This document shows, in pieces, positions 1 through 64,000 of a stretch of DNA of 64,000 bases. How positions within the stretch are numbered: position 1 is the stretch's first letter; each line of letters opens with the position of its first letter. The translations under genes were made by a program, and so were the position numbers. Under the pieces are notes generated by a model that was not told the origin of the DNA, searched no databases, and saw only the letters and a program-made list of their open reading frames with translations. This DNA comes from a virus. The stretch covers positions 32,001-96,000 of the IMG/VR virus record IMGVR_UViG_3300032294_002706; one strand, 5' to 3'.

Positions 1-288
1 ATTCAACTAGGCGTAGAACTAATCAAAAAAGCGTGCCACCAGCCGTTCCGTTCTATCTTAGAAAACGCTGGAGTTAATCCGGATATCGTTCTGAGCAAAA
101 TTAACGAAGGCGCTCCAGGATACAATGCTAAAACTGAGGAATACATTGACATGATCGATAATGGAATTATTGATCCAGTTAAAGTTACTAGAACTGCTCT
201 AGAGAATGCAGTTTCAATCGCAGGTCTTTTAATCACAACTGACTGCTTAATGGTACAAAAACCCCAAATGAACTCTCAAGTTCAATAA
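1..288 (+). CDS. groEL: Chaperonin GroEL, C-terminal part (5' truncated by window edge)
   Basis: Frame 1 translation, absent from the ORF track: IQLGVELIKKACHQPFRSILENAGV...YNAKTEEYIDMIDNGIIDPVKVTRTALENAVSIAGLLITTDC. This contains the GroEL signature GIIDPxKVTRxALxNA. Stop is TAA at 286-288. Confidence 0.95.
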   Translation: MQLGVELIKKACHQPFRSILENAGVNPDIVLSKINEGAPGYNAKTEEYIDMIDNGIIDPVKVTRTALENAVSIAGLLITTDCLMVQKPQMNSQVQ

Positions 289-307
289 TCGAATATTAGC
301 CATCGAG

Positions 308-346
308 GAATATGCGCCTGTTGAGTAATTCTCACGGGCGCTATTC
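308..346 (+). terminator. GC-rich hairpin after groEL (possible terminator)
   Basis: GAATA-TGCGCCTG-TTGAG...CTCA-CGGGCGC-TATTC imperfect stem with only a weak U-tract. Confidence 0.45.
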
Positions 347-381
347 TGTTTAGCTGGATCGATAGATAAAATAAAGAGTTT

Positions 382-3300
382 TTGCAATTGGACAATCAGT
401 TTAAGCAACTAATTAACGATATTAAGTGCGGAAGAACAGCCGCTCCGATGTTTACTGAGGATGACTTAGCGAAGGTCAAAGCCTGTTTGCCTGAACCGGT
501 TGCGCCACCGCCATCCAACGTAAATGTTACTGTCCCAGAGACAGATTCATGCGTAAATGATGGCATTGAAGAAGTTAAAAAGATCATGCTAGATCAACTT
601 TCTAAACAGGCAACCGTTATTGAACTTGCAACAATCAAAGGTAAGTTAGAAGAGGCCCAAGATCATTATAAGGTCATCTCAGTTCACTATCGAGAACGTT
701 ATAGATTCTTCAATGATACCATAACAACTTTAGCCCCATTCACATCAGAGTTCCTTTATTGGCAGGACGAATTCAACCGATTGACTCAACTTGAAAAGAA
801 AATCTATGATGATTATGTTAATGGTAATATAGCTGCGCTTGTAATAGTAACTATTTTAAAGTGGTTTACTGAGATCAATGATAAAACCTTTCTCTTAATT
901 GTAGGCGGTAACCTTGATGATCTAACTAAATCATTCGGTGCGCTTGCTGTAACATCATTCATGTCATCTGATGTGTATAAAGCCTATTCAACGGCTCGAT
1001 CTGCTAGAATAGCAGCCGCCAACTCTCAAGCTCAATCAAAAGCTGCTGCAACAAATGCCTTAAAAACCAAAATTCAATCAATCCCTAATCTTGGGCTAGC
1101 GGCCGGCGTTAAAGCAAATGCACTTAACACAACCAAAAAAATAAGTGGACAGCTGATCCCAATATTTAATGATATCGATGTGGTTCAACCAGTCACAAAA
1201 TTAGTTACGTCAGCTAGATCATTTGCCTATGAGGTTAGACTTCTTGACCTAGATAACTGCAAAATATCTGTGCCTCAAGTAAAAGCAGACGGATCGTCGG
1301 ATCAAGTCGAAAAGACAATTAACATTAGAACTAACCCTTACCTAAAATTTTCTTCATTTGCTAATACGATAGGAACAGCAATTCAATCTAGAGCATTTCA
1401 GTCGGGTTCTCCAGCTGAAACCGATTATGCGTTCATTCCTGGAGCACTATACAATGAAACAAATGGATATGCTGGCCTCTATAAAAAGTTAGCTAATCCA
1501 GTTAGGTACCTGTACACGCCTGAAGAAAGGGGACTTACGGTTGATCCGAATAAAATAGATCCAGTCATAAATGAAGTAGAGAATGCTCCAAAATCAATAA
1601 CGGAAGAGGGCACAACCTTTTACATTGCCAACCAGGAACAGTACTCTAAATTTTACGAAGATGCAGCAAAAACTTTGCCTACTAAATTAAAAAATGAAAG
1701 AGCCGTTGTTTTTCCAAAGCAGATCGAGAAAAATTTAGAAGATCTTAAGGCACTAGGCCAATCTGAAGCTGCCGACTTCTTTAGAAAAACTACGGATGCT
1801 GAAGTTAAATTAGCTCGTCCATTAACTTACAAAGCAAAAGGTTCAAACATCTATCTTGCCGGAGAATTCAAGTATTCTTCATTAGATAGAGTCGTTTCAG
1901 CTAGACTTGCATACTACACCAAGGCGGCTGACGAAATTGATCAAAAACTTAAGGATATTCAATCAGACATTGATCAGATTTCCGAATTAATAACTCAAAA
2001 TTCAATGGATCCTGACGTTTTAGTTAAGAGGATTTCAGCGGTTGCCTGTTTTAAGGGAGCAGCTGATACCAAAGCAACCGCAAAGGATTGTGAGGCTGAA
2101 ACTGCTGCAAAATTAGGAACTGACCCGTTAATGATTCGTACTTTTTCTGGCACGGATTCAAGTCTGCCGGACATGAACAATCCTTGTTATTGGAAAGAAT
2201 TTGCAAATTCACTAAATAAAGTTAGTATTCTACCTGTGCCTGATCTAACTGCTCCACTATTTAGATATTATCCAATAAACAATATCATTCCAACTCCAAT
2301 AGGAGTGGTCATGATTCCAATGCCTCAAAAATGGAGAGTCCTATTTTCATTATCATCTCCGCTTGGAACATTGGTAACCTTTTTAACTCTGCCTGCGCTT
2401 ATCGTTGGAATTCCATTACCGTCGGTTTACATGTTCTACTTTTCTCCAGACGGTAATAAGTACATGCTACTTGCTCCAAACTTTCCATTAGTATTTACGC
2501 CAGGTGCAAGCAAGTATGGATTTGAGATTGATACGTCCGGTGAATCCAATAATCCAATTGGTCTAAGCAATACAAATCCTCATAAGGGCCAATTAGTCAA
2601 AGGCTCTTTAACTATACCGATTAAACTAGCAGCAAGTTCATCAAAAGCCGTTAGGTTAGCAGCCTTTGCTGCTGATCTAGCTCAAGGTAAAATTCCATCA
2701 ATTAAAACGCCAGACGGTCTCGTAATTAAAGAAATCGATCCACAATTCTACCTACAAAATTATTTGGGACAGTTTGAAGCCTCTGCTGCTGCCCTTGATG
2801 GCGGTGCGGCAGAAGAATTCATTAACATCACTACTAAATTTAAAGCTGATCTCAATGCTCAATTTAAGATTTTAGGGGATATGCAAATAAATGCGGTCAC
2901 TAGATTAAAGGAAAAAACCAGATCAACTAGACAAAAAGGTGTAGTGGGTGCCGAAGATATTACTGACCCTAAGGATAGGCTTGCCGCAAAGGATAAAGCT
3001 CGAGCTCTTGATCCAATCAAATTAACTGAAAAAATTCAAAGCGTTCTTTCCGATTTTGAATCATACATCGATAAGATAAATTTAGGCACAATATCAATCC
3101 CAAAGAATGCTACTCGACTTAACCCTAAATTACCAGGTGCCGTAACTGCAGTACAGCCAATAATAGAAAAAGCCTCTAGGGGAGAACTTATTCCAGATTT
3201 AAAATCTAAAAACTTGATTTCAATAATCAAGAAGTTTGCATCACAAATTGATCCAAGTAAACTTGATATACCGAAGAAAGAATTCAACTTAAACAAATTA

Positions 3301-4740
3301 GAAGACGTTGATGAATTTAAAAAAGCAATAAAGAAATTTGCAACTGACGCATTAGCTCACGCAACTGGAGATAAAACTACAAATGAAGACATTGATCCTA
3401 ATTTATCTGAGGAAAGAAAGGCAGAGATTGCAAAAGCAAATGAACTACGAAAAAAGAGAATCAAAGCAGCTTTCGCATTATCTTCACTTGCATTAACGCC
3501 ACCAACTCTTAAATTATTTGATCCGGCTGCTCCATGTTGTGCAACTGATTCCGCTAAACCAAATAACCTACCTTCTCCTCAAGTGCTGGCCGCAATTGCT
3601 ATTTTTAATGCTTTATTAGATGCATTTTTGCAAGGAATAACGATTGATACCCTAAAGAGCATGTTCGGAGATGCAGTTGACCGTATCGGAATAGACTCAG
3701 TAAAAACGCTATTCGATTCAGCACTATCTGCATTTCCGCCAATTACAATTCCTGAATTACCTGACGTAGTTGCAATATTCAAGACCATGATACTCCCTGT
3801 GTTAACCGCAACTCATATACCGCAAGCGCCCATTCCACTAGGCCCAGTATTTCCAGTGCCGATTGTAATTCCATTAAACGAGATCATAAAACCTTTGCTA
3901 AAAGCGGCAATTGCATATTTACTTGAATTACTATTGAGATTACTATCCGATGCCGGCAACATGCTAGAATTTACAGCAATTAGTATCGATTCTCCAACTC
4001 TTCAGGAAATTATTAAGCAAGTTCCATGTGGCGATTCTCAATTTGCAACAGTTTCTACGACGAATATTTCAAAAACAGTCTCAGTGAAACTGCCGAATGG
4101 AATAGTCTTGACTTTACCAAAGATTCCGAATATTCCATTAGACATTGTCTCTTATTTTGCATTGCTAACTTCTACTGACCTAGTCGAATTAATTAGAGGC
4201 CTGTTATTTGCAGCGATTGATGGAATCCTAGAACCTCTTAAAAGCATTGTTGTGCCAGTTTTAAATATTGCGCAAAGTTTTAAAGACTTATCTCTTAATA
4301 TTATTGAAGCATCAAATCCATTCATTCTACCAATTAAATTAATTATATTAGCTCTACAACTTCAAATTCCAAATTCAGCTAAGACTAGCATTATGAATCT
4401 TGAAGCGATTAACTTAATTAGAGCCGCATATTTACCAGTAGTAACTGCAGCTGAACCAATCTTAAAAGAAACAGCGTATCTTCTTGCAATTCTAGCTCCG
4501 GCTTTTGCAAGTAAACCTGGTGTCAAGATTGCTAGAATTGCAGCAAATCCATTTGTTAATCAGGATGATCTTCCACCATGGGAAAGACTGACTCATAAGA
4601 ATCCACTATTTGCAATTTTTCTAGATGAAATTGCTTGGAGATCCAGTCTAACCTCAACCGGTAGTCTAATATTTGCAACAAAAATGCCAGGAATATTCAC
4701 CGGCGCTAGGACAATTACGTCAGATCCTGGAATCCACTAA
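382..4740 (+). CDS. Large hypothetical protein (1452 aa) with hydrophobic Pro-rich segments, possibly virion or membrane associated
   Basis: Long uninterrupted ORF with TTG start. Helical regions alternate with Pro/Ile/Leu-rich hydrophobic blocks. No family recognised. Confidence 0.7.
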   Translation: MQLDNQFKQLINDIKCGRTAAPMFTEDDLAKVKACLPEPVAPPPSNVNVTVPETDSCVNDGIEEVKKIMLDQLSKQATVIELATIKGKLEEAQDHYKVISVHYRERYRFFNDTITTLAPFTSEFLYWQDEFNRLTQLEKKIYDDYVNGNIAALVIVTILKWFTEINDKTFLLIVGGNLDDLTKSFGALAVTSFMSSDVYKAYSTARSARIAAANSQAQSKAAATNALKTKIQSIPNLGLAAGVKANALNTTKKISGQLIPIFNDIDVVQPVTKLVTSARSFAYEVRLLDLDNCKISVPQVKADGSSDQVEKTINIRTNPYLKFSSFANTIGTAIQSRAFQSGSPAETDYAFIPGALYNETNGYAGLYKKLANPVRYLYTPEERGLTVDPNKIDPVINEVENAPKSITEEGTTFYIANQEQYSKFYEDAAKTLPTKLKNERAVVFPKQIEKNLEDLKALGQSEAADFFRKTTDAEVKLARPLTYKAKGSNIYLAGEFKYSSLDRVVSARLAYYTKAADEIDQKLKDIQSDIDQISELITQNSMDPDVLVKRISAVACFKGAADTKATAKDCEAETAAKLGTDPLMIRTFSGTDSSLPDMNNPCYWKEFANSLNKVSILPVPDLTAPLFRYYPINNIIPTPIGVVMIPMPQKWRVLFSLSSPLGTLVTFLTLPALIVGIPLPSVYMFYFSPDGNKYMLLAPNFPLVFTPGASKYGFEIDTSGESNNPIGLSNTNPHKGQLVKGSLTIPIKLAASSSKAVRLAAFAADLAQGKIPSIKTPDGLVIKEIDPQFYLQNYLGQFEASAAALDGGAAEEFINITTKFKADLNAQFKILGDMQINAVTRLKEKTRSTRQKGVVGAEDITDPKDRLAAKDKARALDPIKLTEKIQSVLSDFESYIDKINLGTISIPKNATRLNPKLPGAVTAVQPIIEKASRGELIPDLKSKNLISIIKKFASQIDPSKLDIPKKEFNLNKLEDVDEFKKAIKKFATDALAHATGDKTTNEDIDPNLSEERKAEIAKANELRKKRIKAAFALSSLALTPPTLKLFDPAAPCCATDSAKPNNLPSPQVLAAIAIFNALLDAFLQGITIDTLKSMFGDAVDRIGIDSVKTLFDSALSAFPPITIPELPDVVAIFKTMILPVLTATHIPQAPIPLGPVFPVPIVIPLNEIIKPLLKAAIAYLLELLLRLLSDAGNMLEFTAISIDSPTLQEIIKQVPCGDSQFATVSTTNISKTVSVKLPNGIVLTLPKIPNIPLDIVSYFALLTSTDLVELIRGLLFAAIDGILEPLKSIVVPVLNIAQSFKDLSLNIIEASNPFILPIKLIILALQLQIPNSAKTSIMNLEAINLIRAAYLPVVTAAEPILKETAYLLAILAPAFASKPGVKIARIAANPFVNQDDLPPWERLTHKNPLFAIFLDEIAWRSSLTSTGSLIFATKMPGIFTGARTITSDPGIH

Positions 4741-4746
4741 TTTTTA

Positions 4747-4773
4747 AAACCTGAAGAGGTTTCTGTGTATAAT
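4747..4773 (+). promoter_or_regulatory. Putative phage early/middle promoter AAAC-N17-TATAAT
   Basis: One of about 11 identically spaced motifs upstream of non-structural genes. Confidence 0.7.
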
Positions 4774-4803
4774 TAAGTAGTTAATCTCACTAATACAACA
4801 TAT

Positions 4804-5985
4804 ATGCAAAAAAACCAAAACGCTCAAGAAGTTATTGATTTTGATTTGCTATTCAGCCAAGGCAATAGCAAAATCAATCATAGAATTAAATTAACTCCAG
4901 CGGACAAAAAAGCGGGTGTAAGAATCTTTTGTAAAGAACCTTATACTCAAGAACTTTACGACCTTTATTATTCATCAGGTACAATCCTAAAACCTGCAAA
5001 TAAGGACTTTGAAGTCGGACAAGTTTGTAAAGTAACAGCAAAACGTGTTGACTTTGACAATAAAATGATTGAAGCTCAAGACGATGCAACTCTATCTACA
5101 ATCTTCATTCCATTTAGAGAATTTACCGAAGAGCCATCATTATTAGTTCACAATGAAATAAGCGCCAGCTTTAAAATTGTTATCTATAAAGTGGAAGGTG
5201 AAGACTATTTAGGTTCTGAAAAACGTTGTGCAGCATTAACGTACCGTGAAGATCTTGAAGAATTCCTTAAGACTGAAAAATGGTTCTACGTTAAAGTTAC
5301 TAACTTGGTTAAAGGTGGTTACCTTGCTCTTTACAAAGGCACAGTTAAATGTTTCTTACCTGGATCGCATGCAGCAGCTAACGTAATCAGAGACTTTAAC
5401 GAGTACTTGAACAAGGAAATTCCAGTAATGATCGAGAACTACGATTCAGCGAATAAACTATTCATTGTTTCTTACAAGAAGTACATTAAGCAGACATTAC
5501 CACAAAGAGTTCACGAACTTAAATTTGGTGAAAAATACACAGGTATTCTAACTAACAAACCTTATGACTTTGGAATGTTCGTTGAATTCCAAAATTATTT
5601 CACCGGCTTATTGCATAAAACTGAATTTGTCAATTACGAAGAAGTTAGTAGAAACTATAAATCCGGAGATCAGATTGACTTCTACATCAAGGATATCGTT
5701 CTTAAGAAAGGCGAACCTAGAATAATTCTAACTGATTCTCTTGAAAAAATCGGAGAAGATCAACTGATTTGGCAAAGTTTAAAGGACTCAATTGAAGGTA
5801 AAACCTTAAATTTCACTCTAAATAAACAAAACTTTAGCCTAGAGATTCAAATGCCCGATTCAGATCGAGTATTTCACACGGATGTGAACCATCTAAAAGG
5901 CCGAACTCGAATTAACGACGAGGGCCAAATTAAAGTTCACCGAGTCGATACTATCAGAAAACAATTAAAGTTCGACTTTATTTAA
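4804..5985 (+). CDS. Ribosomal protein S1-like multi-S1-domain RNA-binding protein
   Basis: Repeated S1/OB motifs: VKVTNLVKGGYLALYKGTVKCFLPGSH and YTGILTNKPYDFGMFVEFQNYFTGLLHKTEF. Confidence 0.85.
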   Translation: MQKNQNAQEVIDFDLLFSQGNSKINHRIKLTPADKKAGVRIFCKEPYTQELYDLYYSSGTILKPANKDFEVGQVCKVTAKRVDFDNKMIEAQDDATLSTIFIPFREFTEEPSLLVHNEISASFKIVIYKVEGEDYLGSEKRCAALTYREDLEEFLKTEKWFYVKVTNLVKGGYLALYKGTVKCFLPGSHAAANVIRDFNEYLNKEIPVMIENYDSANKLFIVSYKKYIKQTLPQRVHELKFGEKYTGILTNKPYDFGMFVEFQNYFTGLLHKTEFVNYEEVSRNYKSGDQIDFYIKDIVLKKGEPRIILTDSLEKIGEDQLIWQSLKDSIEGKTLNFTLNKQNFSLEIQMPDSDRVFHTDVNHLKGRTRINDEGQIKVHRVDTIRKQLKFDFI

Positions 5986-5990
5986 ACCTA

Positions 5991-6017
5991 AAACCACAAA
6001 GAGTGGTATTTTATATT
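5991..6017 (+). promoter_or_regulatory. Putative early/middle promoter AAAC-N17-TATATT
   Basis: Same motif and spacing as the other copies; upstream of nrdB. Confidence 0.5.
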
Positions 6018-6183
6018 CGAATAAATAATCAAGATGCAAAGGTCGAATAATAAAATATCACTTTTTTATGTTCGGTGCTCTTTGGGTTAACCATTTAAAC
6101 ACAATAGTTTCTGTTAACCAAGCACACAACACCATAACTCGAACTTTACATCACATTTTACACTTAACCTAATAATAAAGAAC

Positions 6184-7149
6184 ATGATGGAACCTATTTT
6201 ACAAGAGAATCCAAATCGATTTGTTGTCTTCCCGATTCAGCACCATGACCTGTGGGAATTTTACAAAAAATCAGAAGCTTCATTCTGGACAGCTGAGGAA
6301 ATTGATCTAGCTGCTGACCTAGTTGACTGGCGATCTCGATTAAACGATGACGAGCGTCATTTCGTTAAACACGTATTGGCATTTTTTGCCGCAAGCGACG
6401 GTATCGTTAATGAGAATCTTGCCGAGAACTTCGTTAAAGAGGTCCAGTACCCGGAAGCAAAATTCTTTTATGGATTTCAGATCATGATGGAAAATATTCA
6501 TTCTGAAACCTATTCTCTTCTAATTGATACGTACATCACCGACCCAGAAGAAAAAATGCATCTATTTAGAGCAATTGATACTATCCCAGCCGTTGCAAAG
6601 AAGGCCGAGTGGGCCCTTAGATGGATCAAGAACTCTACATTTCAAGAGAGACTAATTGCATTTGCGGCGGTTGAAGGTATATTCTTCTCAGGTTCATTCT
6701 GTTCTATTTTTTGGCTTAAGAAAAGAGGCCTCATGCCAGGACTAAGTTTTTCTAATGAACTTATTTCACGAGATGAAGGTTCTCATACTGACTTTGCAGT
6801 CCACCTACACAACAACCATGTAGTTAATAAAGTTTCAGAAGAAAGAATAAAAGAAATCATATTATCCGCCCTAGAAATTGAAAAAGAATTCATCATAGAG
6901 GCTCTTCCTATTAAATTAATAGGCATGAATTCTGACTTAATGAAACAATACTTGGAATTTGTTACCGATAGATTACTATCTGATTTAGGTTGCTCAAAAG
7001 TTTTTAATTCAACCAATCCCTTTGATTTCATGGTTAACATTGCGCTAAATGGCAAAACTAATTTCTTTGAGAAAAGAGTTGGTGAATACCAAAAAGCTGG
7101 AGTTAAATCTGGAGGAGACGCAGGATTTTCATTAGACGCAGATTTTTAA
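6184..7149 (+). CDS. nrdB: Ribonucleotide reductase class Ia beta subunit
   Basis: [39 protein letters not shown] and SRDEGSH di-iron/tyrosyl-radical motifs. Confidence 0.97.
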
Positions 7150-7170
7150 AAAACAGCAAAAACTAAATAA

Positions 7171-9591
7171 ATGAAGGTAATAAAAAGAGATGGCCATAGT
7201 GAAACGCTAAAGCTTGATAAAATCACGAACCGAATTAAAAAACAAACATACGGATTAAATACTGACTACGTTGACGCCCTAGAGGTTGCAACCAAAGTAG
7301 TGTCCGGAATTTACGATGGAATAAGCACGCAGCAACTCGACCTATTAGCGGCAGAAACTGCAGCGGCTTTGACGTATATTCATCCAGATTATTCAATTCT
7401 TGCCGCTAGAATTGCGATAACTCGCTTACACAAAACTACTCATAAATCTTTTAGTGATACGATTGATCACTTATACAATTACATAGATCCAAAGACTGGT
7501 AAGAATGCCTGCATTATCTCAGATGAGACTTATGAAGCTGTTCAAAAGTACAAGAACACACTAAATGAAGCAATCATTCACGATAGAGATCTTAATTTTG
7601 ACTATTTTGGGTTTAAGACTCTTGAAAAAAGTTACCTATTAAAAACTCACGGCCAACCTGCTGAAACTCCTCAGCATCTTTACATGAGAGTTGCCGTTGG
7701 TATTTGGGGAATGGACATTCAAAATGTTTTAAAAACGTATGAATTACTATCCACTCATCAAATGACTCATGCGACTCCAACTCTATTTAATGCTGGAACA
7801 AGAAGACCTCAGCTTTCTTCATGTTTTTTATTAATGATGGATGAGGATTCTATTTCTGGAATCTATAAAACTCTTTCTGATGTTGCTGCCATTTCTCAAA
7901 ATGCTGGAGGTATTGGTATAGCTGTCTCAAACATTAGAGCGACCGGTTCTTACATTAAAGGTACAAATGGTACCTCAAACGGAATCGTTCCAATGTTAAA
8001 GGTTTACAATGAAACTGCTAGATACGTTGATCAAGGTGGTGGAAAACGTAAGGGCTCTTTTGCAGTTTATTTGGAACCATGGCATGATGATGTTGAAGAT
8101 TTTCTTGATCTTAGAAAAAATCACGGTAAGGAAGAGCGCAGAGCAAGAGATCTTTTCTTAGCAATGTGGACTCCTGACTTGTTCATGAAACGCGTTGAAG
8201 AGGATGGAGATTGGACGACTTTCTGCCCAGCCGAAATCGACTGTGAACTTTGGGAAATGTACGGAGAAGAATTCGAAAGTAATTATGTTCGCCTTGAAGC
8301 AGAGGGTAAGGGTCGTAGAACCTTTAAAGCTCGTGTACTATGGCAAAAAATTCTAGAGTCTCAAATTGAAACAGGTACGCCATACATTCTTTTTAAGGAT
8401 TCTGCAAATCGCAAATCAAACCAAAAGAACTTAGGCACAATTAAATCTTCTAACTTATGTACGGAGATTATTGAGTACACATCAAAGGATGAACAAGCTG
8501 TTTGTAACTTAGCCTCAATTCCAGTAAATCAATTTGTTGTCTTAGGTAAGAAAGCCGGTAAATTAAGAAAGCCTACTGCTGAATATAATTATAATGCTCT
8601 ATACGAAGTTGCATATCAAACTACGCTTAACTTAAACAAGGTAATTGACGTCAATTTTTATCCAACTCCTGAGACCAAAAACTCTAATCTAAAACACCGT
8701 CCAATTGGAATAGGCGTTCAAGGTTTAGCAGATACGTTTGCTCTAATGGGATTAGAATTTGGAAATGAAGAGTCTAAAAAATTGAATGAGGAAATCCATG
8801 AAACCATTTATTATGCAGCAATGGACGCCTCAATTGACTTAGCTAAAAGAGATGGAGCGTATTCTTCTTATGAAGGTTCTCCATTAAGCACTGGCCAATT
8901 TCAATTCAATTTATGGGGATTTACTGATGAACAATTGTCAGGCCTCTGGGATTGGGCAGCCTTGCGTAAGAAGTTAATGAAACACGGTGCTAGAAATTCC
9001 CTATTGCTTGCTCCAATGCCAACCGCGTCAACTGCTCAAATCATGGGTAATAATGAAGCGTTTGAGGCATTTACCTCAAATATCGGAACTCGTAGAACTT
9101 TAGCTGGTGAATTCATAACCGTCAATAAACATCTAGTTAGAGACCTTGCTGAACTTGGCCTTTGGTCAGATTCAATGAGAAATCGAATCATCGTAGAAAA
9201 AGGATCAATTCAAAATATTCCTAATATCCCGGATGAGCTTAAACTAATTTATAAAACGGTTTGGGAAATATCTCAAAAGACGATCATTGATATGTCAGCT
9301 GACCGAGGTAAATTCATTTGTCAATCTCAGTCCCTTAACCTCTTTTTTAGAGATGTTAATACTGCCAAATTGACCTCAGCTCATTTCCATTCTTGGAAAA
9401 GAGGACTTAAGACCGGCATGTATTACTTAAGAACTGAAGCTGCTACTTCAGCAATTGCTGGACTGGGAGTAGATGCCTCTACTAAATCACAGCCTGTCAT
9501 CCAGATTGCACAAGGAGAGGCTTTGCAGAACGCAAATGATATAGTCTGTTCTCTTGATAACACGGATGAATGCCTAGCTTGCGGGTCATAA
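7171..9591 (+). CDS. nrdA: Ribonucleotide reductase class Ia alpha subunit with N-terminal ATP cone
   Basis: VIKRDG ATP cone, TPTLFNAG, SSCFL, SNLCTEI, CNLAS, LKTGMYYLR and C-terminal CLACGS. Confidence 0.97.
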   Translation: MKVIKRDGHSETLKLDKITNRIKKQTYGLNTDYVDALEVATKVVSGIYDGISTQQLDLLAAETAAALTYIHPDYSILAARIAITRLHKTTHKSFSDTIDHLYNYIDPKTGKNACIISDETYEAVQKYKNTLNEAIIHDRDLNFDYFGFKTLEKSYLLKTHGQPAETPQHLYMRVAVGIWGMDIQNVLKTYELLSTHQMTHATPTLFNAGTRRPQLSSCFLLMMDEDSISGIYKTLSDVAAISQNAGGIGIAVSNIRATGSYIKGTNGTSNGIVPMLKVYNETARYVDQGGGKRKGSFAVYLEPWHDDVEDFLDLRKNHGKEERRARDLFLAMWTPDLFMKRVEEDGDWTTFCPAEIDCELWEMYGEEFESNYVRLEAEGKGRRTFKARVLWQKILESQIETGTPYILFKDSANRKSNQKNLGTIKSSNLCTEIIEYTSKDEQAVCNLASIPVNQFVVLGKKAGKLRKPTAEYNYNALYEVAYQTTLNLNKVIDVNFYPTPETKNSNLKHRPIGIGVQGLADTFALMGLEFGNEESKKLNEEIHETIYYAAMDASIDLAKRDGAYSSYEGSPLSTGQFQFNLWGFTDEQLSGLWDWAALRKKLMKHGARNSLLLAPMPTASTAQIMGNNEAFEAFTSNIGTRRTLAGEFITVNKHLVRDLAELGLWSDSMRNRIIVEKGSIQNIPNIPDELKLIYKTVWEISQKTIIDMSADRGKFICQSQSLNLFFRDVNTAKLTSAHFHSWKRGLKTGMYYLRTEAATSAIAGLGVDASTKSQPVIQIAQGEALQNANDIVCSLDNTDECLACGS

Positions 9592-9610
9592 TCCAAACTT
9601 AATTTCAATC

Positions 9611-9637
9611 AAATGGGGGCCTTGTGTCCCCATTTTT
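9611..9637 (+). terminator. Intrinsic terminator after nrdA
   Basis: AAATGGGGGC-CTTGT-GTCCCCATTTTT. Confidence 0.75.
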
Positions 9638-9641
9638 GGTT

Positions 9642-9649
9642 TATAAATA
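9642..9649 (+). promoter_or_regulatory. T4-type late promoter TATAAATA
   Basis: Exact T4 late consensus 8 nt before the ATG at 9658. Confidence 0.75.
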
Positions 9650-9657
9650 ATACTATC

Positions 9658-10212
9658 ATGGAAATACTATCATTTGACAAATTTAAGTTATTATTGGAGG
9701 CTGACGAGGCAGCTCCACCAGCTCCGGAGCCGGCAGCTGAACCTACTCCACCTGCTGATCCATCCGCATCAGCTCCACCGCCACCTATGCCGGACCTAGG
9801 AGGATCTCCAATGCCCGACCCTTTAGCTGGTGCAACATTACCTCCTGATCCAAATGCTCCAGCTCCAACCGCTGGAACCTCAGTATTTAAAGTCGTATTT
9901 TTAGACTCTGAAAAACCATGGCACTCTAAGTATGCTGACGGCGGCGGAGTTAAGAGGTATAAAGAATACGAAATCACTCAAGGCGATCTAGATAAATGGA
10001 TTACCGACTCTAAGTTAGAAGCAAATAAAGACGCTCTTTCTCAAGCTGTGAGCGGTAAAAAACCTATCGAGAAAACTCTATTTGATAAATTAAAAGCAGC
10101 AGCAACTTCAAATAAACTTGGTAAGGACCGTGGCGACGTTGATGTAGATTATGATACTAAGCAAATCCCATCAACCTCTAAACTTGACCTAATTTTCATA
10201 ACAACCAAATGA
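9658..10212 (+). CDS. Hypothetical Pro-rich protein with capsid-targeting-like N-terminus (candidate internal head protein)
   Basis: Start moved to ATG 9658, after the terminator and late motif. Begins MEILSFDKFKLLLEADE, followed by a Pro/Ala linker. Confidence 0.65.
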   Translation: MEILSFDKFKLLLEADEAAPPAPEPAAEPTPPADPSASAPPPPMPDLGGSPMPDPLAGATLPPDPNAPAPTAGTSVFKVVFLDSEKPWHSKYADGGGVKRYKEYEITQGDLDKWITDSKLEANKDALSQAVSGKKPIEKTLFDKLKAAATSNKLGKDRGDVDVDYDTKQIPSTSKLDLIFITTK

Positions 10213-10934
10213 TAAAGCGTTTTAAAAACTTCATATATGAATCAAAGTTTGATTCTCTTTCACTTACTATTGCTCATGATCTATTTGCAATCGTGAAAAA
10301 TACTGCAGGTACCAAACCTGGTAAAGCAGTTCATCGGGAACTAACTTATTCGGAGCCTCTAGAGTTTAGTCTAAATTTTATTGTTAAAAGAGTCGTTCAA
10401 TTTAATCCAAGGAAATCTACTCATTTTAAAACTCTACCTTGGGAAGTTTTGAATTTTGAAGATAATGGCTTTGCGCTAGATGCAAATGCATACATTCCAA
10501 AAGTGTCAGATTACGAGGATCCTGAACTCGAATTAGTTCTCTACATTAGCCCAGATGCTGAACCTGTAAGTTATGAGACACTTAGCCATAAACTAGTTGA
10601 ATACGTTAGGCACGAAATCGAACATCTACTTCAAACTGGACTCAACCGTCGAGTTGGCCACATAATTAAAACTCCAAATAAGGTTAGATCAAAGGCGGAA
10701 ACTTCGTATAAGTACTTTTTATTAGCTGACGAAATTCCAGCAATGGTTGCTGGAATGCATGCAGCGGCAGTCAGAAAGAGAATTCCACTAGATCAAGAAT
10801 TCGAAATTTATTTAAAGCCTTTTCTTAAGTCAGGTTTAATAAATGACGAAGAATTCAATAAGGTCATTAAAACCTGGATAAAATTTGCAAATCAGGTTTA
10901 CCCAGATGCTAAATTTTCTAACAAAGTTTATTAA
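10209..10934 (+). CDS. Hypothetical protein with HExxH (zincin-like) motif and capsid-targeting-like N-terminus
   Basis: MIKRFKNFIYES; VRHEIEHLLQ...YFLLADEIPAM. Confidence 0.6.
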   Translation: MIKRFKNFIYESKFDSLSLTIAHDLFAIVKNTAGTKPGKAVHRELTYSEPLEFSLNFIVKRVVQFNPRKSTHFKTLPWEVLNFEDNGFALDANAYIPKVSDYEDPELELVLYISPDAEPVSYETLSHKLVEYVRHEIEHLLQTGLNRRVGHIIKTPNKVRSKAETSYKYFLLADEIPAMVAGMHAAAVRKRIPLDQEFEIYLKPFLKSGLINDEEFNKVIKTWIKFANQVYPDAKFSNKVY

Positions 10935-10940
10935 TATTTA

Positions 10941-10967
10941 AAACCTGGTGAAATTTTACTATATAAG
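10941..10967 (+). promoter_or_regulatory. Putative early/middle promoter AAAC-N17-TATAAG
   Basis: Recurring motif with 17-nt spacer. Confidence 0.65.
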
Positions 10968-10988
10968 ATACAAAAAATCTTTGAAATT

Positions 10989-11180
10989 ATGACACCACAA
11001 TGGTTAACTGAATTAAAAGAAGCAGTTTCTCAACTTGAAAATGAAACTGTGAAGTTCTACGAAAAGGGTAATAAATCTGCTGGAACTAGAACTCGTAAAC
11101 TTTTGCAAGATATTAAAGCAGTTTGTCAAGCCGGCAGAACTCACGTTCAAGAAGCAAAGACTAACGAGCCAAACGCTTAA
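10989..11180 (+). CDS. Histone H1-like (Hc1 family) small DNA-binding protein
   Basis: 63 aa with FYEKGNKSAGTRTRK, matching the KGNKAAGTRARK signature. Has its own promoter and terminator. Confidence 0.8.
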   Translation: MTPQWLTELKEAVSQLENETVKFYEKGNKSAGTRTRKLLQDIKAVCQAGRTHVQEAKTNEPNA

Positions 11181-11204
11181 TCTCTTAATAAAAAGTTCAC
11201 ATTA

Positions 11205-11238
11205 AAGGGCGAGTCTAAAAAACTCGCCCTTATTTTTT
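11205..11238 (+). terminator. Intrinsic terminator
   Basis: AAGGGCGAGT-loop-ACTCGCCCTT followed by ATTTTTT. Confidence 0.8.
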
Positions 11239-11239
11239 G

Positions 11240-11266
11240 AAACTACTTACGGTTTTTTAGTACAAT
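11240..11266 (+). promoter_or_regulatory. Putative early/middle promoter AAAC-N17-TACAAT
   Basis: Recurring motif, upstream of the SSB gene. Confidence 0.7.
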
Positions 11267-11292
11267 TTTATAAATTAAAATCATTTTTGAAC

Positions 11293-12345
11293 ATGGAAGA
11301 TCTATTCAATCTCAATCTCGATGATTTCTCAGGAAAATCATCATCCGCTGCTCGTAAAGTCGACGAGAACATGTACAATCCCGGTCCAGACCAAGGTCAG
11401 AACGGTATTTACAAATCGGTAATTCGTTTTATCCCATGGGTAACGGATCCGTCTAAAAGCCGCTATAAGAAGTACGCTGCTAAACTTACCAACCCTCTAA
11501 CCAATGAGAAATTGTATGTGGACTGCCCTTCAACTACGGGAGCTTCATCAATTCTTTGGACTTTAGATCTAGAGTTGAAACGTTTGAAAACTGAGGAACC
11601 TCAAATCGTTGAGGAAATCCAAAAATACTTCAATCGTTATTACAACTACTACTCTTGCGTTTACATCAAGAAAGATCCTCAGTTCCCTAACTTAGAAGGT
11701 CAAATCAAAGTGTACTCATACGGTTACACAATTGATAACTTGATTCAACAAGAAATCAATCCAGAATCTGAATTAGTAACGACTCAAAAAATCAATCCAT
11801 TCTCACTTACTCAAGGTAAGGATTTTGTATTGGTTATTAAGCGCAAAACTAAAGCATGGAGAGATTTCAGCTCAAGTAAATTCATGAACGAAGTTAGCCC
11901 ATTGATCATTACTCATGGAGGAAAAGAAATTCCAGTTTCTACCGATCCTAAAGTAATGCAATTCACTAGCGAATACTTTAAAAAGAATTCGCCAGACATG
12001 AGCCAATACTTCTTAAAAGAATGGACTGACTCTGAGTATGAAAAGGTTGCAGACTACATTAAAGCAATCGTTCCTTACAAGCAAATCATTGATAACTTGG
12101 TTTCAAATACAAAGGACGAGAGAATGAAGAAGCACTTCACCAACTCAAAACCAGTAAATCGTTCTCAAGCTCCAATGGGAGAAGATATTGAATTTTCTCC
12201 AGCACCTGCTTCAAAATCAAGTGCAATGTCAATTGATCTTGATGACGATTTCACAAGTGAACCTGCTCCAGCTGCAAAAGCTTCGCCGGCTAAATCAGCT
12301 CCAGCTAAATCTGATGATCTAGACGATTTATTCGCAGACCTATAA
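11293..12345 (+). CDS. T4 gp32-like single-stranded DNA-binding protein
   Basis: VIRFIP, YIKKDPQFPNLEGQIKVYSYG, NPFSLTQGKDFVLVIK and acidic tail DDLDDLFADL. Confidence 0.88.
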   Translation: MEDLFNLNLDDFSGKSSSAARKVDENMYNPGPDQGQNGIYKSVIRFIPWVTDPSKSRYKKYAAKLTNPLTNEKLYVDCPSTTGASSILWTLDLELKRLKTEEPQIVEEIQKYFNRYYNYYSCVYIKKDPQFPNLEGQIKVYSYGYTIDNLIQQEINPESELVTTQKINPFSLTQGKDFVLVIKRKTKAWRDFSSSKFMNEVSPLIITHGGKEIPVSTDPKVMQFTSEYFKKNSPDMSQYFLKEWTDSEYEKVADYIKAIVPYKQIIDNLVSNTKDERMKKHFTNSKPVNRSQAPMGEDIEFSPAPASKSSAMSIDLDDDFTSEPAPAAKASPAKSAPAKSDDLDDLFADL

Positions 12346-12360
12346 AAATATCCAAATAAC

Positions 12361-12651
12361 ATGGAAAATAATAAAAACGATAATTCAGAAATCGCTAACC
12401 CAGTTGAAACTCCTCAAGCTGAGGCTCAGCAACCAATTGCAACTCTGCTATCTTCAATAAGTTACACTGACCAAGCAGATTACGAAAAATTCTTGGCAAA
12501 TTTAACTCCTGAACATGCAGTATTGGTGTTAGTTTCATCAGCTAATCACTGTCAAGCAAAAGGTGTATTTAACTTGGATGAAGCCGAGTTAATCGCAAAG
12601 GCTATTAAAACGTTGAGCAAACCTCAACCTAATGTAGAACAATCTAAATAA
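12361..12651 (+). CDS. Hypothetical protein
   Basis: 96-aa ORF tightly packed in the operon. Confidence 0.65.
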   Translation: MENNKNDNSEIANPVETPQAEAQQPIATLLSSISYTDQADYEKFLANLTPEHAVLVLVSSANHCQAKGVFNLDEAELIAKAIKTLSKPQPNVEQSK

Positions 12652-12658
12652 AACTAAC

Positions 12659-13768
12659 ATGAATTTAATCATTGATGGAAATGCCTTTCTTAACGTAGCA
12701 GTTAGCATAGCCAAGAATATCTTAGCTAATGACAAACGAGTGGGCGAAAAGTATTACGTCTCTGATCTGTTGAATGACGATAAATTCATGCTTAAACAGG
12801 CAAGTAAGGATACTTTCAGGGCTTTTTCAGTAAACTACCTTGGAAGTATTCTTGCTCCGTTTAAGGAAAATATCAGTTCTGTATTTTTTGTATTCGACTC
12901 TAAAAGTTGGAGAAAGAAATACATCAAGGAACACTTTGAGGCTCACGGCGACGGAGATTTCTCTTACAAAGGACAACGTAAGTATGACGATAAAATTTAT
13001 CTCTTTTTTGAATACTTCCAAACAGAAATCTTAAACACAATTTCTGAAGAATACGGAATTGTTGTTAACCGGGTTCCTGGAGCGGAAGGTGATGATTTAA
13101 TTGCATACATTTGCGAAAATCTAAGAGAAGATATTTGTATTTGGTCAGTCGACAAGGATTTAACACAGTTGCTTGAAAGCAACAAGCGTAAAGTAATCCT
13201 AATAATGCCAAAGCAGATGACTAAGTACAAAAAGATCTACACTACTGAAGATTTTGGTCAGGTCCAAGAGGCTGAGATTGATCTATTCAATTTTAACATT
13301 GAATCAATCGATAATTCAGCAATAGTTAACATAATTAACGATTTGACCCAAAAAGATTATAAACATCTAACGGTTGATCCAACACTAGACATTCTAACTA
13401 AATGTTTAGGTGGAGATTCCTCAGATAATATTCCAAGAGTTCATCCAAAAATGACTCCAGCTAAGGTAACTAAGATCATTGATTACTTACGTGAATCGTA
13501 TAACTGGAAAGAGATCACTCCTCTAATTGATTCAGGTGATCAAGGTTTCATTGATATTTTACGTGAAGTTACATGTGAAGTTCTAAAGATAAAGGAACCT
13601 GGTGAATGGCAGACGATCGAGAATAACCTTAATCGTAATAAGACACTAATTCGTTTAAGCACTGCAGTTTTTCCAACTGACGTATTAGAATCGATCAAGC
13701 AAAGCGTTGACTTAACAGTAAGACGTAAGTTTAATTATTACAAATTTAAAAAAAATTATAAGAACTAA
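12659..13768 (+). CDS. rnh: T4 RNase H-like 5'-3' exonuclease / flap endonuclease
   Basis: LIIDGN, FVFDSKSWRK, YKGQR, EGDDLI, SVDKDLTQL, GGDSSDNIP. Confidence 0.9.
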   Translation: MNLIIDGNAFLNVAVSIAKNILANDKRVGEKYYVSDLLNDDKFMLKQASKDTFRAFSVNYLGSILAPFKENISSVFFVFDSKSWRKKYIKEHFEAHGDGDFSYKGQRKYDDKIYLFFEYFQTEILNTISEEYGIVVNRVPGAEGDDLIAYICENLREDICIWSVDKDLTQLLESNKRKVILIMPKQMTKYKKIYTTEDFGQVQEAEIDLFNFNIESIDNSAIVNIINDLTQKDYKHLTVDPTLDILTKCLGGDSSDNIPRVHPKMTPAKVTKIIDYLRESYNWKEITPLIDSGDQGFIDILREVTCEVLKIKEPGEWQTIENNLNRNKTLIRLSTAVFPTDVLESIKQSVDLTVRRKFNYYKFKKNYKN

Positions 13769-14100
13769 TGAGCATAGACGTTCAACAAGGATTTATTCCA
13801 CTATTCGAAAGACTCTTAATTCTACCGGATAGCGTAGAAGTAAAAACTGAGACCGGCATTCTACTTTCAGTAGATGCACGCAAACGTCCCAATACTGGCA
13901 AAGTCGTTGGCCTAGGTCACCTAGTCGCAGACAACTCAAAATGTCCAGTTAAAGTTGGTGATAGAGTTCTTTACCAAAGATACTCAGGACTTGACGTAAA
14001 ATGGGATAGTCAAAACTATCATCTAGTAATGGCAAACGATCTCTTAGCCATAATCAATAAGGATCAAGAAACACAATTTGAATTAAATGAGCAATCTTAA
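13768..14100 (+). CDS. groES: Co-chaperonin GroES
   Basis: PLFERLLI, KTETGILL, GKVVGLG, VKVGDRVLYQRYSG, DLLAII. Confidence 0.92.
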   Translation: MSIDVQQGFIPLFERLLILPDSVEVKTETGILLSVDARKRPNTGKVVGLGHLVADNSKCPVKVGDRVLYQRYSGLDVKWDSQNYHLVMANDLLAIINKDQETQFELNEQS

Positions 14101-14686
14101 AAGTTTCACGCAATTCGTGAACGAAGAAAAATCAAACGACTTTAGGATCTTTTGTGATCTTGACGGAGTCCTAGTTGATTTTAATAGAGGATTCATTGAG
14201 CTTGCCAGTAATACTGAAAAACTTTCGCCAAAAGCCTATGAAAAGGCTCACGGTAAAGATTCGCTATGGCCGCTAATCGATGAATTGGGAGAATCCTTCT
14301 GGGAAAATCTACAATGGATGAAGGACGGTAGAGAACTATGGGATTATCTTAAGAGATATGATCCAATAATTCTGTCTTCTCCAAGTAAACACCCAGGCTG
14401 TTTTACCGGAAAGGCTAAATGGGTAAAGCTTCATTTAGGAATTGACCAAGATCCAGTAACAGACCCTCAAAATTTTACAAAGGACACCCGATTTATCTTA
14501 GCTAATCGCAAGCACGATTACGTTGAGCCTGCAAAAACTCTATTTAAAAAGAAACCTCTGTTAATCGATGATTTCAATAAAAAACTAGAAAAATGGACTA
14601 ATGCTGGAGGAATTGGAGTTTTACATAACGATTCGACTGATACAATTCGAGTGGTTGAGGAAATTCTAGGCCCAGCTGAAGACTAA
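14087..14686 (+). CDS. HAD-family 5'(3')-deoxyribonucleotidase-like protein
   Basis: IFCDLDGVLVDF, ILSSP, LLIDD, W..AGGIGVLH; N-terminal extension MSNLKSFTQFVNEE. Confidence 0.85.
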   Translation: MSNLKSFTQFVNEEKSNDFRIFCDLDGVLVDFNRGFIELASNTEKLSPKAYEKAHGKDSLWPLIDELGESFWENLQWMKDGRELWDYLKRYDPIILSSPSKHPGCFTGKAKWVKLHLGIDQDPVTDPQNFTKDTRFILANRKHDYVEPAKTLFKKKPLLIDDFNKKLEKWTNAGGIGVLHNDSTDTIRVVEEILGPAED

Positions 14687-14737
14687 AGTTCTCGGACTTA
14701 AACCGAGTGGTGGAACGCTGACCAACCGGTCGGCCTA

Positions 14738-14772
14738 AATAAAAAAGGACTCGAATGAGTCCTTTTTTTATT
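14738..14772. terminator. Bidirectional intrinsic terminator between convergent genes
   Basis: AATAAAAAAGGACTC-GAAT-GAGTCCTTTTTTTATT. Confidence 0.85.
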
Positions 14773-14788
14773 AAGTAGTGTGTGTCTT

Positions 14789-17700
14789 TTAGAATGATGG
14801 AGTAAATCCAGTAGAGTTTGAAGCAAGTTGACCTCCAGCTCTTGTGATTGTGATACGGTTGATGAACTTGTGAATACCTCTTGGGAAATCAACGATAATA
14901 TCAATGATACCAGCGTTATTTTCAAGAACTTCAGTTCCATTGTTTGAATCATCAAATACTACATCGAATGTTGAGATACCTCTAGCGTCTTGAACTGCAG
15001 TTAAGTAGTTCTTAACAAGAGTTTTAACTCTTAATCTAGTAGTAGTATCGTTGAAGTCGAATAGGAAGTTCAATAAGATTCTTTCAATATCTCTTTCAAT
15101 CGTTACTAGAGCTTCTCTTACGTGAACGTTATTTAAAGCTGATTTAACTTTTTGGTATCCAGTGTTGTTTGAGAAAATCATAACACCGAAACCTCTACGT
15201 CTAACGATCAAGTTGAAACCTACTGGCTCCAAGAAGTCTCTATCGTCATTCGTTAAGTCATACTCAACTCCTGTAATTTCTGGTTCAGAGATAATACCTC
15301 TTTTTCCTGCTACGATTGAGAAAGTGTTTCCACTAGAATACTTCTTCATGTAAGTATTCGCAACGTAAGCAGCTGGCGGAATTGATTTATTTCTACCACC
15401 TTCAAAGATTACTAAGTTAGGCATGAAATACGCAGCATAAGATGCGATTGAAATACCATTTTTCTCTCCAGTTGCAAAATTGAACGTGTAAGATGGATTA
15501 GACGATAAGTTACCACCAGTCGAAATGTATTCAGCTGATACTAAATTGGTGTTAACATCAATGAAGCTTGGATCAATTGATTTCTCGTATTGTGCAAAAG
15601 ATGGAGCATTTAGGATAGCTAGAGCTTTTCCGTGATTTGCTGCAAGTTGAGCAAGTTGTTGCTTAGAAGCGCTCCAAATTTGACCTTCATACGAATCAAT
15701 AATGTAACGGTAATCTAGAGTTTCGTTATCGGCTAATGTAGAAGCAATGTTAGTATCATTGAACATATAGTCCAAGATAGTGTTTTGACGATCCGCTGTT
15801 CCGTTAGGATACAATCCGCTTTCATCAACTTGCATTGCTGGAACATAGAATCCTCTAAGATCAGTTACGTAGTTTTTAATTCCTTTGTAAACTGTAAGAC
15901 CTGCGGTTCCGCCTAAAACAGCTGGAGTAATATCGATACCTGTGATATTTGAATCAGCTGCAGTATCAACAGTAACCGTGTATTTTAAAGTTTTAACCGG
16001 TAAGCTAGAAGGACCGTAGTTTACAGTAACTAGTTGACTGTAAACTGATTTAATTCTTAATGCACGATTACGAATTACTTGATCTCCGTTTGTGTCTTTA
16101 ACGATTCCGGCTTTAACCCATTGTCCAACTTTAAAGAATGAATCCACTAGAGTTCTCTTTGTTGAATCGTAAGTATATCCAGTATTTGCAACTTCTTTCT
16201 TAGCAGTATTTCCATAAAGTGAAGGATTCAAAGTAAATACCACTTGATTAGGAGAAAAGAATCTGTAATTGTTAGCTCCGGTAGTGATGAAGTAGCTAGA
16301 ATCAGTCAAATCGAAATCCGCTTTAAATTGAGTAACTGTAGTTGATTTGATATGTAGATAAGCTGGTGCTGGACTAGCGATACCGTCAGTTATGTACTTA
16401 ACGTCAACTTGATTTTGGAATGCTGCATCTTGATAAGCGTAAAACTCGATGTACTTGATTTGACCTGTGCTTTGAGTTTTAACCAAACCGTCAGTCGATA
16501 AGTAAAGAGTAGTAGGCGTGCTAGATGGAGCAGCTAAGTAGTGTAGAGTGTCTCCGGTTTTAATAAATCCATTTGCCCATGCAGTATACAATTTACTTCC
16601 GATTGTTGCAACGATGTACTTATCGCCAGTCGGTAAATTAGATGGACCTGAAAGCTTTTGAATTGTGTAAGTTTCACCAGCCGCATAAGTTGAATTATAA
16701 TCAACGCTGTCTAATGCGAAGTAGTACTCGTATCCAGCTGATTTTCTGTAGCTCAATACATCGATTAGAGCAACTGGATCAACTGTGCTGATTCCGTTAT
16801 CTACTGTGTAAAGTTGCTTAGTGTTATCAGTTGTGTTAAGTTCATCAAACCCGTATCCAACTAGATCAATTCTTTGCTCTGCGATTGGCTCAGTTGAACT
16901 ACCGCTATCGAATGTAGCATTAGTTAAGTCAATCATGTCAACTTTCTTGTAGTCAATTGCGCAAAATACTCCAGATTGACTAAACTTTCTATTAAATAAT
17001 GCGTCGATTGAAGCAACTGCTCCAGTTAAATCTCTAAAATCAGGAATCATTGCTCCGATCGTACGATTTACTACTGAAACTTCTCTCAATGAAAGGAAAT
17101 CATTCATCTTTGCAAGTTCAATACCTGATGGATTAAAGAACTGTGCGTAAATTGGATCTTTTGAAAGTCTGGCGTAATCAGTCCAATCTCCTTCAACTAC
17201 TGCGATTTCAACGAAGTAATCTGCTACGTAATCGTCTGGGTGTAAGAATTCTGGAATTTCTACTTTATCTCCTAGCAGTTTGTAGTATTCCTTAACTTTA
17301 ATGTCGTATCCAGTAGTATCAGCTACTCTAACCCATGCAGTAACAGCTTTCTTAGAAAGGTTAACTAAACTTAAAAGTTTATTAGCGTCTCTGTCCGCTG
17401 TTCCAGTTGCTGGGAATGAGTCACCTAACTGAATGTTTTTGTACTTGTTAACTGCATCAACATCAGCAAACCATAGTTTCTGAGTATTGTAGAAGTGTGA
17501 AAGGCTATCTTGATAAAGATTAGCCGCCCAAGTTGAATTATTTGATGCTGATTCAGTATTGAATGTTGTAAAGTATGCAACGTCCGTGTCTGCAACAGGT
17601 AAAAGATTCAAAGCGTAAACTGGGCCTTGTCTCAAAGCTACTTCTATAGTTCTGTGAAAGAAGCTTCCGTTCTTTTCTAGTTTAGAATCATTTTCTCCGT

Positions 17701-17881
17701 ATACTGTAGTTAATGAACGTAAGTCATTAACTAGTACTACTGAGTTGATAGGTCCCTTTTTGCTAGTTCCTATTACGAGTCTTCCTGTCGATAGAGGCAA
17801 GCTGAGATTAGGGCTTTCGTCGATTTCGACCGTGTAGACACCGCTTGACTTGAATCGGTTCAGATTTAATTTTTCTGCCAT
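14789..17881 (-). CDS. Contractile tail sheath protein (gp18-like)
   Basis: N-terminal SSGVYTVEIDES...IGTSKKGPINSVVLV; C-terminal SALNNVHVREAL...FDFNDTTTR...FDVVFDDSNN. Confidence 0.92.
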   Translation of the reverse strand: MAEKLNLNRFKSSGVYTVEIDESPNLSLPLSTGRLVIGTSKKGPINSVVLVNDLRSLTTVYGENDSKLEKNGSFFHRTIEVALRQGPVYALNLLPVADTDVAYFTTFNTESASNNSTWAANLYQDSLSHFYNTQKLWFADVDAVNKYKNIQLGDSFPATGTADRDANKLLSLVNLSKKAVTAWVRVADTTGYDIKVKEYYKLLGDKVEIPEFLHPDDYVADYFVEIAVVEGDWTDYARLSKDPIYAQFFNPSGIELAKMNDFLSLREVSVVNRTIGAMIPDFRDLTGAVASIDALFNRKFSQSGVFCAIDYKKVDMIDLTNATFDSGSSTEPIAEQRIDLVGYGFDELNTTDNTKQLYTVDNGISTVDPVALIDVLSYRKSAGYEYYFALDSVDYNSTYAAGETYTIQKLSGPSNLPTGDKYIVATIGSKLYTAWANGFIKTGDTLHYLAAPSSTPTTLYLSTDGLVKTQSTGQIKYIEFYAYQDAAFQNQVDVKYITDGIASPAPAYLHIKSTTVTQFKADFDLTDSSYFITTGANNYRFFSPNQVVFTLNPSLYGNTAKKEVANTGYTYDSTKRTLVDSFFKVGQWVKAGIVKDTNGDQVIRNRALRIKSVYSQLVTVNYGPSSLPVKTLKYTVTVDTAADSNITGIDITPAVLGGTAGLTVYKGIKNYVTDLRGFYVPAMQVDESGLYPNGTADRQNTILDYMFNDTNIASTLADNETLDYRYIIDSYEGQIWSASKQQLAQLAANHGKALAILNAPSFAQYEKSIDPSFIDVNTNLVSAEYISTGGNLSSNPSYTFNFATGEKNGISIASYAAYFMPNLVIFEGGRNKSIPPAAYVANTYMKKYSSGNTFSIVAGKRGIISEPEITGVEYDLTNDDRDFLEPVGFNLIVRRRGFGVMIFSNNTGYQKVKSALNNVHVREALVTIERDIERILLNFLFDFNDTTTRLRVKTLVKNYLTAVQDARGISTFDVVFDDSNNGTEVLENNAGIIDIIVDFPRGIHKFINRITITRAGGQLASNSTGFTPSF

Positions 17882-17905
17882 CGCTTTTGCGTATTATTTT
17901 GAAGT

Positions 17906-17917
17906 TATTTATTTATC
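17906..17917 (-). promoter_or_regulatory. Late promoter motif(s) GATAAATA/AATAAATA upstream of the tail sheath gene
   Basis: Minus strand reads GATAAATAAATA about 25 nt before the ATG; a second GATAAATA lies near 17970-17977. Confidence 0.65.
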
Positions 17918-17998
17918 GCATTAAGTCCAAATTCATACTTTTTGAACTTGGGCTAGTCGCGTCTTTAGTTATTTATCAACCGCCAGCATAATAAACTT

Positions 17999-18025
17999 AA
18001 ACTTTTTCCACTTTTGGGGTAAAAG
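17999..18025 (+). promoter_or_regulatory. Putative early/middle promoter AAAC-N17-TAAAAG
   Basis: Recurring motif, upstream of the dCTPase/polymerase operon. Confidence 0.6.
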
Positions 18026-18046
18026 ATCTTGTAAAACTAACTAAAT

Positions 18047-18526
18047 ATGGCAAATACAGACAATTCCTGCGCAAAATTAGAAATTAATGACCTTTGGTCA
18101 AATCGTACAGAATCCAACACGGACACTCTTGGCGACATTATGAACTTACAAGCCGATACTCAAAAGAATGTTTACGGTTATGACTTCAAAAACATGACTC
18201 TACGTGACCTAATGACATTTTGGCACATGAATAATCATGCAATGATTGATGAGATTCACGAAGCAACCGATGCACTAGGCGGAATCAAGGACGGGGACGG
18301 CAATGCCATCTGGAAAAGATGGAAAAAAGCCCATGAAGGATACTCAGATAAGAAATTCTCAGATTTATCAGAGGAAGACCAACTAGAGTGCAAATTTGAG
18401 GTGATTGACATGCTACACTTCTTTATGAATTACGCAATTTCGATAGGAATGACTCCTCAGGAGATGTACAATATGTACATGTCTAAAAACGAAGAGAACC
18501 GAGCACGTCAACAGAATGGTTATTAA
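18047..18526 (+). CDS. All-alpha dimeric dUTPase / T4 gp56-like dCTPase-dUTPase
   Basis: DEIHE, WKRWK, EVIDMLHF and C-terminal YMSKNEENRARQQNGY. Confidence 0.85.
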   Translation: MANTDNSCAKLEINDLWSNRTESNTDTLGDIMNLQADTQKNVYGYDFKNMTLRDLMTFWHMNNHAMIDEIHEATDALGGIKDGDGNAIWKRWKKAHEGYSDKKFSDLSEEDQLECKFEVIDMLHFFMNYAISIGMTPQEMYNMYMSKNEENRARQQNGY

Positions 18527-18544
18527 TTGGTAAAATAATAAAAT

Positions 18545-19918
18545 ATGATTGTAAGTACTGAATTTCACACGGAAGACTCAACGCTAGTCATTTCGTATTA
18601 TAAGCCAGATGGAACAATTGGATTTATGAAAAAACCAATTCTACCTCATGACCTTTATAACTGGAACCTAACTCCAACTCCGACCGAGCACCGTAACTGG
18701 GATGGAAAATTTCTAAAAAAGGTTCAAGGTAAATGGTTGAGTCGTTTTAGACTTGAAGAATTGACCCAAATTCGATTAGATCAAACTGAGTTAGATTCAA
18801 TTTATTCAGATGATAGTCCAAAAAAATACTATCTGGATATTGAGATTCAGTTATTATCAACCGACTTTCCGGATCCAAACAAAGCAGCAATGCCAGTTAA
18901 TTTAATAACGTTTGTGAATGAGGATAATATTTGTTTTGTAATGTCAACCATGAAGAACTTAGAGAATCCAGTAATTTCTCAAATGCAAGATGAGGTTAAC
19001 GATTACTTTAAGGCACACGGCCAAGACTTTACTCTTAAGTATCTGTTTTTTGAGACAGAGGAAGAGATGATGACAACCTTTTTCCACAAAGTGCTTCCTA
19101 AAATTCCATTCTTAACCGGTTGGAATGTAATTGGATTTGACTGGTTATACTTAATCAATCGTTGTAAGAATTTAGGAATTGAGCCAATGGCAAAAATGCC
19201 ATCTAAAACATTGATCGGTAAGGCTAAAATGCCAGTTCACATGGGACTTCTGGATTACATGGAAGTTTTCATGAACACAAAGCCGTATAAGGTCGTTGAG
19301 AATTATAAGTTAGACTACATCGCTAATCTTGTGCTTGGAACCACTAAATTACATAGTGAGTATGCGACCATGCTAGAAGCTCAGCAGGACGTTGAGAACT
19401 TCATCAAGTATAACATCATCGATACGATTCTTATCAAGCTAATAGAGGACAAGCTTGGTCTACTTGATGTAGCCTTTGCCATCTCTAAATTTGCGAGAGT
19501 CGATGTTTCTAAAGTATTTTCAGCAGTATTCATTACTGAAACCTTAATGTGTAGAGAATTCTTAGAACGCGGTTTATACATGGCAAACGATCGAAGAGAT
19601 CTTGAAGAGGACGCAACTTACGATGGTGCATACGTTGCAAAACCTGAACCTGGATACTATAAGTACGTATCATGTTTTGACTTTGCCTCAATGTATCCAA
19701 ACATTCAAATTCAGTTTAATATCTCGCCAGACGCGTACTTAGGCAAAAACAAACCTGATCAAGAACCTACTGAAGGCCAGATCCTAACTAAAAACAATAC
19801 TCTATTTACTAAAAAGTTTGATTCAGCAGCTCGCACAATCTTAACTCGTTTGTATAACGGTCGTGTGGACACGAAGAATGAAATGAAAAAATTAGAAGAG
19901 CAACTAAATGCTAAATAA
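18545..19918 (+). CDS. Family B DNA polymerase, N-terminal half (3'-5' exonuclease plus motif A) of a split polymerase
   Basis: ExoI YYLDIEI, ExoII GWNVIGFDWLYL, ExoIII YNIIDT and motif A FDFASMYPNI. The ORF ends before KxxxNSxYG and YGDTDS. Confidence 0.9.
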   Translation: MIVSTEFHTEDSTLVISYYKPDGTIGFMKKPILPHDLYNWNLTPTPTEHRNWDGKFLKKVQGKWLSRFRLEELTQIRLDQTELDSIYSDDSPKKYYLDIEIQLLSTDFPDPNKAAMPVNLITFVNEDNICFVMSTMKNLENPVISQMQDEVNDYFKAHGQDFTLKYLFFETEEEMMTTFFHKVLPKIPFLTGWNVIGFDWLYLINRCKNLGIEPMAKMPSKTLIGKAKMPVHMGLLDYMEVFMNTKPYKVVENYKLDYIANLVLGTTKLHSEYATMLEAQQDVENFIKYNIIDTILIKLIEDKLGLLDVAFAISKFARVDVSKVFSAVFITETLMCREFLERGLYMANDRRDLEEDATYDGAYVAKPEPGYYKYVSCFDFASMYPNIQIQFNISPDAYLGKNKPDQEPTEGQILTKNNTLFTKKFDSAARTILTRLYNGRVDTKNEMKKLEEQLNAK

Positions 19919-20600
19919 TTTCAAAAAAATATTACATAAAATTATGAATGGATACGATATAGAAACACTGATCGCTGTAAAATCAAGTTTTCAAGCTAAT
20001 AAATTTCAGTGGATAAAAACAAATGACCCAAACAAAATGGGTAAAATAGTTGAAGTTAGAGACGTTGTTCCTGGTCGAAATGGTAGATTTCTTGCAATGT
20101 TGTCAGATGGCTCTCAACTTGATACTGATCTAGTTTCATCTAACTTAATGATGATAACTGACGGACAGGACCCACTATCGTTTGATGAAATTCGATCAAT
20201 CAATTACATTCCTTCTCTTTCTGAAGAGGTACAGGTTTCAAGCGATATTCCTGCCGAATTTGCAACAGAAATCAAGACACAGGCAATTCAGTCAGCTCCA
20301 ACGGCCTTTCAACCTGCTCAACTTGCACCAGAACCAGCGAAAATTCAAGCAAGCGTCGATCCAGGCGATCTATTTGGAATGTTTTCACTAGAGGATACTG
20401 ACTTAAATCTGTCAGTCAGAGTTAAGCTACCTAGTAAAACTCTACTAAAGATGATGTATCAGAATTCAAAGAACAAGGAAGAGTTTTTGACAAAACTATC
20501 AAACTATATAAATAATAACGTAACGGTTGATGCTATTAAGAAAACCATGAAAAAGGCATTAGCTGGTGACACTAAAAAGAAGACAACTCCAAATGAATAA
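19908..20600 (+). CDS. Hypothetical protein
   Basis: 230-aa ORF overlapping its neighbours; contains no polymerase motifs. Confidence 0.7.
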   Translation: MLNNFKKILHKIMNGYDIETLIAVKSSFQANKFQWIKTNDPNKMGKIVEVRDVVPGRNGRFLAMLSDGSQLDTDLVSSNLMMITDGQDPLSFDEIRSINYIPSLSEEVQVSSDIPAEFATEIKTQAIQSAPTAFQPAQLAPEPAKIQASVDPGDLFGMFSLEDTDLNLSVRVKLPSKTLLKMMYQNSKNKEEFLTKLSNYINNNVTVDAIKKTMKKALAGDTKKKTTPNE

Positions 20601-21156
20601 GCCCCTAATCTCAAAAGAAACTAGCAAATTCGGTAGATTTAACGTGTTGACCTTAACTAAGGACCAGCATTCAAATCAGTATTTAGCTGATGATCTTGAG
20701 TACATTTGCTTAATTCCATTTGAAAAATCTTCAGAGAACTCAATCAAATCAATTTACGTACTAGATTATCTTAATCCAGTATCGGATTCTCAAACCGAAT
20801 CTTTGATCATCGATACTGTCAACCCTGACCTTGATAAAACTCCATACGATAGCGTTTGTCGTGCTCTAGTTGAAGAAGCCGGTTTAAATATTGACGAATT
20901 GGGACTTACTGAAAATAGTATTTACTATTTGGGAGACATTCAAACAAGTTCACCAATGTCATGTAAGATGCACTGTTACGGAGTTGATACTACAAGCAAC
21001 TCCATTCTTGAATTCACAAGAAATTTATCAAAGGACCATTTCACAAAGGACAGCTCATCAATCAAAAAGGTAGGCTTTCACCAAGTAGTAAATGGCGATT
21101 TTCCGGACTCTACTATTTTAGCAGGGTCATTTTTATTAGTTTCATATTTCAACTAA
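20593..21156 (+). CDS. Divergent Nudix-fold protein
   Basis: Partial Nudix box SVCRALVEEAGL followed by IYYLGDI; ATG 20593 preferred as start. Confidence 0.6.
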   Translation: MNKPLISKETSKFGRFNVLTLTKDQHSNQYLADDLEYICLIPFEKSSENSIKSIYVLDYLNPVSDSQTESLIIDTVNPDLDKTPYDSVCRALVEEAGLNIDELGLTENSIYYLGDIQTSSPMSCKMHCYGVDTTSNSILEFTRNLSKDHFTKDSSSIKKVGFHQVVNGDFPDSTILAGSFLLVSYFN

Positions 21157-21182
21157 ATCCAATTCAGTATCCTTTGTAAAAG
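21156..21182 (+). promoter_or_regulatory. Putative early/middle promoter AATC-N17-TAAAAG
   Basis: Variant of the recurring motif, upstream of uvsX. Confidence 0.5.
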
Positions 21183-21207
21183 ATACTAAAGATTAATTTT
21201 TATACAC

Positions 21208-22398
21208 ATGGCAAAATCAACAATGGACGCATTCGCCAAGTTTAACGACTTGCTCGAAAAGAAAGTCAAATCTAAAATTGAGATCCGCGGATTCTCAGAC
21301 ATCGAAGAGTATATTCCAACCGGAAACTACTTATTAAACGCTCAAATGTCGGGCTCGGTATTTGGAGGTTATCCCAACACTCGAAGCATCGGTATTGCCG
21401 GAGATTCTGGAGCAGGTAAAACATTCCTTTGCCTAAACGCAGTTCGTGAGCTTCAAAAGAAAGACTATATGGTAATCTACATTGATACCGAAGGCGCAAT
21501 CGATTCTAGCGATTACCTAAAGTTCGGAGTAGACTTATCCAAACTAAAGTATCTTCGTATGGGTATGATCAGTGAAGTTAAGTTTTTCGTGAACGACCTG
21601 ATTGAAACAATCAAAGAAAATCCAGGTCTTAAGATTGCACTATTTGTAGATTCAGTCGGAATGCTAGACACTGATAAGAGCAAACGTGATATGGATGCAG
21701 GTAAGAACGCTGCAGATATGGGTCTCCGTGCAAAAGAGATGAGATCCTTATTCAAGTCATTGACTCTAGATCTTTCGAATTACAAGATTCCATTCATCTT
21801 TACAAATCACACCTATGCCTCAATGGATCAATACACTCCAAAGGGTATGTCAGGCGGCGGTGGTCCAGAATTCTCTGCATCAATTATCTTAATGTTGAGT
21901 AAAGGGACACTAAGAGATGAAGCTAAAACAACTACCGGAATTATTGTTCGTTCTAAAACCAAAAAGAATCGTTTGGCTAGACCAATTGATATTGAGTTTC
22001 ATATCTCTTTCCATAAGGGTATGAATCCATTCGTTGGACTAGAGCAATACGTTAGTTGGGAAAATTGTGGAGTCGGTAGAGGTAATAAGCTAACTGAGAA
22101 AGAATTCTCTAAGCTTAAACCTGATGAATCTGAACTATGCTCTAAATTTGAAGTTGATGGTGAGACCTTCTACTTCTTACCTAAAAAATTAGGTAAAACC
22201 TACATCATTAGACATAACGGTGATGCTGTTCCAGTTAAGGAATTTTTCTCAGCAAGACTTTTCACTAACGAGGTGTTAACTGAATTAGATGAAAAGATCA
22301 TCAAACCAACCTTTAAGTTTCCAGAAACTCAGGATGGAATTGATAATATGGAAACCGAAGAATTAGAAGACTTAACTGAAAATGACAATGACCTTTAA
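21208..22398 (+). CDS. uvsX: UvsX/RecA-like recombinase
   Basis: Walker A GDSGAGKT, YIDTEGA, FVDSVGML, DMGLRAK, FTNHTY, SGGGG. Confidence 0.93.
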   Translation: MAKSTMDAFAKFNDLLEKKVKSKIEIRGFSDIEEYIPTGNYLLNAQMSGSVFGGYPNTRSIGIAGDSGAGKTFLCLNAVRELQKKDYMVIYIDTEGAIDSSDYLKFGVDLSKLKYLRMGMISEVKFFVNDLIETIKENPGLKIALFVDSVGMLDTDKSKRDMDAGKNAADMGLRAKEMRSLFKSLTLDLSNYKIPFIFTNHTYASMDQYTPKGMSGGGGPEFSASIILMLSKGTLRDEAKTTTGIIVRSKTKKNRLARPIDIEFHISFHKGMNPFVGLEQYVSWENCGVGRGNKLTEKEFSKLKPDESELCSKFEVDGETFYFLPKKLGKTYIIRHNGDAVPVKEFFSARLFTNEVLTELDEKIIKPTFKFPETQDGIDNMETEELEDLTENDNDL

Positions 22399-22732
22399 TC
22401 TGAGCTCATTAGCTCCTCTTAAATATTCCCTTGAAGCTCACATTGCCCTGCCGAACTATCCAACTCGGCAGGACTTTGTGTTCGATATCGCTTCATATCT
22501 AATTAGAGTTTCCGAAAGTAAGTCCAGAAAATTGGACCCAGAGGATCTAAAGTTTTCAACAAAAACTCTAAAGTACGTTTTCAATGACAAGATGAACGAT
22601 GATGAATTTCGTGATAGGATAAAACTTATTATGAAAGACATGATAGAAGATGGTAGTTTAGTAAAGGCTGGAGAAAATCTAGTAATTTCTCAAACTGAAT
22701 TTTTAAAAATTTATACAATTTCGAATAACTAA
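22382..22732 (+). CDS. Hypothetical protein
   Basis: 116-aa ORF between uvsX and the helicase, the position of T4 gp40. Confidence 0.6.
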   Translation: MTMTFNLSSLAPLKYSLEAHIALPNYPTRQDFVFDIASYLIRVSESKSRKLDPEDLKFSTKTLKYVFNDKMNDDEFRDRIKLIMKDMIEDGSLVKAGENLVISQTEFLKIYTISNN

Positions 22733-22738
22733 AAAAAT

Positions 22739-24262
22739 ATGACGATAGACTTTAAAGAGAACATTGAGCTTCTCGAAAAAATAATCTTTAACTTTGTTTT
22801 GACTGATGACGATGGTGATGTCGTGATAAAGCCAAAGAACTATGATTCAATGGACAAACGCGAAATCCTTCCGCTAGTTAAGGCTCATTATTTTAATGAT
22901 GATACGTTACAGAGAGTCTATCGAGTTGCAAAAAAATTCTTTGTTGAATATTCAAATCTTCCAACTCGAAATGAACTTCGCGAGCTTTGTAATCTTTCAA
23001 ACTTAGATATTCCAGAAGCAAAGTTTAATGCTCTGTTTGCAGTTGATCTTTCTAGTTATAATTACGACTTTCTATTCAAATACACAAAGGCTTTCATATT
23101 TTATAAGAATCTAAATGCGTCAGTAATTGACGTACTTTCTTATTTGAAAACAACTGAAATTAACCCAGAAAACGTTGAACTAATAACCAATGAAGTTAGG
23201 GAAAAATTCAATGAGAAATTAAACGTATCATTCACGAATGCCGAGTCCGGCCTAGATTTCTTTAACCCAGTAGATCACGTTCAATTATCAAAGATCGGTA
23301 ACCCCACTGGATTTAAGTTTTTTGATAAGACGCTGGGTGGAGGTTGGAACCCAAAAACGCTAGTAGTTTTTCAAGGTCGACCTAAGGTTGGTAAATCCAT
23401 GGTACTTTCAAATATTGCAGGTAGAGCATTCGTTTCTGGTTGTAATGTTGGAATCGCAACCCTTGAATTATCTGACCGAAAGTACATGAAACGCTTAGGC
23501 TCTATGATCTTAGACATTCCATTTAAGGATTACGACTCAATGTTGGATAATACTCAAACCGCTGAGGTTGCGAGTAAAATGGTTAATTTAAAGAAGACTG
23601 TTCCGACTCTTGGAGAATTGATTGTAAAAGAATTTCCTACTGGAACCGCGTCAGCTATTGATGTTGAAAACTACTTTCTAAAAGTTCAACAAAATACTGG
23701 AAAGAAATTCACAGTAATCGTTGTTGACTACATCAACTTGATGAGACCTATGAGAGAACAGGGAAATGTTTACGAAAAGATCAAAGTTATTTCAGAGGAA
23801 TTACGAGCAGTTGCAATCCGAAACGAATGGTGTATTATTACTGCAACTCAAATCAAAAGAGATGCAGTAGACGATCAAGACTTAAGCATGTCAGACATCG
23901 CCGAATCTTTCGGTTTAGTGCATACGGTAGATTCTCTATTTGGTTTAATTAGAGGCCCAATGGAAAAACGTATGAAGATCAAGTTAATTGCGAATCGAGA
24001 TGGAGGATACACTGAAAGTTTTAAAATGTACAGAATGAGTTATGAATTCGCAAAATTGACCGAAGAAACCGATCCAGCTTCTGAATTCTATTCGGACGAT
24101 GATGATACTCAGTCTCTTGAAAATCAAATGCGAACTCAATACAATACAGTCCATACAACGACTTTACCTCCAAACCTAATTACAATGGAAGAGGCAATGA
24201 GTCGACCTGCACCTCAATACAAATCTCCAAGCGATTATGATGATTTGCTAAATTCAATTTAA
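22739..24262 (+). CDS. DnaB-like replicative helicase (T4 gp41-like)
   Basis: PTGFKFFDKTLGGG, GRPKVGKS, TLELS, IVVDYINLM, TATQ, IAESFG. Confidence 0.93.
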   Translation: MTIDFKENIELLEKIIFNFVLTDDDGDVVIKPKNYDSMDKREILPLVKAHYFNDDTLQRVYRVAKKFFVEYSNLPTRNELRELCNLSNLDIPEAKFNALFAVDLSSYNYDFLFKYTKAFIFYKNLNASVIDVLSYLKTTEINPENVELITNEVREKFNEKLNVSFTNAESGLDFFNPVDHVQLSKIGNPTGFKFFDKTLGGGWNPKTLVVFQGRPKVGKSMVLSNIAGRAFVSGCNVGIATLELSDRKYMKRLGSMILDIPFKDYDSMLDNTQTAEVASKMVNLKKTVPTLGELIVKEFPTGTASAIDVENYFLKVQQNTGKKFTVIVVDYINLMRPMREQGNVYEKIKVISEELRAVAIRNEWCIITATQIKRDAVDDQDLSMSDIAESFGLVHTVDSLFGLIRGPMEKRMKIKLIANRDGGYTESFKMYRMSYEFAKLTEETDPASEFYSDDDDTQSLENQMRTQYNTVHTTTLPPNLITMEEAMSRPAPQYKSPSDYDDLLNSI

Positions 24263-24277
24263 AAAAACACAAATAAT

Positions 24278-24952
24278 GTGATACCTAGACAACACGAAGA
24301 CAGCTTAGATGATGACGATTTTAAGTCGTTAAATTATCATGAAGATGAAGACTTCTTATTTGAAAGAGATGATGAATTATCAGATGATCATTTGTTAACT
24401 GACGAGTACGATGACGATGAACTTGAAAGACGTAAGTCAGCCTATGCTGATCTAAAGAAAAACGACAAGATATTCAACAACACCTATAATCTTGGACTAG
24501 ACACGTCGGATGATGAAGAAGAAGGTGCTCCAAGAGCCAGCACTTCTGAGATAAAGCTAGATAGCGGATCTCCTGACTACCACATGTACGATCCAGAAAA
24601 GTTCTCAGAGAGCCTCGACCTTAAGATCGTTCAGCGAGACATATATGAATTCATCAAAACCAATCCAAGGGTGAAGGACGTCCTCGGAAATGAACCAGAC
24701 AAAAAGAAATTCACTAAACCTGAAATCAACGAACTGTTTGAAATTCTAAATTTAGGGTTGGCGAATGGAGCAACTGGAAACGTCTTTATAAATCCAATCC
24801 ATGTGCTTGATTCAATCTCTTCATTAATAAACATGGAGTACAAAAAGATATTTGACCAGTTAACTTATGACAATAAGGAGATTTTATTGGTAGAATTAAA
24901 CAATAAGTACGGATTCTTAGACAATACCGGCAAGAACTATAAAATATTCTAA
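24278..24952 (+). CDS. Hypothetical acidic protein
   Basis: 224-aa ORF with Asp/Glu-rich N-terminus. Confidence 0.65.
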   Translation: MIPRQHEDSLDDDDFKSLNYHEDEDFLFERDDELSDDHLLTDEYDDDELERRKSAYADLKKNDKIFNNTYNLGLDTSDDEEEGAPRASTSEIKLDSGSPDYHMYDPEKFSESLDLKIVQRDIYEFIKTNPRVKDVLGNEPDKKKFTKPEINELFEILNLGLANGATGNVFINPIHVLDSISSLINMEYKKIFDQLTYDNKEILLVELNNKYGFLDNTGKNYKIF

Positions 24953-26065
24953 ATGAAACTCACAAATATTCGAAAAATAACGTTAGTTGGAGATCTTCAT
25001 CTTGGTATAAAAAATAATTCAGTAGAATGGCTTCAAATACAAAAGGACTTTCTACTGGACTTTTTATTAACAAAGGTTGATGAAGATTTTGACGAAGACC
25101 GAGACATCCTCTTTTTAGAAGGGGACATTTTCCATTCTAGAGAATCAATTAATGTTAGAATTCATGATGAGGCATTAACCATATTCAAGGCATTGTCTCA
25201 AAAGTTTAAGCGTGGAATCTACATTATCATTGGAAACCATGATGTGTATTACAAAGATAGAAATGCCGTGCACTCGCTTAAGGCAATATCTCATATCGCT
25301 GACAACATTCACGTTTTTGAAAATCCTGAAATTCTAACAATTAACGGAACTCACAACTTCTTAATGTTACCTTGGGTTGAGGACGTTCGTCGAATAAACC
25401 AAATCATAACTGACCACCAAGATCTTTGTGAGTACATTGTTTGTCATGCGGACATTAAGGGACTTCGTTTCAATAAATGGACAAAGGTCGAACATGGAAT
25501 TGAAGTGGATATGTTAGGCTCTTACAAAAGAGTCTATGCTGGACATATTCATCATCGTCAAGAATTTAAAAACGTACTCTACACCGGAACTCCATATCAA
25601 ATGGATCGCGGCGATCGGGATAATGTTAAAGGATTTTACGAATTGACCCTTACTAAGGACTCAGTTTCTGAGAGATTCATTGAGAATACGCAATCTCCGG
25701 TTTACAAGAAGTTCGATATTTACGAATTGCTAGAGATGCCAGTAGAACAAGTAGTCTCAAGTCTAAATAATGCTTTCGTTGATGTAATGATAAGCGTTAA
25801 TTTCGTAAATAAATTTCCAGTTACTAGATTCATTGAAGCTGTCTCTAAGTCAACTCACCGAAAGATTGAATTCTTTACCTATGTTGACCAAGTTAAAGAA
25901 GACTCAACTGTCTCAGATTTTAATCCTGAAGATCAATTCAATGTAATCGATATTTTCAAGAGCTTTATTAAATCAAAGGAATATTCTCAAACCTTTAAGA
26001 CTGATCTTGCCCGAAAGTTCGTTGAGATTCATAACTTAGTAAAACAGGATGGATCACATGAATAA
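24953..26065 (+). CDS. Mre11/SbcD-like recombination nuclease (T4 gp47-like)
   Basis: GDLHLG, GDIFH, GNHD, GHIH and YTGTPYQ phosphoesterase motifs. Confidence 0.93.
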   Translation: MKLTNIRKITLVGDLHLGIKNNSVEWLQIQKDFLLDFLLTKVDEDFDEDRDILFLEGDIFHSRESINVRIHDEALTIFKALSQKFKRGIYIIIGNHDVYYKDRNAVHSLKAISHIADNIHVFENPEILTINGTHNFLMLPWVEDVRRINQIITDHQDLCEYIVCHADIKGLRFNKWTKVEHGIEVDMLGSYKRVYAGHIHHRQEFKNVLYTGTPYQMDRGDRDNVKGFYELTLTKDSVSERFIENTQSPVYKKFDIYELLEMPVEQVVSSLNNAFVDVMISVNFVNKFPVTRFIEAVSKSTHRKIEFFTYVDQVKEDSTVSDFNPEDQFNVIDIFKSFIKSKEYSQTFKTDLARKFVEIHNLVKQDGSHE

Positions 26066-26549
26066 AGCTCCAAAGATATTAAATACCCTTTACATAAAGC
26101 CAATCAATGATAAGGAGTTTGGAGTATTTACTAATGCTCCTCTATACAGAGATTCAATCGTTGAATTTTGTGCTTGGCTGCCAGTAAGCCAAAAGATTCA
26201 AATCCTAATTGACAAGAATGACCCTAGTCTGAGTCAAAAACTATTCATTAATCCAGACGGAATTGAAAAGGAGAGGCAATTCGCAGCTAAGATTGCTGAG
26301 CTTGATTTACAGGAAAGACTAGATCGCGGTTTAATAACTCCTGAACAATTTAAAGCGATTCTAATTGAGGTTGCCAATCCAACTAAATTATTGAGTGTGG
26401 CTTCACATGCAATACTGTTAGGATTCGGATCTCTTTATCGTCGAAGTGAAATGCCTAATATTACTTGGGAATACGATAGTGATTCTAAGTTGTATAAGTT
26501 TTATACAACCCAAGACGTTGCTGCAAACCGCGAACTTACATACTTTTAA
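26049..26549 (+). CDS. Degenerate SET-domain protein
   Basis: FGVFTNAPLYRDSIVEFC ... GFGSLYRRSEMPN ... FYTTQDVAANRELTYF follows the SET motif order, but NHS is replaced by RRS and the terminal DY is missing. Confidence 0.7.
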   Translation: MDHMNKAPKILNTLYIKPINDKEFGVFTNAPLYRDSIVEFCAWLPVSQKIQILIDKNDPSLSQKLFINPDGIEKERQFAAKIAELDLQERLDRGLITPEQFKAILIEVANPTKLLSVASHAILLGFGSLYRRSEMPNITWEYDSDSKLYKFYTTQDVAANRELTYF

Positions 26550-26551
26550 TC

Positions 26552-28213
26552 ATGAAGATACACGAATTTTCTTTTAGAAACATCTGCTCATACGGCAATA
26601 AATTACAAACATTCAAGTTCACAGATGAACCTCGACTGATCCTAGTTCAGGGTAAAAACGGTAGTGGCAAATCTTCAATCTCGGATGCTTTAACCGTGTC
26701 AATATACGGTAAATCTGCAATTCGCAAGACAAAGGAAATCCCTAATCGAATCAATAAGAACGCCTATACTCAGATTAAATTCGTTACCGGAAACGGCCAA
26801 CTTATTGATATTGAAAGAGGAATCGAACCTAACTTTTCAAAGCTTTCAATTGATGGAGTTGAATATAATTTGCCAGATAAACGAAGAGTCGATGAATTCA
26901 TTGAAGACGAATTGACCAAGATACCCTTTAACGTTTTCTCAAATACCATTAGCTTGTCAGTTAATGATTTTAAGAGCTTCGTTAAACTTAGCCCAGCCGA
27001 TAAACGTCAAATCATCGATAAGATATTTGGTCTAGACATAGTTAACGATATGGCTAAGGTTGCAAAGGAAGAATCCAAAAAGATTAAGGGTGATATTCTA
27101 CCTCTTGAATCAGCAATTTCGAGCAATCAAAGATTATTAGAATCTTCAATCTCTCAACTTGAAGCCTTACAGTCTGAAATAAAAACGAGTAATGATGCAA
27201 AAATTGCAGAATTAAACGCGGCGCTTGAACAGTTAGCGACTGATAAAAAAGCAGCTCACACAGAAGCTAGTAGTTTTTCAGGTAAAATTTCTGAAATTAG
27301 ACAAAGTATTAGAGCTGAACAGGAGAAACTAAGCACAGTTAGAGTTAACATTTCTGAAATTCAAAAGAAACTGGACATTTACAATAAGAATAAGTGTCCG
27401 CATTGTCTTTCTGATTTAACTGATGAGGTTCATTCTCAAATCAAAGATAAGCTTGTTGCAAAAAAGACTGAACAAGAATCAGCGTTTCCTGCAATTTCAG
27501 AAAGAATTAAAGTTCATGAGAAAGACTTATCTGCTGTAGAAACAGAATCTAGTGAAGCAAAGGGCAAGTACTATCAAATTGAGGCTCAAATAACTGCAGT
27601 TAAGCGTGAAATATCTGATCTAAGCCGACAGGGTAACCAGGCATCAGATAAACATTTAACTGAGGTCATTAACAATATCAAGTCAGAGATCCAGACCTCT
27701 AGCTCTAGTCTATCTGAAAGACAGGAAAAGTTAAAAGTTTCCCAAGAGATGGAAATGATCTTATCTGATAACGGCATGAAGAAGATGCTAATGAGCCAAA
27801 TCATTCCATTATTGAATAAAAAGATACTAAAGACTGCTAAAGTCTTAGAGTTTAAATTCGCATTCGAGTTTGATCTAGAGTTCAATCCAATAATAACTCA
27901 TTTGGGCATGCAAGTTTCGCCAGATTCATTATCGGCTGGTGAGCAAAAGAAAATGAATCTAATCGTTTTACTGTGCATACTAGAATTAATTAAATTAAAG
28001 CACAATAAGGTGAATCTTCTCTTCTTGGACGAGGTGTTCTCTTCACTAGACGTTGATTCAATCTTTAGAGTAGTTGACCTTTTGAAAACTTTTGCCAAAA
28101 AGTACAACATGACAGTTTTCGTGATCTCCCATGATCCTTTACCTGAAGAGTATTTTGATACCAAGATCCAGGTTGAAAATACTGATCATTTTTCTGACCT
28201 AAAAATCGTTTAG
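26552..28213 (+). CDS. Rad50/SbcC-like ATPase (T4 gp46-like)
   Basis: GKNGSGKS, coiled coil with CPHC zinc hook, LSAGE, LFLDEVF, ISH. Confidence 0.95.
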   Translation: MKIHEFSFRNICSYGNKLQTFKFTDEPRLILVQGKNGSGKSSISDALTVSIYGKSAIRKTKEIPNRINKNAYTQIKFVTGNGQLIDIERGIEPNFSKLSIDGVEYNLPDKRRVDEFIEDELTKIPFNVFSNTISLSVNDFKSFVKLSPADKRQIIDKIFGLDIVNDMAKVAKEESKKIKGDILPLESAISSNQRLLESSISQLEALQSEIKTSNDAKIAELNAALEQLATDKKAAHTEASSFSGKISEIRQSIRAEQEKLSTVRVNISEIQKKLDIYNKNKCPHCLSDLTDEVHSQIKDKLVAKKTEQESAFPAISERIKVHEKDLSAVETESSEAKGKYYQIEAQITAVKREISDLSRQGNQASDKHLTEVINNIKSEIQTSSSSLSERQEKLKVSQEMEMILSDNGMKKMLMSQIIPLLNKKILKTAKVLEFKFAFEFDLEFNPIITHLGMQVSPDSLSAGEQKKMNLIVLLCILELIKLKHNKVNLLFLDEVFSSLDVDSIFRVVDLLKTFAKKYNMTVFVISHDPLPEEYFDTKIQVENTDHFSDLKIV

Positions 28214-28216
28214 GCT

Positions 28217-28243
28217 AACCTTTTTTCATTTTCTTAGTATTAT
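28217..28243 (+). promoter_or_regulatory. Putative early/middle promoter AACC-N17-TATTAT
   Basis: Variant of the recurring motif. Confidence 0.55.
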
Positions 28244-28268
28244 ATTTGAATAGTATTATTTCCGAATT

Positions 28269-29162
28269 ATGATTACATTTACAGGGCTCACTTTTGCACA
28301 AGCATATAAGCATTCAATAGAGTATCTATTGGCTAATGGCATGGTTAACAATGCTAGGGGCACAACAAGTAAAGAATTGCTTGATGTTGCAATAGTGGTT
28401 GAGGATCCGACTCAGTGTCTATATGATAATGAAGTTAGAGGTTCTCAGCAAAAATATATTGCTGCCGAATTTTTATGGTACTATGCTGGTCGAAATGATG
28501 TTGCTTTCATTTCAAAATGGGCAAAGTTCTGGGAAACCATTCAAAACCCAGACGGCACTGCGAATTCAGCATACGGAAACCTGATCTTTAATGAGAAGAA
28601 CCAATACGGCCTTACTCAATATCAATGGGCAATTCAAAGTTTAATGAATGATTCTAGCACAAGACAAGCAATTCTTCATTTTAATAAACCTTCTCATCAA
28701 TATTTGACCAATAAGGATTTCGTATGTACAATGTACGCAAATCTACATATTCGCCAAAATAAGTTATACATGAGCGTCTACATGAGAAGTAATGATGCAA
28801 TTTGGGGTACTTCGACCGATGTTGCCTTCTTTTGTTCGTTACAAATGCAGATTCATGCTCATCTAAAGGAAATTTATCCAGATCTTGAACTTGGGACCTA
28901 CACTCATGTTGCAAATTCATATCACGTTTACGATAGGCATTACGATCTAGCGCAAAGAATGATTAATTCAGACTTTATCCCGGTCAAATTACCTTCAATT
29001 ACGACTGATTTGATAGACATAGACGGTTCGTCAAGTCAAGATTTTAATATTGTATTTGCAGCATCTACTGGCCAGACTGATGAACTTGTGTTATTTCAAC
29101 AAGATAACGATCTTTTGAAATGGATTTTTGAAAAATTAAAAGAGGATAAGAATGTCATTTAA
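28269..29162 (+). CDS. Thymidylate-synthase-superfamily enzyme, T4 gp42 (dCMP hydroxymethylase)-like
   Basis: NSAYG, TRQA, DFVCT, MRSNDAIWGTSTD (Asp at the base-specificity position) and SYHVYDRH. Confidence 0.8.
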   Translation: MITFTGLTFAQAYKHSIEYLLANGMVNNARGTTSKELLDVAIVVEDPTQCLYDNEVRGSQQKYIAAEFLWYYAGRNDVAFISKWAKFWETIQNPDGTANSAYGNLIFNEKNQYGLTQYQWAIQSLMNDSSTRQAILHFNKPSHQYLTNKDFVCTMYANLHIRQNKLYMSVYMRSNDAIWGTSTDVAFFCSLQMQIHAHLKEIYPDLELGTYTHVANSYHVYDRHYDLAQRMINSDFIPVKLPSITTDLIDIDGSSSQDFNIVFAASTGQTDELVLFQQDNDLLKWIFEKLKEDKNVI

Positions 29163-29625
29163 TTCAGTTAGCACACAGCGTCAACACCTAATAGATGTTA
29201 CCTACATCAAGATGGCCCAAACTTGGTCAGGTCTTTCTCATGCGATCCGTAAAAAAGTTGGAGCCCTAATCGTAAAGAACAATACAATCATTGCTGATGG
29301 GTATAATGGCACTCCTTCCGGTTTTGAAAATGAATGTGAGATTGCAATAAGCCATGAGGATGGTTCATTCAAGGAATATCAAACTAAATGGTACGTTTTA
29401 CATGCAGAATCTAATGCACTTGCAAAGGTTGCCAAATCAACACAAAGTAGCGACGGGGCTACTCTTTATATTACCTACTCTCCATGCACAGATTGCAGCA
29501 AATTAATTTTACAGGCAGGAATCAAGCGAGTTGTGTATTTAGAAGAATACCGAGATATCGCCGGCCTTGACTTCTTAAGAAGAGCTGGCGTTGAAGTTAA
29601 AAAAATCGACCCAGAAACACTATGA
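29152..29625 (+). CDS. dCMP deaminase
   Basis: KVGALIV, GYNGTPSG, HAESNA and SPCTDC zinc motifs. Confidence 0.95.
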   Translation: MSFNSVSTQRQHLIDVTYIKMAQTWSGLSHAIRKKVGALIVKNNTIIADGYNGTPSGFENECEIAISHEDGSFKEYQTKWYVLHAESNALAKVAKSTQSSDGATLYITYSPCTDCSKLILQAGIKRVVYLEEYRDIAGLDFLRRAGVEVKKIDPETL

Positions 29626-30023
29626 TCGATTCATTAGAAAGAAAGCTTGAAATCGTTTTCGTAAGAGATCAAAAACAATTCATTCAAGCTTTTAATAAAA
29701 AGCAGAAGTGCGATTATTTACTAAATGTGAATAAAATAATAAAGGAAAAGTTCGATCACGAAATTCTTGTGCCGAACAAAATCCAAGCGTTCCTAATAAA
29801 TTATGAAATTAAGAAATTAATTGACAAAGCGATTAATGTTAGGAATCGTAAATACAATCGAATAATCTACGTTAATGCTGGTCTCAGCGTTAGTAACATC
29901 AATAATACTGTCAAGTTTCTGAATACTGCATACGGAACAATTGAATTCGTTCCTAGCTTAATAGACGGAGATTTTGAAATTGGCGAACTTACTGGAGTAG
30001 AGACAATAAAAAAGGGGCATTAA
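29622..30023 (+). CDS. Hypothetical protein
   Basis: 133-aa ORF with ATGA overlap to the preceding gene. Confidence 0.65.
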   Translation: MIDSLERKLEIVFVRDQKQFIQAFNKKQKCDYLLNVNKIIKEKFDHEILVPNKIQAFLINYEIKKLIDKAINVRNRKYNRIIYVNAGLSVSNINNTVKFLNTAYGTIEFVPSLIDGDFEIGELTGVETIKKGH

Positions 30024-30033
30024 GCCCCTTTTA
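30008..30033. terminator. Bidirectional terminator at the junction of the + and - operons
   Basis: AAAAAAGGGGC-ATTAA-GCCCCTTTT. Confidence 0.8.
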
Positions 30034-30040
30034 AGTTTTA

Positions 30041-30160
30041 TTAGATAAAGTTTTCGAAGTTCTTTTCGCTTTCATTATAAAATCCGTAAAATCGATACTC
30101 GGTTCCGTCAAATATACAGATGCCTGGACTATTAATGGAAAAATCTATTCCTATATTCAT
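30041..30160 (-). pseudogene. Truncated RuvC-like resolvase N-terminal fragment (39 aa)
   Basis: Hand translation MNIGIDFSINSPGICIFDGTEYRFYGFYNESEKNFENFI*. IGIDxSxxxxG is the RuvC/RNase H-fold first catalytic strand. Confidence 0.6.
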
Positions 30161-30214
30161 TTATTTCTGGTTAAGAAGTCCTATTTAAAATTTCAAATAC
30201 TTTGCGTTGTTCAT

Positions 30215-30955
30215 CTAGATATACATAGTTGCCTCGTTTAAGGCTGACTCATTAGTTTGTAATATTGATTTCAGAATTGATATAAATTCATTTTTTCCGA
30301 AAGTTTTGTATCGTAATGGTTTAAATATCTCATCTGAATCATATCCCAATACAAAATAAGTTGGACCATCTCCTTCATCTGTAATTGCGTCAAACGATAA
30401 ATTAACCTTTCTGTCCTTTAAATCTATCTGAGACTTGTAACCTATGGTCCACTTTCTGCCATTTCTTTGCATTGCATGTTTTCCATCCATAGTTAATGCA
30501 TTACCATTATGTGGTAAGTAAGTTATGTCATTTCCAGAATCTAAGATTGCTTTAGAAATACTTCCAACAAATCGGTTATTAAGTTTTTTACCACCTAGTC
30601 TTGTCATTTTTTCAATAAAAGAAAGGGGGGCCTCTGTAGTATTATATAATTCTTCAATCTCTTCAGGAGTTGCTCCTAATTCAATCGCTTTGTTTCCAAG
30701 ATCTGAGAATTGGGACTGTCTGTAAGGCGATGTTCTGCTAGAACTATCGTATTTGAGAGGTGCTCCTGCGAGTTTTAGACCAGCAATAAATCTAGATATA
30801 GCTTTTTCCTTATCTTTAATAAGCTTAGCCGCTTTTTCTCCTTCATCGTTTTTCATAACAAGATCTAACATACGATCCCAGTCCTTTGTCTCTACTCGAG
30901 CAGCTTCGTTTACCGAGTTTATAAATTCTTCAAATAGTTTAAGTTTAAATTTCAT
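30215..30955 (-). CDS. Hypothetical protein with capsid-targeting-like N-terminus
   Basis: MKFKLKLFEEFINSVNEAA; ends TNESALNEATMYI. Confidence 0.65.
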   Translation of the reverse strand: MKFKLKLFEEFINSVNEAARVETKDWDRMLDLVMKNDEGEKAAKLIKDKEKAISRFIAGLKLAGAPLKYDSSSRTSPYRQSQFSDLGNKAIELGATPEEIEELYNTTEAPLSFIEKMTRLGGKKLNNRFVGSISKAILDSGNDITYLPHNGNALTMDGKHAMQRNGRKWTIGYKSQIDLKDRKVNLSFDAITDEGDGPTYFVLGYDSDEIFKPLRYKTFGKNEFISILKSILQTNESALNEATMYI

Positions 30956-31116
30956 AATTTTAAATTTTTTTCAGGAGTAAGTTCTTCTACTGAATAAATA
31001 TCTCCTCCTGAACTAAGTTTCATCTTATTCCAGATATCGGTTTCAATTTTCATCAAACGGTTTAAAGTTACTTTACCCGAGGCTTCATTTACAAATTGAG
31101 TAAACTTCTTTATGAT
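30952..31116 (-). pseudogene. Short ORF or gene remnant without ATG, (I)IKKFTQFVNEASGK...
   Basis: 54 open codons starting at ATC. Its TGA overlaps the next ATG (ATGA), and it carries the capsid-targeting-like motif. Confidence 0.5.
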
Positions 31117-31457
31117 TTAGATTTCTCAACCTTTCCTGAATAGATCAATGCATCTTCTGGTTTGTTTTGGTCATTAACCGCGACAATATCAAAATCTCCA
31201 TCCTTATCCGCTTTTGGTGAAATTGCAATGATTGCACCAGCTTTAATGCTAGGATTAGTTGATTTACTCACATTGAACGAAATCATTTCCTTGGTCGTGA
31301 ATTCGCTATCGCTAGTTCCTTCAACTCCAAAAGATTTTCCGTCCGCTGTGATGTTGAGAGTATACGAACCGGGTTTCGCAGCAGTAGTCGGCTCCTCCTG
31401 CTTTGGAGCAGTTGCCAGGTCTTCCTCAGCTAACCATTGTTCAAATAACTTGATCAT
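31110..31457 (-). CDS. Hypothetical protein with capsid-targeting-like N-terminus
   Basis: MIKLFEQWLAEED. Confidence 0.65.
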   Translation of the reverse strand: MIKLFEQWLAEEDLATAPKQEEPTTAAKPGSYTLNITADGKSFGVEGTSDSEFTTKEMISFNVSKSTNPSIKAGAIIAISPKADKDGDFDIVAVNDQNKPEDALIYSGKVEKSKS

Positions 31458-31464
31458 TCTCTAA

Positions 31465-32124
31465 TTATGCGTTTTCGTCTTGGTCTTCGTCGTCTCCGAT
31501 AGCGTTATCGTCGTCGTCTTGGTTTTCGTCTTCATCACTTTCTTCTGTGCAAAGTTTCTTAACTGCTGCACATACTAGATCGCAAATGTCTTCTTTTGTC
31601 ATTTCCATCTTTTCAGCGATATCTTCAATGATGTCTTTAAGATCATCTCCGAACTCTTCCATTAAAGTGGCTAATTGTTCTTCGTCGATTACTGGCTCGT
31701 CAGACGGCATATCGTCATCGTTTGCTGGCATATCGTCGTTTGCTGGCATTTCTTCTTCTGCCTCAGCGAACATGTTAAAATCTTCGTTAACGAATTGTTC
31801 AAAGCGAAGGATTTTTCCTTCTTCAACAGCGTCAACTGTTGCAATTGTTGGTTTTGCGTACATTGGGTTAAATGGTTTTTTCTTTGCCGTTCTTGAAATA
31901 AGGTCACGAGTTACCGCCTTCCATGTTGGGTCATAATTGTGGTTGAATTTTCCACCTTCAAAATCGGCATTTCTGTCAATCACTCGTTGATAGCCTTTCA
32001 GTGTTTCTCTTTTTGATGTATCAAAGTCTTTCTTTGATTTTGGACCTCCGAAACTAGGTTTCTTGGGATTCATGTAATCATCCATCGAAGGATTACGTCT
32101 GTCTTTAGCGTTGAACATGTCCAT
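31465..32124 (-). CDS. Acidic prohead-core-like protein
   Basis: Basic N-terminal half, internal ILRFEQFVNE motif, very acidic C-terminal half with MPANDD repeats. Confidence 0.6.
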   Translation of the reverse strand: MDMFNAKDRRNPSMDDYMNPKKPSFGGPKSKKDFDTSKRETLKGYQRVIDRNADFEGGKFNHNYDPTWKAVTRDLISRTAKKKPFNPMYAKPTIATVDAVEEGKILRFEQFVNEDFNMFAEAEEEMPANDDMPANDDDMPSDEPVIDEEQLATLMEEFGDDLKDIIEDIAEKMEMTKEDICDLVCAAVKKLCTEESDEDENQDDDDNAIGDDEDQDENA

Positions 32125-32144
32125 ACTTTTATAGATGCTTATTT

Positions 32145-32729
32145 TTACTGTCCAATTCTTGATTCAGTGTAAGAATCCGTAGTGAACTGTGCTGTTAACT
32201 TATAGATACCTTCACTTGTGTAATCAAGTGCAGTTTCAGTCATTTTGTTTGGTCCAATGAACACTGGAGAGAACATGAAATCTCTAAAGATTAAACCTGC
32301 TCTGTTAAACTGAGTTACTTGGATGCTTGCATCCGCATAGTCAGTTTTTAGTCCTTGACGACCAGTTAATGGATTATAGATCAAATCCGCCCATGCTCTT
32401 AACGCATTGTAGATGTACATGTCGTTACTATTGTTCAAGTTAACCTCGAAATCAATTGTGAACTGATGATACGTTTGCGCTGGTTTTGCTGGTGCGTATG
32501 TTCTTTGTGAGAATTTATAGTTTTGAATAACTACGGCTGATCCTGAACCTGCGTATTCTGGTAAACTAGTTACTTTTAATACGTGTTCAAGCATTAAGTT
32601 ATTACCGAAACCGATTTTTCCAGACACTGCAGGCGGCGGGGTAATGATAACCTCGAACTGGTTAAGGTAAATAGGTTCGTACTTACCGGGACCTGCTGTT
32701 GAATTTTTAAAATGTGGTAGACCTGCCAT
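32145..32729 (-). CDS. Tail tube protein (gp19-like)
   Basis: About 190 aa with NQFEVIITPP, WADLIYNPLTG..GLKTDY; late motif upstream. Confidence 0.8.
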   Translation of the reverse strand: MAGLPHFKNSTAGPGKYEPIYLNQFEVIITPPPAVSGKIGFGNNLMLEHVLKVTSLPEYAGSGSAVVIQNYKFSQRTYAPAKPAQTYHQFTIDFEVNLNNSNDMYIYNALRAWADLIYNPLTGRQGLKTDYADASIQVTQFNRAGLIFRDFMFSPVFIGPNKMTETALDYTSEGIYKLTAQFTTDSYTESRIGQ

Positions 32730-32749
32730 CTTATGTCTTTATTTTTTAG

Positions 32750-33880
32750 TTATTTATTCTGATCCCGATCCACTTGTTTATCAGAAGACTTTTCTTTTTG
32801 ATCAGGTTCTCTAGCGCTTAGTTCTTTCTGTATTTGCTTTTGGATTGACTTGATTTCAGAAGTAGACTTATTACCTAGAGTTATGTTAGTTGCTTTGATA
32901 ACGTCCGCTAAATCAAGTTCAGGCTTTTCTTTTGAGTATACTGAATTAATTTCAGGAGTAAAGCTTAATTCAATTGAAGGAAGTATTTGAGCAAGTAAAT
33001 TTCCACCAAATCTAAATTCTTTTTCATTAAATTCGTCAAATGACATTTTGAATTTACTACCGAACGCTCCAGCCATTGTAATTTCTGCCCAGATTTTAGG
33101 CTTATTATCAATTTGTTCGCCAGCTGCTTGCTTGGTTAAGTTATTCGATACTTTGTACAGAAACTTAACTCCTCCCGAATAGGCACCTCGTTCTTGCTGA
33201 CCTTCAATGAATCTCAACTTATCTCCACGAACCACTACAGTATAGGCATATTCGCCAGATGCAGTAGATTTAGGTTCTTCCTCGGTCACCTCAGATTTCA
33301 CTTCAGGTTCATCATTCTCCTTGAGCTTATTGTCTATCACAGCAGGCGGTTGAGGTTGATCGTACTTAACCAAGGCACCTCCAGGAGAGCCTTGACCTAA
33401 CTGTTTAGGATCAGCCGGCCCAGTAGGAAGAGCTTTTTGAGTAGGCTCGCTCGGTTCTTCGCCTGAACCCAATGCCTTTTGAGCAGCTGGTCCGGCAGGA
33501 AGAGCTTTTTGAGTTGAGTCGTCTTCGTCCTCTTCTTCTCCGGAGCCCAATGCTTTTGGAGGATTAGGGCCTGGAGGTAATGCTGCCTCGTTCTTAGACG
33601 ATTTTTCCTTTTTTGTGTCCTTATTCTCTGCCGCTATTCGTGCATCAATGATCTTATCAATTTCAACGATTAGCTCATTTAGGAGAGACCCAGATGTGTA
33701 CTTCACGTATTGTGGAGCACCGTATGCTGAACTGTACTTTAAGTCAGGATACACGTCAGTTTCATGAATTTCAATCGATTGCTTGTTCTGATCCCATTGT
33801 GGCTGTTGCCCTTTTCCAGGATTCTTCCAAGTGATTGCGAAACTGATTATTGATTCTGCTATTACGCCTTGTTCTGCCAA
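32750..33880 (-). CDS. Hypothetical late protein with Pro/Gly repeats
   Basis: Three ALPxGPxxxKxLGxG repeats. Confidence 0.65.
   Translation of the reverse strand: MAEQGVIAESIISFAITWKNPGKGQQPQWDQNKQSIEIHETDVYPDLKYSSAYGAPQYVKYTSGSLLNELIVEIDKIIDARIAAENKDTKKEKSSKNEAALPPGPNPPKALGSGEEEDEDDSTQKALPAGPAAQKALGSGEEPSEPTQKALPTGPADPKQLGQGSPGGALVKYDQPQPPAVIDNKLKENDEPEVKSEVTEEEPKSTASGEYAYTVVVRGDKLRFIEGQQERGAYSGGVKFLYKVSNNLTKQAAGEQIDNKPKIWAEITMAGAFGSKFKMSFDEFNEKEFRFGGNLLAQILPSIELSFTPEINSVYSKEKPELDLADVIKATNITLGNKSTSEIKSIQKQIQKELSAREPDQKEKSSDKQVDRDQNK
32751..32758 (-). promoter_or_regulatory. Late promoter motif AATAAATA upstream of the tail tube gene
   Basis: + strand TATTTATT about 20 nt before the ATG. 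Confidence 0.6.
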
Positions 33881-33883
33881 TTG

Positions 33884-34189
33884 TTATCCAAGTTCTTTTT
33901 CTCCCTGGAACTCTTTTCCACGGTTAGATTTCTTTCGAGTTGGGTCAACTGGTTTGTAGTTAGCCCAAATTTCATTGTAGATTCTGCAAGAAGCCCCCAT
34001 GAAATTAACGATTCCAACGTACTTCTTACGGTCTTCACCCTTCATTTTAGAGATTTTCTTTCCAATGCTTCGTGCATCGTCCAAGTCCAATTCCTCATCA
34101 TTCGTCTTACCGACTAGATCTTTAAGAGAATTTTCCTGAACTACATAAGCTTGAAAGGATTGAACCTTATGCTTGTTTTGATCTTTCAT
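33884..34189 (-). CDS. Hypothetical protein with capsid-targeting-like N-terminus
   Basis: VQSFQAYVVQENS. Confidence 0.6.
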   Translation of the reverse strand: MKDQNKHKVQSFQAYVVQENSLKDLVGKTNDEELDLDDARSIGKKISKMKGEDRKKYVGIVNFMGASCRIYNEIWANYKPVDPTRKKSNRGKEFQGEKELG

Positions 34190-34207
34190 TTCAGGATCGC
34201 TTTTTTA

Positions 34208-34573
34208 TTACTTAGGCATTTTAGCCATGCTAGGCTCAACTTTCTTGTTGATAGCCTTTCCTTTGATAACTAATTTAGCCATCTTAGGTTCAACTTCTTT
34301 CTTAATTGCACTACCTTTAGTAGTAGGTAACTTAGAAGTCTTTTCGTCAACTGTTTTGTTGATTGATTTACCTTTACGTTTAGGCAGACCAGCCATTTCA
34401 GGTTTAACTGATTTGCTGATTGCTCTACCATTTCCTTTAGGAAGATCTGAAGTTTTAGTGTCTACTGACTTGTTAGACTTAGAACCTTTACCTGTAGGCA
34501 GGTCAGCCATTTGTTGATCAATTGACTTCTTTTCAAGAAGGAATTCGCCGTAGCTTAGAACTGATTTGCTCAT
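34208..34573 (-). CDS. Lys-rich repeat protein, candidate DNA-condensing internal head protein
   Basis: MSKSVLSYGEFLLE followed by five 18-19-aa repeats LPxxKGxxIxKxVxxxxxx. Confidence 0.7.
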   Translation of the reverse strand: MSKSVLSYGEFLLEKKSIDQQMADLPTGKGSKSNKSVDTKTSDLPKGNGRAISKSVKPEMAGLPKRKGKSINKTVDEKTSKLPTTKGSAIKKEVEPKMAKLVIKGKAINKKVEPSMAKMPK

Positions 34574-34608
34574 TGTGTTTTATTATTTTATTGTGTCTTT
34601 AGGAATAT

Positions 34609-34616
34609 TATTTATT
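34609..34616 (-). promoter_or_regulatory. Late promoter motif AATAAATA
   Basis: Lies downstream of the capsid terminator and upstream of the gene starting at 34573. Confidence 0.6.
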
Positions 34617-34637
34617 TGAGCTCGAATCATAAAAACA

Positions 34638-34666
34638 AAAAAAGGCTCTCCAATGGAGAGCCTTTT
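34638..34666 (-). terminator. Intrinsic terminator after the major capsid gene
   Basis: + strand AAAAAAGGCTCTCC-AAT-GGAGAGCCTTTT. Confidence 0.85.
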
Positions 34667-34692
34667 ATTATTGTCCTATTTCGTTGTTACGA

Positions 34693-36417
34693 TTAGTAAG
34701 AAGCAGAAGGACGAGTTGAACCAGTCAATACTCCTAGGCCAGTTACTTCCATAGTGATGTATTGAGTTTCAGGATGCCATCCAGCCTCAGTGATTGCATA
34801 ACGAGACTTCATACCAATCTTAGGAGAGAAAGTTCCCTCTGCGATAGTTTGAAGAGACTCAGCCATGATGTAAGGTAAGAATTTAACACCTGGTTCTTCG
34901 TCAGCACCTTTACGTCCGATGTGGATACGGTTATCGCTGAACTTCAAGTTAGGATCTACGTAGATGGTTAAACCATGTACTTTACCTGCAGGATACAATT
35001 GACCTGGAGTAGAAGGTAGATCGTTATTGAATGGAGCGAAAGAGTAACCAGCAACATCAGCAAGAGCAGATGCAACACGACCGTTAGTCACGATGTAAGT
35101 ACCAGCACCAAAACGACCTCTATGATAAATCAAGTTAGCCATTTCAAGAATTTTGGTTACAACACGACGTTGTAGTGTTGAGATGTTCTCGAAACCAGTT
35201 GAACCTACCGTTAGATCAAGGTTACAGATGTTAGCACCTTCAACTGCTTCAAGAGAAGTTTTGTGAGTAGCACCTAAAGTTAATACTCTGTCAACCAATT
35301 TCTTATTGATAGATTGAGCAAGTTCGTTAACCGCTACGTTTTCCAACATAGAGATTACGTCGAAATTCCAAACTCTGTTAAGATCTTGGATTTGCTCAAC
35401 TGTTGCAGAGATAGCAACTTGGTCGCCTCTAGCCTCGATGAACTTAGTGAACATACGAAGACCCATTTGACGGAATTTAGAAACCTCAGCTGTAGCACGA
35501 GTCATTCCACCAAAGTTAGCTTGAGAACCAGTAGATCCTAAGAAAGGACCGTCTACGTCTGTAGCTTCAGTTGAACCTGTACCAGTCCATTCAGTATCAC
35601 TTAATGACGTGAAACCAGAGATGTGGTTTTCAAGAGCTGAAACTAATTCGAATTTCTCAGTTGTTGCGAAAGTGAATAGAGCAGAACCAGTTACTGCATA
35701 AGCACCAGAGCTGATCGCAGAAACCGCTTTAAGAACTGGAGAACCAACCATGTAGTCTTGGATAGCAAAACTAGCCGAGTCAATAGAAGAGATTACTTTG
35801 AAGATAGGAGAACCATCAACACGAGATCTTCCAACGAATTGAATGATCAAGTCATCAGTTCCTGATCCAGTAGCACCATCGATACCGTAGATAGTACCTG
35901 CAGTCATTGCTGAAATCAAACCAGATGATGCACCAGTTAATTTAACTAGGAACGGCTCGTATTGCTTGTCAACGTTACCGCCTTGGTAAACATAATCCAA
36001 ATAAGGTAGGAAACCTACAGGAGAATCCATAGGAACTACACCAACTAGGTCGAAACCAATAGTTTTAGCAGCAACTTGGATAGCTACTGGTAAAAGGCTT
36101 GGAAATTTATCACCAGAACCTGATACAGTTGAACCGTAACCTGCTTTAGTAGCACCACCACCAGTGAACGGAGTCATTGAAGAAGTTGGAGCTGAAATAG
36201 CGCCCATTGCGCTGATTGAACCTGGTTGTTGTAGGAATAATCCTGGAGCAACCGAAGATTCGTTGATAGCACCTGCGTTATCGAAGATAGCATGGTTGTG
36301 AGCTAAGTCAACTAACCAAGGACGAGAATTGATGTCTGCGCCGTAACCTTCTAAAACTGGAGCCCATGTTTCTTTGATTGAAGCGTCATTCAATCTTTTG
36401 AAAATTTTTGTTGCCAT
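34693..36417 (-). CDS. Major capsid protein (gp23-like)
   Basis: ETWAPVLE, FDLVGVVPMDSPVG, FLPYI...TFSPKIGMKSRY; propeptide site INE/S; strongly biased codon usage. Confidence 0.93.
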   Translation of the reverse strand: MATKIFKRLNDASIKETWAPVLEGYGADINSRPWLVDLAHNHAIFDNAGAINESSVAPGLFLQQPGSISAMGAISAPTSSMTPFTGGGATKAGYGSTVSGSGDKFPSLLPVAIQVAAKTIGFDLVGVVPMDSPVGFLPYLDYVYQGGNVDKQYEPFLVKLTGASSGLISAMTAGTIYGIDGATGSGTDDLIIQFVGRSRVDGSPIFKVISSIDSASFAIQDYMVGSPVLKAVSAISSGAYAVTGSALFTFATTEKFELVSALENHISGFTSLSDTEWTGTGSTEATDVDGPFLGSTGSQANFGGMTRATAEVSKFRQMGLRMFTKFIEARGDQVAISATVEQIQDLNRVWNFDVISMLENVAVNELAQSINKKLVDRVLTLGATHKTSLEAVEGANICNLDLTVGSTGFENISTLQRRVVTKILEMANLIYHRGRFGAGTYIVTNGRVASALADVAGYSFAPFNNDLPSTPGQLYPAGKVHGLTIYVDPNLKFSDNRIHIGRKGADEEPGVKFLPYIMAESLQTIAEGTFSPKIGMKSRYAITEAGWHPETQYITMEVTGLGVLTGSTRPSASY

Positions 36418-36436
36418 TTTGTTTTAAAATGTTTTT

Positions 36437-38428
36437 TTAGTTTTGTGCTCTTCTTTGGAGCATTTCAATGTAAGAATTAGAGTAGCCTCTTAGACTTTCA
36501 TTGACTTGTTTTAACGAGACATAACCTTCTTTACCTTGGTTTTCGTTAATTGTTTGATTATTTATATTTGCTTGAGTAGCAATTCTTTCACTAATTCCTC
36601 TAAGATTACGTGAATCCCAGAAAGCTTTAACTTGGTATGGAGTGTTCAACGACATGTTGTTAGCTTGTGCTGAAATCCAATTTTTTTCACTGTCTGTCAT
36701 GCTTTCGTATAGTTCTTTGTATTGAGCAGGCATGAATTTAACGTAGTTAGGAGTGTTTTCAACGTGCTTGTTAAGAACGGCTTCCATGATATTAACTACT
36801 TCGTCTTCTGTGAAGAAGATAGCACCTCTCATTGTCTCAACGATTGCTGTTTTAGACGCTTGATCCAAGTTGTAAAATGCTTGTTTTCTAGCTTCGCTTA
36901 ACAATTTTAAGAAAGGATATTTACCTTCCAATACTGCATTTGCTGTATTTGATTTGATATGTGTTAAGATACCGTCAACTGCATTAACTAAATCATCAAC
37001 TGATGAAGTTTCGGAGATTTCAAAATCAGCGCTTTCGTTTAATTTTTTAACCTCTCCCAATAGAGAACGAGTTTTAGCTGTTGCTCCAGGAATCATTTTT
37101 TCATTTAAAGATTCAGCGATGTAGCTAGAATACTTGATACCTTTATCTAAGTTTTCTCCTAAATAGTTAGAATATTGAATTGTTGCATCAAGATTCTCAG
37201 CTAAATAGTTAGAGAATTTAATTCCGTTCTCTGCGTGTTCTGCAACGTGCTCAGCATATTGAATGCTTAGATCAACGTTCTCAGCTAGGTAGTTTGCGTA
37301 CTCTACTGTTTTTTCAACATTTTCTGCAACGTATTCAGCGTAGTTAGCTGTTTCATTTACTTTTTTACCTAAGTAATCAGAGTAAGCAATGTTCTTTTGA
37401 ACTTTGTCTCCTAAGTAATCAGAGTAGTCAATTACGTTGTTTACTTTTTCTGCAACGTGTTCAGTGTAATTAACACTTTGATTCATCATTGTTGAAAGGT
37501 AGTTAGTATATTCAACTAGGCTTTCCATTTCGCCAGCTAAGTAGTTTACGTACTCAACCATTTTCGAAACTACTGGTGATTCATCAGTTGAAGCGTTTTC
37601 AGAGATCTTTTGAAGACCTTTATTGTTTTTAGAGATGCTCTCTTGTAAAGCTGAGAATTTCTTTTTAACCAATTCGGAGTATTGGTTCATCTCGTCTTTT
37701 GTTACAAACTCATTAGCCATTTGCTGTGTATTATTTTGTTTAGTTGGTGTTTCAGAATTATTTATTTTATAGATTCTCACAGAATCTTCAAAATTGAAGT
37801 TTTCAGAAATATCCGTTAATTTATTGGTAATTGCAGTAGTCTTTAGATTATCTAAAGATTCAAAAATCGCTGAGAAACTGCCTTGTAAGCTTTCAGATAC
37901 CTGAGATAGGGAAGCTTGTGAGAAACCTGGTTCAGCTACCAGATCGTAAGTGAATATCTTGTGTAGTTTAACCTTGCCGTTCTGATCAACATTACCTGCT
38001 GCTCTAGAAGATACTGAGGTTGTACAGCCAGATTCAACCAAGGTCTTTGCGATCTTTCCGCATGGAGTATCAAGAAGGCGTAGTCTAATCTTTACGCTAT
38101 TCGAACTTTCGTCGTATGTAAGATCTTCAATTACGTGAGATACGTTAGCTAAGGAAATATCGAATTTTTGTGGATGATCAAGTTCACCAAAGAGTCTGCG
38201 CTCTTCGATCTTCTTGTTTAAATACTGTAAGTGAGGTAAGTACTCGTTCTTTTCGTATACACGATTGTTTTCGTTTACGACTCCAAAAACGGCAGCAGTA
38301 CCTTCAAGAATAACGTCACCGTTAGTTTCTTTAGTTACAGTAACGGCCTCGTTAATTCTTTCAATGATGAACACTGAATTTTCAGGAATAACCGTTTGGT
38401 TTAGGTTAGCGATTTTAGTATTACTCAA
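36437..38428 (-). CDS. Prohead protease (gp21-like) fused to a scaffold/core domain
   Basis: NENNRVY, GELDHP, LLDTPCGKIA, VSSRAAG and YDLVAEPGF, followed by a long helical repeat region. Confidence 0.9.
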   Translation of the reverse strand: MSNTKIANLNQTVIPENSVFIIERINEAVTVTKETNGDVILEGTAAVFGVVNENNRVYEKNEYLPHLQYLNKKIEERRLFGELDHPQKFDISLANVSHVIEDLTYDESSNSVKIRLRLLDTPCGKIAKTLVESGCTTSVSSRAAGNVDQNGKVKLHKIFTYDLVAEPGFSQASLSQVSESLQGSFSAIFESLDNLKTTAITNKLTDISENFNFEDSVRIYKINNSETPTKQNNTQQMANEFVTKDEMNQYSELVKKKFSALQESISKNNKGLQKISENASTDESPVVSKMVEYVNYLAGEMESLVEYTNYLSTMMNQSVNYTEHVAEKVNNVIDYSDYLGDKVQKNIAYSDYLGKKVNETANYAEYVAENVEKTVEYANYLAENVDLSIQYAEHVAEHAENGIKFSNYLAENLDATIQYSNYLGENLDKGIKYSSYIAESLNEKMIPGATAKTRSLLGEVKKLNESADFEISETSSVDDLVNAVDGILTHIKSNTANAVLEGKYPFLKLLSEARKQAFYNLDQASKTAIVETMRGAIFFTEDEVVNIMEAVLNKHVENTPNYVKFMPAQYKELYESMTDSEKNWISAQANNMSLNTPYQVKAFWDSRNLRGISERIATQANINNQTINENQGKEGYVSLKQVNESLRGYSNSYIEMLQRRAQN
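36559..36566 (-). promoter_or_regulatory. Late promoter TATAAATA inside the scaffold 3' end, upstream of the major capsid gene
   Basis: Exact T4 late consensus about 140 nt before the capsid ATG. Confidence 0.65.
37097..37552 (-). repeat. Eleven 14-aa (42-nt) tandem repeats in the scaffold domain
   Basis: YxxY(L/V)AExxxxxIx units from YVNYLAGEMESLVE to YSSYIAESLNEK. Confidence 0.85.
37759..37766 (-). promoter_or_regulatory. Internal late promoter motif AATAAATA preceding the in-frame ATG at 37720
   Basis: About 40 nt upstream of CAAAATAATACACAGCAA-ATG. Confidence 0.55.
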
Positions 38429-38448
38429 CGTAATTCGGCTTTTTTGAT

Positions 38449-38456
38449 TATTTATA
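38449..38456 (-). promoter_or_regulatory. Late promoter TATAAATA upstream of the prohead protease gene
   Basis: Exact consensus 20 nt before the start codon. Confidence 0.75.
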
Positions 38457-38492
38457 CGTGCCCCCTTTCATATAAGGTGAGCAGTACTATCA

Positions 38493-39386
38493 TTATTTAT
38501 TAAAGTCGAGTAGCAAGTCTTTTAAAATCTGTAGTTTTTCTTCACTAATTTTTGAAAAATCCGGTTTGGTCACAATTATCTTGAATACGTAATTGCCCCT
38601 ATTGCCGAAGGCTGAAACCAGTCCCTGATTGGGTATTCTGACAGTAATGTCATTAAGGGTGTCCCGATTAAAGGATTTTATTCGATATTTCTTACCTAGC
38701 CGACTCTCTAGTAGAGTCTCTTCATTAAATAGCACATCGTGTAATGACAGTTCAATTCGTTGAACGATATCACTTTGATCAATTGCAAGTTCTAATAGAT
38801 CAATGTTTACTCTAACAATTAGATCTCCGGTTGCTAACATTTTTCTGGCCCTGCCAAAGAAATCAGTTTCATTTATCTCTTGTACGGAACCTCCGCCCCT
38901 AATCTTTAGCAGAATACAGTATCTGCCATTTTCAAAGGTGATAGGATAGCCGTTCTCTGCTAGGTTTACCGATACCTTTACGTTCTTCATTTCGGAGCTT
39001 TTTGAACCTCCTACCTCTTTGGTAATGGAATACTGAACATCAAATGAAGTTCCTTCCATTAATTCTTTAATTGATGCCCATTTATCGACAGTGTGAGTTA
39101 GATTCTTTAGATTAGACCTGTGTCCGCCAAATGAAAAATCCTGAAAACTGTCATAGAAGTTATTATGATGGCCGCGTGGACCACGACTTGCATCGTATGT
39201 CTTACGTTTAGCTGCATTACCTAGAGTTTCGTATGCTTCTGCAATCTCTTTGAACTTATCCTCAGATTCCTTGCTTCCTCCATTTTTGTCAGGATGGTGT
39301 TCGGTCACAAGCTTACGATATGCCTTTTTGATTTCCTCTTGAGAAGCAGTTTCTGCAACTCCTAACGTTTCATAATAATTTTTCAA
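38493..39386 (-). CDS. dnaJ: DnaJ-like co-chaperone (J domain, no zinc finger)
   Basis: [32 protein letters not shown]; C-terminal GDLIV/RGNYV. Confidence 0.9.
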
Positions 39387-39414
39387 TGATTAAATCTAGT
39401 ATGATATTTACAGT

Positions 39415-39441
39415 ATAATACTAAATACCTTCAACAAGTTT
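39415..39441 (-). promoter_or_regulatory. Putative early/middle promoter AAAC-N17-TATTAT for dnaJ
   Basis: Recurring motif on the minus strand. Confidence 0.65.
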
Positions 39442-39449
39442 ATCTTGTC

Positions 39450-39457
39450 AATAAATA
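39450..39457 (+). promoter_or_regulatory. Late promoter motif AATAAATA upstream of the glycosyltransferase operon
   Basis: 20 nt before the GTG start at 39478. Confidence 0.55.
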
Positions 39458-39477
39458 AGAAAAAGTAAAATTCTCAA

Positions 39478-41514
39478 GTGAAAACAGTATTATTTACCTA
39501 CTATGCCAATCCGGCACAAGACATTTTTCTAGAAAACGTTGAATCACTACTTAAAAATAGTGCATGTGAATATGACGAAATTGTTATTTGTTCTCAGATA
39601 GACGTACCAGTTAAAATAATAAAGGCCTTGTCAAAGCACGCAATAGTAAGCCGAGTTTTTCCGGATCACAATGCACAACAAGCAAAAAGATCATCCAATC
39701 CAAATCGTTCTTATAAAGTCAGCCCATTCATGCTAACTGCTCTATCTTATAAGGAATCGATAGTTACTGTTTTTGATTCTCAGTTATTCGTGATTAGCCC
39801 AATAGCTAATTATTCAGGCAATAATATCTTTTATAAGAACCACCGAGGAGCATTAATCACGCAGCTTTTTACAATCGTTAATACCGAATCAACTGCCAAT
39901 CTATTAATAAAGAGTTTAATTGACTGTGATTTCACAGATGATTCAACTAGCCATAAATTCACATTCATTATCGCAAACGCTGTACCGTTCAATACTGCAA
40001 CTATTTACGACAAGGCGTTCATATTCAGCGATCCTTCCGAGCATGATGTTATAAATGAGGATAAGCTAATTGCGTTTGACCTATCAGAGACAATGACCTC
40101 GTCCATGATACATAAGCAGATGTGGGCCATTCGAAAAACCTACATTCCAAAAGTTTCAACCCTAACTAAAATTGCAAATCATGCAAATTCAATAGTTTCA
40201 ACGGCAGTCGCCGCGATTCAAGAGGTTGAAATGCCATTCACAAAGACCGGCAGTCATGATCCAGTAATATTATTCAAATACACTTCAAGGAGTCGACCTG
40301 ATCAGTTTTATCGAGGTTTGATTAGTATCATCAATAAATGTTCAAGTCCAAACTATTTAATATTGTGTAGTTTCGATCATAACGATCCAGCATTACCTAC
40401 TTATTTAGAATACATCAAGGATTTGAATGATGACCGACTCACAGTCTGTTTAGGAGATAGTAAAAGCAAAATTGACGCAATAAATAGAGATATTAATACA
40501 TACGATAAGCATTGGGATATTGTTGTTAACATGTCAGACGATATGATTTTCACAAAGAATGGATTTGACTTAATAATAAAAAGCGATTTCATTCAATACT
40601 TTCCAAAGTTTGATGGGGTAATGCACTATCCTGATCAAGATGCCGGCGAAAAATTAATGACTCTATCGATACTAGGTAGAAATTATTATCTTCGATTCAA
40701 TTACATATACCATCCAGACTATTCATCTCTATGGTGTGATAACGAAGCAATGGAAGTATCAATAATGCTTGGAAAATATCGATACTCTTCGGTCCGAATG
40801 TTCGATCACATTCACCCAGCATACGGCCATTGTCAAACTGACGAGCAATATAAACACACTGAATCTTTTTACCACGCAGATAATGCGGTGTACTTACAGA
40901 GAAAGGCTAGAGGTTTTAAATTAAAGTTTGCAATATTAATTGCAACAATTGAGACCCGAAAACCTCAGTTTGAAAAACTAAGAAGTTTCTTACAATCTCA
41001 AATAGTTAAAAATTCTCTAGTTGGTCAATGCGAAATAGTCCACATTAGTGATAACAAGGAGATCTCAGTTGGATTAAAAAGACAACGCCTATTGGAAATA
41101 GCCAATAGTAATTACGTTGCATTCATAGACGATGATGATTGGGTTAGCGATGATTACTTACCAATGATCATAAATTCAATAGATTCAAATTCACCAGATT
41201 CAATTGGATTTTTAATTAGATGCACATTTGACAGATCTTCGCCAATCATGGCAAAAGCCTCAAACAAATATGCAGATTGGGCAGAAGACATTGACGGATA
41301 CAAGTACGTTAGAACACCTTATCACAAAACTCCAATCAGGAGAGACCTCGCCATTCAAATAGGATTTAAAGACATTCGATATGCTGAAGATCACGATTAC
41401 AGTCGTAGATTAAAAGCTGCAGGTCTAATAAGAAAAGAAGATTTTATCGACTCTCCTCTCTACTATTATAGTTATGTACATGAGAATCCAAATACAAAAT
41501 ACGGTTTAAAATAA
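39478..41514 (+). CDS. Multi-domain GT-A glycosyltransferase (two GT2-like domains plus a degenerate N-terminal GT-like domain)
   Basis: FKYTSRSRP...VNMSDDM...WCDNE; ILIATIETR...YVAFIDDDD...AEDHDY. Confidence 0.85.
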   Translation: MKTVLFTYYANPAQDIFLENVESLLKNSACEYDEIVICSQIDVPVKIIKALSKHAIVSRVFPDHNAQQAKRSSNPNRSYKVSPFMLTALSYKESIVTVFDSQLFVISPIANYSGNNIFYKNHRGALITQLFTIVNTESTANLLIKSLIDCDFTDDSTSHKFTFIIANAVPFNTATIYDKAFIFSDPSEHDVINEDKLIAFDLSETMTSSMIHKQMWAIRKTYIPKVSTLTKIANHANSIVSTAVAAIQEVEMPFTKTGSHDPVILFKYTSRSRPDQFYRGLISIINKCSSPNYLILCSFDHNDPALPTYLEYIKDLNDDRLTVCLGDSKSKIDAINRDINTYDKHWDIVVNMSDDMIFTKNGFDLIIKSDFIQYFPKFDGVMHYPDQDAGEKLMTLSILGRNYYLRFNYIYHPDYSSLWCDNEAMEVSIMLGKYRYSSVRMFDHIHPAYGHCQTDEQYKHTESFYHADNAVYLQRKARGFKLKFAILIATIETRKPQFEKLRSFLQSQIVKNSLVGQCEIVHISDNKEISVGLKRQRLLEIANSNYVAFIDDDDWVSDDYLPMIINSIDSNSPDSIGFLIRCTFDRSSPIMAKASNKYADWAEDIDGYKYVRTPYHKTPIRRDLAIQIGFKDIRYAEDHDYSRRLKAAGLIRKEDFIDSPLYYYSYVHENPNTKYGLK

Positions 41515-41517
41515 AAA

Positions 41518-42195
41518 ATGGAAGCAAGTAAAGTTAAAGTTTGCATACTAAATGCATCGAACGGAACAGGCTGGTATCCAGTAGGATCACATAGACTTAA
41601 AAGATCATTAATCCATCATGGATATGCTCATGATCTTTTATTTTTCAATAATTGGCCAAACAATGAGTTTGATAAAATGTGTCCTTATAATATAAAAGCA
41701 GCCGCCTTTGCTGAGGCCTTGAAGAAGGACTACGATATTATATTATGGGCAGATTGCTCGGTATGGGCAATTGACTATCCGTATCCGGTTCTAGACATAA
41801 TAAATCATGACGGCTATTACTTTTGGAGATCTGGATATACATGCGATCAAACTTGTTCAGATGCATGCCTAGATTATTTTGGAGTCGACAGAGATACTGC
41901 CGAGACTTATCAAGATGTTTCAACTTCCCTATTTGGAATCCATACAAAAAACGAACTTGGAGCAAGATTCATTAATGAATGGCTACAGTCAGCAAAGGAC
42001 GGCCAATTTAAAGGATCTAGAGAACACGACGGTCAGTCTAAAGATCCTAGATTTCTATTCCACCGCCAAGATCAATCATGTGCAAGCCTTATCGCGAATA
42101 AGCTTGGGCTAAAGATTCACAATGAAGGCGATCACATTCAATATTACAAGAAAAAACAACCCGACAATCTCATATTCACAATGAGAGGTCTTTAA
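41518..42195 (+). CDS. Putative glycosyltransferase (GT-A-like)
   Basis: YNIKAAAF, ILWADCS (DxD-like), HRQDQS. Confidence 0.65.
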   Translation: MEASKVKVCILNASNGTGWYPVGSHRLKRSLIHHGYAHDLLFFNNWPNNEFDKMCPYNIKAAAFAEALKKDYDIILWADCSVWAIDYPYPVLDIINHDGYYFWRSGYTCDQTCSDACLDYFGVDRDTAETYQDVSTSLFGIHTKNELGARFINEWLQSAKDGQFKGSREHDGQSKDPRFLFHRQDQSCASLIANKLGLKIHNEGDHIQYYKKKQPDNLIFTMRGL

Positions 42196-42208
42196 AAAAC
42201 TCAAATTT

Positions 42209-42832
42209 ATGTATTCACAAAACGACGAAGAAACAATTCTTTTACAACACCTAACTTTACCAACTGGCACGTTGCTTGATATTGGAGCAAATGACGGAAA
42301 AACTCTCTCAAATTCATTAGCTTTAATCGAAAGAGGCTGGTCTGCTGCCTTGGTTGAACCTGCCAAAATTCCATTTTCAAAATTAGTGGAGTTACATAAA
42401 GACAATCAAAATGTCCAGTGTATTAATTTAGCGATAGGAACTCAAATCGGCGAACTCAAATTTTACTCTAGCGGTACTCACCTGAAAGCCGGCGACACTG
42501 ATCTTCTTTCAACTCTGTGTGAATCGGAATTGGATCGATGGGCCGGTACCGACAATGAATTTACTGAAGAGACAGTATCCGTTGTCGATTTTAAAACATT
42601 CTTAGACCATTCTAATTTCAAGAAATTCGATCTGGTCTTGATTGATGCAGAAGGCCTTGATTATGAGATTCTAACTCAGATCGACCTTAATCAAATTGAG
42701 TGTTCAATGATTGTGGTTGAGACGAACAGCAAGGATGATGCTAAGTACATCAAGTATTGTGAATCATTCGGTTTTAAACAAATTCATAAGACTTACGAAA
42801 ACTTAATTTTTTCAAAAAATCAAAATTCGTAA
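42209..42832 (+). CDS. FkbM-family SAM-dependent methyltransferase
   Basis: YSQNDEE, LDIGANDG..LSNS, LVEP, LIDAEGLDYEIL. Confidence 0.9.
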   Translation: MYSQNDEETILLQHLTLPTGTLLDIGANDGKTLSNSLALIERGWSAALVEPAKIPFSKLVELHKDNQNVQCINLAIGTQIGELKFYSSGTHLKAGDTDLLSTLCESELDRWAGTDNEFTEETVSVVDFKTFLDHSNFKKFDLVLIDAEGLDYEILTQIDLNQIECSMIVVETNSKDDAKYIKYCESFGFKQIHKTYENLIFSKNQNS

Positions 42833-43615
42833 ATGGCTCACTTGGACATAACAGCCGGCACAGGCTTTTTTTCATGCTCAACTGAAGCTCTGTTAAATTT
42901 GGTAATTTACTCATCACTAAATGGGAGAATTCCAAATTCAATCGATCGTAGTAAACAATACGAGTATCATAAGAGCGATTCTATTACTGACCTGATTCCA
43001 TATTACTTTGAAGAATCAGCTGAGCCTTTTGATGTCCCTCAAGGAGTTCAAATAAATTCAGACGGAGTCTATTCTCAATTCTGCGATTATCGAACGATCC
43101 AATTCGATGCAATGAAGGCCTACTTACTAAAGTACTTTCAGCCAAGTAAGAGAGTCAAGAATCGTGAGTCGGAGTTCATTCGTAATTACGAAATTTCTCC
43201 TGAAAATACTTGCGCTATTTTCTATAGAGGAAACGATAAATCTAGAGAAACTACTATCGCCAACTACTCTGAATTTATTGCACAGGCTAAAATAGTCAAA
43301 ACTGAAAATCCGACAATTGAATTCCTAGTTCAAACTGACGAAACTGAATTTCTTGAACTATTTTTAAGAGAGTTCCCTGATGCTAAGTACATATCTGAAA
43401 TTCCAAGAATTTCTAAGCAGGACAATTGGGTTACTCAAACTCTAAATAGAGATTCTCGTCCAGATTTCGGAGTAGACTTCTTTAGTTCAGTTTTAATACT
43501 CGCAAAGTGCAAATCTCTCATAACTCACTCCGGGAATTGCGGATTTTGGAGCGTTCTTTATAGAGGCTCGTTCGATGGAGTACGCCAATGGCAAAATGAT
43601 CATTGGATAATTTAA
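42833..43615 (+). CDS. Fucosyltransferase-like GT-B protein (NodZ/GT23/GT11-like)
   Basis: GFFS, IFYRGNDK, FLVQTD, ILAKCKSLI..SGNCGFW. Confidence 0.7.
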   Translation: MAHLDITAGTGFFSCSTEALLNLVIYSSLNGRIPNSIDRSKQYEYHKSDSITDLIPYYFEESAEPFDVPQGVQINSDGVYSQFCDYRTIQFDAMKAYLLKYFQPSKRVKNRESEFIRNYEISPENTCAIFYRGNDKSRETTIANYSEFIAQAKIVKTENPTIEFLVQTDETEFLELFLREFPDAKYISEIPRISKQDNWVTQTLNRDSRPDFGVDFFSSVLILAKCKSLITHSGNCGFWSVLYRGSFDGVRQWQNDHWII

Positions 43616-43628
43616 AAAATTTATTATT

Positions 43629-44480
43629 ATGAAATTAGCAGTAGGTTACGTAGTTTTTGATGGGCTTGAAACGCTAGAAGCCTCAATTCGATCAATCCGA
43701 GAATGTGTTGATATTGTGATCGTCTCTTATCAGACGGTATCATGGGGAAATACTCAGTGTTCTCCATTGTTGGTGCCCACACTAGAGAGGCTCAAGGAGA
43801 ATGGGCTAGTTGATGTAATAATGGAATTCACAAAATTCGTCCCATCATCTCTGACTAAACCAGACGATGTGATCCGCGCTAAAAAATACGAATGTGATAA
43901 GAGACAGAGCTGTTTAGATAAAGCTCTTGAACTTGGAGCAACTCATTATACTTCAATGGACGCTGATGAGTTCTATATCAAGGAACAGTTTGAGGAGGCG
44001 AAACGCCAAATCATACAAGATAAGTTACAGGCAACTGCCGTTCGTTACATAAACTACTTGACTCCAACTCTACATCAGGGCTATTCTAAATTCAAGGTGC
44101 CTTTCATTTACGAGATTGGGCCAAACAGTCGACATCATGCACTACAGTTCATGTTCTCAGATATCGATCCAACTCGCGGAATCACCGATGATTCGTACAC
44201 CAGATCTAGAGTTTTTGAACGTGACTTGATAACGATGCATCACATGGAAATGGTTAGGGAAGACCTACTTGGAAAGTACCAAGCCTCAAGCCGATACTTT
44301 AGAAATAGACAGGACCTTCCAATCTTGGCTGAAGATATTATTCATGCCAAGAAAACCAAGGAACTTAAGTTTAGAGCAATTCATTTTGGTGATTCGCTAA
44401 GCGGTTTAAATAAGGAATTAGTATTGACTGAATGCGAAGATCTTTTCGACTTACATTCCTACCGTTACGGTACCCGATAA
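43629..44480 (+). CDS. Putative glycosyltransferase (GT2-like)
   Basis: LEASIRSIRECVDIVIV, ECDKRQ, SMDADEFY, MHHMEMVR. Confidence 0.75.
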   Translation: MKLAVGYVVFDGLETLEASIRSIRECVDIVIVSYQTVSWGNTQCSPLLVPTLERLKENGLVDVIMEFTKFVPSSLTKPDDVIRAKKYECDKRQSCLDKALELGATHYTSMDADEFYIKEQFEEAKRQIIQDKLQATAVRYINYLTPTLHQGYSKFKVPFIYEIGPNSRHHALQFMFSDIDPTRGITDDSYTRSRVFERDLITMHHMEMVREDLLGKYQASSRYFRNRQDLPILAEDIIHAKKTKELKFRAIHFGDSLSGLNKELVLTECEDLFDLHSYRYGTR

Positions 44481-45254
44481 TAATTTAGGTAACATCGAAG
44501 TAACGTATGCGGAGTTTGCACCAGGTGTGCTTGGCATTTTGGCATCTATCGCTGATGCTAGGGTCACTAATATTTCAAATAAAGTATTTCCCATTACTGC
44601 ATGTTCAGCCTTTGCATTCGCGCCAATGTTAGTTAATTGACCGTTAACGTTTATTGTTTGTCCTTCTAGTGTTATTACGTTAGAAGTAACGTTCACTTGG
44701 GAAGAACTTTGCACGTTGATAACGTTGCCATCAAATTCCATTGAGGATAGTCCATCCTTATGATAAATTTCAATCTTTGAATTTTGATCAATCGTCAAGT
44801 AGGAGTCCTTCATTTCAAAGGTCAGTCCTCTACCCTTAGTGAAGTATATTTTGATATGCTCATCTCCATCAAATAGAATATAGTGAGCTCCCTCATACTC
44901 ATAATCCGTGCTGGACTGCAGAGCCTCCTTAATATCATCTCCGATCTCTTGGATTTGACCGTATTCTGGTGAATAGAGATTTCCATTATTAAAAACAACT
45001 TCAACTATTGAACCTTTCTTGGGAATTGAAATTGATCCAGCCTTTGCGTACTGTCCAAAGAAAGTCGGCTTTTTCATTTGTATTGCCCATGGAATATCTT
45101 CAACCTCTAAGTTATCAAATATGCTGAAAACTCTGACTCTACAGCGACCTTCTCTCAATGGGTCTTTTACATCAACTACTTCGCCCAAGTACTTGGTAAC
45201 AATTAATTCTGCACCGCTTTGATCTTTTACAATTTCATTATTTGAAGTTATCAT
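44451..45254 (-). CDS. Baseplate central spike/hub, gp5/VgrG-like N-terminal OB-fold protein
   Basis: YLGEVVDVKDPLREGRCRVRVF..IPWA..IPKKGSIVEVVF, followed by beta-strand repeats. Confidence 0.85.
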   Translation of the reverse strand: MITSNNEIVKDQSGAELIVTKYLGEVVDVKDPLREGRCRVRVFSIFDNLEVEDIPWAIQMKKPTFFGQYAKAGSISIPKKGSIVEVVFNNGNLYSPEYGQIQEIGDDIKEALQSSTDYEYEGAHYILFDGDEHIKIYFTKGRGLTFEMKDSYLTIDQNSKIEIYHKDGLSSMEFDGNVINVQSSSQVNVTSNVITLEGQTINVNGQLTNIGANAKAEHAVMGNTLFEILVTLASAIDAKMPSTPGANSAYVTSMLPKLLSGTVTVGM

Positions 45255-45261
45255 ATACTAA

Positions 45262-46371
45262 TTATGGGTAAACGTCTCCTAGGTCTCCGTCTTTAATTAT
45301 TTTATTAGTGTCAGCTCCTGGGTAAACATCATCTCTAACGCCTTGACCTCCAGTCGGACCGACTGGTGATCGTCTTCCAAACAGTTGACTTGTTCCAAGA
45401 ACTTCCGTACTTCTATTATACACATTTTGAGCTAACGCGGTTTCAAGGCCAGTCTGTAATTGATTAGTTAGGTCTCCAATGATCCTAGCGGGAAGTCTTG
45501 CTGCACTAGATAAGAACCTTTGTGCTCTACCCTCGAGTGAACTAGCAAGGCCCGAAAAAATACCCAGTGAATGGTAATCCGAGTCTGATGACTCTTCTGA
45601 TTCTTCTAAAACCCAACCGGCTCGTATCTTGAAAGACGTCGTGAACGGCTTATCCTCAGTGTATGCTTTGATTTCACTGCCACTAATTGCTCCTCCGAGT
45701 GTCTCTGAAAAATCAAATTCACATCTTTGTAGTCTGTACTTTATTTGATGTAGTCCGCTTGCTAAATTAGCCGAGCGATCGTTAATGTCCCTAATTTCAA
45801 ATAAGGTAATTGTCATGTCAAAGGTTCTTAGGTTATCCGGTAGCGTGTAGCACATTTTATCCGAATCGTAAATTGCTCTACGATAGTATTCTGCGAACTT
45901 AAGTAGAGGTTGCTCAATTGAATCGATGCAGTTAATCGTAATTTCAGCTTTCTTATCACCTTCTTTCACTCTCATTGCTGCTTTCCATAGCTGATCAACT
46001 CCTTGAATTGATTGAAAGTACCATGGAGACTCTTGTAATTTTCTCAATTGGCTAATTGCTGCCCCCAAAAATAAGTCGTTTCGATTGGTCCAACCTGAAC
46101 CATACGTGATTAACCAATCTTGGGCAGACCATTCGACATTAATGTACTTTGAATTAATGTCAGTTCCCTTTCTAGCAGGTCTCAGTAAATTATCCCAAAA
46201 TAAACCGTCGCCGGTAGTTGAGGGTACAGTACTTATCCAATCACTGTCGGGGGTGGCTTGATTTGGAAAAAAATCAAGGTCGAACGTTAGAAAAATCGGG
46301 TCCTGTACATCGGATAGTGCACTCTTTACGAACTGTTTATAACGCTTAGGTCCATTTATTAATTGAGCCAT
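45262..46371 (-). CDS. Putative baseplate/tail-tube-like structural protein
   Basis: Located in the baseplate operon; tube-like pattern ITINCIDSIE...Y...FDMTITLFE. Confidence 0.5.
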   Translation of the reverse strand: MAQLINGPKRYKQFVKSALSDVQDPIFLTFDLDFFPNQATPDSDWISTVPSTTGDGLFWDNLLRPARKGTDINSKYINVEWSAQDWLITYGSGWTNRNDLFLGAAISQLRKLQESPWYFQSIQGVDQLWKAAMRVKEGDKKAEITINCIDSIEQPLLKFAEYYRRAIYDSDKMCYTLPDNLRTFDMTITLFEIRDINDRSANLASGLHQIKYRLQRCEFDFSETLGGAISGSEIKAYTEDKPFTTSFKIRAGWVLEESEESSDSDYHSLGIFSGLASSLEGRAQRFLSSAARLPARIIGDLTNQLQTGLETALAQNVYNRSTEVLGTSQLFGRRSPVGPTGGQGVRDDVYPGADTNKIIKDGDLGDVYP

Positions 46372-46376
46372 TATTA

Positions 46377-47876
46377 TTAAATTTTATTTTCCATTTTAGG
46401 TTCAGGCAACCAGCTACGACGACTTAACATCATTACCGTTGAAAATTTCTGACGTGGTTCAGCCGCTGCATTGTAATGATATGAAATACTCTTCACGTAG
46501 TATGCACCGCTTAAGTACTCATCCTTAATCTGAGCAGACGTTGTGTCTTTACCTGTTTTTTCTCTGTCCTGTTGACTATCCTCAATTGCTAGCTCGTCTT
46601 TGGCAGAGTCGTCGCTTGCTCTTTTTAAACGATCTCCGTAAATGTCAACTGCTAATCTAGCGCCTCTACTTATATTGTGGTTAATGCCGTCAAGCTTAAC
46701 TCTCAAAAGATTCTTTTCAGTCTCTTCACGGTTGTGGTGATTCACGAGCTTTGCGTACTTGTAACTTAAATGAGAATTTCCATAATCGGTTCCCATCCAT
46801 TTAACAATCTCGTTACCGTCGTCAGTATAATCGGTAAGATCTGGGGTTTGGTGTACTTGATCGCCGTTTGGAGATACTGTCGAAAGTGGTTCAACGAACC
46901 AGTTTTTAAGAGCCTCTTCCTCTCCGTGCTGGTACATTTGCAAACGTTTTCTAAAGCCTGATCTTTGTAAAATACTGCCGTTTTCACTTATCATTGAGTA
47001 CTCTACTATCGTAAAGTCTGAGCCAGCTCCAAGATTCGAGCCGTTTGTCAAGATTATTGGAACCTGTACATCAACACTAAGATTATCTGACGCATCTTTT
47101 GCTAAACTTAAATCAGCGTATTCAGTTGAGGTTGCCGCATATCCAAGTGGAATATCCTTATCGCTATCAAATGGCTTAAACTGATTTTCTACATTTACCA
47201 AGCAGAGTTTATAGTATCGATCAATGAAACACTCAAAAAATGTGTCTTTATTTTTAAAACTGTGGTCAGCTATCATTTTAATGAAGGCTTTATAATTCAA
47301 GTTCGGATTAATCCATGTCATTTTATCATCAAACGTTTCTTCGTTTGATGCGTATCCAATTTCAAGTTCCTTAGCTATTTGTTGTAAAGCTTCTTGAGAT
47401 GTCATATTTGAATACGACTTCACGAAATTACCATTTAGTTTAGGAATGTACAACTCTCCATAAAAATCATATCTAGTTATCGATTGACCCATTGGCATTG
47501 ACTGAATATCAGTTATCAAAAACGTTTGACAAAGTTCATTTAATTTTGAATGACTCCTTGCGATGTAAATTGTTAATAATGGATTCTTTTTAGGAAAGGT
47601 AACTGACGTGAATGTGCCGGATGAATCAAAAATACTCACATGTATTTTCGGAATCAGTTCGTCATAGTAAATTGAAGTTGATATAATATCAGTTGATGGA
47701 ATTCTAGCATTGCCGATTTTAATCAAGGGCGATTTCTTTCCAAGTTGAGATGCATAACCAGTACGATCTGGTGTTCTTTGAACGTCACCGTCCGGTTTTT
47801 CCAAATCGAGTATGTCAAGACTTGGAGGAGTCAACTTAGGATCAATCTTAGTAAGAATTATGCTCTCTAATCCCAT
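46377..47876 (-). CDS. Putative baseplate hub protein (gp27/GpD-like)
   Basis: Position between the gp53-like and gp5-like genes; C-terminal YLSGAYYVKSISYHY. Confidence 0.6.
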   Translation of the reverse strand: MGLESIILTKIDPKLTPPSLDILDLEKPDGDVQRTPDRTGYASQLGKKSPLIKIGNARIPSTDIISTSIYYDELIPKIHVSIFDSSGTFTSVTFPKKNPLLTIYIARSHSKLNELCQTFLITDIQSMPMGQSITRYDFYGELYIPKLNGNFVKSYSNMTSQEALQQIAKELEIGYASNEETFDDKMTWINPNLNYKAFIKMIADHSFKNKDTFFECFIDRYYKLCLVNVENQFKPFDSDKDIPLGYAATSTEYADLSLAKDASDNLSVDVQVPIILTNGSNLGAGSDFTIVEYSMISENGSILQRSGFRKRLQMYQHGEEEALKNWFVEPLSTVSPNGDQVHQTPDLTDYTDDGNEIVKWMGTDYGNSHLSYKYAKLVNHHNREETEKNLLRVKLDGINHNISRGARLAVDIYGDRLKRASDDSAKDELAIEDSQQDREKTGKDTTSAQIKDEYLSGAYYVKSISYHYNAAAEPRQKFSTVMMLSRRSWLPEPKMENKI

Positions 47877-48475
47877 TAACCGTTAATTTTATTTTTCAAT
47901 AAGGTCGAAAGAAGCTTGGTTCTTGAAATTGGATCAGGACAATCCTCTTTTTTGATTGACGTAACTCCTGAGCCAAATACAACCTTTCCATTCGTGATCT
48001 TAACTGATGTATCCTTAGCGACGGTAGTCGGAGCAACCGCCGTTCCGTATTTTGTAGTCAAATAGTCAAGACGTTTTTGATCTTGTTTTGTCGCAGGTTT
48101 AATGAATTGAGGTTTCTTCTTCTTTCTGGTTGATGTCATCCAATTATTATCTGACCCGTTTAGTTTAGCTGGAGTTGCTAGCATTGACGATAACACTGAA
48201 CCGTCTGGCATTTTAAGAATATCATTCACGTCAATCGCAAATGGATTTGAAATTCCATTGTACTTTAAAAGAAGACATAAAAAACCTGAAGTTTGATAAA
48301 ATATCTTAGAGATCAGATCGCCTCTCATTTGTAATCCGTCTTCAACTATGTAAGTTTTACCTTGATCAACAGTTACTCCTCTAAACGAAACGCTTCGTCT
48401 AGTTAGGTCAACCACTGAATCTCCGTTTGTTTTGGTAAAATTTCCCTTTTTTCCAAATATTGCAAGTTCTATCAT
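47876..48475 (-). CDS. Baseplate wedge protein (gp53/LysM-like)
   Basis: RGDLISKIFY...LLKYNGISNPF...DILKMP. Confidence 0.75.
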   Translation of the reverse strand: MIELAIFGKKGNFTKTNGDSVVDLTRRSVSFRGVTVDQGKTYIVEDGLQMRGDLISKIFYQTSGFLCLLLKYNGISNPFAIDVNDILKMPDGSVLSSMLATPAKLNGSDNNWMTSTRKKKKPQFIKPATKQDQKRLDYLTTKYGTAVAPTTVAKDTSVKITNGKVVFGSGVTSIKKEDCPDPISRTKLLSTLLKNKING

Positions 48476-48481
48476 ATTTAA

Positions 48482-50485
48482 TTAGTTATTTCCATATTGA
48501 CGCGTGTAATACAACAATAATAAACTATCGTCAAGAACTCCATCCTTTCCGAAAGCGGATACTCCATCTGCGAATCCGTTAGTAGGTGCAGTAAATCCAT
48601 ACCCCTTTAGGAATCTATTTTTAAATCCATTATACGCTGATTTACTAGTACCGGTTAATTGAGCGTACGAATCTTCTAATTTCAAATCATACGTACCAGA
48701 GTCAGTCACAGTCTTGTAAATTTCATTATTTGTTTCGCCAAATGTATCTTTCTCGGATGACGTTCTAAGAGCGCCTGCTGTCAATTTAGTTTGGCCATGA
48801 TTCAACATTCGTTCAATTGCTGTTTTGTCCCTAGGCTTTCCTTGTTTCAATGTGACTGTGAATGTTACGCCAGTCGGAAAATCATCAGGCCCAATTTCAT
48901 CGTCCCATGCCATTTTAACGTCAGTACAAAGTAAATCTCCCATCACAAAGATAGGATTCATTGGATTTCCAACTACTATATGCCATTCTCCAACCGGCCT
49001 GTCAGATAGTGCAGATTTGATTGAGATTAAATCAGGAATAGCATTTCCCAACATATCCGACCTCATTAGTCCTGCCTGTAAAACTTTTTGACCTACGCCA
49101 AGAGGATCTGACACTATTTTGCTACCTGCCAATTTTACTGCACCGATTAGATTTGCGAACAGCGTACCGAACTCGGCCGAATTATTTCCAGCGTGAGTTG
49201 TTCCCCAGCTCGTTAAAATATTACCAATTGCCTCAGTCGTAGTAGGGTCAAACTTTACACCCGTCTTAGGAAAGTATCTCGCAAGTTGACCTAAGAACTG
49301 TGCATCCTGATATGTCAAATTCATGAAATTTGAAATAATATCAAGAGCTGCAATCTTTGGGCTAATTCCATTGAATGATCTAAATACGTAATGAAATTTT
49401 AGAGCGATTGGATTAGAGTCCCAACCTAGTTGAACGCCGCGTTTTCTTCTACTTGATTGAGTTATCACATTAACTGGTCCGTATATTCTATTCCAATAAG
49501 GGCCACTCGTCTGATCGTATAGGTTCTTTTGATACTTTTGAATTTTTTCCTCGTATCCTGAGACTTGTTGCATTTGAGCATCTGTTCCGACCGTTCCAAC
49601 GTAAGCAGCCGTTATTGCAGCCTTTATTTGGTCTCCTCCTGGTACACCAGTGACCAACTTCAATAATTCGTTTAGCGTAATTTCATTACCTTCAATCGTT
49701 TGGCCAGTTGCTCCATCCACTGCATTGAGAGTTTCCCATGGAATGTCCCAATTGAAAACGCCGAGGCTATTTAACGTGTTAGCAGTCTCTCCTCCGAACC
49801 ATGTAACCGCTTGAGCCACCGGTATCGCATTTCTTCGCTCTCCTCCCAATCTCAAAGAGTCTCCTATTGGAAACGGGTATCTACGTAAAGTTATCAATCG
49901 ATTATTTGGAATCTTTCCGTAATATTTACAGTACATAAAATCAGTATGCGAATAAGGCTGAAAACCTACATTGGTCGATGCGGAAACTTGTGAACCCCAA
50001 TCGATTAATCTTTTGGCAGTTGGATTAGATAATGTACCAGTAGATATGTTCTTAAAATTGCTAGCTGATGCAGTAACTGCACCTTCACTATTCTCATAAA
50101 ATTTGATTCTAGCCTCAATCTCTTTTACTAGCTCTTTCTTGCCCTTTAGTTTTGCATTACTTTTTGCTGTTTCTAGAGAAGTTAATCGAATCAAAGTATT
50201 TCCCCTAGACGCGTCTTCGTATTGAGTATCAGTTTTGAGATTGCTCGTAAAGCCAATGAAATGCCCCTCTGCTCTATACGATGCACCAGCATTCAACGCT
50301 GCATATTGGAACACTGTGAACTTATTCATTATTGAACTTACGTTATGCTGTAAGTTCCCCTGATCGTTTGCTGCAAGTAGATTAGTTTCAAACGGAGACT
50401 TTGATTTATCTACATTTAGCGCTTCCAAGTAATTCACGCCTGCGAACGCCTGCACTACCTTTAGACTATTAATATCTTCTGCCAT
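48482..50485 (-). CDS. Hypothetical baseplate-region structural protein
   Basis: First gene of the baseplate operon after a late motif; ATG 50485 preferred over TTG 50494. Confidence 0.6.
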   Translation of the reverse strand: MAEDINSLKVVQAFAGVNYLEALNVDKSKSPFETNLLAANDQGNLQHNVSSIMNKFTVFQYAALNAGASYRAEGHFIGFTSNLKTDTQYEDASRGNTLIRLTSLETAKSNAKLKGKKELVKEIEARIKFYENSEGAVTASASNFKNISTGTLSNPTAKRLIDWGSQVSASTNVGFQPYSHTDFMYCKYYGKIPNNRLITLRRYPFPIGDSLRLGGERRNAIPVAQAVTWFGGETANTLNSLGVFNWDIPWETLNAVDGATGQTIEGNEITLNELLKLVTGVPGGDQIKAAITAAYVGTVGTDAQMQQVSGYEEKIQKYQKNLYDQTSGPYWNRIYGPVNVITQSSRRKRGVQLGWDSNPIALKFHYVFRSFNGISPKIAALDIISNFMNLTYQDAQFLGQLARYFPKTGVKFDPTTTEAIGNILTSWGTTHAGNNSAEFGTLFANLIGAVKLAGSKIVSDPLGVGQKVLQAGLMRSDMLGNAIPDLISIKSALSDRPVGEWHIVVGNPMNPIFVMGDLLCTDVKMAWDDEIGPDDFPTGVTFTVTLKQGKPRDKTAIERMLNHGQTKLTAGALRTSSEKDTFGETNNEIYKTVTDSGTYDLKLEDSYAQLTGTSKSAYNGFKNRFLKGYGFTAPTNGFADGVSAFGKDGVLDDSLLLLYYTRQYGNN

Positions 50486-50505
50486 TAAATGCAATCATTT
50501 TAGTT

Positions 50506-50513
50506 TATTTATC
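50506..50513 (-). promoter_or_regulatory. Late promoter motif GATAAATA
   Basis: Directly upstream of the baseplate operon. Confidence 0.65.
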
Positions 50514-50522
50514 GCAGGAAAT

Positions 50523-50547
50523 AAAAAAGGAAGACGCTAAGTCTTCC
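50523..50547 (-). terminator. Intrinsic terminator
   Basis: Minus strand AGGAAGAC-TTAGC-GTCTTCCTTTTTT. Confidence 0.8.
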
Positions 50548-50573
50548 TGCATTTAGTATTATTGAGAGACTAG

Positions 50574-51128
50574 TTATCTCCAATTGCCAATCGTGAAATC
50601 GTACCAGAATTGGCTAGGATCAAATGAATGGTTCATGTGAATGCCAACTCCAGTAGGTTCAATTGGAAAGGGCCGTTTTGCATCATCCCATTCAAAGCGG
50701 TCTCCAATATTATCGTCAACCATTTCAAAGTGAGTGCTTATTGTTGTATCATTAGATTCATCCCAGGTTTCAACTTCAATCGCCAATTTCATTCTTTTCG
50801 GAATGAATAACATGTTTTCAACACCAGCGGCGTCCCACATCATTATTATATCGTATTCAACTTCTAGCTTGTTAGCCGACACGTATTCAATCTCTGTTTC
50901 ATTAGCGAATCCCATTGCTTTAAGTTCAGCTTGCTCTTCCTTTGATATTCCAGGATTTTCATTATCTATTGTTTTAGGATTATCGTACAGGCCAACGTTT
51001 GCACGATCGAAAGTCTTTTTTAAGATTTCAGGCTTTCTATATGTGTATTGAGCCCACTTAAGTTGGTCCGGTCCCTTATTCGACTCGGTTATTAAGTAAG
51101 ACTTAAAAGATTCAATTGCCTTTGTCAT
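50574..51128 (-). CDS. Hypothetical protein with capsid-targeting-like N-terminus
   Basis: MTKAIESFKSYLITES. Confidence 0.65.
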   Translation of the reverse strand: MTKAIESFKSYLITESNKGPDQLKWAQYTYRKPEILKKTFDRANVGLYDNPKTIDNENPGISKEEQAELKAMGFANETEIEYVSANKLEVEYDIIMMWDAAGVENMLFIPKRMKLAIEVETWDESNDTTISTHFEMVDDNIGDRFEWDDAKRPFPIEPTGVGIHMNHSFDPSQFWYDFTIGNWR

Positions 51129-51472
51129 TACTTCTTTAAACTCTCTCTTTTTACTAGATCCGCGAAAGACATTGCGTATCTCTCGTTGATTCTCTTTTTG
51201 CTAGATCTACTCGTTTTCTCAGCGGCAGTCTTTCGGCTCTTGATTAATTCAATATTGTCAGAATACAGACCCGGAACAACGTTAATTCGCTCTCCATTGT
51301 ACTCGATAGGTTCATCCAGCTCAACTTCAAATCGATCGACATCAGGCTCATAGTTGTTTTGATAGATCTCAGAAATGGTACCGGTTGTACCGTCTACCAT
51401 TTCAATGACACCATTTTGTAGCTCTTCAGCGTCCGCCTTAATCATAATTCTGTCTCCGATTGAAAATTTCAT
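51128..51472 (-). CDS. Hypothetical SH3/KOW-like small protein
   Basis: FSIGDRIMI...TGTISEI...FEVELD; C-terminal MSFADLVKRES. Confidence 0.6.
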   Translation of the reverse strand: MKFSIGDRIMIKADAEELQNGVIEMVDGTTGTISEIYQNNYEPDVDRFEVELDEPIEYNGERINVVPGLYSDNIELIKSRKTAAEKTSRSSKKRINERYAMSFADLVKRESLKK

Positions 51473-51738
51473 ATTGGTTCCTGTTTAATTTTTAAAGTTA
51501 GTGTTCCGGTTCCCTTAATTAGACGATGCCATTCATGTCTTGGAATCCGTATAGTATTATTTAACGAGACAGGCAGTGCATTATCCAATTGGATCATCCA
51601 ATCCGTCTTGTTTTCTGAAATTATTTCTCTAGTTTCATCATCACGGTGCCACTTTAACTCTATTGGATCAAGGGTTTGAGAAAATTCCCTGATCAGAAAC
51701 CCGTTTTCTTCCTTGAGATTAGTGTACGGCTTTTCCAT
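51469..51738 (-). CDS. Small cupin-like protein
   Basis: ELKWHRD...IRIPRHEWHRLIKG. Confidence 0.65.
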   Translation of the reverse strand: MEKPYTNLKEENGFLIREFSQTLDPIELKWHRDDETREIISENKTDWMIQLDNALPVSLNNTIRIPRHEWHRLIKGTGTLTLKIKQEPI

Positions 51739-51739
51739 A

Positions 51740-52711
51740 TTACCAAAATCCTGGATAAGTTTTACCGCCCCATAGATGAGAGTATCTGTTAATTCTACAT
51801 GCCCAGTAACCAGCTTTCGTTCTATCGTTTTTTAGATGACACTGGTGTCTTGCCGCGAAACTTTTACGAGCTTTAGGATTGCTTACTTTGGCAGTTAATC
51901 CGCCGTGTACGTCTCCGAATGCAATCTTTTTAACTCTCTTTGTTTTTGGATTGATAACGTAGACATAGTACTTCTTGGTTCCACCTCGCATCGGCTTGCC
52001 GATTTCAACCTTCTTTCCATGATACTCTGCTTCGAATAAAAAATCCAATGGAACAATTTCACCTCGATATTCTCCAAATCTTCCAAGATCAGTCTCTTCA
52101 AATAAGATCCGATCTATTCCATTCAGTTCAATCTCTCCCCTATCGTATGCCGTTCTGGCTTCAGCCAGGAGCTCAAAATGGGCTTGACTCGCTGGGCGAT
52201 AAACTGACTCGGCTATTGAGATACCTTCATTGATGTGATATAGTAGACTTTCAGACATTGGGTCAAGATCTGGATTTGGAATTGGAATTTTGTTCCATGA
52301 TCTTTTGGCATTAACTCCTCTTCCTCTAGCCAGCTTAATCTCTTGAGCTTCTTGTTTTAAATACACTAGCGCTTCTTCATAGTCTCCGTTGCTTAACAAT
52401 TCATCGATTTCTTCAGCATTTTCCTTATCTAGTTTTGCCATGTAAACGACCGCATGTCTTTGAGCATTAAATTGACATCTCATTGCCATCATGCCTACTG
52501 TGTGGTTAAATTCCTTTGTAACTGAATCACTATCTTCTTTTGAAATAATTCCCATATCAAGTAATTCAGTAGCAGCTTCCATTTCAACATCGCTCGGAGC
52601 CTTCATGAATGACTCTAGACCCTTACAATCGGCAATGCCGTAATACCATTCAGCTTGTGAATTTCTGAATGATTCATTGAATTTACTAAATGATTTTACG
52701 AGTCTTTGCAT
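51740..52711 (-). CDS. Multi-domain hypothetical protein with capsid-targeting-like N-terminus and basic C-terminal domain
   Basis: MQRLVKSFSKFNES; C-terminal KKIAFGD...ARKSFAARHQC...AGYWAC. Confidence 0.7.
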   Translation of the reverse strand: MQRLVKSFSKFNESFRNSQAEWYYGIADCKGLESFMKAPSDVEMEAATELLDMGIISKEDSDSVTKEFNHTVGMMAMRCQFNAQRHAVVYMAKLDKENAEEIDELLSNGDYEEALVYLKQEAQEIKLARGRGVNAKRSWNKIPIPNPDLDPMSESLLYHINEGISIAESVYRPASQAHFELLAEARTAYDRGEIELNGIDRILFEETDLGRFGEYRGEIVPLDFLFEAEYHGKKVEIGKPMRGGTKKYYVYVINPKTKRVKKIAFGDVHGGLTAKVSNPKARKSFAARHQCHLKNDRTKAGYWACRINRYSHLWGGKTYPGFW

Positions 52712-52716
52712 ATAGA

Positions 52717-53352
52717 TTATTCTTTAGTTAATGTACCACCACACTCACATATATCGCCTTCGTTAATAACAGCAGCTTCATAAGAGATTCCGCACTCATT
52801 ACATGTATATTTACCTTCTGTCATGTACTCTTCATTCTCTGGATTATCAGACAGTCTGTCATTATGCTCAGAACTGTGTTTGCGGTCAAAGTCTTTTCCC
52901 TTAGGACCAAAGTTCTTTAGTCTAGCTAAACTCTCGGCTCTTGCTTTAGGATCATAATCTCCCATAGTTCCTTTTACGTTTGTGTGAGGTGCTGATAAAA
53001 TATCTCTATCATGAATACCTTCTTCAACTTCCTCAGTCATTTCGCCGATTAAAAAATTAGCAACTTCTTCAATATCGTCCTTTGATGTAGCAATATGATC
53101 TACTGCCCAACTGTGTCCATTTTTTAAAATTTGATCTACTTTTCTTGGATCCATTTTTAACATGATCTCAGTCAATCTCTGGATTGTTTCCAAGTTTCCG
53201 AAAAACATATAGTTCTCAGCTTCATGATGATCATCGTGATCTATTTTAGAGGCTGGATGCTGTTGCATATCCGGATTTGGTGCCTGGTGAGGCATCATTT
53301 CGTGTTCTTCTGGCTCATTAAAAAAGCTTTCGAATGTTTTAACAATTCTCAT
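52717..53352 (-). CDS. Hypothetical protein with capsid-targeting-like N-terminus and C-terminal Zn ribbon
   Basis: MRIVKTFESFFNE; CNECG...CECGG. Confidence 0.65.
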   Translation of the reverse strand: MRIVKTFESFFNEPEEHEMMPHQAPNPDMQQHPASKIDHDDHHEAENYMFFGNLETIQRLTEIMLKMDPRKVDQILKNGHSWAVDHIATSKDDIEEVANFLIGEMTEEVEEGIHDRDILSAPHTNVKGTMGDYDPKARAESLARLKNFGPKGKDFDRKHSSEHNDRLSDNPENEEYMTEGKYTCNECGISYEAAVINEGDICECGGTLTKE

Positions 53353-53356
53353 TTTA

Positions 53357-54901
53357 TTATCTGTTATTTTGTTCTTTTATAAAATCTGCGAATCCCAATA
53401 CCAATGAAGATTTCTTCTTTTTCTTTGGAGTGTTACCTCCAAGCGAAACGAATTTATCTCCTGATCCTATCGTATTTTGGGTAGGTGGAGTGATTGGTCC
53501 CATTGAACCAATAGAACCTGGAACTTGTGGAGTTACTCCAGGAGCTGCACCGTCCTCAGTAACCGCTTTAGGTTTGGGTTCGTCAACTACCGATGTGTCT
53601 AGGATAAAGAGTCTAGAGTAAGCATCAGCTTTCATTTCTCCTTCTCTGCCCTTAACTGCTTTACCTACTGCCTTAGCGGTAGTATTCAAAGTTTTAGCGT
53701 ATAGCGTATGTAGGTGTTTACCGGTTTTAGCGAAAGCTTGTCCAGCCGCAGTATTGCCAGTAGTATCTTCACCAAATATGAGACCCATCAAAGCTTGAGA
53801 AGCTTTTCTGAACTTCATTATCTTTGTATCGTCTGCGATCTGCTTTCCTGTAACAGGTAGAGCAGTTCTTTCATATAATGGTAATTTCTTATTGAAATCG
53901 TAATGAATTCCTTTGTATTTCTTTGTTTCAAAATCTTTGCTTTTGGCTCTTTCAATAAGGCTCTTTTGAATGCCGTCAACCATTCTAACTAAATATTCTT
54001 TAGCTTCGTCCGATACGTCCGGAAATCCATTGATACTCACCTTTAGCGCGTTTGCTTCTCGGATGATATCAGACTCATTTGTCCAATTTGTGTACTGAAA
54101 TTGAAAGATTCTTCTAATTATAGATGCTGTGTTCTTGTTAATGAATAGTCCGCTTTTTATGTCAGCTGACGTGCCTGCTCCCAACTTAGAGTCTATTTTA
54201 GTCTCGTATTCTTTGTCGGCTGCTTGGATACCAGCAGTAAGTTCGTCAGACATGTCGTCCGTGATTATCTCAGCTGTGTGAATTGCATCAAATACTTCGC
54301 TTGCGGCTTCTTTCTGAGCTTCCTCAGTTTCAGCCTGTTCAAAATTAGCATAGGCTTGAGTTGCTCTTTTTGCTGGAAGTTTAATCTTTAACGAAAATGC
54401 CTCCGCTAAATCGTCCTGCACCTTTTTAATTTTTTCGTAAATTTCTCCGCTAAAATCAGTTGTGCCTTTACTGTCTAATTTAGCATAAATCTTTTCAAGA
54501 ACATGGATCCTTGCAACAAACGTAAGAATCTTACGACTTATTTCTTCGATTTCAACCTCATTGACTTCCTTTTTAGATAGGGCCTCTTCTAAATTTTTAC
54601 GGAATTCTGCAACTCTCTCGGTCAAGTACATGAAATAACTATCTAAAACCGCTTTCATTTTTGGATTACCGAAGTACTTATCAAAAGCCGGATCGTCCTC
54701 GCCCATTGCAAAAAGAGCGTCCAATAGTCTATTGAGCATTTCGTTAGTATCCTCTTTGCTCTTGCCGTCTTCGCTGCCGGATTTCCGATCCTTGTCCACA
54801 AGATTATCGATCTGACCTCCAATTTGGATGAGGTCAGCTTCTAGAATCAGGCTTTGGATCGCCTGCAGTCTTTTTACTTTTAAAAACATATTAGGCTTCA
54901 A
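53357..54901 (-). CDS. Helical hypothetical protein with a C-terminal segment resembling the major capsid N-arm
   Basis: C-terminal AVTEDGAAPG..PGSIGSMGPITPPT..GSGDKFVSL, then LGFADFIKE. Confidence 0.7.
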   Translation of the reverse strand: MKPNMFLKVKRLQAIQSLILEADLIQIGGQIDNLVDKDRKSGSEDGKSKEDTNEMLNRLLDALFAMGEDDPAFDKYFGNPKMKAVLDSYFMYLTERVAEFRKNLEEALSKKEVNEVEIEEISRKILTFVARIHVLEKIYAKLDSKGTTDFSGEIYEKIKKVQDDLAEAFSLKIKLPAKRATQAYANFEQAETEEAQKEAASEVFDAIHTAEIITDDMSDELTAGIQAADKEYETKIDSKLGAGTSADIKSGLFINKNTASIIRRIFQFQYTNWTNESDIIREANALKVSINGFPDVSDEAKEYLVRMVDGIQKSLIERAKSKDFETKKYKGIHYDFNKKLPLYERTALPVTGKQIADDTKIMKFRKASQALMGLIFGEDTTGNTAAGQAFAKTGKHLHTLYAKTLNTTAKAVGKAVKGREGEMKADAYSRLFILDTSVVDEPKPKAVTEDGAAPGVTPQVPGSIGSMGPITPPTQNTIGSGDKFVSLGGNTPKKKKKSSLVLGFADFIKEQNNR

Positions 54902-55346
54902 ATTGTAGTAAGTATTTAGTCTTGTTAACTGAATCTAGAACTTCGTCAGTTAAATTGTATAGTTCCGAATCTTTATCTCTGTCGAATAGCTCGCAGAAAG
55001 TCCCTCTAAACGTAACTTCTACCATTTCAAAGAATTCACCAACTGCCATTTCGTAATCGCATACTTCAATAGCCGCTTCTCCGAATTTTAACTGGTCCTT
55101 TCCGTATTTACCAGCGATCGCTTCAACGATTGTGTCCATTTGATCAATGAAACCCTCATAAAAAGCACCATAATGGCGATGCTCTCTGTCATAACGCGTC
55201 TGCCAGTGAATTATTTTAGCCTGATCGGCAATTTGCATTAATGATAGCATGAAGTACGCAATTGATACGTTTTGGGATTCTCCAGCTTCAGGTAATTCTT
55301 CTAGTCCAAACATTATTTGTTGTGTGTTTTTTGTGACTTTTGCCAT
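54891..55346 (-). CDS. Ferritin/Dps-like four-helix protein (DUF5856-like)
   Basis: IIHWQT..EH...FYE....DTIVE..GKYG; NLTDE....NKTKYLL. Confidence 0.75.
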   Translation of the reverse strand: MAKVTKNTQQIMFGLEELPEAGESQNVSIAYFMLSLMQIADQAKIIHWQTRYDREHRHYGAFYEGFIDQMDTIVEAIAGKYGKDQLKFGEAAIEVCDYEMAVGEFFEMVEVTFRGTFCELFDRDKDSELYNLTDEVLDSVNKTKYLLQFEA

Positions 55347-55495
55347 TTAGAAAATGGAGTTACCCAAAAATCTCGGTTCACATTCTTTTTCAAGTAATCG
55401 TAAACGTCATTTCCGGTAGGGTGCTGTAATACAGCGTTTCGTAAAGGTTCTTTGCCCTTACGATAATTTTCCAAATTTTTAAACGAGTTTTCCAT
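55313..55495 (-). CDS. Small hypothetical protein
   Basis: 60-aa ORF starting 6 nt after a late motif. Confidence 0.55.
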   Translation of the reverse strand: MENSFKNLENYRKGKEPLRNAVLQHPTGNDVYDYLKKNVNRDFWVTPFSKWQKSQKTHNK

Positions 55496-55501
55496 CTAAG
55501 T

Positions 55502-55509
55502 TATTTATT
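55502..55509 (-). promoter_or_regulatory. Late promoter motif AATAAATA
   Basis: Heads the 55495-50574 minus-strand operon. Confidence 0.6.
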
Positions 55510-55544
55510 AAACATCACCATCATTCTTTCAAGCGAGCAGGTTA

Positions 55545-55571
55545 AAACTTTATCGGCTGGAGAGATATAAT
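55545..55571 (+). promoter_or_regulatory. Putative early/middle promoter AAAC-N17-TATAAT
   Basis: Recurring motif. Confidence 0.7.
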
Positions 55572-55598
55572 TAATAAACACCAAAACTGTAATTACTG

Positions 55599-57170
55599 AT
55601 GAAGTTTGAAGAATTAACAAAGGAACAGGTATTACTAATTTCTGAAATTTACTGGAATAAAGAGTTAAGCTGGGATGACCGAATGAAACAACTTAGCGAT
55701 TATTTAGATAAATCAGAAAGAACTGTTCAAAAATGGTTAGCCAAGCTTGGAATAACCGAGAGTTCTGTTCAAGAATCTCCACAATTAATAAAGGCCAGAG
55801 AAAAAAAGTTCGATAAGAAAAAGAAGCGATTCCTAATCACTTGGGCTCAAAATGATACGCCAGTTCATGAGGCATTCGTTTCTAATCTAGAAGCCTATGC
55901 TCGCGAAATCAATGCGGACATTCATGTTATCGCTGGTCGATACAAAAATCCAACCTCTGTATTTACTGACAAGAACTACGAAACCTGGTCAGACCGAATA
56001 TTAGACTACTTGGATGCGAACCGTCATGAACTTCACAAACACATGTGGATCATGTCAGACGTAAAGATTCAGCCTACTGCCGTTGACCCAATGACCTGTC
56101 TGCAAGGAATGAGCGGAATCAATTCATGCGTTTTTGGATCGCCTAAGGTACATTTAGAAACAATCCCAGTCCTTGAGGGTAATTTACCTAAAATGATGCT
56201 CACGACAGGTGCATGTACTGTTAAAAACTACACGGATTCCAAATCCGGTAAAAAAGGAGAGTTTCATCATACTCTAGGATTCGCAATAGTCGAAATCAAG
56301 AATTCAGACGTATTCTTTGTTCGCCAAGTAACCGCGACTGAGGATGGTGATTTTTACGATCTTAACTATCGAGTTCAGTATGACGAAGACTCTTTTGAGA
56401 GTTCAGTTTCTAAAAACTCGGAAATATCTGCTGCAATTCTTGGAGATCTTCACTATGGTCAGCATGATGAAAGAGTGATTGATAAAACTCTAAAACTCTT
56501 CAAGACCTTGAAACCCGATCACGTGGTCTTGCATGACGTGTTTGACGGACTTTCAATAAATCACCATGAAAGCAAAGACCCATTCATTCAATACCAGAGA
56601 GAAGTCGACGGATCTAACCGATTACGTTGGGAGATAGACGCGATGCTTTCTGGATTAGAAGACTTTGCAGAATACGATGTTACTGTTGTTAGAAGTAATC
56701 ATGATGACTTCTTAGATCGCTGGCTTAAGAGCACCGATTGGAGAAAAGCAACCACTCTTAAAAATTCTTTGGAGTACATGGAGTTCAGCACTCTATTACT
56801 AAAGGGAGAAGCTCCAAACGGAATCATTCCATATCTAATCAAAAAGAAATTTCCAAACTTTAGAACGCTAGGCCGAAGCGACAGTTTCGTGGTCAATGGC
56901 TGGGAGTTAGGTCAACACGGAGATATTGGATCGAACGGATCACGCGGGTCGCTTTTACAATTTAGAAAGTTAAATACTAAAGTAGTAGTTGGCCATTACC
57001 ATTCTCCTGGCAGAAAGGACGGTGCATTAGCGGTCGGAACGTCAACCTTACTGCGAGTCAACTATAACGTAGGTCCTAGTGGTTGGTTACAGTCACACGT
57101 AATCATTCATAAGGATGCAAAAGCACAACATATTAATTTCATTAAGGGCGAATTTACGACCCTATTTTAA
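55599..57170 (+). CDS. Calcineurin-like metallophosphoesterase with N-terminal HTH (resembles the T5 A1 family)
   Basis: GDLH, HDVFD, SNHD, HGD and GHYH motifs; HTH-like LSDYLDKSERTVQKW; ITWAQNDT. Confidence 0.7.
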   Translation: MKFEELTKEQVLLISEIYWNKELSWDDRMKQLSDYLDKSERTVQKWLAKLGITESSVQESPQLIKAREKKFDKKKKRFLITWAQNDTPVHEAFVSNLEAYAREINADIHVIAGRYKNPTSVFTDKNYETWSDRILDYLDANRHELHKHMWIMSDVKIQPTAVDPMTCLQGMSGINSCVFGSPKVHLETIPVLEGNLPKMMLTTGACTVKNYTDSKSGKKGEFHHTLGFAIVEIKNSDVFFVRQVTATEDGDFYDLNYRVQYDEDSFESSVSKNSEISAAILGDLHYGQHDERVIDKTLKLFKTLKPDHVVLHDVFDGLSINHHESKDPFIQYQREVDGSNRLRWEIDAMLSGLEDFAEYDVTVVRSNHDDFLDRWLKSTDWRKATTLKNSLEYMEFSTLLLKGEAPNGIIPYLIKKKFPNFRTLGRSDSFVVNGWELGQHGDIGSNGSRGSLLQFRKLNTKVVVGHYHSPGRKDGALAVGTSTLLRVNYNVGPSGWLQSHVIIHKDAKAQHINFIKGEFTTLF

Positions 57171-57184
57171 ATAACCTAACCCAA

Positions 57185-58480
57185 ATGATAGATTCATCAA
57201 ACATCCAATCCCTTGTAGGAAACCACGTAGCTCCTTACATTTACAATTCCAAAGAATTCATTCCTGGAAAAACTCCGATTTATTATTCTGGTCCCTATTG
57301 GGACAACTGTGAAATTGAAGCAGCAATAAACGCTTTCGTAAACGGTAAATGGATAACTACTGGTGAGAATGTTTTTAAATTTGAGCGAGCCTTTTCTCGT
57401 AGATTTAATGTGAAACATTCGTTAATGGTTAATTCAGGTTCTTCTGCGAACCTAGTGTTAATCACCGCATTAAAAACTAGATTCGGTTGGGAAGATGGAG
57501 ATGAAGTGATCGTTTCGCCTGTTGGATTTCCAACCACAATTTCGGTACTATATCAGAACCGGCTTACTCCGGTTTTTGTCGATATTGAATGGGATACTCT
57601 TAACTTTGATGTTGATAAAATCAAAGAAAAGATTAACTCGAAAACCAAAGCAATCTTTGTTTCTCCAGTACTTGGAAATCCTCCAGATTTTGATAAATTG
57701 CTTGATCTTTGCGAAAAATACGGACTCTTGTTAGTTGGAGACAACTGTGATAGTTTAGGTTCAAAGTGGAATGGCAAGTATCTTAATGAGTACTACATTG
57801 CATTCTCAAATTCATTTTATCCAGCTCACCACATTTCAACTGGAGAAGGTGGAATGGTTTGCACTAATGACGATGACCTTAAAAAGATAATGACCAGCGT
57901 TGCGTGGTGGGGAAGAGACTGTTATTGCGTAGGTTCCGCAAATCTTTTATCTTGTGGAACTTGTGGAAAGCGTTTCGATAAATGGTTAGACACATACGAT
58001 GGAATAATTGATCATAAATACGTGTTCTCAAATATGGGATATAATTTAAAACCATTGGATCTACAAGGAGCTATCGGATTAGAACAATTGAAGAAATTAG
58101 ATGAAATTGAAGCTAACCGCAGAGTATCTCGTGATCGATTAACTGATATATTTACCGATAATATTGTAGGATTAAGAGCACCAAGCGTATTAGATAATGC
58201 GGATCCATGTTGGTTTGGAACACCATTCATTTGTGATGACCCATCTAATCCTGACCTAAAACAACGCTTAGTACAATACTTAGAAGATAATAAGATTCAA
58301 ACTCGTAATTACTTTGCTGGCAATATTTTATTGCATCCTGGATACTCTCATCTAGGAAACTCAGCAGAATTCCCTGAATCCAATAAAGTGCTAGACAAAG
58401 TATTTTTCATTGGGGCTGCACCTCACTACACTGAACCCGTATTTGAATATGTTGAACAAATAGTAAAGAATTTTAAATGA
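57185..58480 (+). CDS. rfbH: NDP-4-keto-6-deoxyhexose 3-dehydratase (RfbH/DdhC, E1 type)
   Basis: VNSGSSANL; SFYPAHHISTGEGG (His in place of the PLP Lys); WGRDCYC...CGTC Fe-S motif; GYNLKP. Confidence 0.88.
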   Translation: MIDSSNIQSLVGNHVAPYIYNSKEFIPGKTPIYYSGPYWDNCEIEAAINAFVNGKWITTGENVFKFERAFSRRFNVKHSLMVNSGSSANLVLITALKTRFGWEDGDEVIVSPVGFPTTISVLYQNRLTPVFVDIEWDTLNFDVDKIKEKINSKTKAIFVSPVLGNPPDFDKLLDLCEKYGLLLVGDNCDSLGSKWNGKYLNEYYIAFSNSFYPAHHISTGEGGMVCTNDDDLKKIMTSVAWWGRDCYCVGSANLLSCGTCGKRFDKWLDTYDGIIDHKYVFSNMGYNLKPLDLQGAIGLEQLKKLDEIEANRRVSRDRLTDIFTDNIVGLRAPSVLDNADPCWFGTPFICDDPSNPDLKQRLVQYLEDNKIQTRNYFAGNILLHPGYSHLGNSAEFPESNKVLDKVFFIGAAPHYTEPVFEYVEQIVKNFK

Positions 58481-59748
58481 TAATAATTTTAGGAGACGGA
58501 TTACTTGCAACCGAAATCGTTAAACAAACTGGTTGGACCCAAGTATCTAGAAACAAGGATGGATTCGATATTACGGATGTTTCTACTTGGAAAAATCTGT
58601 TAGACGGTGCAACCTCCATTGTTAATTGTATTGCCTACACTAATACCTATGACTCTAATAGAGATCCGAATTGGCAAGTTAATGTAGTTGGTGTAAAATC
58701 ACTAATTGACTTCTGTAATCAGCGATCAATTAAATTGATCCACATTTCAACAGATTACGTTTATACTGGATCGGTAAGTCAAGCCTCAGAGACTGATGTA
58801 CCAGTTCATTTGCCTACATGGTACGGCTATTCTAAATTGGTCGGAGATGCATTAGTACAGTTAGAATCAGCAAATTACTTAATATGCAGAGAGTCTCATA
58901 AGCCATATCCATTTCCATACGATAAAGCATGGAATGATCAATTGACTAATGGTGATTTCGTAACAACTATCGCAAGAATAATCATTGATCTAATTAATAA
59001 AAAAGCTACCGGCCTCTACAATGTCGGTACTGACTTGAAAACATGGCACTCACTAACGACTGAAGAGTTTAATACTGATCCAATTGGACGACCGAGTTTT
59101 GCACCAGCTGATATTTCAATGGATATTTCTAAACTGAAAGGATTTCAAAATCAAATCAGCAAAGAATTAGTTATTGCTGCTTACGATAGAGACTATTCGT
59201 GGATTGATCAACTTGACTCAAACGTTAAAACAACCGTTTATAGGAAGGGCGAGCTCGTCCCACCTAGTGAATCTGAGATTTATATTTCAAATAATGTGGG
59301 TAGAGATGTGCATACTTTCTTTTATCATATAGTCAATCGATATGATAGCTTGGCCGATTTCACGTTCTTCTCTCAAGATTATCCATTCGACCATGTTGCA
59401 AATTATATAGATTTAATTAATGGAGACTTTTTAAATTGGACAGCCGATGCCATGTATCAAAATGAAGAAATTTGGTTTTTTGATACGACTTATAGAAGAA
59501 TCTTGGAGACCGATAAATTTGGAAATCCCCATCATGCAGGTTTAGACCTAGAACCGGTTTGGGCAAAAATATTTTCCGAACCTTGCCCAGAGAGCCTTGG
59601 TTTTGTAGCGGCTGGCCATTTTTGTGCTTCTCGAAAGCAACTCCATAAGAAACCAAAGGAATTCTATGAAAAGATTCTTAGAATTCTAGAGGAGGATCCG
59701 CTTTCGCCATGGTGCATTGAACGTTTTGAAATTTACATATTCACATAA
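58477..59748 (+). CDS. RmlD-like NDP-4-ketosugar reductase fused to a DUF3431-like domain
   Basis: IVNCIAYT, HISTDYVY, YGYSKLVGD (YxxxK); C-terminal NVGRDVHTFFYHIVNRYDSLADFTFFSQDYPFDH. Confidence 0.8.
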   Translation: MIIILGDGLLATEIVKQTGWTQVSRNKDGFDITDVSTWKNLLDGATSIVNCIAYTNTYDSNRDPNWQVNVVGVKSLIDFCNQRSIKLIHISTDYVYTGSVSQASETDVPVHLPTWYGYSKLVGDALVQLESANYLICRESHKPYPFPYDKAWNDQLTNGDFVTTIARIIIDLINKKATGLYNVGTDLKTWHSLTTEEFNTDPIGRPSFAPADISMDISKLKGFQNQISKELVIAAYDRDYSWIDQLDSNVKTTVYRKGELVPPSESEIYISNNVGRDVHTFFYHIVNRYDSLADFTFFSQDYPFDHVANYIDLINGDFLNWTADAMYQNEEIWFFDTTYRRILETDKFGNPHHAGLDLEPVWAKIFSEPCPESLGFVAAGHFCASRKQLHKKPKEFYEKILRILEEDPLSPWCIERFEIYIFT

Positions 59749-59779
59749 AAAAAAGCTCCGAAAGGAGCTTTTTCTTTTT
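59748..59779. terminator. Bidirectional terminator with GAAA tetraloop
   Basis: AAAAAAGCTCC-GAAA-GGAGCTTTTT. Confidence 0.88.
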
Positions 59780-61647
59780 TAATCTTCAATATGTATTATT
59801 GGTTCGGGATAGGATTCATCTGTTTCATTAGTCGTCACATTAGGATGATTAATACTCTCAGTTATTGATTCCATTAAATCCTTATTTAGGTTATAGAATT
59901 CTGAATGGACTGATGACGGAGTGTATTCCTTATAGGTACCGTAATTCTTTTCTTTTATTGAATTTAAGATTGTCTCCGATACTGAGTCTGATGCAATTTC
60001 AATTAATTTAGTATCTCTTTTAATGTTCAAGTTTCTTGATCTTTTCTTAGCCAATTCAAGTTGTAAAGCAATATCTTTTATTCTACTAGGCTCTGCTGCA
60101 ATTGACAGCGGTTCGTATTGAGGTTTAATTGATTTAAGAATACTATCAACGTTTCCATCATTGATCACTACGTGTCCTGTAATATTATGAGTATCACTTG
60201 CTACTAATTTATTAAGCGCATTATTCAATGTTTCCTTTTTAAATGGAAATCGTTTTGTCTGTTTTCCTGGATGAATGCAGACCAGAAGGGTTGGTACTCC
60301 AGTTTTTTCAGTTAATGCCTTTGCTGTTTTGCTATGGCCTTTGTGGATTGGCTGAAATTCTGAGATTAACAAATTTACCTTTTTAACTTTACGTTGCTCT
60401 CCTTGTTGTAAATCATAAGTTTCGAAATAGCCTGGAGTCTTTTCATCTCCGACGAATTCACTGAATGATGGAAAATAATTCTCGTATAGTTTTTCTCCCA
60501 TTGCAACCTGATTTAATTTCTCGATTTGGGAAATGAGATTAGCTTTCATTGAATCAGTAAATATCGGAGAATTGATTTTAACCTTCTTTTTACGGAACGT
60601 ATTGATGAAAACTCTGTATATTTCTTTGTAGTTAGGATTCTCTTGTAGGATAGGTATGACGATAGGATCGTTTATTAAGTTCGAGTTAATGTCAAATTCT
60701 TCTCGTTTCAAGAAGTCTGGAACTTGAATATCAAGATCACTGTACTTGTCTCCATATTCATGAATGAATTCTACGAATAGGTGATTAAGCAGAGATACGA
60801 ATCTCTCTTCAACTGTTTCTCCAGAAATTGTGAATGATCTTAGGTCCGAAAGTCTGTAACTCTCAATGAAATTCATTAAGTCGCTCACGATTATCCAAAT
60901 GTAATCATCGCTCTTTTTACCAACTTGAGGTTTAGGTAAGTTCTTTGAATTATCGTAGAATACCGGATCCACTAATTTGGCCAGTATTGCCGAATCGTCC
61001 ATTGTTGATTCATCATCGTAGAATCTAAATACCACTTCATCGATTGAACGATCGTCCACTGAATTTTGAGAATTTTCATCGACGGTTGGGCTAAGTATCG
61101 ATATGAGATGCTTAGTGAATGATTCGGTCTTAAACTTCTCCGATAGCTTTTCCAATGGAGTAAAAATGAACTCTTGGATCTTTACCTGCTGATCTTCAGA
61201 CAACTTTCCTTGGAAAAGAATCGCTGGCTGATTAACGTTTAGGGATCCTGCCCATTTATTAAGTTCCTCCCTATCGTGAATTACGCTAGCTATTTGATAA
61301 TTCTCATCTAGGACTTTAATGTGGCTTATTGTTAGCGGATTCTCTCTACCTGAGGCATAATCAAATCCAAATACGTAATTTTCAGGTAATGATTTTAGTA
61401 TATCACTCCCAAGGCTCTCAAAATGTTTAACGCCTGGTTCGTAGTATTTACTAAGAACCCTGTCGATGTAGCTAATTTTGCTGTCCTTTTTAAAGAAGTT
61501 AAATTTATCTGTACTTGCATCTCTTTTTGCACCAAAGTAGGCGCCTTCTATTTTTTCGTTAATGATGACGGTTTTATTAAGGAGATTCTCCAAGAAGTCC
61601 TTGCCACGTTTTTCATAAACGTCTCTTAAATGTGATAGTCCTGCCAT
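59779..61647 (-). CDS. Fusion of a degenerate ligase-like nucleotidyltransferase domain and an HxGH cytidylyltransferase-like domain
   Basis: INEKIEGAYF (ligase motif I KxDG-like), IDEVVFR, LAKLVD; C-terminal FQPIHKGH...RFPF. Confidence 0.6.
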   Translation of the reverse strand: MAGLSHLRDVYEKRGKDFLENLLNKTVIINEKIEGAYFGAKRDASTDKFNFFKKDSKISYIDRVLSKYYEPGVKHFESLGSDILKSLPENYVFGFDYASGRENPLTISHIKVLDENYQIASVIHDREELNKWAGSLNVNQPAILFQGKLSEDQQVKIQEFIFTPLEKLSEKFKTESFTKHLISILSPTVDENSQNSVDDRSIDEVVFRFYDDESTMDDSAILAKLVDPVFYDNSKNLPKPQVGKKSDDYIWIIVSDLMNFIESYRLSDLRSFTISGETVEERFVSLLNHLFVEFIHEYGDKYSDLDIQVPDFLKREEFDINSNLINDPIVIPILQENPNYKEIYRVFINTFRKKKVKINSPIFTDSMKANLISQIEKLNQVAMGEKLYENYFPSFSEFVGDEKTPGYFETYDLQQGEQRKVKKVNLLISEFQPIHKGHSKTAKALTEKTGVPTLLVCIHPGKQTKRFPFKKETLNNALNKLVASDTHNITGHVVINDGNVDSILKSIKPQYEPLSIAAEPSRIKDIALQLELAKKRSRNLNIKRDTKLIEIASDSVSETILNSIKEKNYGTYKEYTPSSVHSEFYNLNKDLMESITESINHPNVTTNETDESYPEPIIHIED

Positions 61648-61652
61648 ATTGG

Positions 61653-62261
61653 TTATTTATTAGGCTCAATGCCCAATAGCTTGCAGCATTCGTTATTAAA
61701 TGAAACTACTGATGTTTCATCAAAGTGATTGAAAACGAAACTTAGTCCGTTATTTTTAGTAGTATCCGAAAGGCCTCTTAGCCCGGACTCTATTAAGTTA
61801 GCCATTAACTGTTGTTCTTCAACCGTTGAGTGAGTGCCGTCCCAAGTGTCTTTGACTCTGCTTGAATCGCCAGTTTGACCAGCGACTGACACGACCAGAG
61901 TTTTGGAATTTTTATAGAGATCCGAGCTTACAAGCTTAAGAAACTCAAGCTCAGCTCGACTTCGACCCAGTCGCTTTCTCAGTATTGCCCAAGTATAAGC
62001 AGATATGATAGCTCTGTCAAATATCCAAATTTTATCCTTGTATTCGGGTCGTAAGTTCATTTCCATAATGGTCATGATGTTACCTAAACTGAAATAGTGT
62101 AGTGCAGGAGTTGCATCAAGATCAACAAGATCAAGTGCCTTTACGTGATTCGCAAAATAGAACTTATAGTACTCGATTCTTGGATCCTTGTGAGTTTCAA
62201 TGAATTGATTAATTAGGAACGTTTTGCCTGATCCCCTGGCGCCTTCTATTATTAGTAGCAT
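61653..62261 (-). CDS. Thymidylate/dNMP-kinase-like P-loop kinase
   Basis: MLLIIEGARGSGKT...WIFDRAIISAYTW; ATG 62261 preferred as start. Confidence 0.75.
   Translation of the reverse strand: MLLIIEGARGSGKTFLINQFIETHKDPRIEYYKFYFANHVKALDLVDLDATPALHYFSLGNIMTIMEMNLRPEYKDKIWIFDRAIISAYTWAILRKRLGRSRAELEFLKLVSSDLYKNSKTLVVSVAGQTGDSSRVKDTWDGTHSTVEEQQLMANLIESGLRGLSDTTKNNGLSFVFNHFDETSVVSFNNECCKLLGIEPNK
61654..61661 (-). promoter_or_regulatory. Late promoter motif AATAAATA
   Basis: 6 nt upstream of ATG 61647. Confidence 0.5.
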
Positions 62262-62788
62262 AATAATTTTAATCTTTCTACTTTTGAAAATTTTTCTAGG
62301 GATCTTGCTGAATCCCAATCTATTTTAATTATTGTGCTCTTATCGACAAAAATGAAATCGACAGTAGCATTTAGTTCAGTATATAAAAAGTAAGAGGTGT
62401 ACTTAATGATTTCCCAAAGAGAATCCTCAAATATCGTAATTGAGTCAGCTTCAGTAGTTTCTACCAATTCAATGACGGTCTCAGCCTTATCGCTTTCTCT
62501 TCCCAAGAAATAGGTTTTATCGAACCTAATATTATACTCAGAAAGTAGATCCAGAACAGCTGATTCGCAAGCTTTAACTCGATGAGTTATCAAGTAGTTA
62601 AGACAATTGTCTCCAGTTCTGTCAATTGTGTTTGAGATTCCTCTAATGTTGAACTTTTTTGAGAGTGATTCCGGCGAATCGAACCATTGATAGGGTTCCA
62701 TGCCCTTAGCTTCACCGCATGTGTAACCTGGCACCCTAAATAAGGTTTCATCAAAATCAAATATGTTAATGTGTGGTCCGTTTTCCAT
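62252..62788 (-). CDS. HAD-family phosphatase
   Basis: IFDFDETLF, LITHR, DKAE, IFEDS. Confidence 0.8.
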   Translation of the reverse strand: MENGPHINIFDFDETLFRVPGYTCGEAKGMEPYQWFDSPESLSKKFNIRGISNTIDRTGDNCLNYLITHRVKACESAVLDLLSEYNIRFDKTYFLGRESDKAETVIELVETTEADSITIFEDSLWEIIKYTSYFLYTELNATVDFIFVDKSTIIKIDWDSARSLEKFSKVERLKLLCY

Positions 62789-62839
62789 AGGCTATTTTAC
62801 TGATAAATAACTTAGTAGTTTTATCTAATATACTAAATA

Positions 62840-63307
62840 ATGAACAGAGTACTCAGACATACACGCGAACACATGGGCAACCGCTATCACCTTGTTAGGG
62901 AATGCGTGCAGGCTCAAAAACCTTTCGCGATCTATAATTTCACAAATTCCAAGCAATATAATCAATTTCTTTACGATTTGGACAACTACGGTAAGCTTAG
63001 TTACGTTTTACAGACAATCACTTCAGTTGACATGTCTAATAGAGTTAGACGAGTTTTTCCAAGCGTCTTTGTAACCAATGAAGGTACTGATATTAACCTA
63101 GACCAATTCAAAGAAATGGTTAAAGGCTCAATAAAGCACTACAACTTAGACTCAATCGTATGCCTATACGACGGTGCTGTGTCGGTTTTTTATAAGAACG
63201 GCGAACACCATGAAATTGGAAGCTCTCTATACGCTAGCAGTAGCATTCAGGAGTTTAACAGTGATTTTTATCAAATCGAAGGCATCTATTATTGTTTTAT
63301 CAGATAA
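62840..63307 (+). CDS. Hypothetical protein
   Basis: 155-aa ORF with GATAAATA at 62802-62809 upstream. Confidence 0.65.
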   Translation: MNRVLRHTREHMGNRYHLVRECVQAQKPFAIYNFTNSKQYNQFLYDLDNYGKLSYVLQTITSVDMSNRVRRVFPSVFVTNEGTDINLDQFKEMVKGSIKHYNLDSIVCLYDGAVSVFYKNGEHHEIGSSLYASSSIQEFNSDFYQIEGIYYCFIR

Positions 63308-63333
63308 AACTTCGGTCAATATCTTGATAGAAT
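63307..63333 (+). promoter_or_regulatory. Putative early/middle promoter AAAC-N17-TAGAAT
   Basis: Recurring motif; the -10 box lies only 6 nt from the ATG. Confidence 0.6.
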
Positions 63334-63339
63334 ATAAAG

Positions 63340-63780
63340 ATGGAAGAAACTACCCAAAAAAGAACGATTGCCGAAGTATTTAGAGATAAGCGAGAGCTCT
63401 TCTCCGGCGAAATTTACATAGGAATCAAGTTACTTGAAAACGTACGTAAGATTCCAGAAGCCCAAGTAACTTTCTTGAGCTTAAGACAGAGAATGCTGGA
63501 AGAAAACCACACTCTGATCGAACACTTCACTCAGTTAAAAAAGACATATCGTGAGAAAAAGGGAGAAGAATGGGTTGATGCTTCAAAAAGTCATCAAGTC
63601 AGATACAATTCCAATGAAAAGAACACGATAGTTGACGGTAAGACTGCCTCAATCAAGGAAAAGCTTGAACAGGTTGAAAACCAGATAGGATTCTATGCAG
63701 AATCAATCAAAACAATAGACGCTGTCCTCTTTGGGATCAAAACTCGTCTAGACGTTCAAAAGCTCCTTGATGGGCATTAA
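63340..63780 (+). CDS. uvsY: UvsY-like recombination mediator
   Basis: About 146-aa coiled coil ending IKTIDAVLFGIKTRLD; adjacent to uvsW. Confidence 0.6.
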   Translation: MEETTQKRTIAEVFRDKRELFSGEIYIGIKLLENVRKIPEAQVTFLSLRQRMLEENHTLIEHFTQLKKTYREKKGEEWVDASKSHQVRYNSNEKNTIVDGKTASIKEKLEQVENQIGFYAESIKTIDAVLFGIKTRLDVQKLLDGH

Positions 63781-63796
63781 AATTATTGACACTTAA

Positions 63797-64000
63797 TTGT
63801 TAACATTTAAAGTTACAGAGGACCGTCGTCATCTACAATTAGTCTCTCACGACCTAAAGGGTGAGCTTAAGGACTTGCAACTCTATTTTAAAAAGAGACA
63901 AAAGGGCTATCACTTCAATAAACTTTACAAACGAAAACTTTGGGATGGATTTGATAAATTCATTGATCCTGAACTAAAAATTGGGGTCGGTTTATGGAAA
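63797..64000 (+). CDS. uvsW: UvsW-like helicase, N-terminus (3' truncated by window edge)
   Basis: Hand translation from TTG: MLTFKVTEDRRHLQL...GYHFNKLYKRKLWDGFDKF...IGVGLWK, containing the UvsW Y.F...Y....WDG motif. Confidence 0.75.
   Translation, partial: MLTFKVTEDRRHLQLVSHDLKGELKDLQLYFKKRQKGYHFNKLYKRKLWDGFDKFIDPELKIGVGLWK

Follow-up and report, generated by a model that had tools for sequence, protein, structure and literature searches.

A large uncultured phage of the T4-like superfamily carries a T4-style set of enzymes which, with a probability that we put at roughly 70%, exchanges the cytosine of its DNA for 5-hydroxymethylcytosine (5hmC), the deaminase of the set and a separate ThyA making dTMP. 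The genes lie within a 64,000-nucleotide stretch of viral DNA (positions 32,001 to 96,000 of IMG/VR record IMGVR_UViG_3300032294_002706), hereafter the window, to which all coordinates refer. The completeness of the contig is 48%, that is, about half a genome; complete relatives have genomes of about 250–270 kb, and the host of the clade probably belongs to the Bacteroidota. For comparison we used 277 related viral loci plus hundreds of homologous proteins. The genes common to the contig and the complete relative G001 cover just 42–166 kb of the latter. No match in the phage collection was obtained when the region was searched by megablast, and a literature search on this phage clade returned nothing relevant.

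The preliminary description of this DNA had reported a thymidylate synthase (TS) homolog gene overlapping a dCMP deaminase gene, and these were found at 28269–29162 and 29152–29625, both on the plus strand, with an 11-nt overlap. The first ORF codes for a predicted dCMP hydroxymethylase (5hmdCMP synthase) of 297 aa, an assignment based on Pfam family PF00303 (E 8.2e-21; 74.8 bits, cut-off 24.3), on fold matches and on individual residues. Its AF2 model (pLDDT 96.7) was compared with known structures by Foldseek; MilA came first (TM 0.79–0.81), in a match that spans about 305 columns and includes the C-terminal region, and T4 dCH and ThyA were also fold matches. MilA is likewise the best PDB sequence match in phmmer (E 6.3e-20), followed by T4 gp42, whose sequence similarity to the query is low (E 1.9e-14) and which lacks the MilA-like C-terminal extension of about 60 residues present in the query. 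Databases label the query family as "thymidylate synthase"; the best NCBIfam ThyA equivalog model scores 54.4 bits on the query, the cut-off being 327. In the tree, the query groups with T4 gp42 and RB69 gp48, away from ThyA and from the enzyme of phage PaMx74. The deepest split, which separates the query family from PaMx74 plus ThyA, has 99% support in what is a quick-search tree with long branches.

The active site was then compared residue by residue, using the E. coli ThyA numbering. Cys153 of the query corresponds to the catalytic Cys146 of E. coli ThyA. The replacement of ThyA Asn177 by Asp, pointed out previously, is evident when the query sequence RSNDAIWGTSTD is set against E. coli ThyA (RSCDVFLGLPFN) and T4 gp42 (RSNDVVFGFRND); the residue is Asp184 of the query. 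The resemblance to gp42 extends, as had also been noticed, to the query motifs NSAYG and DFVCT, which line up with NSNYG and DFMCT of T4. At 14 of 14 active-site positions checked, the query is identical to T4 gp42, and so it is at 11 of the 12 residues located within 6 Å of C5 in the list of Lee et al. (2026). Asp150, Thr154, Asp176 and Asp184 of the query occupy ThyA positions 143, 147, 169 and 177, respectively. After 13 of 269 homologous proteins had been removed for length, the remaining 256 were aligned. Asp at position 177, which determines cytosine specificity, is present in 120/120 close and 134/136 distant homologs, and a five-residue signature is kept in 118 of the 120 close homologs and in 128 of the 136 distant representatives. 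Like the query, all 256 carry Asp at position 169. The deoxyribose-type residues Ser167 and Arg126 (Ser174 and Arg132 in the query) are found in 256/256 and 255/256 family members.

According to Lee et al. (2026, NAR), an acidic residue at ThyA position 143 goes with a hydroxymethyl product and a non-acidic one with a methyl product, and 5-hydroxy-dCMP synthases carry Asn at position 169; these rules derive from few characterised enzymes, and the methyl-type reference used here is one sequence, that of PaMx74. The query has Asp at 143, 169 and 177 and Thr at 147, in agreement with the hydroxymethyl rules. The active-site signature, the tree and the Ser/Arg pair together point to 5-hydroxymethyl-dCMP as the predicted product of ORF 28269–29162.

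Ten kilobases upstream of the hydroxymethylase gene (18047–18526, plus strand) lies the gene of a 159-aa all-alpha NTP pyrophosphohydrolase of the T4 gp56-like dCTPase/dUTPase type. Its kinship with gp56, suggested earlier, is borne out by a 126-aa match with 34% identity (E 2e-25), by phmmer (E 2.1e-24) and by a match to PHROG 173 (E 2.8e-17). The G001 homolog is 86% identical, and no clear PDB sequence match was obtained for the protein. The combination of a hydroxymethylase signature and a gp56-like dCTPase argues that cytosine is replaced in the DNA of this phage. The preliminary description had considered genome-wide hydroxymethyl-, methyl- or hydroxycytosine, possibly glycosylated; the active-site signature favours the first of them, whereas Asp143 and the tree speak against the second and Asp169 against the third.

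In the proposed pathway, the gp56-like pyrophosphatase would convert dCTP to dCMP before replication. The TS-fold enzyme would transfer a methylene group from methylene-tetrahydrofolate onto C5 of dCMP, hydration then yielding 5-hydroxymethyl-dCMP, which would be phosphorylated and enter DNA instead of cytosine. The coupled deaminase would turn another share of the same dCMP pool into dUMP, and this would be converted to dTMP by a separate canonical phage ThyA, such as that seen in complete relatives. Class Ia ribonucleotide reductase is encoded at 6184–9591 (plus strand; small and large subunits; PF00268, E 2e-111; PF02867, E 1.5e-204) and would supply deoxynucleotides. Also on the plus strand, at 14087–14686, is the gene of a HAD-type 5′-deoxyribonucleotidase-like protein (PHROG 2643, E 1.6e-23; weak NT5C match, E 0.019).

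Because no gp1-type dNMP kinase was found, there are only weak candidates for the phosphorylation of 5hmdCMP to the diphosphate. T4 gp1 was searched for with phmmer up to E 10 in the contig and up to E 0.01 in G001 and had no match, and the same search in contig and G001 gave no match to T4 frd (dihydrofolate reductase), DenA or Alc, to the RB69 thymidylate-kinase-like ORF or to PaMx74 frd. These negative results count against the proposed pathway. G001 does have a guanylate-kinase-like ORF. The gene previously described as dNMP-kinase-like (61653–62318, minus strand) does code for a P-loop protein (221 aa, with Walker A) that is kept in G001 with 78% identity, but the protein shows no similarity to gp1 (E 1.5) and its match to a kinase is weak (deoxynucleoside kinase 6ybh, E 0.005). 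PF02223 occurs on 12% of the members of one of its Atlas neighbour clusters. We consider it a weak candidate nucleotide or nucleoside kinase.

Taken as a whole, the window holds what is probably a fresh example of the known T4-type cytosine-replacement system (gp42, cd, gp56 and td). The hydroxymethylase shares fold and active site with gp42, and the deaminase is 37% identical to T4 cd; T4 td has its parallel in the canonical ThyA held by relatives of the window phage. The arrangement differs, the hydroxymethylase and deaminase genes being about 106 kb apart in T4 and overlapping neighbours here.

The deaminase (157 aa) is a predicted zinc-dependent dCMP deaminase of the T4 cd/cyanophage S-TIM5 type. 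It matches PF00383 (E 4.6e-22), PHROG 174 "dCMP deaminase" (E 1.7e-49) and, among PDB entries, the S-TIM5 enzyme 4p9c (E 1.4e-38) and T4 cd (E 3.8e-24). The zinc and catalytic motifs His84-Ala85-Glu86 (HAE) and Pro111-Cys112...Cys115 (PCxxC) do not vary among 44 distinct relatives. A Shine-Dalgarno-like box, AAGAGGA, precedes the ATG, and the gene is predicted to be translationally coupled to that of the hydroxymethylase. In 78/78 related viral loci with room downstream, the deaminase gene directly follows the hydroxymethylase gene and is itself followed by a small kinase-fold ORF, a conserved order that speaks for the proposed pathway.

With respect to thymidylate supply, canonical ThyA is encoded by 4 of the 5 larger relatives, about 120 kb from the hydroxymethylase locus; among these 4 are all 3 relatives that are at least 90% complete. 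The search for another thyA or thyX, proposed earlier, found neither a second thymidylate synthase nor ThyX within the 48%-complete contig. No ThyA was seen in G005, the closest relative, either. Both absences are likely due to incompleteness; the ThyA neighbourhood falls outside the contig (0/24 flanking ORFs match). From the separate ThyA of the relatives we infer that the deaminase most likely provides the dUMP used by ThyA, as it does in T4. The ThyA-independent formation of dTMP through 5-methyl-dCMP, put forward in the preliminary description, is not supported, in view of the ThyA of the relatives and the lack of a methylase-type signature in the enzyme. Such a route would not be new, as deamination of 5-methyl-deoxycytidine nucleotides to thymidine nucleotides, and with it a ThyA bypass, had already been proposed for 5mC phages in a preprint (bioRxiv 10.1101/2024.12.05.627091).

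Might the deaminase act on 5-hydroxymethyl-dCMP or -dCTP rather than on dCMP, giving a DNA with 5hmC plus 5-hydroxymethyluracil or their derivatives? Some deaminases encoded beside TS homolog genes do act on 5-substituted cytosine nucleotides, and 7 of 90 deaminases adjoining a TS homolog yielded 5hmdU in vivo, according to Yang et al. (2024, bioRxiv). The tight coupling of the genes, kept in 78/78 loci, is in line with this, and so is the better conservation of the deaminase among relatives, compared with the hydroxymethylase. However, the normal ThyA of complete relatives requires dUMP, and the deaminase is nearest to ordinary dCMP deaminases, those of S-TIM5 and T4. Moreover, selectivity for modified cytosine is, according to that preprint, polyphyletic and unreadable from sequence. 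We regard a 5-hydroxymethylated substrate as improbable, and favour dCMP.

Less probable still is that the TS homolog makes 5-methyl-dCMP, part of which would be deaminated to dTMP, so that the DNA would contain 5mC and ThyA would not be needed. Asp177 is common to the dCMP methylases, including those of the 5mC modules of Pseudomonas phage PaMx74 and Xanthomonas phage Xp12; PaMx74 shows a matching gene order (pyrophosphohydrolase, TS homolog, deaminase), and the contig lacks a second thymidylate synthase or ThyX. The query, however, has Asp143 as in hydroxymethylases, whereas PaMx74 has Asn143 and Pro147 and is placed with ThyA by the well-supported split of the tree. The ThyA of the larger relatives, encoded in a region beyond the contig, also argues against a methylase. 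The PaMx74 pyrophosphohydrolase has no similarity to the gp56-like protein of the window, and the deaminases are 31% identical. Adjacency of a TS homolog and a deaminase is thus also seen in a 5mC phage, an observation that counts against 5hmC. Similar pairs have been described in MetaGPA studies (Yang et al., 2021, eLife; Yang et al., 2024, bioRxiv); in these, an Asp177 TS homolog lies at most 3 kb from a dCMP deaminase on viral contigs, with an NTP pyrophosphohydrolase nearby, as in the window. The pairs tested there are mostly producers of 5-methyl-dCMP with 5mC-selecting deaminases, in contrast to the query, which has a hydroxymethylase signature and relatives with ThyA.

The flavin-dependent 5-hydroxy-dCMP synthases RB69 gp48 and DLP3 gp80 (Lee et al., 2026, NAR) likewise have the TS fold with Asp177, and position 143 is acidic in them too. 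An enzyme of this group would lead to 5-hydroxycytosine, which could be glycosylated by products of the sugar-nucleotide and glycosyltransferase genes present. The diagnostic change from Asp to Asn at position 169 is nonetheless missing in the query (Asp176) and in 256/256 family members, and RB69 gp48 differs from the query also at positions 80, 168, 173 and 209, which leaves 5-hydroxycytosine a very slim chance. We give hardly any credence to the protein hydroxymethylating the ribonucleotide CMP, as MilA does, or methylating dUMP as an ordinary thymidylate synthase, in spite of the best sequence and full-length fold match being to MilA, C-terminal extension included, and of the database label: the antibiotic-pathway enzyme MilA of Streptomyces rimofaciens (PDB 5jnh, 5b6d), a CMP 5-hydroxymethylase with Asp at 143 and 177 like the phage query, prefers ribonucleotides through Ala176 and Lys133′ (ThyA positions 167 and 126′), where the query has Ser174 and Arg132 as in deoxyribose-specific enzymes. 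In addition, the query has Asp, Thr and Asp in place of Asn177, His147 and Leu143 of ThyA, it misses the equivalog cut-offs widely, and the relatives encode a separate true ThyA.

Returning to 5-hydroxymethylcytosine, its further modification was considered. The "several glycosyltransferases" attributed to the window proved to be one 678-aa double-glycosyltransferase protein, for which no PDB sequence match was obtained. Other sugar-related genes present there code for an FkbM methyltransferase and nucleotide-sugar enzymes. The sugar genes occupy islands that vary between relatives, and most of them are absent from G001. A phmmer search for T4 beta-glucosyltransferase gave no homolog in the contig or G001. 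It is possible, if rather doubtful, that GT2-type glycosyltransferases of the variable islands, an FkbM methyltransferase and a DegT/RmlD-type amino-sugar pathway add lineage-specific sugars to 5hmC, with the 133-aa protein described below as a new third component of the module.

The viruses predicted to use 5-hydroxymethylcytosine thereby gain a large, widespread and uncultured T4-like clade. Here, the close pairing of a cytosine-type TS homolog and a deaminase is no sign that ThyA is bypassed, and published residue rules together with the genomes of complete relatives suffice to tell such cases apart. DNA of the 5hmC type withstands many restriction enzymes and can introduce bias when these phages are sequenced or cloned. 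For enzyme discovery, it would be reasonable to turn to the MilA-like subfamily, with its predicted function, and to the small conserved protein with the kinase fold.

This latter protein is encoded by the third gene of the operon (29622–30023, plus strand; 133 aa), whose start overlaps the deaminase stop codon as ATGA and which comes after the deaminase gene in each of the 78 loci that have it. It has no family match in Pfam or PHROG. Its AF2 model (pLDDT 87.9) has a P-loop-kinase-like fold without Walker A, and in VIA-align RNA/polynucleotide kinase domains matched it with Z scores of 9.3 and 9.0. Upstream of the hydroxymethylase gene, at 28241, there is a TAnnTTTG motif of the Bacteroidota −7 promoter type; as the window contains 74 such motifs, with 72 expected, we give it no weight. 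A sigma-70 promoter scan found 16 candidates versus 24 expected, fewer than by chance. At its distal end, the operon closes with a bidirectional terminator-like hairpin (30010–30032); 5 of the 9 base pairs of its stem are GC, and both strands have T runs.

The predicted hydroxymethylase ORF (28269-29162, plus strand; 297 aa) matches Pfam Thymidylat_synt (E 8.2e-21) and carries the PHROG label thymidylate synthase; the deaminase ORF (29152-29625, plus strand; 157 aa) is assigned to the dCMP/cytidine deaminase zinc-binding family (E 4.6e-22) and carries the PHROG label dCMP deaminase. Both are present as the preliminary description had reported, overlapping by 11 nt and with an AAGAGGA box ahead of the deaminase start codon, and these matches are not a chance resemblance. 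A third ORF (29622-30023, plus strand; 133 aa), coupled in translation to the deaminase gene, overlaps the deaminase stop codon with its start as ATGA, and a strong bidirectional hairpin (30010-30032) ends the three-gene unit. Eighty related loci, with hydroxymethylase identities of 61-97%, were kept for the analysis. At least 480 nt are available downstream of the hydroxymethylase gene in 78 of them, the remaining two ending too early, and in all 78 the deaminase gene comes next on the same strand (gap -7 to +42 nt) and the 133-aa ORF after it. Upstream lie gp47, a 166-aa ORF and gp46 wherever the locus extends that far, a match to the 166-aa ORF being missing in 11 loci. The existence of a predicted hydroxymethylase ORF with a conserved, coupled deaminase ORF is confirmed. 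The 133-aa product has no family match in Pfam or PHROG. Its model is confident (pLDDT 87.9) and shows a P-loop-kinase-like fold, VIA-align giving Z 9.3 against a fungal RNA kinase and Z 9.0 against T4 polynucleotide kinase, and Foldseek a best E of 7e-3; inspection of the sequence revealed no Walker A motif after the first strand.

The best PDB sequence matches of the hydroxymethylase ORF product are the CMP hydroxymethylase MilA (6.3e-20) and the T4 dCMP hydroxymethylase gp42 (1.9e-14); true thymidylate synthases score 2.5e-10 at best, and the E. coli ThyA entries about 2e-6. From public records we took E. coli ThyA, T4 gp42, RB69 gp48 and the PaMx74 enzyme, aligned the protein with them and compared 14 ThyA positions (58, 80, 94, 143, 146, 147, 166, 167, 168, 169, 173, 177, 207 and 209). 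T4 gp42 has the same residue as our protein at all 14 (E W Y D C T R S N D G D H Y), the corresponding series being E W Y L C H R S C D G N H Y in E. coli ThyA, E W Y N C P R S S D G D H Y in the PaMx74 enzyme and E A Y E C T R S Q N V D H F in RB69 gp48. The two proteins also agree at 11 of the 12 residues lying within 6 Å of C5 (residue list of Lee et al. 2026). By published rules, Asn at 177 selects dUMP and Asp there selects dCMP, and positions 147 and 177 tell modified from unmodified viral contigs (eLife 2021, PMC8670742). At position 143 a bulky hydrophobic residue accompanies methyl products, and Asp or Glu hydroxymethyl products, Asn169 marking the flavin-dependent 5-hydroxy-dCMP synthases (NAR 2026, PMC13326640). 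The ribonucleotide preference of MilA is ascribed to Ala176 and Lys133', with Ser and Arg in deoxyribose-specific enzymes (PMC5175136). Because its Asp150, Thr154, Asp176, Asp184, Ser174 and Arg132 fit these rules, the protein is predicted to be a deoxycytidylate hydroxymethylase.

The signature Asp143-Cys146-Thr147-Asp169-Asp177 was counted in homologs of 200-420 aa (13 of 269 proteins were dropped) and is found in 118/120 close homologs and 128/136 distant representatives. Two of the latter (among proteins P0121-P0269) have Asn177 with Asp143, Thr147 and Asp169 kept, the pattern to be expected if this broad clade also includes dUMP hydroxymethylases. In a quick maximum-likelihood tree of 60 rows, where the T4 and RB69 branches are long, a split with 99% support separates E. 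coli ThyA, the ThyA of the relatives and the PaMx74 enzyme from our protein family, T4 gp42 and RB69 gp48. The AlphaFold model is confident (pLDDT 96.7, pTM 0.94). Its top fold match is MilA over the entire length (TM 0.79-0.81, about 305 columns), so that the C-terminal extension of about 60 residues resembles the extra region of MilA; T4 dCH and ThyA follow, matching over the core. The NCBI ThyA equivalog was also tried and is missed widely (54 bits, cut-off 327).

The closest PDB match of the deaminase is 4p9c (1.4e-38), a 138-residue deoxycytidylate deaminase which we take to be the cyanophage S-TIM5 enzyme. T4 cd scores 3.8e-24 (37% identity by BLASTP), the PaMx74 deaminase is 31% identical, and the HAE and PCxxC motifs are invariant among 44 distinct deaminase sequences from the related loci. 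A preprint on such systems reports that, of 149 deaminases on modified contigs, 104 are no more than 3 kb from a thymidylate synthase homolog, and that the predicted product of 85% of these homologs is 5hmdC or 5mdC. In vivo, 5hmdU arose with seven such deaminases, whose seven partner enzymes include five that make 5mdCMP (bioRxiv 10.1101/2024.12.05.627091). The deaminase described here may also, or instead, accept 5hm-substituted substrates.

In T4, gp56 converts dCTP to dCMP, gp42 converts dCMP to 5hmdCMP, cd converts dCMP to dUMP and td converts dUMP to dTMP, as the notes of the T4 record also state. The gene set of this phage clade most likely reproduces that scheme: the gp56 homolog would supply dCMP from dCTP, the gp42-type enzyme would turn it into 5hmdCMP, the cd-type deaminase would produce dUMP, and a td-type ThyA would convert the latter to dTMP. 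Hydroxymethylase and deaminase would then share dCMP as a common substrate pool, and their overlapping, co-terminated genes would set the ratio of the two enzymes at this branch point. Such a fixed ratio would be in keeping with a genomic G+C content of about 36-40%, at which thymidine demand should exceed that for cytosine-type nucleotides. The gp56-like pyrophosphatase gene noted previously (window 18047-18523) is borne out by 34% identity to T4 gp56 across 126 aligned aa (E 2e-25), and the match takes in the C-terminal KN..N..RQ.NGY stretch. When the contig and the complete related genome G001 were searched by phmmer with the T4, RB69 and PaMx74 set, only gp56 and cd homologs matched in either; T4 gp1, beta-glucosyltransferase, frd, DenA and Alc, the RB69 thymidylate-kinase-like ORF and PaMx74 frd gave zero matches. 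The gene described earlier as dNMP-kinase-like, a 221-aa P-loop ORF conserved in G001, resembles deoxynucleoside kinases weakly (E 0.005) and T4 gp1 not at all, and has viral "hypothetical" proteins as ESM Atlas neighbours; it is no more than a candidate kinase.

The preliminary description had also listed several glycosyltransferase genes. The window encodes a 678-aa protein (39478-41511) in which two regions are glycosyltransferase-like, an FkbM methyltransferase (42209-42829), a DegT-type aminotransferase (57185-58477) and an RmlD/epimerase-like protein (58477-59745), and an epimerase/dehydratase gene lies farther along the contig. These glycosyltransferase, FkbM, DegT and RmlD-like genes form islands at window 39478-44480 and 57185-59748. 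G001 is collinear with the contig and keeps the gp56-like, hydroxymethylase, deaminase, 133-aa and P-loop ORFs, but most of the sugar-related genes are missing there or replaced: the double glycosyltransferase shares just 37% identity with its counterpart over 228 aa, and no G001 homologs were found of four of its neighbours or of both amino-sugar genes. Different glycosyltransferase and methyltransferase genes stand there beside a collagen-repeat protein. These variable islands could decorate virion proteins; they could equally diversify a DNA sugar, as occurs among T-even phages.

A thymidine route bypassing ThyA, by deamination of 5-methyl-dCMP to dTMP, had also been suggested for this gene pair. 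The idea is already in print, since the preprint authors propose that 5mC phages obtain thymidine nucleotides by deaminating 5-methyl-dC nucleotides, without a second thymidylate synthase (bioRxiv 10.1101/2024.12.05.627091). In this clade it is opposed by the residue signature and by the ThyA of the relatives. The proposed search for another thyA or thyX gave a single PF00303 match and no ThyX in the contig, about half a genome. Among five larger related genomes ThyX was found in none, and four carry a second PF00303 gene (E 8e-64 to 2e-87): G001 (271 kb, terminal repeats, 100% complete), G002 (253 kb, 93%), G003 (253 kb, 94%) and G004 (217 kb, 84%). G005 (180 kb, 67% complete), whose hydroxymethylase is 96% identical, has none. 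The two second genes inspected, those of G003 (locus L091, 1297-2439, minus strand) and G001 (locus L094, 1486-2652, plus strand), encode canonical ThyA with LPPCH, RSVDTFLGLPFN and a C-terminal KAPLSN. Both proteins are 380-388 aa long, against 264 aa in E. coli, and owing to internal insertions the Pfam match falls into two or three stretches of one open frame. In G001 the hydroxymethylase and ThyA genes are about 122 kb apart. The 105 of 314 G001 ORFs common to the contig all fall within 42-166 kb, ThyA being at 230 kb, and none of 24 ORFs flanking ThyA in four relatives matches the contig. On the simplest reading the contig lineage would therefore also have ThyA, the contig ending before it. 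We favour a T4-style pathway of cytosine replacement, a kind of system already known, in which a predicted dCMP hydroxymethylase is joined by a conserved and coupled dCMP deaminase; here its carriers form a widespread clade of uncultured phages.

The protein family is large, with 590 proteins at E <= 1e-10 in one search and 2,793 cluster representatives at the same level in a second; in IMG/VR, 277 of 280 candidate stretches encode a relative. The source contig, a viral IMG/VR record, is linear, 129,692 bases long and 48% complete (CheckV); the window covers its bases 32001-96000. Megablast against phage records gave zero matches, and the top tblastn match is an uncultured 462-kb phage (47% identity). 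The 132 crude ORF calls, scanned against PHROG and Pfam, show a distant T4-superfamily myovirus, with a gp23-type capsid protein, gp20-type portal, tail sheath, UvsX, gp46/gp47, a DnaB-type helicase, family-B DNA polymerase in separate pieces, class Ia ribonucleotide reductase, GroEL/GroES, DnaJ and a ClpB-like ATPase. The polymerase is split over distant genes (window 18545-19918, and contig 29945-30688 and 99282-101513, both outside the window), namely a 3'-5' exonuclease ORF, an N-terminal part and a C-terminal part, the last lying about 47 kb downstream of the N-terminal one. An unusual host-like set comprises an Hc1 histone-H1-like protein, GroES, a DnaJ-domain protein and GroEL (window 10989-11180, 13768-14100 and 38493-39386; contig 30705-32288), the ClpB-like ATPase being outside the window. 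Near the right end of the contig (bases 118866-128596, outside the window) are a tyrosine integrase gene and two ORFs resembling GIY-YIG homing endonucleases. G001 (loci L101-L115) encodes SmpB, ClpP, topoisomerase II subunits, several sigma factors, the repair enzymes Fpg, UvdE and HhH-GPD, and a Tad6-like Thoeris inhibitor; it also encodes a protein bearing a type IX secretion sorting domain, which hints at a Bacteroidota host.

Follow-up and report, generated by a model that had tools for sequence, protein, structure and literature searches.

A phage protein tail resembling the mature N-terminus of its own major capsid protein: a putative portable head-assembly cassette in the T4 superfamily

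Introduction

Why does a phage protein that has no capsid fold end in a copy of the N-terminus of the major capsid protein (MCP)? The question is raised by a 514-aa jumbo-phage open reading frame (ORF) in a window of 64,000 nucleotides (positions 32,001 to 96,000 of IMG/VR virus record IMGVR_UViG_3300032294_002706). The preliminary description of this locus took the tail for molecular mimicry, with the peptide sitting in the groove that binds the capsid N-arm and thereby anchoring the protein to the inner shell, perhaps at vertices or the portal, or regulating assembly. It knew of no description of such an arrangement, and literature searches likewise found no published account of one. The analysis below supports functional mimicry and points to a protease-bounded cassette whose partner may lie elsewhere than in the shell.

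The 514-residue protein and its neighbourhood

The shell genes of the window are those of a tailed phage with a Gp23 capsid, accompanied by portal, protease and tail genes (Table 1). Some 17 kb separate the 514-aa gene from the gene for the MCP, and some 18 kb separate it from that for the portal. Its likely true start is the ATG at 54889 (M5) rather than the TTG at 54901. No Pfam or PHROG family matched the protein above cut-off, and PF07068, the Gp23 fold, gave no match to it. Its AlphaFold2 (AF2) model (mean pLDDT 69) is all-alpha, with helices up to residue 430 followed by a disordered tail; Foldseek of the model against the PDB returned nothing at E<=1e-3, and the ESM Atlas gave no usable match. 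Residues 330-364 of the body are highly conserved, slightly more so than the tail, and are modelled with low confidence.

Table 1. Features of the 514-aa protein, the MCP and neighbouring genes in the window (all coordinates are those of the window).
Feature	Position	Strand	Remarks
MCP, Gp23 family, 574 aa	34693..36417	minus	PF07068 E=4.8e-41; T4 gp23 structures matched by sequence
MCP I51-N52-E53, predicted maturation cleavage site	36259..36267	minus	last Glu before fold core; cleavage predicted
MCP residues 54-108, template of the copy	36094..36258	minus	first stretch of predicted mature MCP
Prohead protease (S77/S80) fused to repeat-rich scaffold-like C-terminal part	36437..38428	minus	candidate partner and cutter
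323-aa gene, related leader LVKSFSKFNES	51740..52711	minus	
Next gene, 211 aa, same leader type at start (MRIVKTFESFFNE)	52717..53352	minus	
514-aa ORF with putative cassette	53357..54901	minus	119 homologues
All-alpha body, residues 5-430	53612..54889	minus	AF2 model and conservation
V447-T448-E449, predicted prohead-protease site (hydrophobic-x-Glu)	53555..53563	minus	aligned to MCP I51-N52-E53; cleavage predicted
Motif 1, A453-T474 (APGVTPQVPGSIGSMGPITPPT)	53480..53545	minus	copies MCP A57-T78
Motif 2, G479-L487 (GSGDKFVSL)	53441..53467	minus	copies MCP G100-L108
Lys run K493-K497	53411..53425	minus	AAG/AAA codons mixed
L500-E510, amphipathic F-x-x-F-I-x-E motif, T4 CTS type	53372..53404	minus	helix 505-511 predicted

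The tail follows a fixed order: a Glu site, the MCP-like stretch, a Lys run and a motif like the capsid targeting sequence (CTS) of T4. The last two elements, K493-K497 and F504-x-x-F507-I-x-E510, are present as first described, with F504 invariant and F507 nearly so among homologues. A reading of the Lys run as a poly-A tract or translational signal was dropped because its AAG and AAA codons are mixed. In the T4 CTS, residues 4 and 7 are reported to direct targeting and residues 8 and 10 to govern processing (PMC9026906). Compared with MKTYQEFIAE of IPII/III and MKTFKEF of IPI (T4 record), residues F504, F507, I508 and E510 of the tail fit this pattern, although the motif lacks the N-terminal position that such motifs have in the neighbour genes. 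CTS-type leaders open 7 of the 120 genes of this genome, where 1.15 would be expected. In P0041 the 323-aa gene is fused to the 514 family, and the tail motif replaces the leader.

Likeness between the tail and the MCP

Residues A446-L487 of the tail (53566-53441, minus strand) align with MCP residues A50-L108 (36270-36094, minus strand), exactly where the match had been placed, and the predicted Glu site is indeed part of it (V-T-E449 against I-N-E53). The MCP N-terminus is homologous to the T4 gp23 propeptide, and MCP residues 54-108 correspond to the segment that in T4 makes up the N-fist and the first part of the N-arm. The likeness is limited to MCP residues 50-108, N-terminal to the PF07068 domain. 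Motifs 1 and 2 are separated by 4 residues in the tail vs 21 in the MCP, and the MCP-only residues LFL and MTPF are absent from the copy.

BLASTP of the whole proteins gave 37.4 bits (E=9e-7; 32/101 identical, one 17-residue gap). The Smith-Waterman (SW) score of 87 was reached by none of 5000 composition-preserving shuffles of the tail (mean 29, sd 5), none of 5000 of the MCP N-terminus and none of 5000 in which both Gly/Pro/Ser-rich cores were shuffled; the Gumbel p is 2e-7 to 9e-7. The match, for which a lack of significance against such shuffles had been named as the risk, is thus significant. A profile of 31 tails found the MCP at E=2.5e-8 and the next ORF at 0.086. In six frames the motif occurs at these two places only, both in the window and in the 129.7-kb genome.

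Structure prediction was of little use for placing the peptide. The AF2 model of the MCP has a mean pLDDT of 56 and falls below 50 at residues 45-147, leaving the packing of the N-terminal segment unreadable, and prediction of a complex of two MCP chains (residues 109-574) with tail residues 450-514, run without controls, scored 0.23 and 0.00 against a mark of 0.32, values that argue in neither direction on binding.

Conservation within the clade

A strict pattern detected both MCP-like motifs in 115 of 119 homologues, and in 112 of these the motifs are C-terminal; of the four failures, two come from truncated records and the other two have an insertion of one residue. Homologues with the copy range down to 31% overall identity. 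A Glu stands at most 12 residues ahead of the PG in 115/115 motif-bearing homologues, and at least four consecutive K/R occur in 109/115. The majority fraction is 0.75 in the motif block (453-487) vs 0.49 in the body. Across 20 paired genomes, tail and MCP have in common the invariant or nearly invariant skeleton xPGxxxQxPGSIxxMGxIxxPT ... GSGDxF, with 17 positions that are fixed, or almost so, in the one as in the other. All 5 related records (3 near complete) hold exactly one copy besides the MCP. The three near-complete relatives each have a single Gp23-family gene, and none of the three has a gp24-like vertex paralogue.

Covariation with the capsid N-arm had been suggested as a check on the mimicry claim. 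Within the clade no cognate effect is seen in the motif letters (18.35 vs 18.32 of 31 positions, a value reached by 4825 of 10000 permutations), and this test was dropped as evidence in favour of one between lineages. The linker carries a weak cognate signal (2.05 vs 1.58; 137/20000), a figure that is not a clean p-value because the genomes are related. The spacing between the motifs is 4 residues in tails vs 16-22 in MCPs of the clade, and is equal in G018 only.

Copies in other T4-superfamily lineages

Between lineages the copy does follow the capsid protein. For seven of the eight lineages compared (the window's clade, LR756500, LR745206, Lak-A2, PTm1, phT4A and T4) the best match of the copy is the cognate MCP N-terminus, and of 40320 permutations the cognate pairing beats the other 40319. 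Cognate scores were 87, 95, 74, 84, 109, 82 and 111, non-cognate scores at most 91 (at most 53 outside the T4/phT4A pair); the window's copy scores 87 against its own MCP and at most 39 against the seven others. The odd lineage, G036, retains a bare GMG...GSGD skeleton with a score of 32, and in PAU no second copy was found with its own MCP N-terminus as query. Identical codons are used at only 9/23, 8/17, 9/17, 12/19 and 13/24 of the identical residues. Codon use thus gives no sign of recent DNA copying of the MCP segment, and the likeness is therefore maintained at the protein level.

The proteins that carry the copy appear, by sequence, to be unrelated to each other. BLASTP of the 514-aa protein against T4 gp61.1, phT4A gp61.1 and PTm1 ORF-299 found nothing at E<=10, the whole-protein 514-family profile found no member in LR756500, Lak-A2, LR745206, PTm1 or PAU, and a related-locus search with P0253 found no locus. 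What the 514-aa protein and the gp61.1 family have in common is a likeness of architecture, not of descent. The cassette can be C-terminal, internal or N-terminal on its carrier, and cassette-only mini-proteins also occur, such as an 84-aa ORF of LR745206. In all the cases examined the copy has a Glu site ahead of it, and the CTS-type motif, protease site and basic run occur together in 60 of 74 core-bearing matches outside the 514 family. Each genome has one or two copies only. The PTm1 carrier ORF-299 sits between the portal and the protease/scaffold genes; among the phT4A proteins encoded between portal and MCP, likeness to the MCP N-terminus was within that of shuffles for all.

The case in the model phage is T4 gp61.1, whose 54 residues comprise a capsid targeting sequence, a copy of gp23 66-93 and a charged tail. 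Its alignment to gp23 56-93 is gapless and spans the E65 cleavage site (SW 82; 0/3000 shuffles), and gp23 is its best match in the whole PDB sequence set, whereas T4 gp24, gp67 and gp68 score 25-32 only. It opens with MKTFKEF like IPI and has EFIxE as in IPII/III. Its gene lies in the primase/dmd block, beside the early genes dmd and sp and outside the head genes, and gp61.1 is not among the chains of solved T4 capsid entries. The phT4A gp61.1 has an N-terminal part of 110 residues, followed by an L-E site, a stretch copying MCP 60-100 and RAGKRKKK. The family, annotated as hypothetical, is present in 667 phage records; a literature search for a function of gp61.1 found incidental mentions only.

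Comparison with known systems

The tail can be set beside several known arrangements, each of which it resembles in part. The CTS of T4 IPI, IPII, IPIII and Alt is likewise a short amphipathic [FY]xxF[IL]xE that ends in a protease-cut Glu and delivers otherwise unrelated proteins to the core of the prohead; F504-A-D-F-I-K-E510 fits it, as do the neighbour-gene leaders, and C-terminal processing is reported for Alt too (PMC9026906). The T4 CTS is, however, N-terminal and 10-19 residues long, whereas the motif here occupies residues 500-510 of 514 and comes after an MCP copy of about 35-55 residues and a Lys run; no such copy has been described for the IP proteins. The gp61.1 family has all four elements (Glu site, cognate mature-MCP copy, basic run and CTS-type motif), but in T4 gp61.1 the CTS comes before the copy, and the carriers have no sequence homology. 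The 80alpha scaffold and SaPI1 CpmB have in common a terminal helix-and-hook that is described as binding one capsid site, including the MCP N-arm (PMC5644958); there a molecular pirate copies a scaffold peptide, whereas here the same phage copies the N-terminus of its own MCP. Encapsulin cargo-loading peptides, by analogy only, are also flexible, Gly/Ala/Pro-rich, C-terminal or interdomain, carried by unrelated cargo and, as reported, bound in the lumen of an HK97-fold shell (bioRxiv 10.64898/2026.07.21.739788), but they involve no copy of a shell arm, no removal and no Lys run or CTS. The N-fist/N-arm of T4 gp23* is the segment equivalent to the template of the copy, formed by the first residues past the maturation cut. 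That segment is tethered to an HK97 fold, whereas in the carriers a basic run comes next and no capsid fold (PF07068) is found.

A putative prohead cassette and its alternatives

These observations support the view that the copy is functional mimicry, neither chance nor a dead duplication. The mimicry claim of the preliminary description thus stands in its functional part, given the fixed skeleton in the 20 paired genomes and the cognate tracking in 7 of 8 lineages, but not in its placing of the peptide in an N-arm groove; covariation likewise held between lineages and not for the motif letters within the clade. An inner-shell groove, the vertices or the portal may be the seat of the peptide. 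In T4, residues 66-105 of gp23* are reported to be flexible and not resolved inside the cleaved prohead, where they are thought to touch the scaffolding core, and to finish, as N-arm and N-fist, at the outer surface (PMC9546572; PMC9958956). Because of these contacts and this final place, a scaffold-core partner appears, by analogy, no less likely than a groove in the shell.

The reading preferred here, at a probability of roughly one half, is that the tail is a prohead cassette bounded by protease sites and has the same partner as the flexible N-terminal segment of the MCP, for which scaffold core, shell and protease may all be candidates. Some 65 residues at the C-terminal end of the 514-aa protein would form a portable head-assembly cassette between protease sites, made up of hydrophobic-x-Glu, a copy of the first ~55 mature-MCP residues minus a variable Gly-rich loop, the Lys run and [FY]xxF[IL]xE. 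The targeting motif and basic run would bring the protein to the prohead core, like the CTS of T4 internal proteins, and the MCP-like stretch would bind the partner of the MCP's own N-terminal segment, which by analogy with T4 would be the scaffold/protease core of the prohead. The S77/S80 protease would then cut after the equivalent Glu, which would release the helical body of 449 residues within the head and leave a peptide of ~60 residues that begins like mature MCP. This peptide probably has a separate function and does not serve only as a disposable address label, because T4 gp61.1 and the 84-aa LR745206 ORF are the cassette alone; an address label for cargo is thus not the whole story. 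Against this reading count the bare skeleton of G036, the lack of a second copy in PAU, the missing cognate effect in the motif letters within the clade and the weak signal in the linker, the unequal motif spacing, the place of T4 gene 61.1 outside the head genes and the distance of the 514-aa gene from the MCP and portal genes.

What that function might be is more doubtful. On a less probable reading, a free N-terminal "fist" copy, made from one or two proteins per T4-superfamily phage (from T4 gp61.1 to huge phages of 0.5-0.6 Mb), could be a working head part that fills the lattice where a subunit arm is missing (the portal vertex and, in T4, also the vertices of gp24) or sets the timing of expansion by competing with MCP arms, with the 514-aa protein anchored or positioned by it. 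Taken as an explanation in itself, replacement of the MCP N-terminal arm or N-fist by the cleaved peptide where a neighbour's arm is missing, or competition with the arms, is unlikely. The copy starts as far past the Glu as the mature MCP N-terminus does, so cleavage would yield an MCP-like free N-terminus, and T4 gp61.1 and L116 of LR745206 are essentially such a peptide alone. Covariation with the MCP suits the MCP as partner. Also in favour, genomes have only one or two copies, the T4 N-fist is described as touching four subunits, and gp24* is described with an N-arm and no N-fist (PMC9958956). The T4 segment, however, finishes at the outer surface, a poor fit for an internal peptide with a charged tail; the motif spacing is not maintained in the window's clade; and gp61.1 is not listed in the solved T4 capsids. 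With its single Gp23-family gene and no gp24-like paralogue, the clade would have missing arms at the portal vertex alone.

That the stretch instead serves the prohead protease as a docking (exosite) element or regulatory pseudo-substrate is rather improbable. MCP and carrier would then be alike because the same enzyme must recognise and cut both; the constant Glu ahead of the copy and the T4 alignment through E65 agree with this, as do the few sequence determinants of gp21 cleavage given in PMC9026906, and a co-evolving, lineage-specific protease would likewise give covariation. Yet the best-kept residues lie 5 to 50 downstream of the Glu, the Glu-adjacent linker is variable, and other predicted substrates with CTS-type leaders do without the stretch. 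It is very improbable that the copy is a decoy acting in the cytoplasm, outside the head, on a host defence sensor that reads the MCP N-terminus. Tracking of the MCP and the early-gene surroundings of T4 61.1 would suit a decoy, but not the accompanying CTS-type motif, protease site and basic run (60/74), the place of PTm1 ORF-299 between portal and protease or that of the window's 514-aa gene among genes with CTS-type leaders; no defence system is known to read this segment. That two Gly/Pro/Ser-rich segments are alike by chance, or that the copy was left behind without function by a partial duplication of the MCP gene, can hardly be credited. Both segments are indeed low in complexity, and LFL and MTPF were not copied, but this reading is contradicted by the shuffles, by retention of the copy in homologues of low overall identity and by the between-lineage test, in which the copy recurs in seven further lineages with lineage-specific letters.

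Implications

How minor internal proteins are chosen for and placed in large T4-type heads is poorly understood, and so are the contacts that the flexible N-terminal segment of the MCP makes before expansion. A peptide matched to this segment across the T4 superfamily marks it as a specific binding element and offers a probe for its partner, and the 54-residue version of T4 makes the idea accessible in a model phage. If the cassette loads proteins, foreign proteins could be packaged into phage heads by a second handle, one that is matched to the capsid. For the uncultured huge phages it suggests a rule for recognising head-internal proteins, which is to seek a second copy of the MCP N-terminus.

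Head genes and predicted maturation site

The window belongs to a 129.7-kb viral record that represents about half of a ~270-kb genome; completeness is 93-100% for relatives 253-270 kb in size. The head genes of this myovirus are of T4 type, and it also encodes a sheath, a tube and a baseplate hub; its T4-type portal gene is located outside the window. Its major capsid protein (MCP) shares 31-38% identity with its nearest relatives, those of uncultured huge phages and Lak phages. Since MCP residues 17-26 align with the beginning of the T4 gp23 propeptide and E53 is the final Glu ahead of the fold core, a T4-type prohead protease, an enzyme described as Glu-specific (PMC9026906), would be expected to cut at E53 during maturation. 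The final residues of the gp23 propeptide, AFGSFLTE, also fit the pattern of the T4 capsid targeting sequence (CTS).

The protease domain of the window (residues ~25-270) is followed by ~390 residues with repeated 'NYL/EYV..AE.V' units that resemble a built-in scaffold. A gene immediately upstream of those for the protease-scaffold and the MCP encodes a DnaJ-domain protein, a candidate phage co-chaperone in head assembly. Right after the MCP gene lies the gene of a basic protein with a CTS-like leader and ~4 tandem repeats of ~20 residues (LP.GKG....K.V.....), and a glycosyltransferase gene adjoins the head gene block. A leader of the form [FYW]xx[FYW][ILVMF]xE is found among the first 16 residues of 7 of 120 gene products, against 1.15 expected, which suggests a set of head-packaged proteins; one of these products resembles a HAD-type phosphatase (DLDGVLVDF).

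Coordinates of features in the window, in the 129.7-kb record and in other phages
Feature	Position	Strand	Remarks
MCP, Gp23 family	34693-36417	-	PF07068 E=4.8e-41
S77/S80 prohead protease fused to repeat-rich scaffold-like part	36437-38428	-	
DnaJ-domain protein	38493-39386	-	PF00226 E=3e-26
121-aa basic protein	34208-34573	-	leader-bearing
678-aa protein, glycosyltransferase family 2 domains	39478-41514	+	
Other leader-bearing genes, window	10209-10934; 14087-14686	+	
Other leader-bearing genes, window	31110-31457; 52717-53352	-	
Leader-bearing genes, record outside window	98041-98814; 119985-120764	-	
514-aa ORF	53357-54901	-	true start probably M5
Residues 330-364	53810-53914	-	
MCP-like stretch, A446-L487	53441-53566	-	MCP A50-L108
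V-T-E449			MCP I-N-E53
A453-T474			MCP A57-T78
G479-L487 (GSGDKFVSL)			MCP G100-L108 (GSGDKFPSL)
Lys run, K493-K497			mixed AAG/AAA codons
L500-E510			includes F-A-D-F-I-K-E
T4 second copy, gp61.1 (NP_049649.1)	NC_000866.4 18966-19130 (locus L120 3967-4131)	-	54 aa, 'hypothetical'
phT4A second copy			162-aa 'gp61.1' protein
PTm1 second copy, ORF-299			ParB-like DGHHK-motif body (by eye); between portal and protease/scaffold genes
LR756500 second copy			140-aa ORF
LR745206 second copies			177-aa ORF and 84-aa ORF
Lak-A2 second copy (one; locus L106)	MK250019.1 168990-169124		

A copy of the capsid N-terminus in the 514-aa protein

The 514-aa protein is without any Pfam or PHROG family. Its body (residues 5-430) is predicted to be all-helical, residues 445-505 disordered and 505-511 a short helix. 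The preliminary description held that its C-terminal segment copies the MCP N-arm, and this match is confirmed by BLASTP of the whole proteins (E=9e-7). The Smith-Waterman score of 87 was never reached in shuffles of the tail (0/5000), of the MCP N-terminus (0/5000) or of both Gly/Pro/Ser-rich cores (0/5000), with a Gumbel p of 2e-7 to 9e-7, so the similarity survives correction for composition. The Gly-rich loop comprises 21 residues in the MCP but 4 in the tail. Throughout the window and the 129.7-kb genome, just the tail and MCP sites carry the motif.

Scoring of 8000 candidates gave 119 homologues (31-93% identity to the query), and both motifs are retained by strict pattern in 115 of these, at the C-terminus in 112 and internally in 3 fused proteins; the remaining four are two truncated records and two with a one-residue insertion. 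A Glu lies at most 12 residues upstream of the motifs in all 115 motif-bearing homologues, at least four consecutive K/R are found in 109, and an aromatic-xx-aromatic motif follows the K/R run in 114. Conservation is 0.75 in the motif block versus 0.49 in the body. Residues 330-364, the family's most conserved 35-residue stretch (KGIHYDFNKKLPLYE.T.LPVTGKQIAD; pLDDT <50), are slightly above the motif block and could represent an additional linear binding motif. Among 20 genomes with both genes, P,G,Q,P,G,S,I,(M),G,I,P,T,G,S,G,D,F are fixed or nearly fixed in both tail and MCP, and the letters between them are specific to each family. Exactly two matches per genome, tail and MCP, are present in five of five related records (three near complete); each of these genomes carries a single Gp23-family gene, with no gp24-like paralogue.

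A portable cassette matched to its own capsid protein

A profile built from 31 tails and run against 1.84 billion representative proteins (E<=1e-3) recovered 107 proteins, only 21 of which have the 514-aa body in common. The G-x-G...P...GSGD core is present in 74 of the 86 others, with a K/R run after it in 69, the aromatic motif next in 61 and all three counted features in 60. Of the 47 records that reach 150 aa or more, 25 have the cassette at the C-terminus, 12 at the N-terminus and 10 internally. The homologous protein P0041 combines the 514 family with that of the 323-aa gene in the window, and the position of that gene's own leader is taken by the final motif of the tail. In P0041 (814 aa), P0062 (793 aa), P0040 (770 aa) and P0031 (534 aa) the cassette marks the exact point of joining between the 514 family and families of downstream genes, which suggests either that genes fuse and split at the edges of the cassette or that they derive from something like a polyprotein. 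In several lineages (loci L097-L103 and L114; protein P0319, PF11450 E=6e-9) a small DUF3008-like domain (..KHEGLPE..) precedes the cassette.

Second copies were sought in each genome using the tail profile or the genome's own MCP N-terminus; by this search none was found in PAU. The copy's frame in Lak-A2 has stops under table 11, with an open frame of 58 aa; recoding is reported for Lak phages. The N-terminus of T4 gp61.1, MKTFKEFIKE, shares residues 1-7 with the internal protein IPI and EFIxE with IPII/III. It is followed by an ungapped alignment with gp23 56-93 (Smith-Waterman 82; 0/3000 shuffles), a span that includes the cleavage site at E65 as well as the opening 28 residues of the cleaved form, gp23*; the order is CTS, copy of gp23 66-93 and KKKK/acidic tail. 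Its top match among all PDB sequences, which include no gp61.1 chain, is gp23 (E=0.0067). A larger homologue is present in 667 phage records. The literature yielded two mentions of gp61.1, both incidental, and nothing on a function.

More distant MCPs retain just a G-M-G...GSGD skeleton with lineage-specific letters. When copies and MCPs were scored against each other (8x8, and also as a 6x6 version), the cognate MCP was the best partner in seven of eight lineages (87, 95, 74, 84, 109, 82 and 111), the exception being genome G036 (32). The nearest rival to the cognate pairs was the sister pair T4/phT4A, and the cognate assignment was the single best of 40320 permutations. Identical residues use the same codon only about half the time, so selection at the protein level, rather than a fresh DNA copy, maintains the match. 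The proteins that carry these copies show no relationship to one another. This covariation says that the putative partner of the MCP-like stretch is lineage-specific.

Possible function in head assembly

CTS propeptides in T4 are described as carrying unrelated proteins into the core before removal after Glu, and the C-terminus of Alt is trimmed too (PMC9026906). Residues 66-105 of gp23* are reported as unresolved in the cleaved, unexpanded T4 head (PMC9546572). In 80alpha, a terminal peptide of the scaffold is described as binding to the N-arm of the MCP; a copy of this peptide lets a pirate protein use the same site (PMC5644958). Given these precedents, the tail most likely serves as a cassette for head assembly. 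Delivery to the core would depend on its CTS-type motif and basic run, the MCP-like stretch would meet the partner of the MCP's own segment, and the protease would cut at the Glu matching the MCP site. The scaffold/protease core, the MCP shell and the protease all qualify as candidate partners.

Cassette-only proteins, T4 gp61.1 and L116 of LR745206, argue that the released peptide itself would do something. They also leave some room for the proposal of the preliminary description that the peptide occupies a groove of the inner shell and acts in the capsid lattice, which is nonetheless considered rather unlikely; the part of that interpretation which stands is mimicry of the MCP N-terminus, kept in homologues and matched to their own MCP. 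The proposed head-assembly cassette can be likened in its way of working to CTS or cargo-loading peptides and to CpmB/scaffold mimicry. It is not strictly a CTS, being placed differently and containing an additional MCP-like part. The 514-aa protein is distinct from an MCP paralogue, having no PF07068 domain, and is not homologous to gp61.1. The new elements are that the copied segment is the capsid protein's own mature N-terminus, that the copy co-varies with the MCP, and that it is spread from T4 to huge phages. The presence of the cassette in an uncharacterised T4 gene renders the question directly testable.
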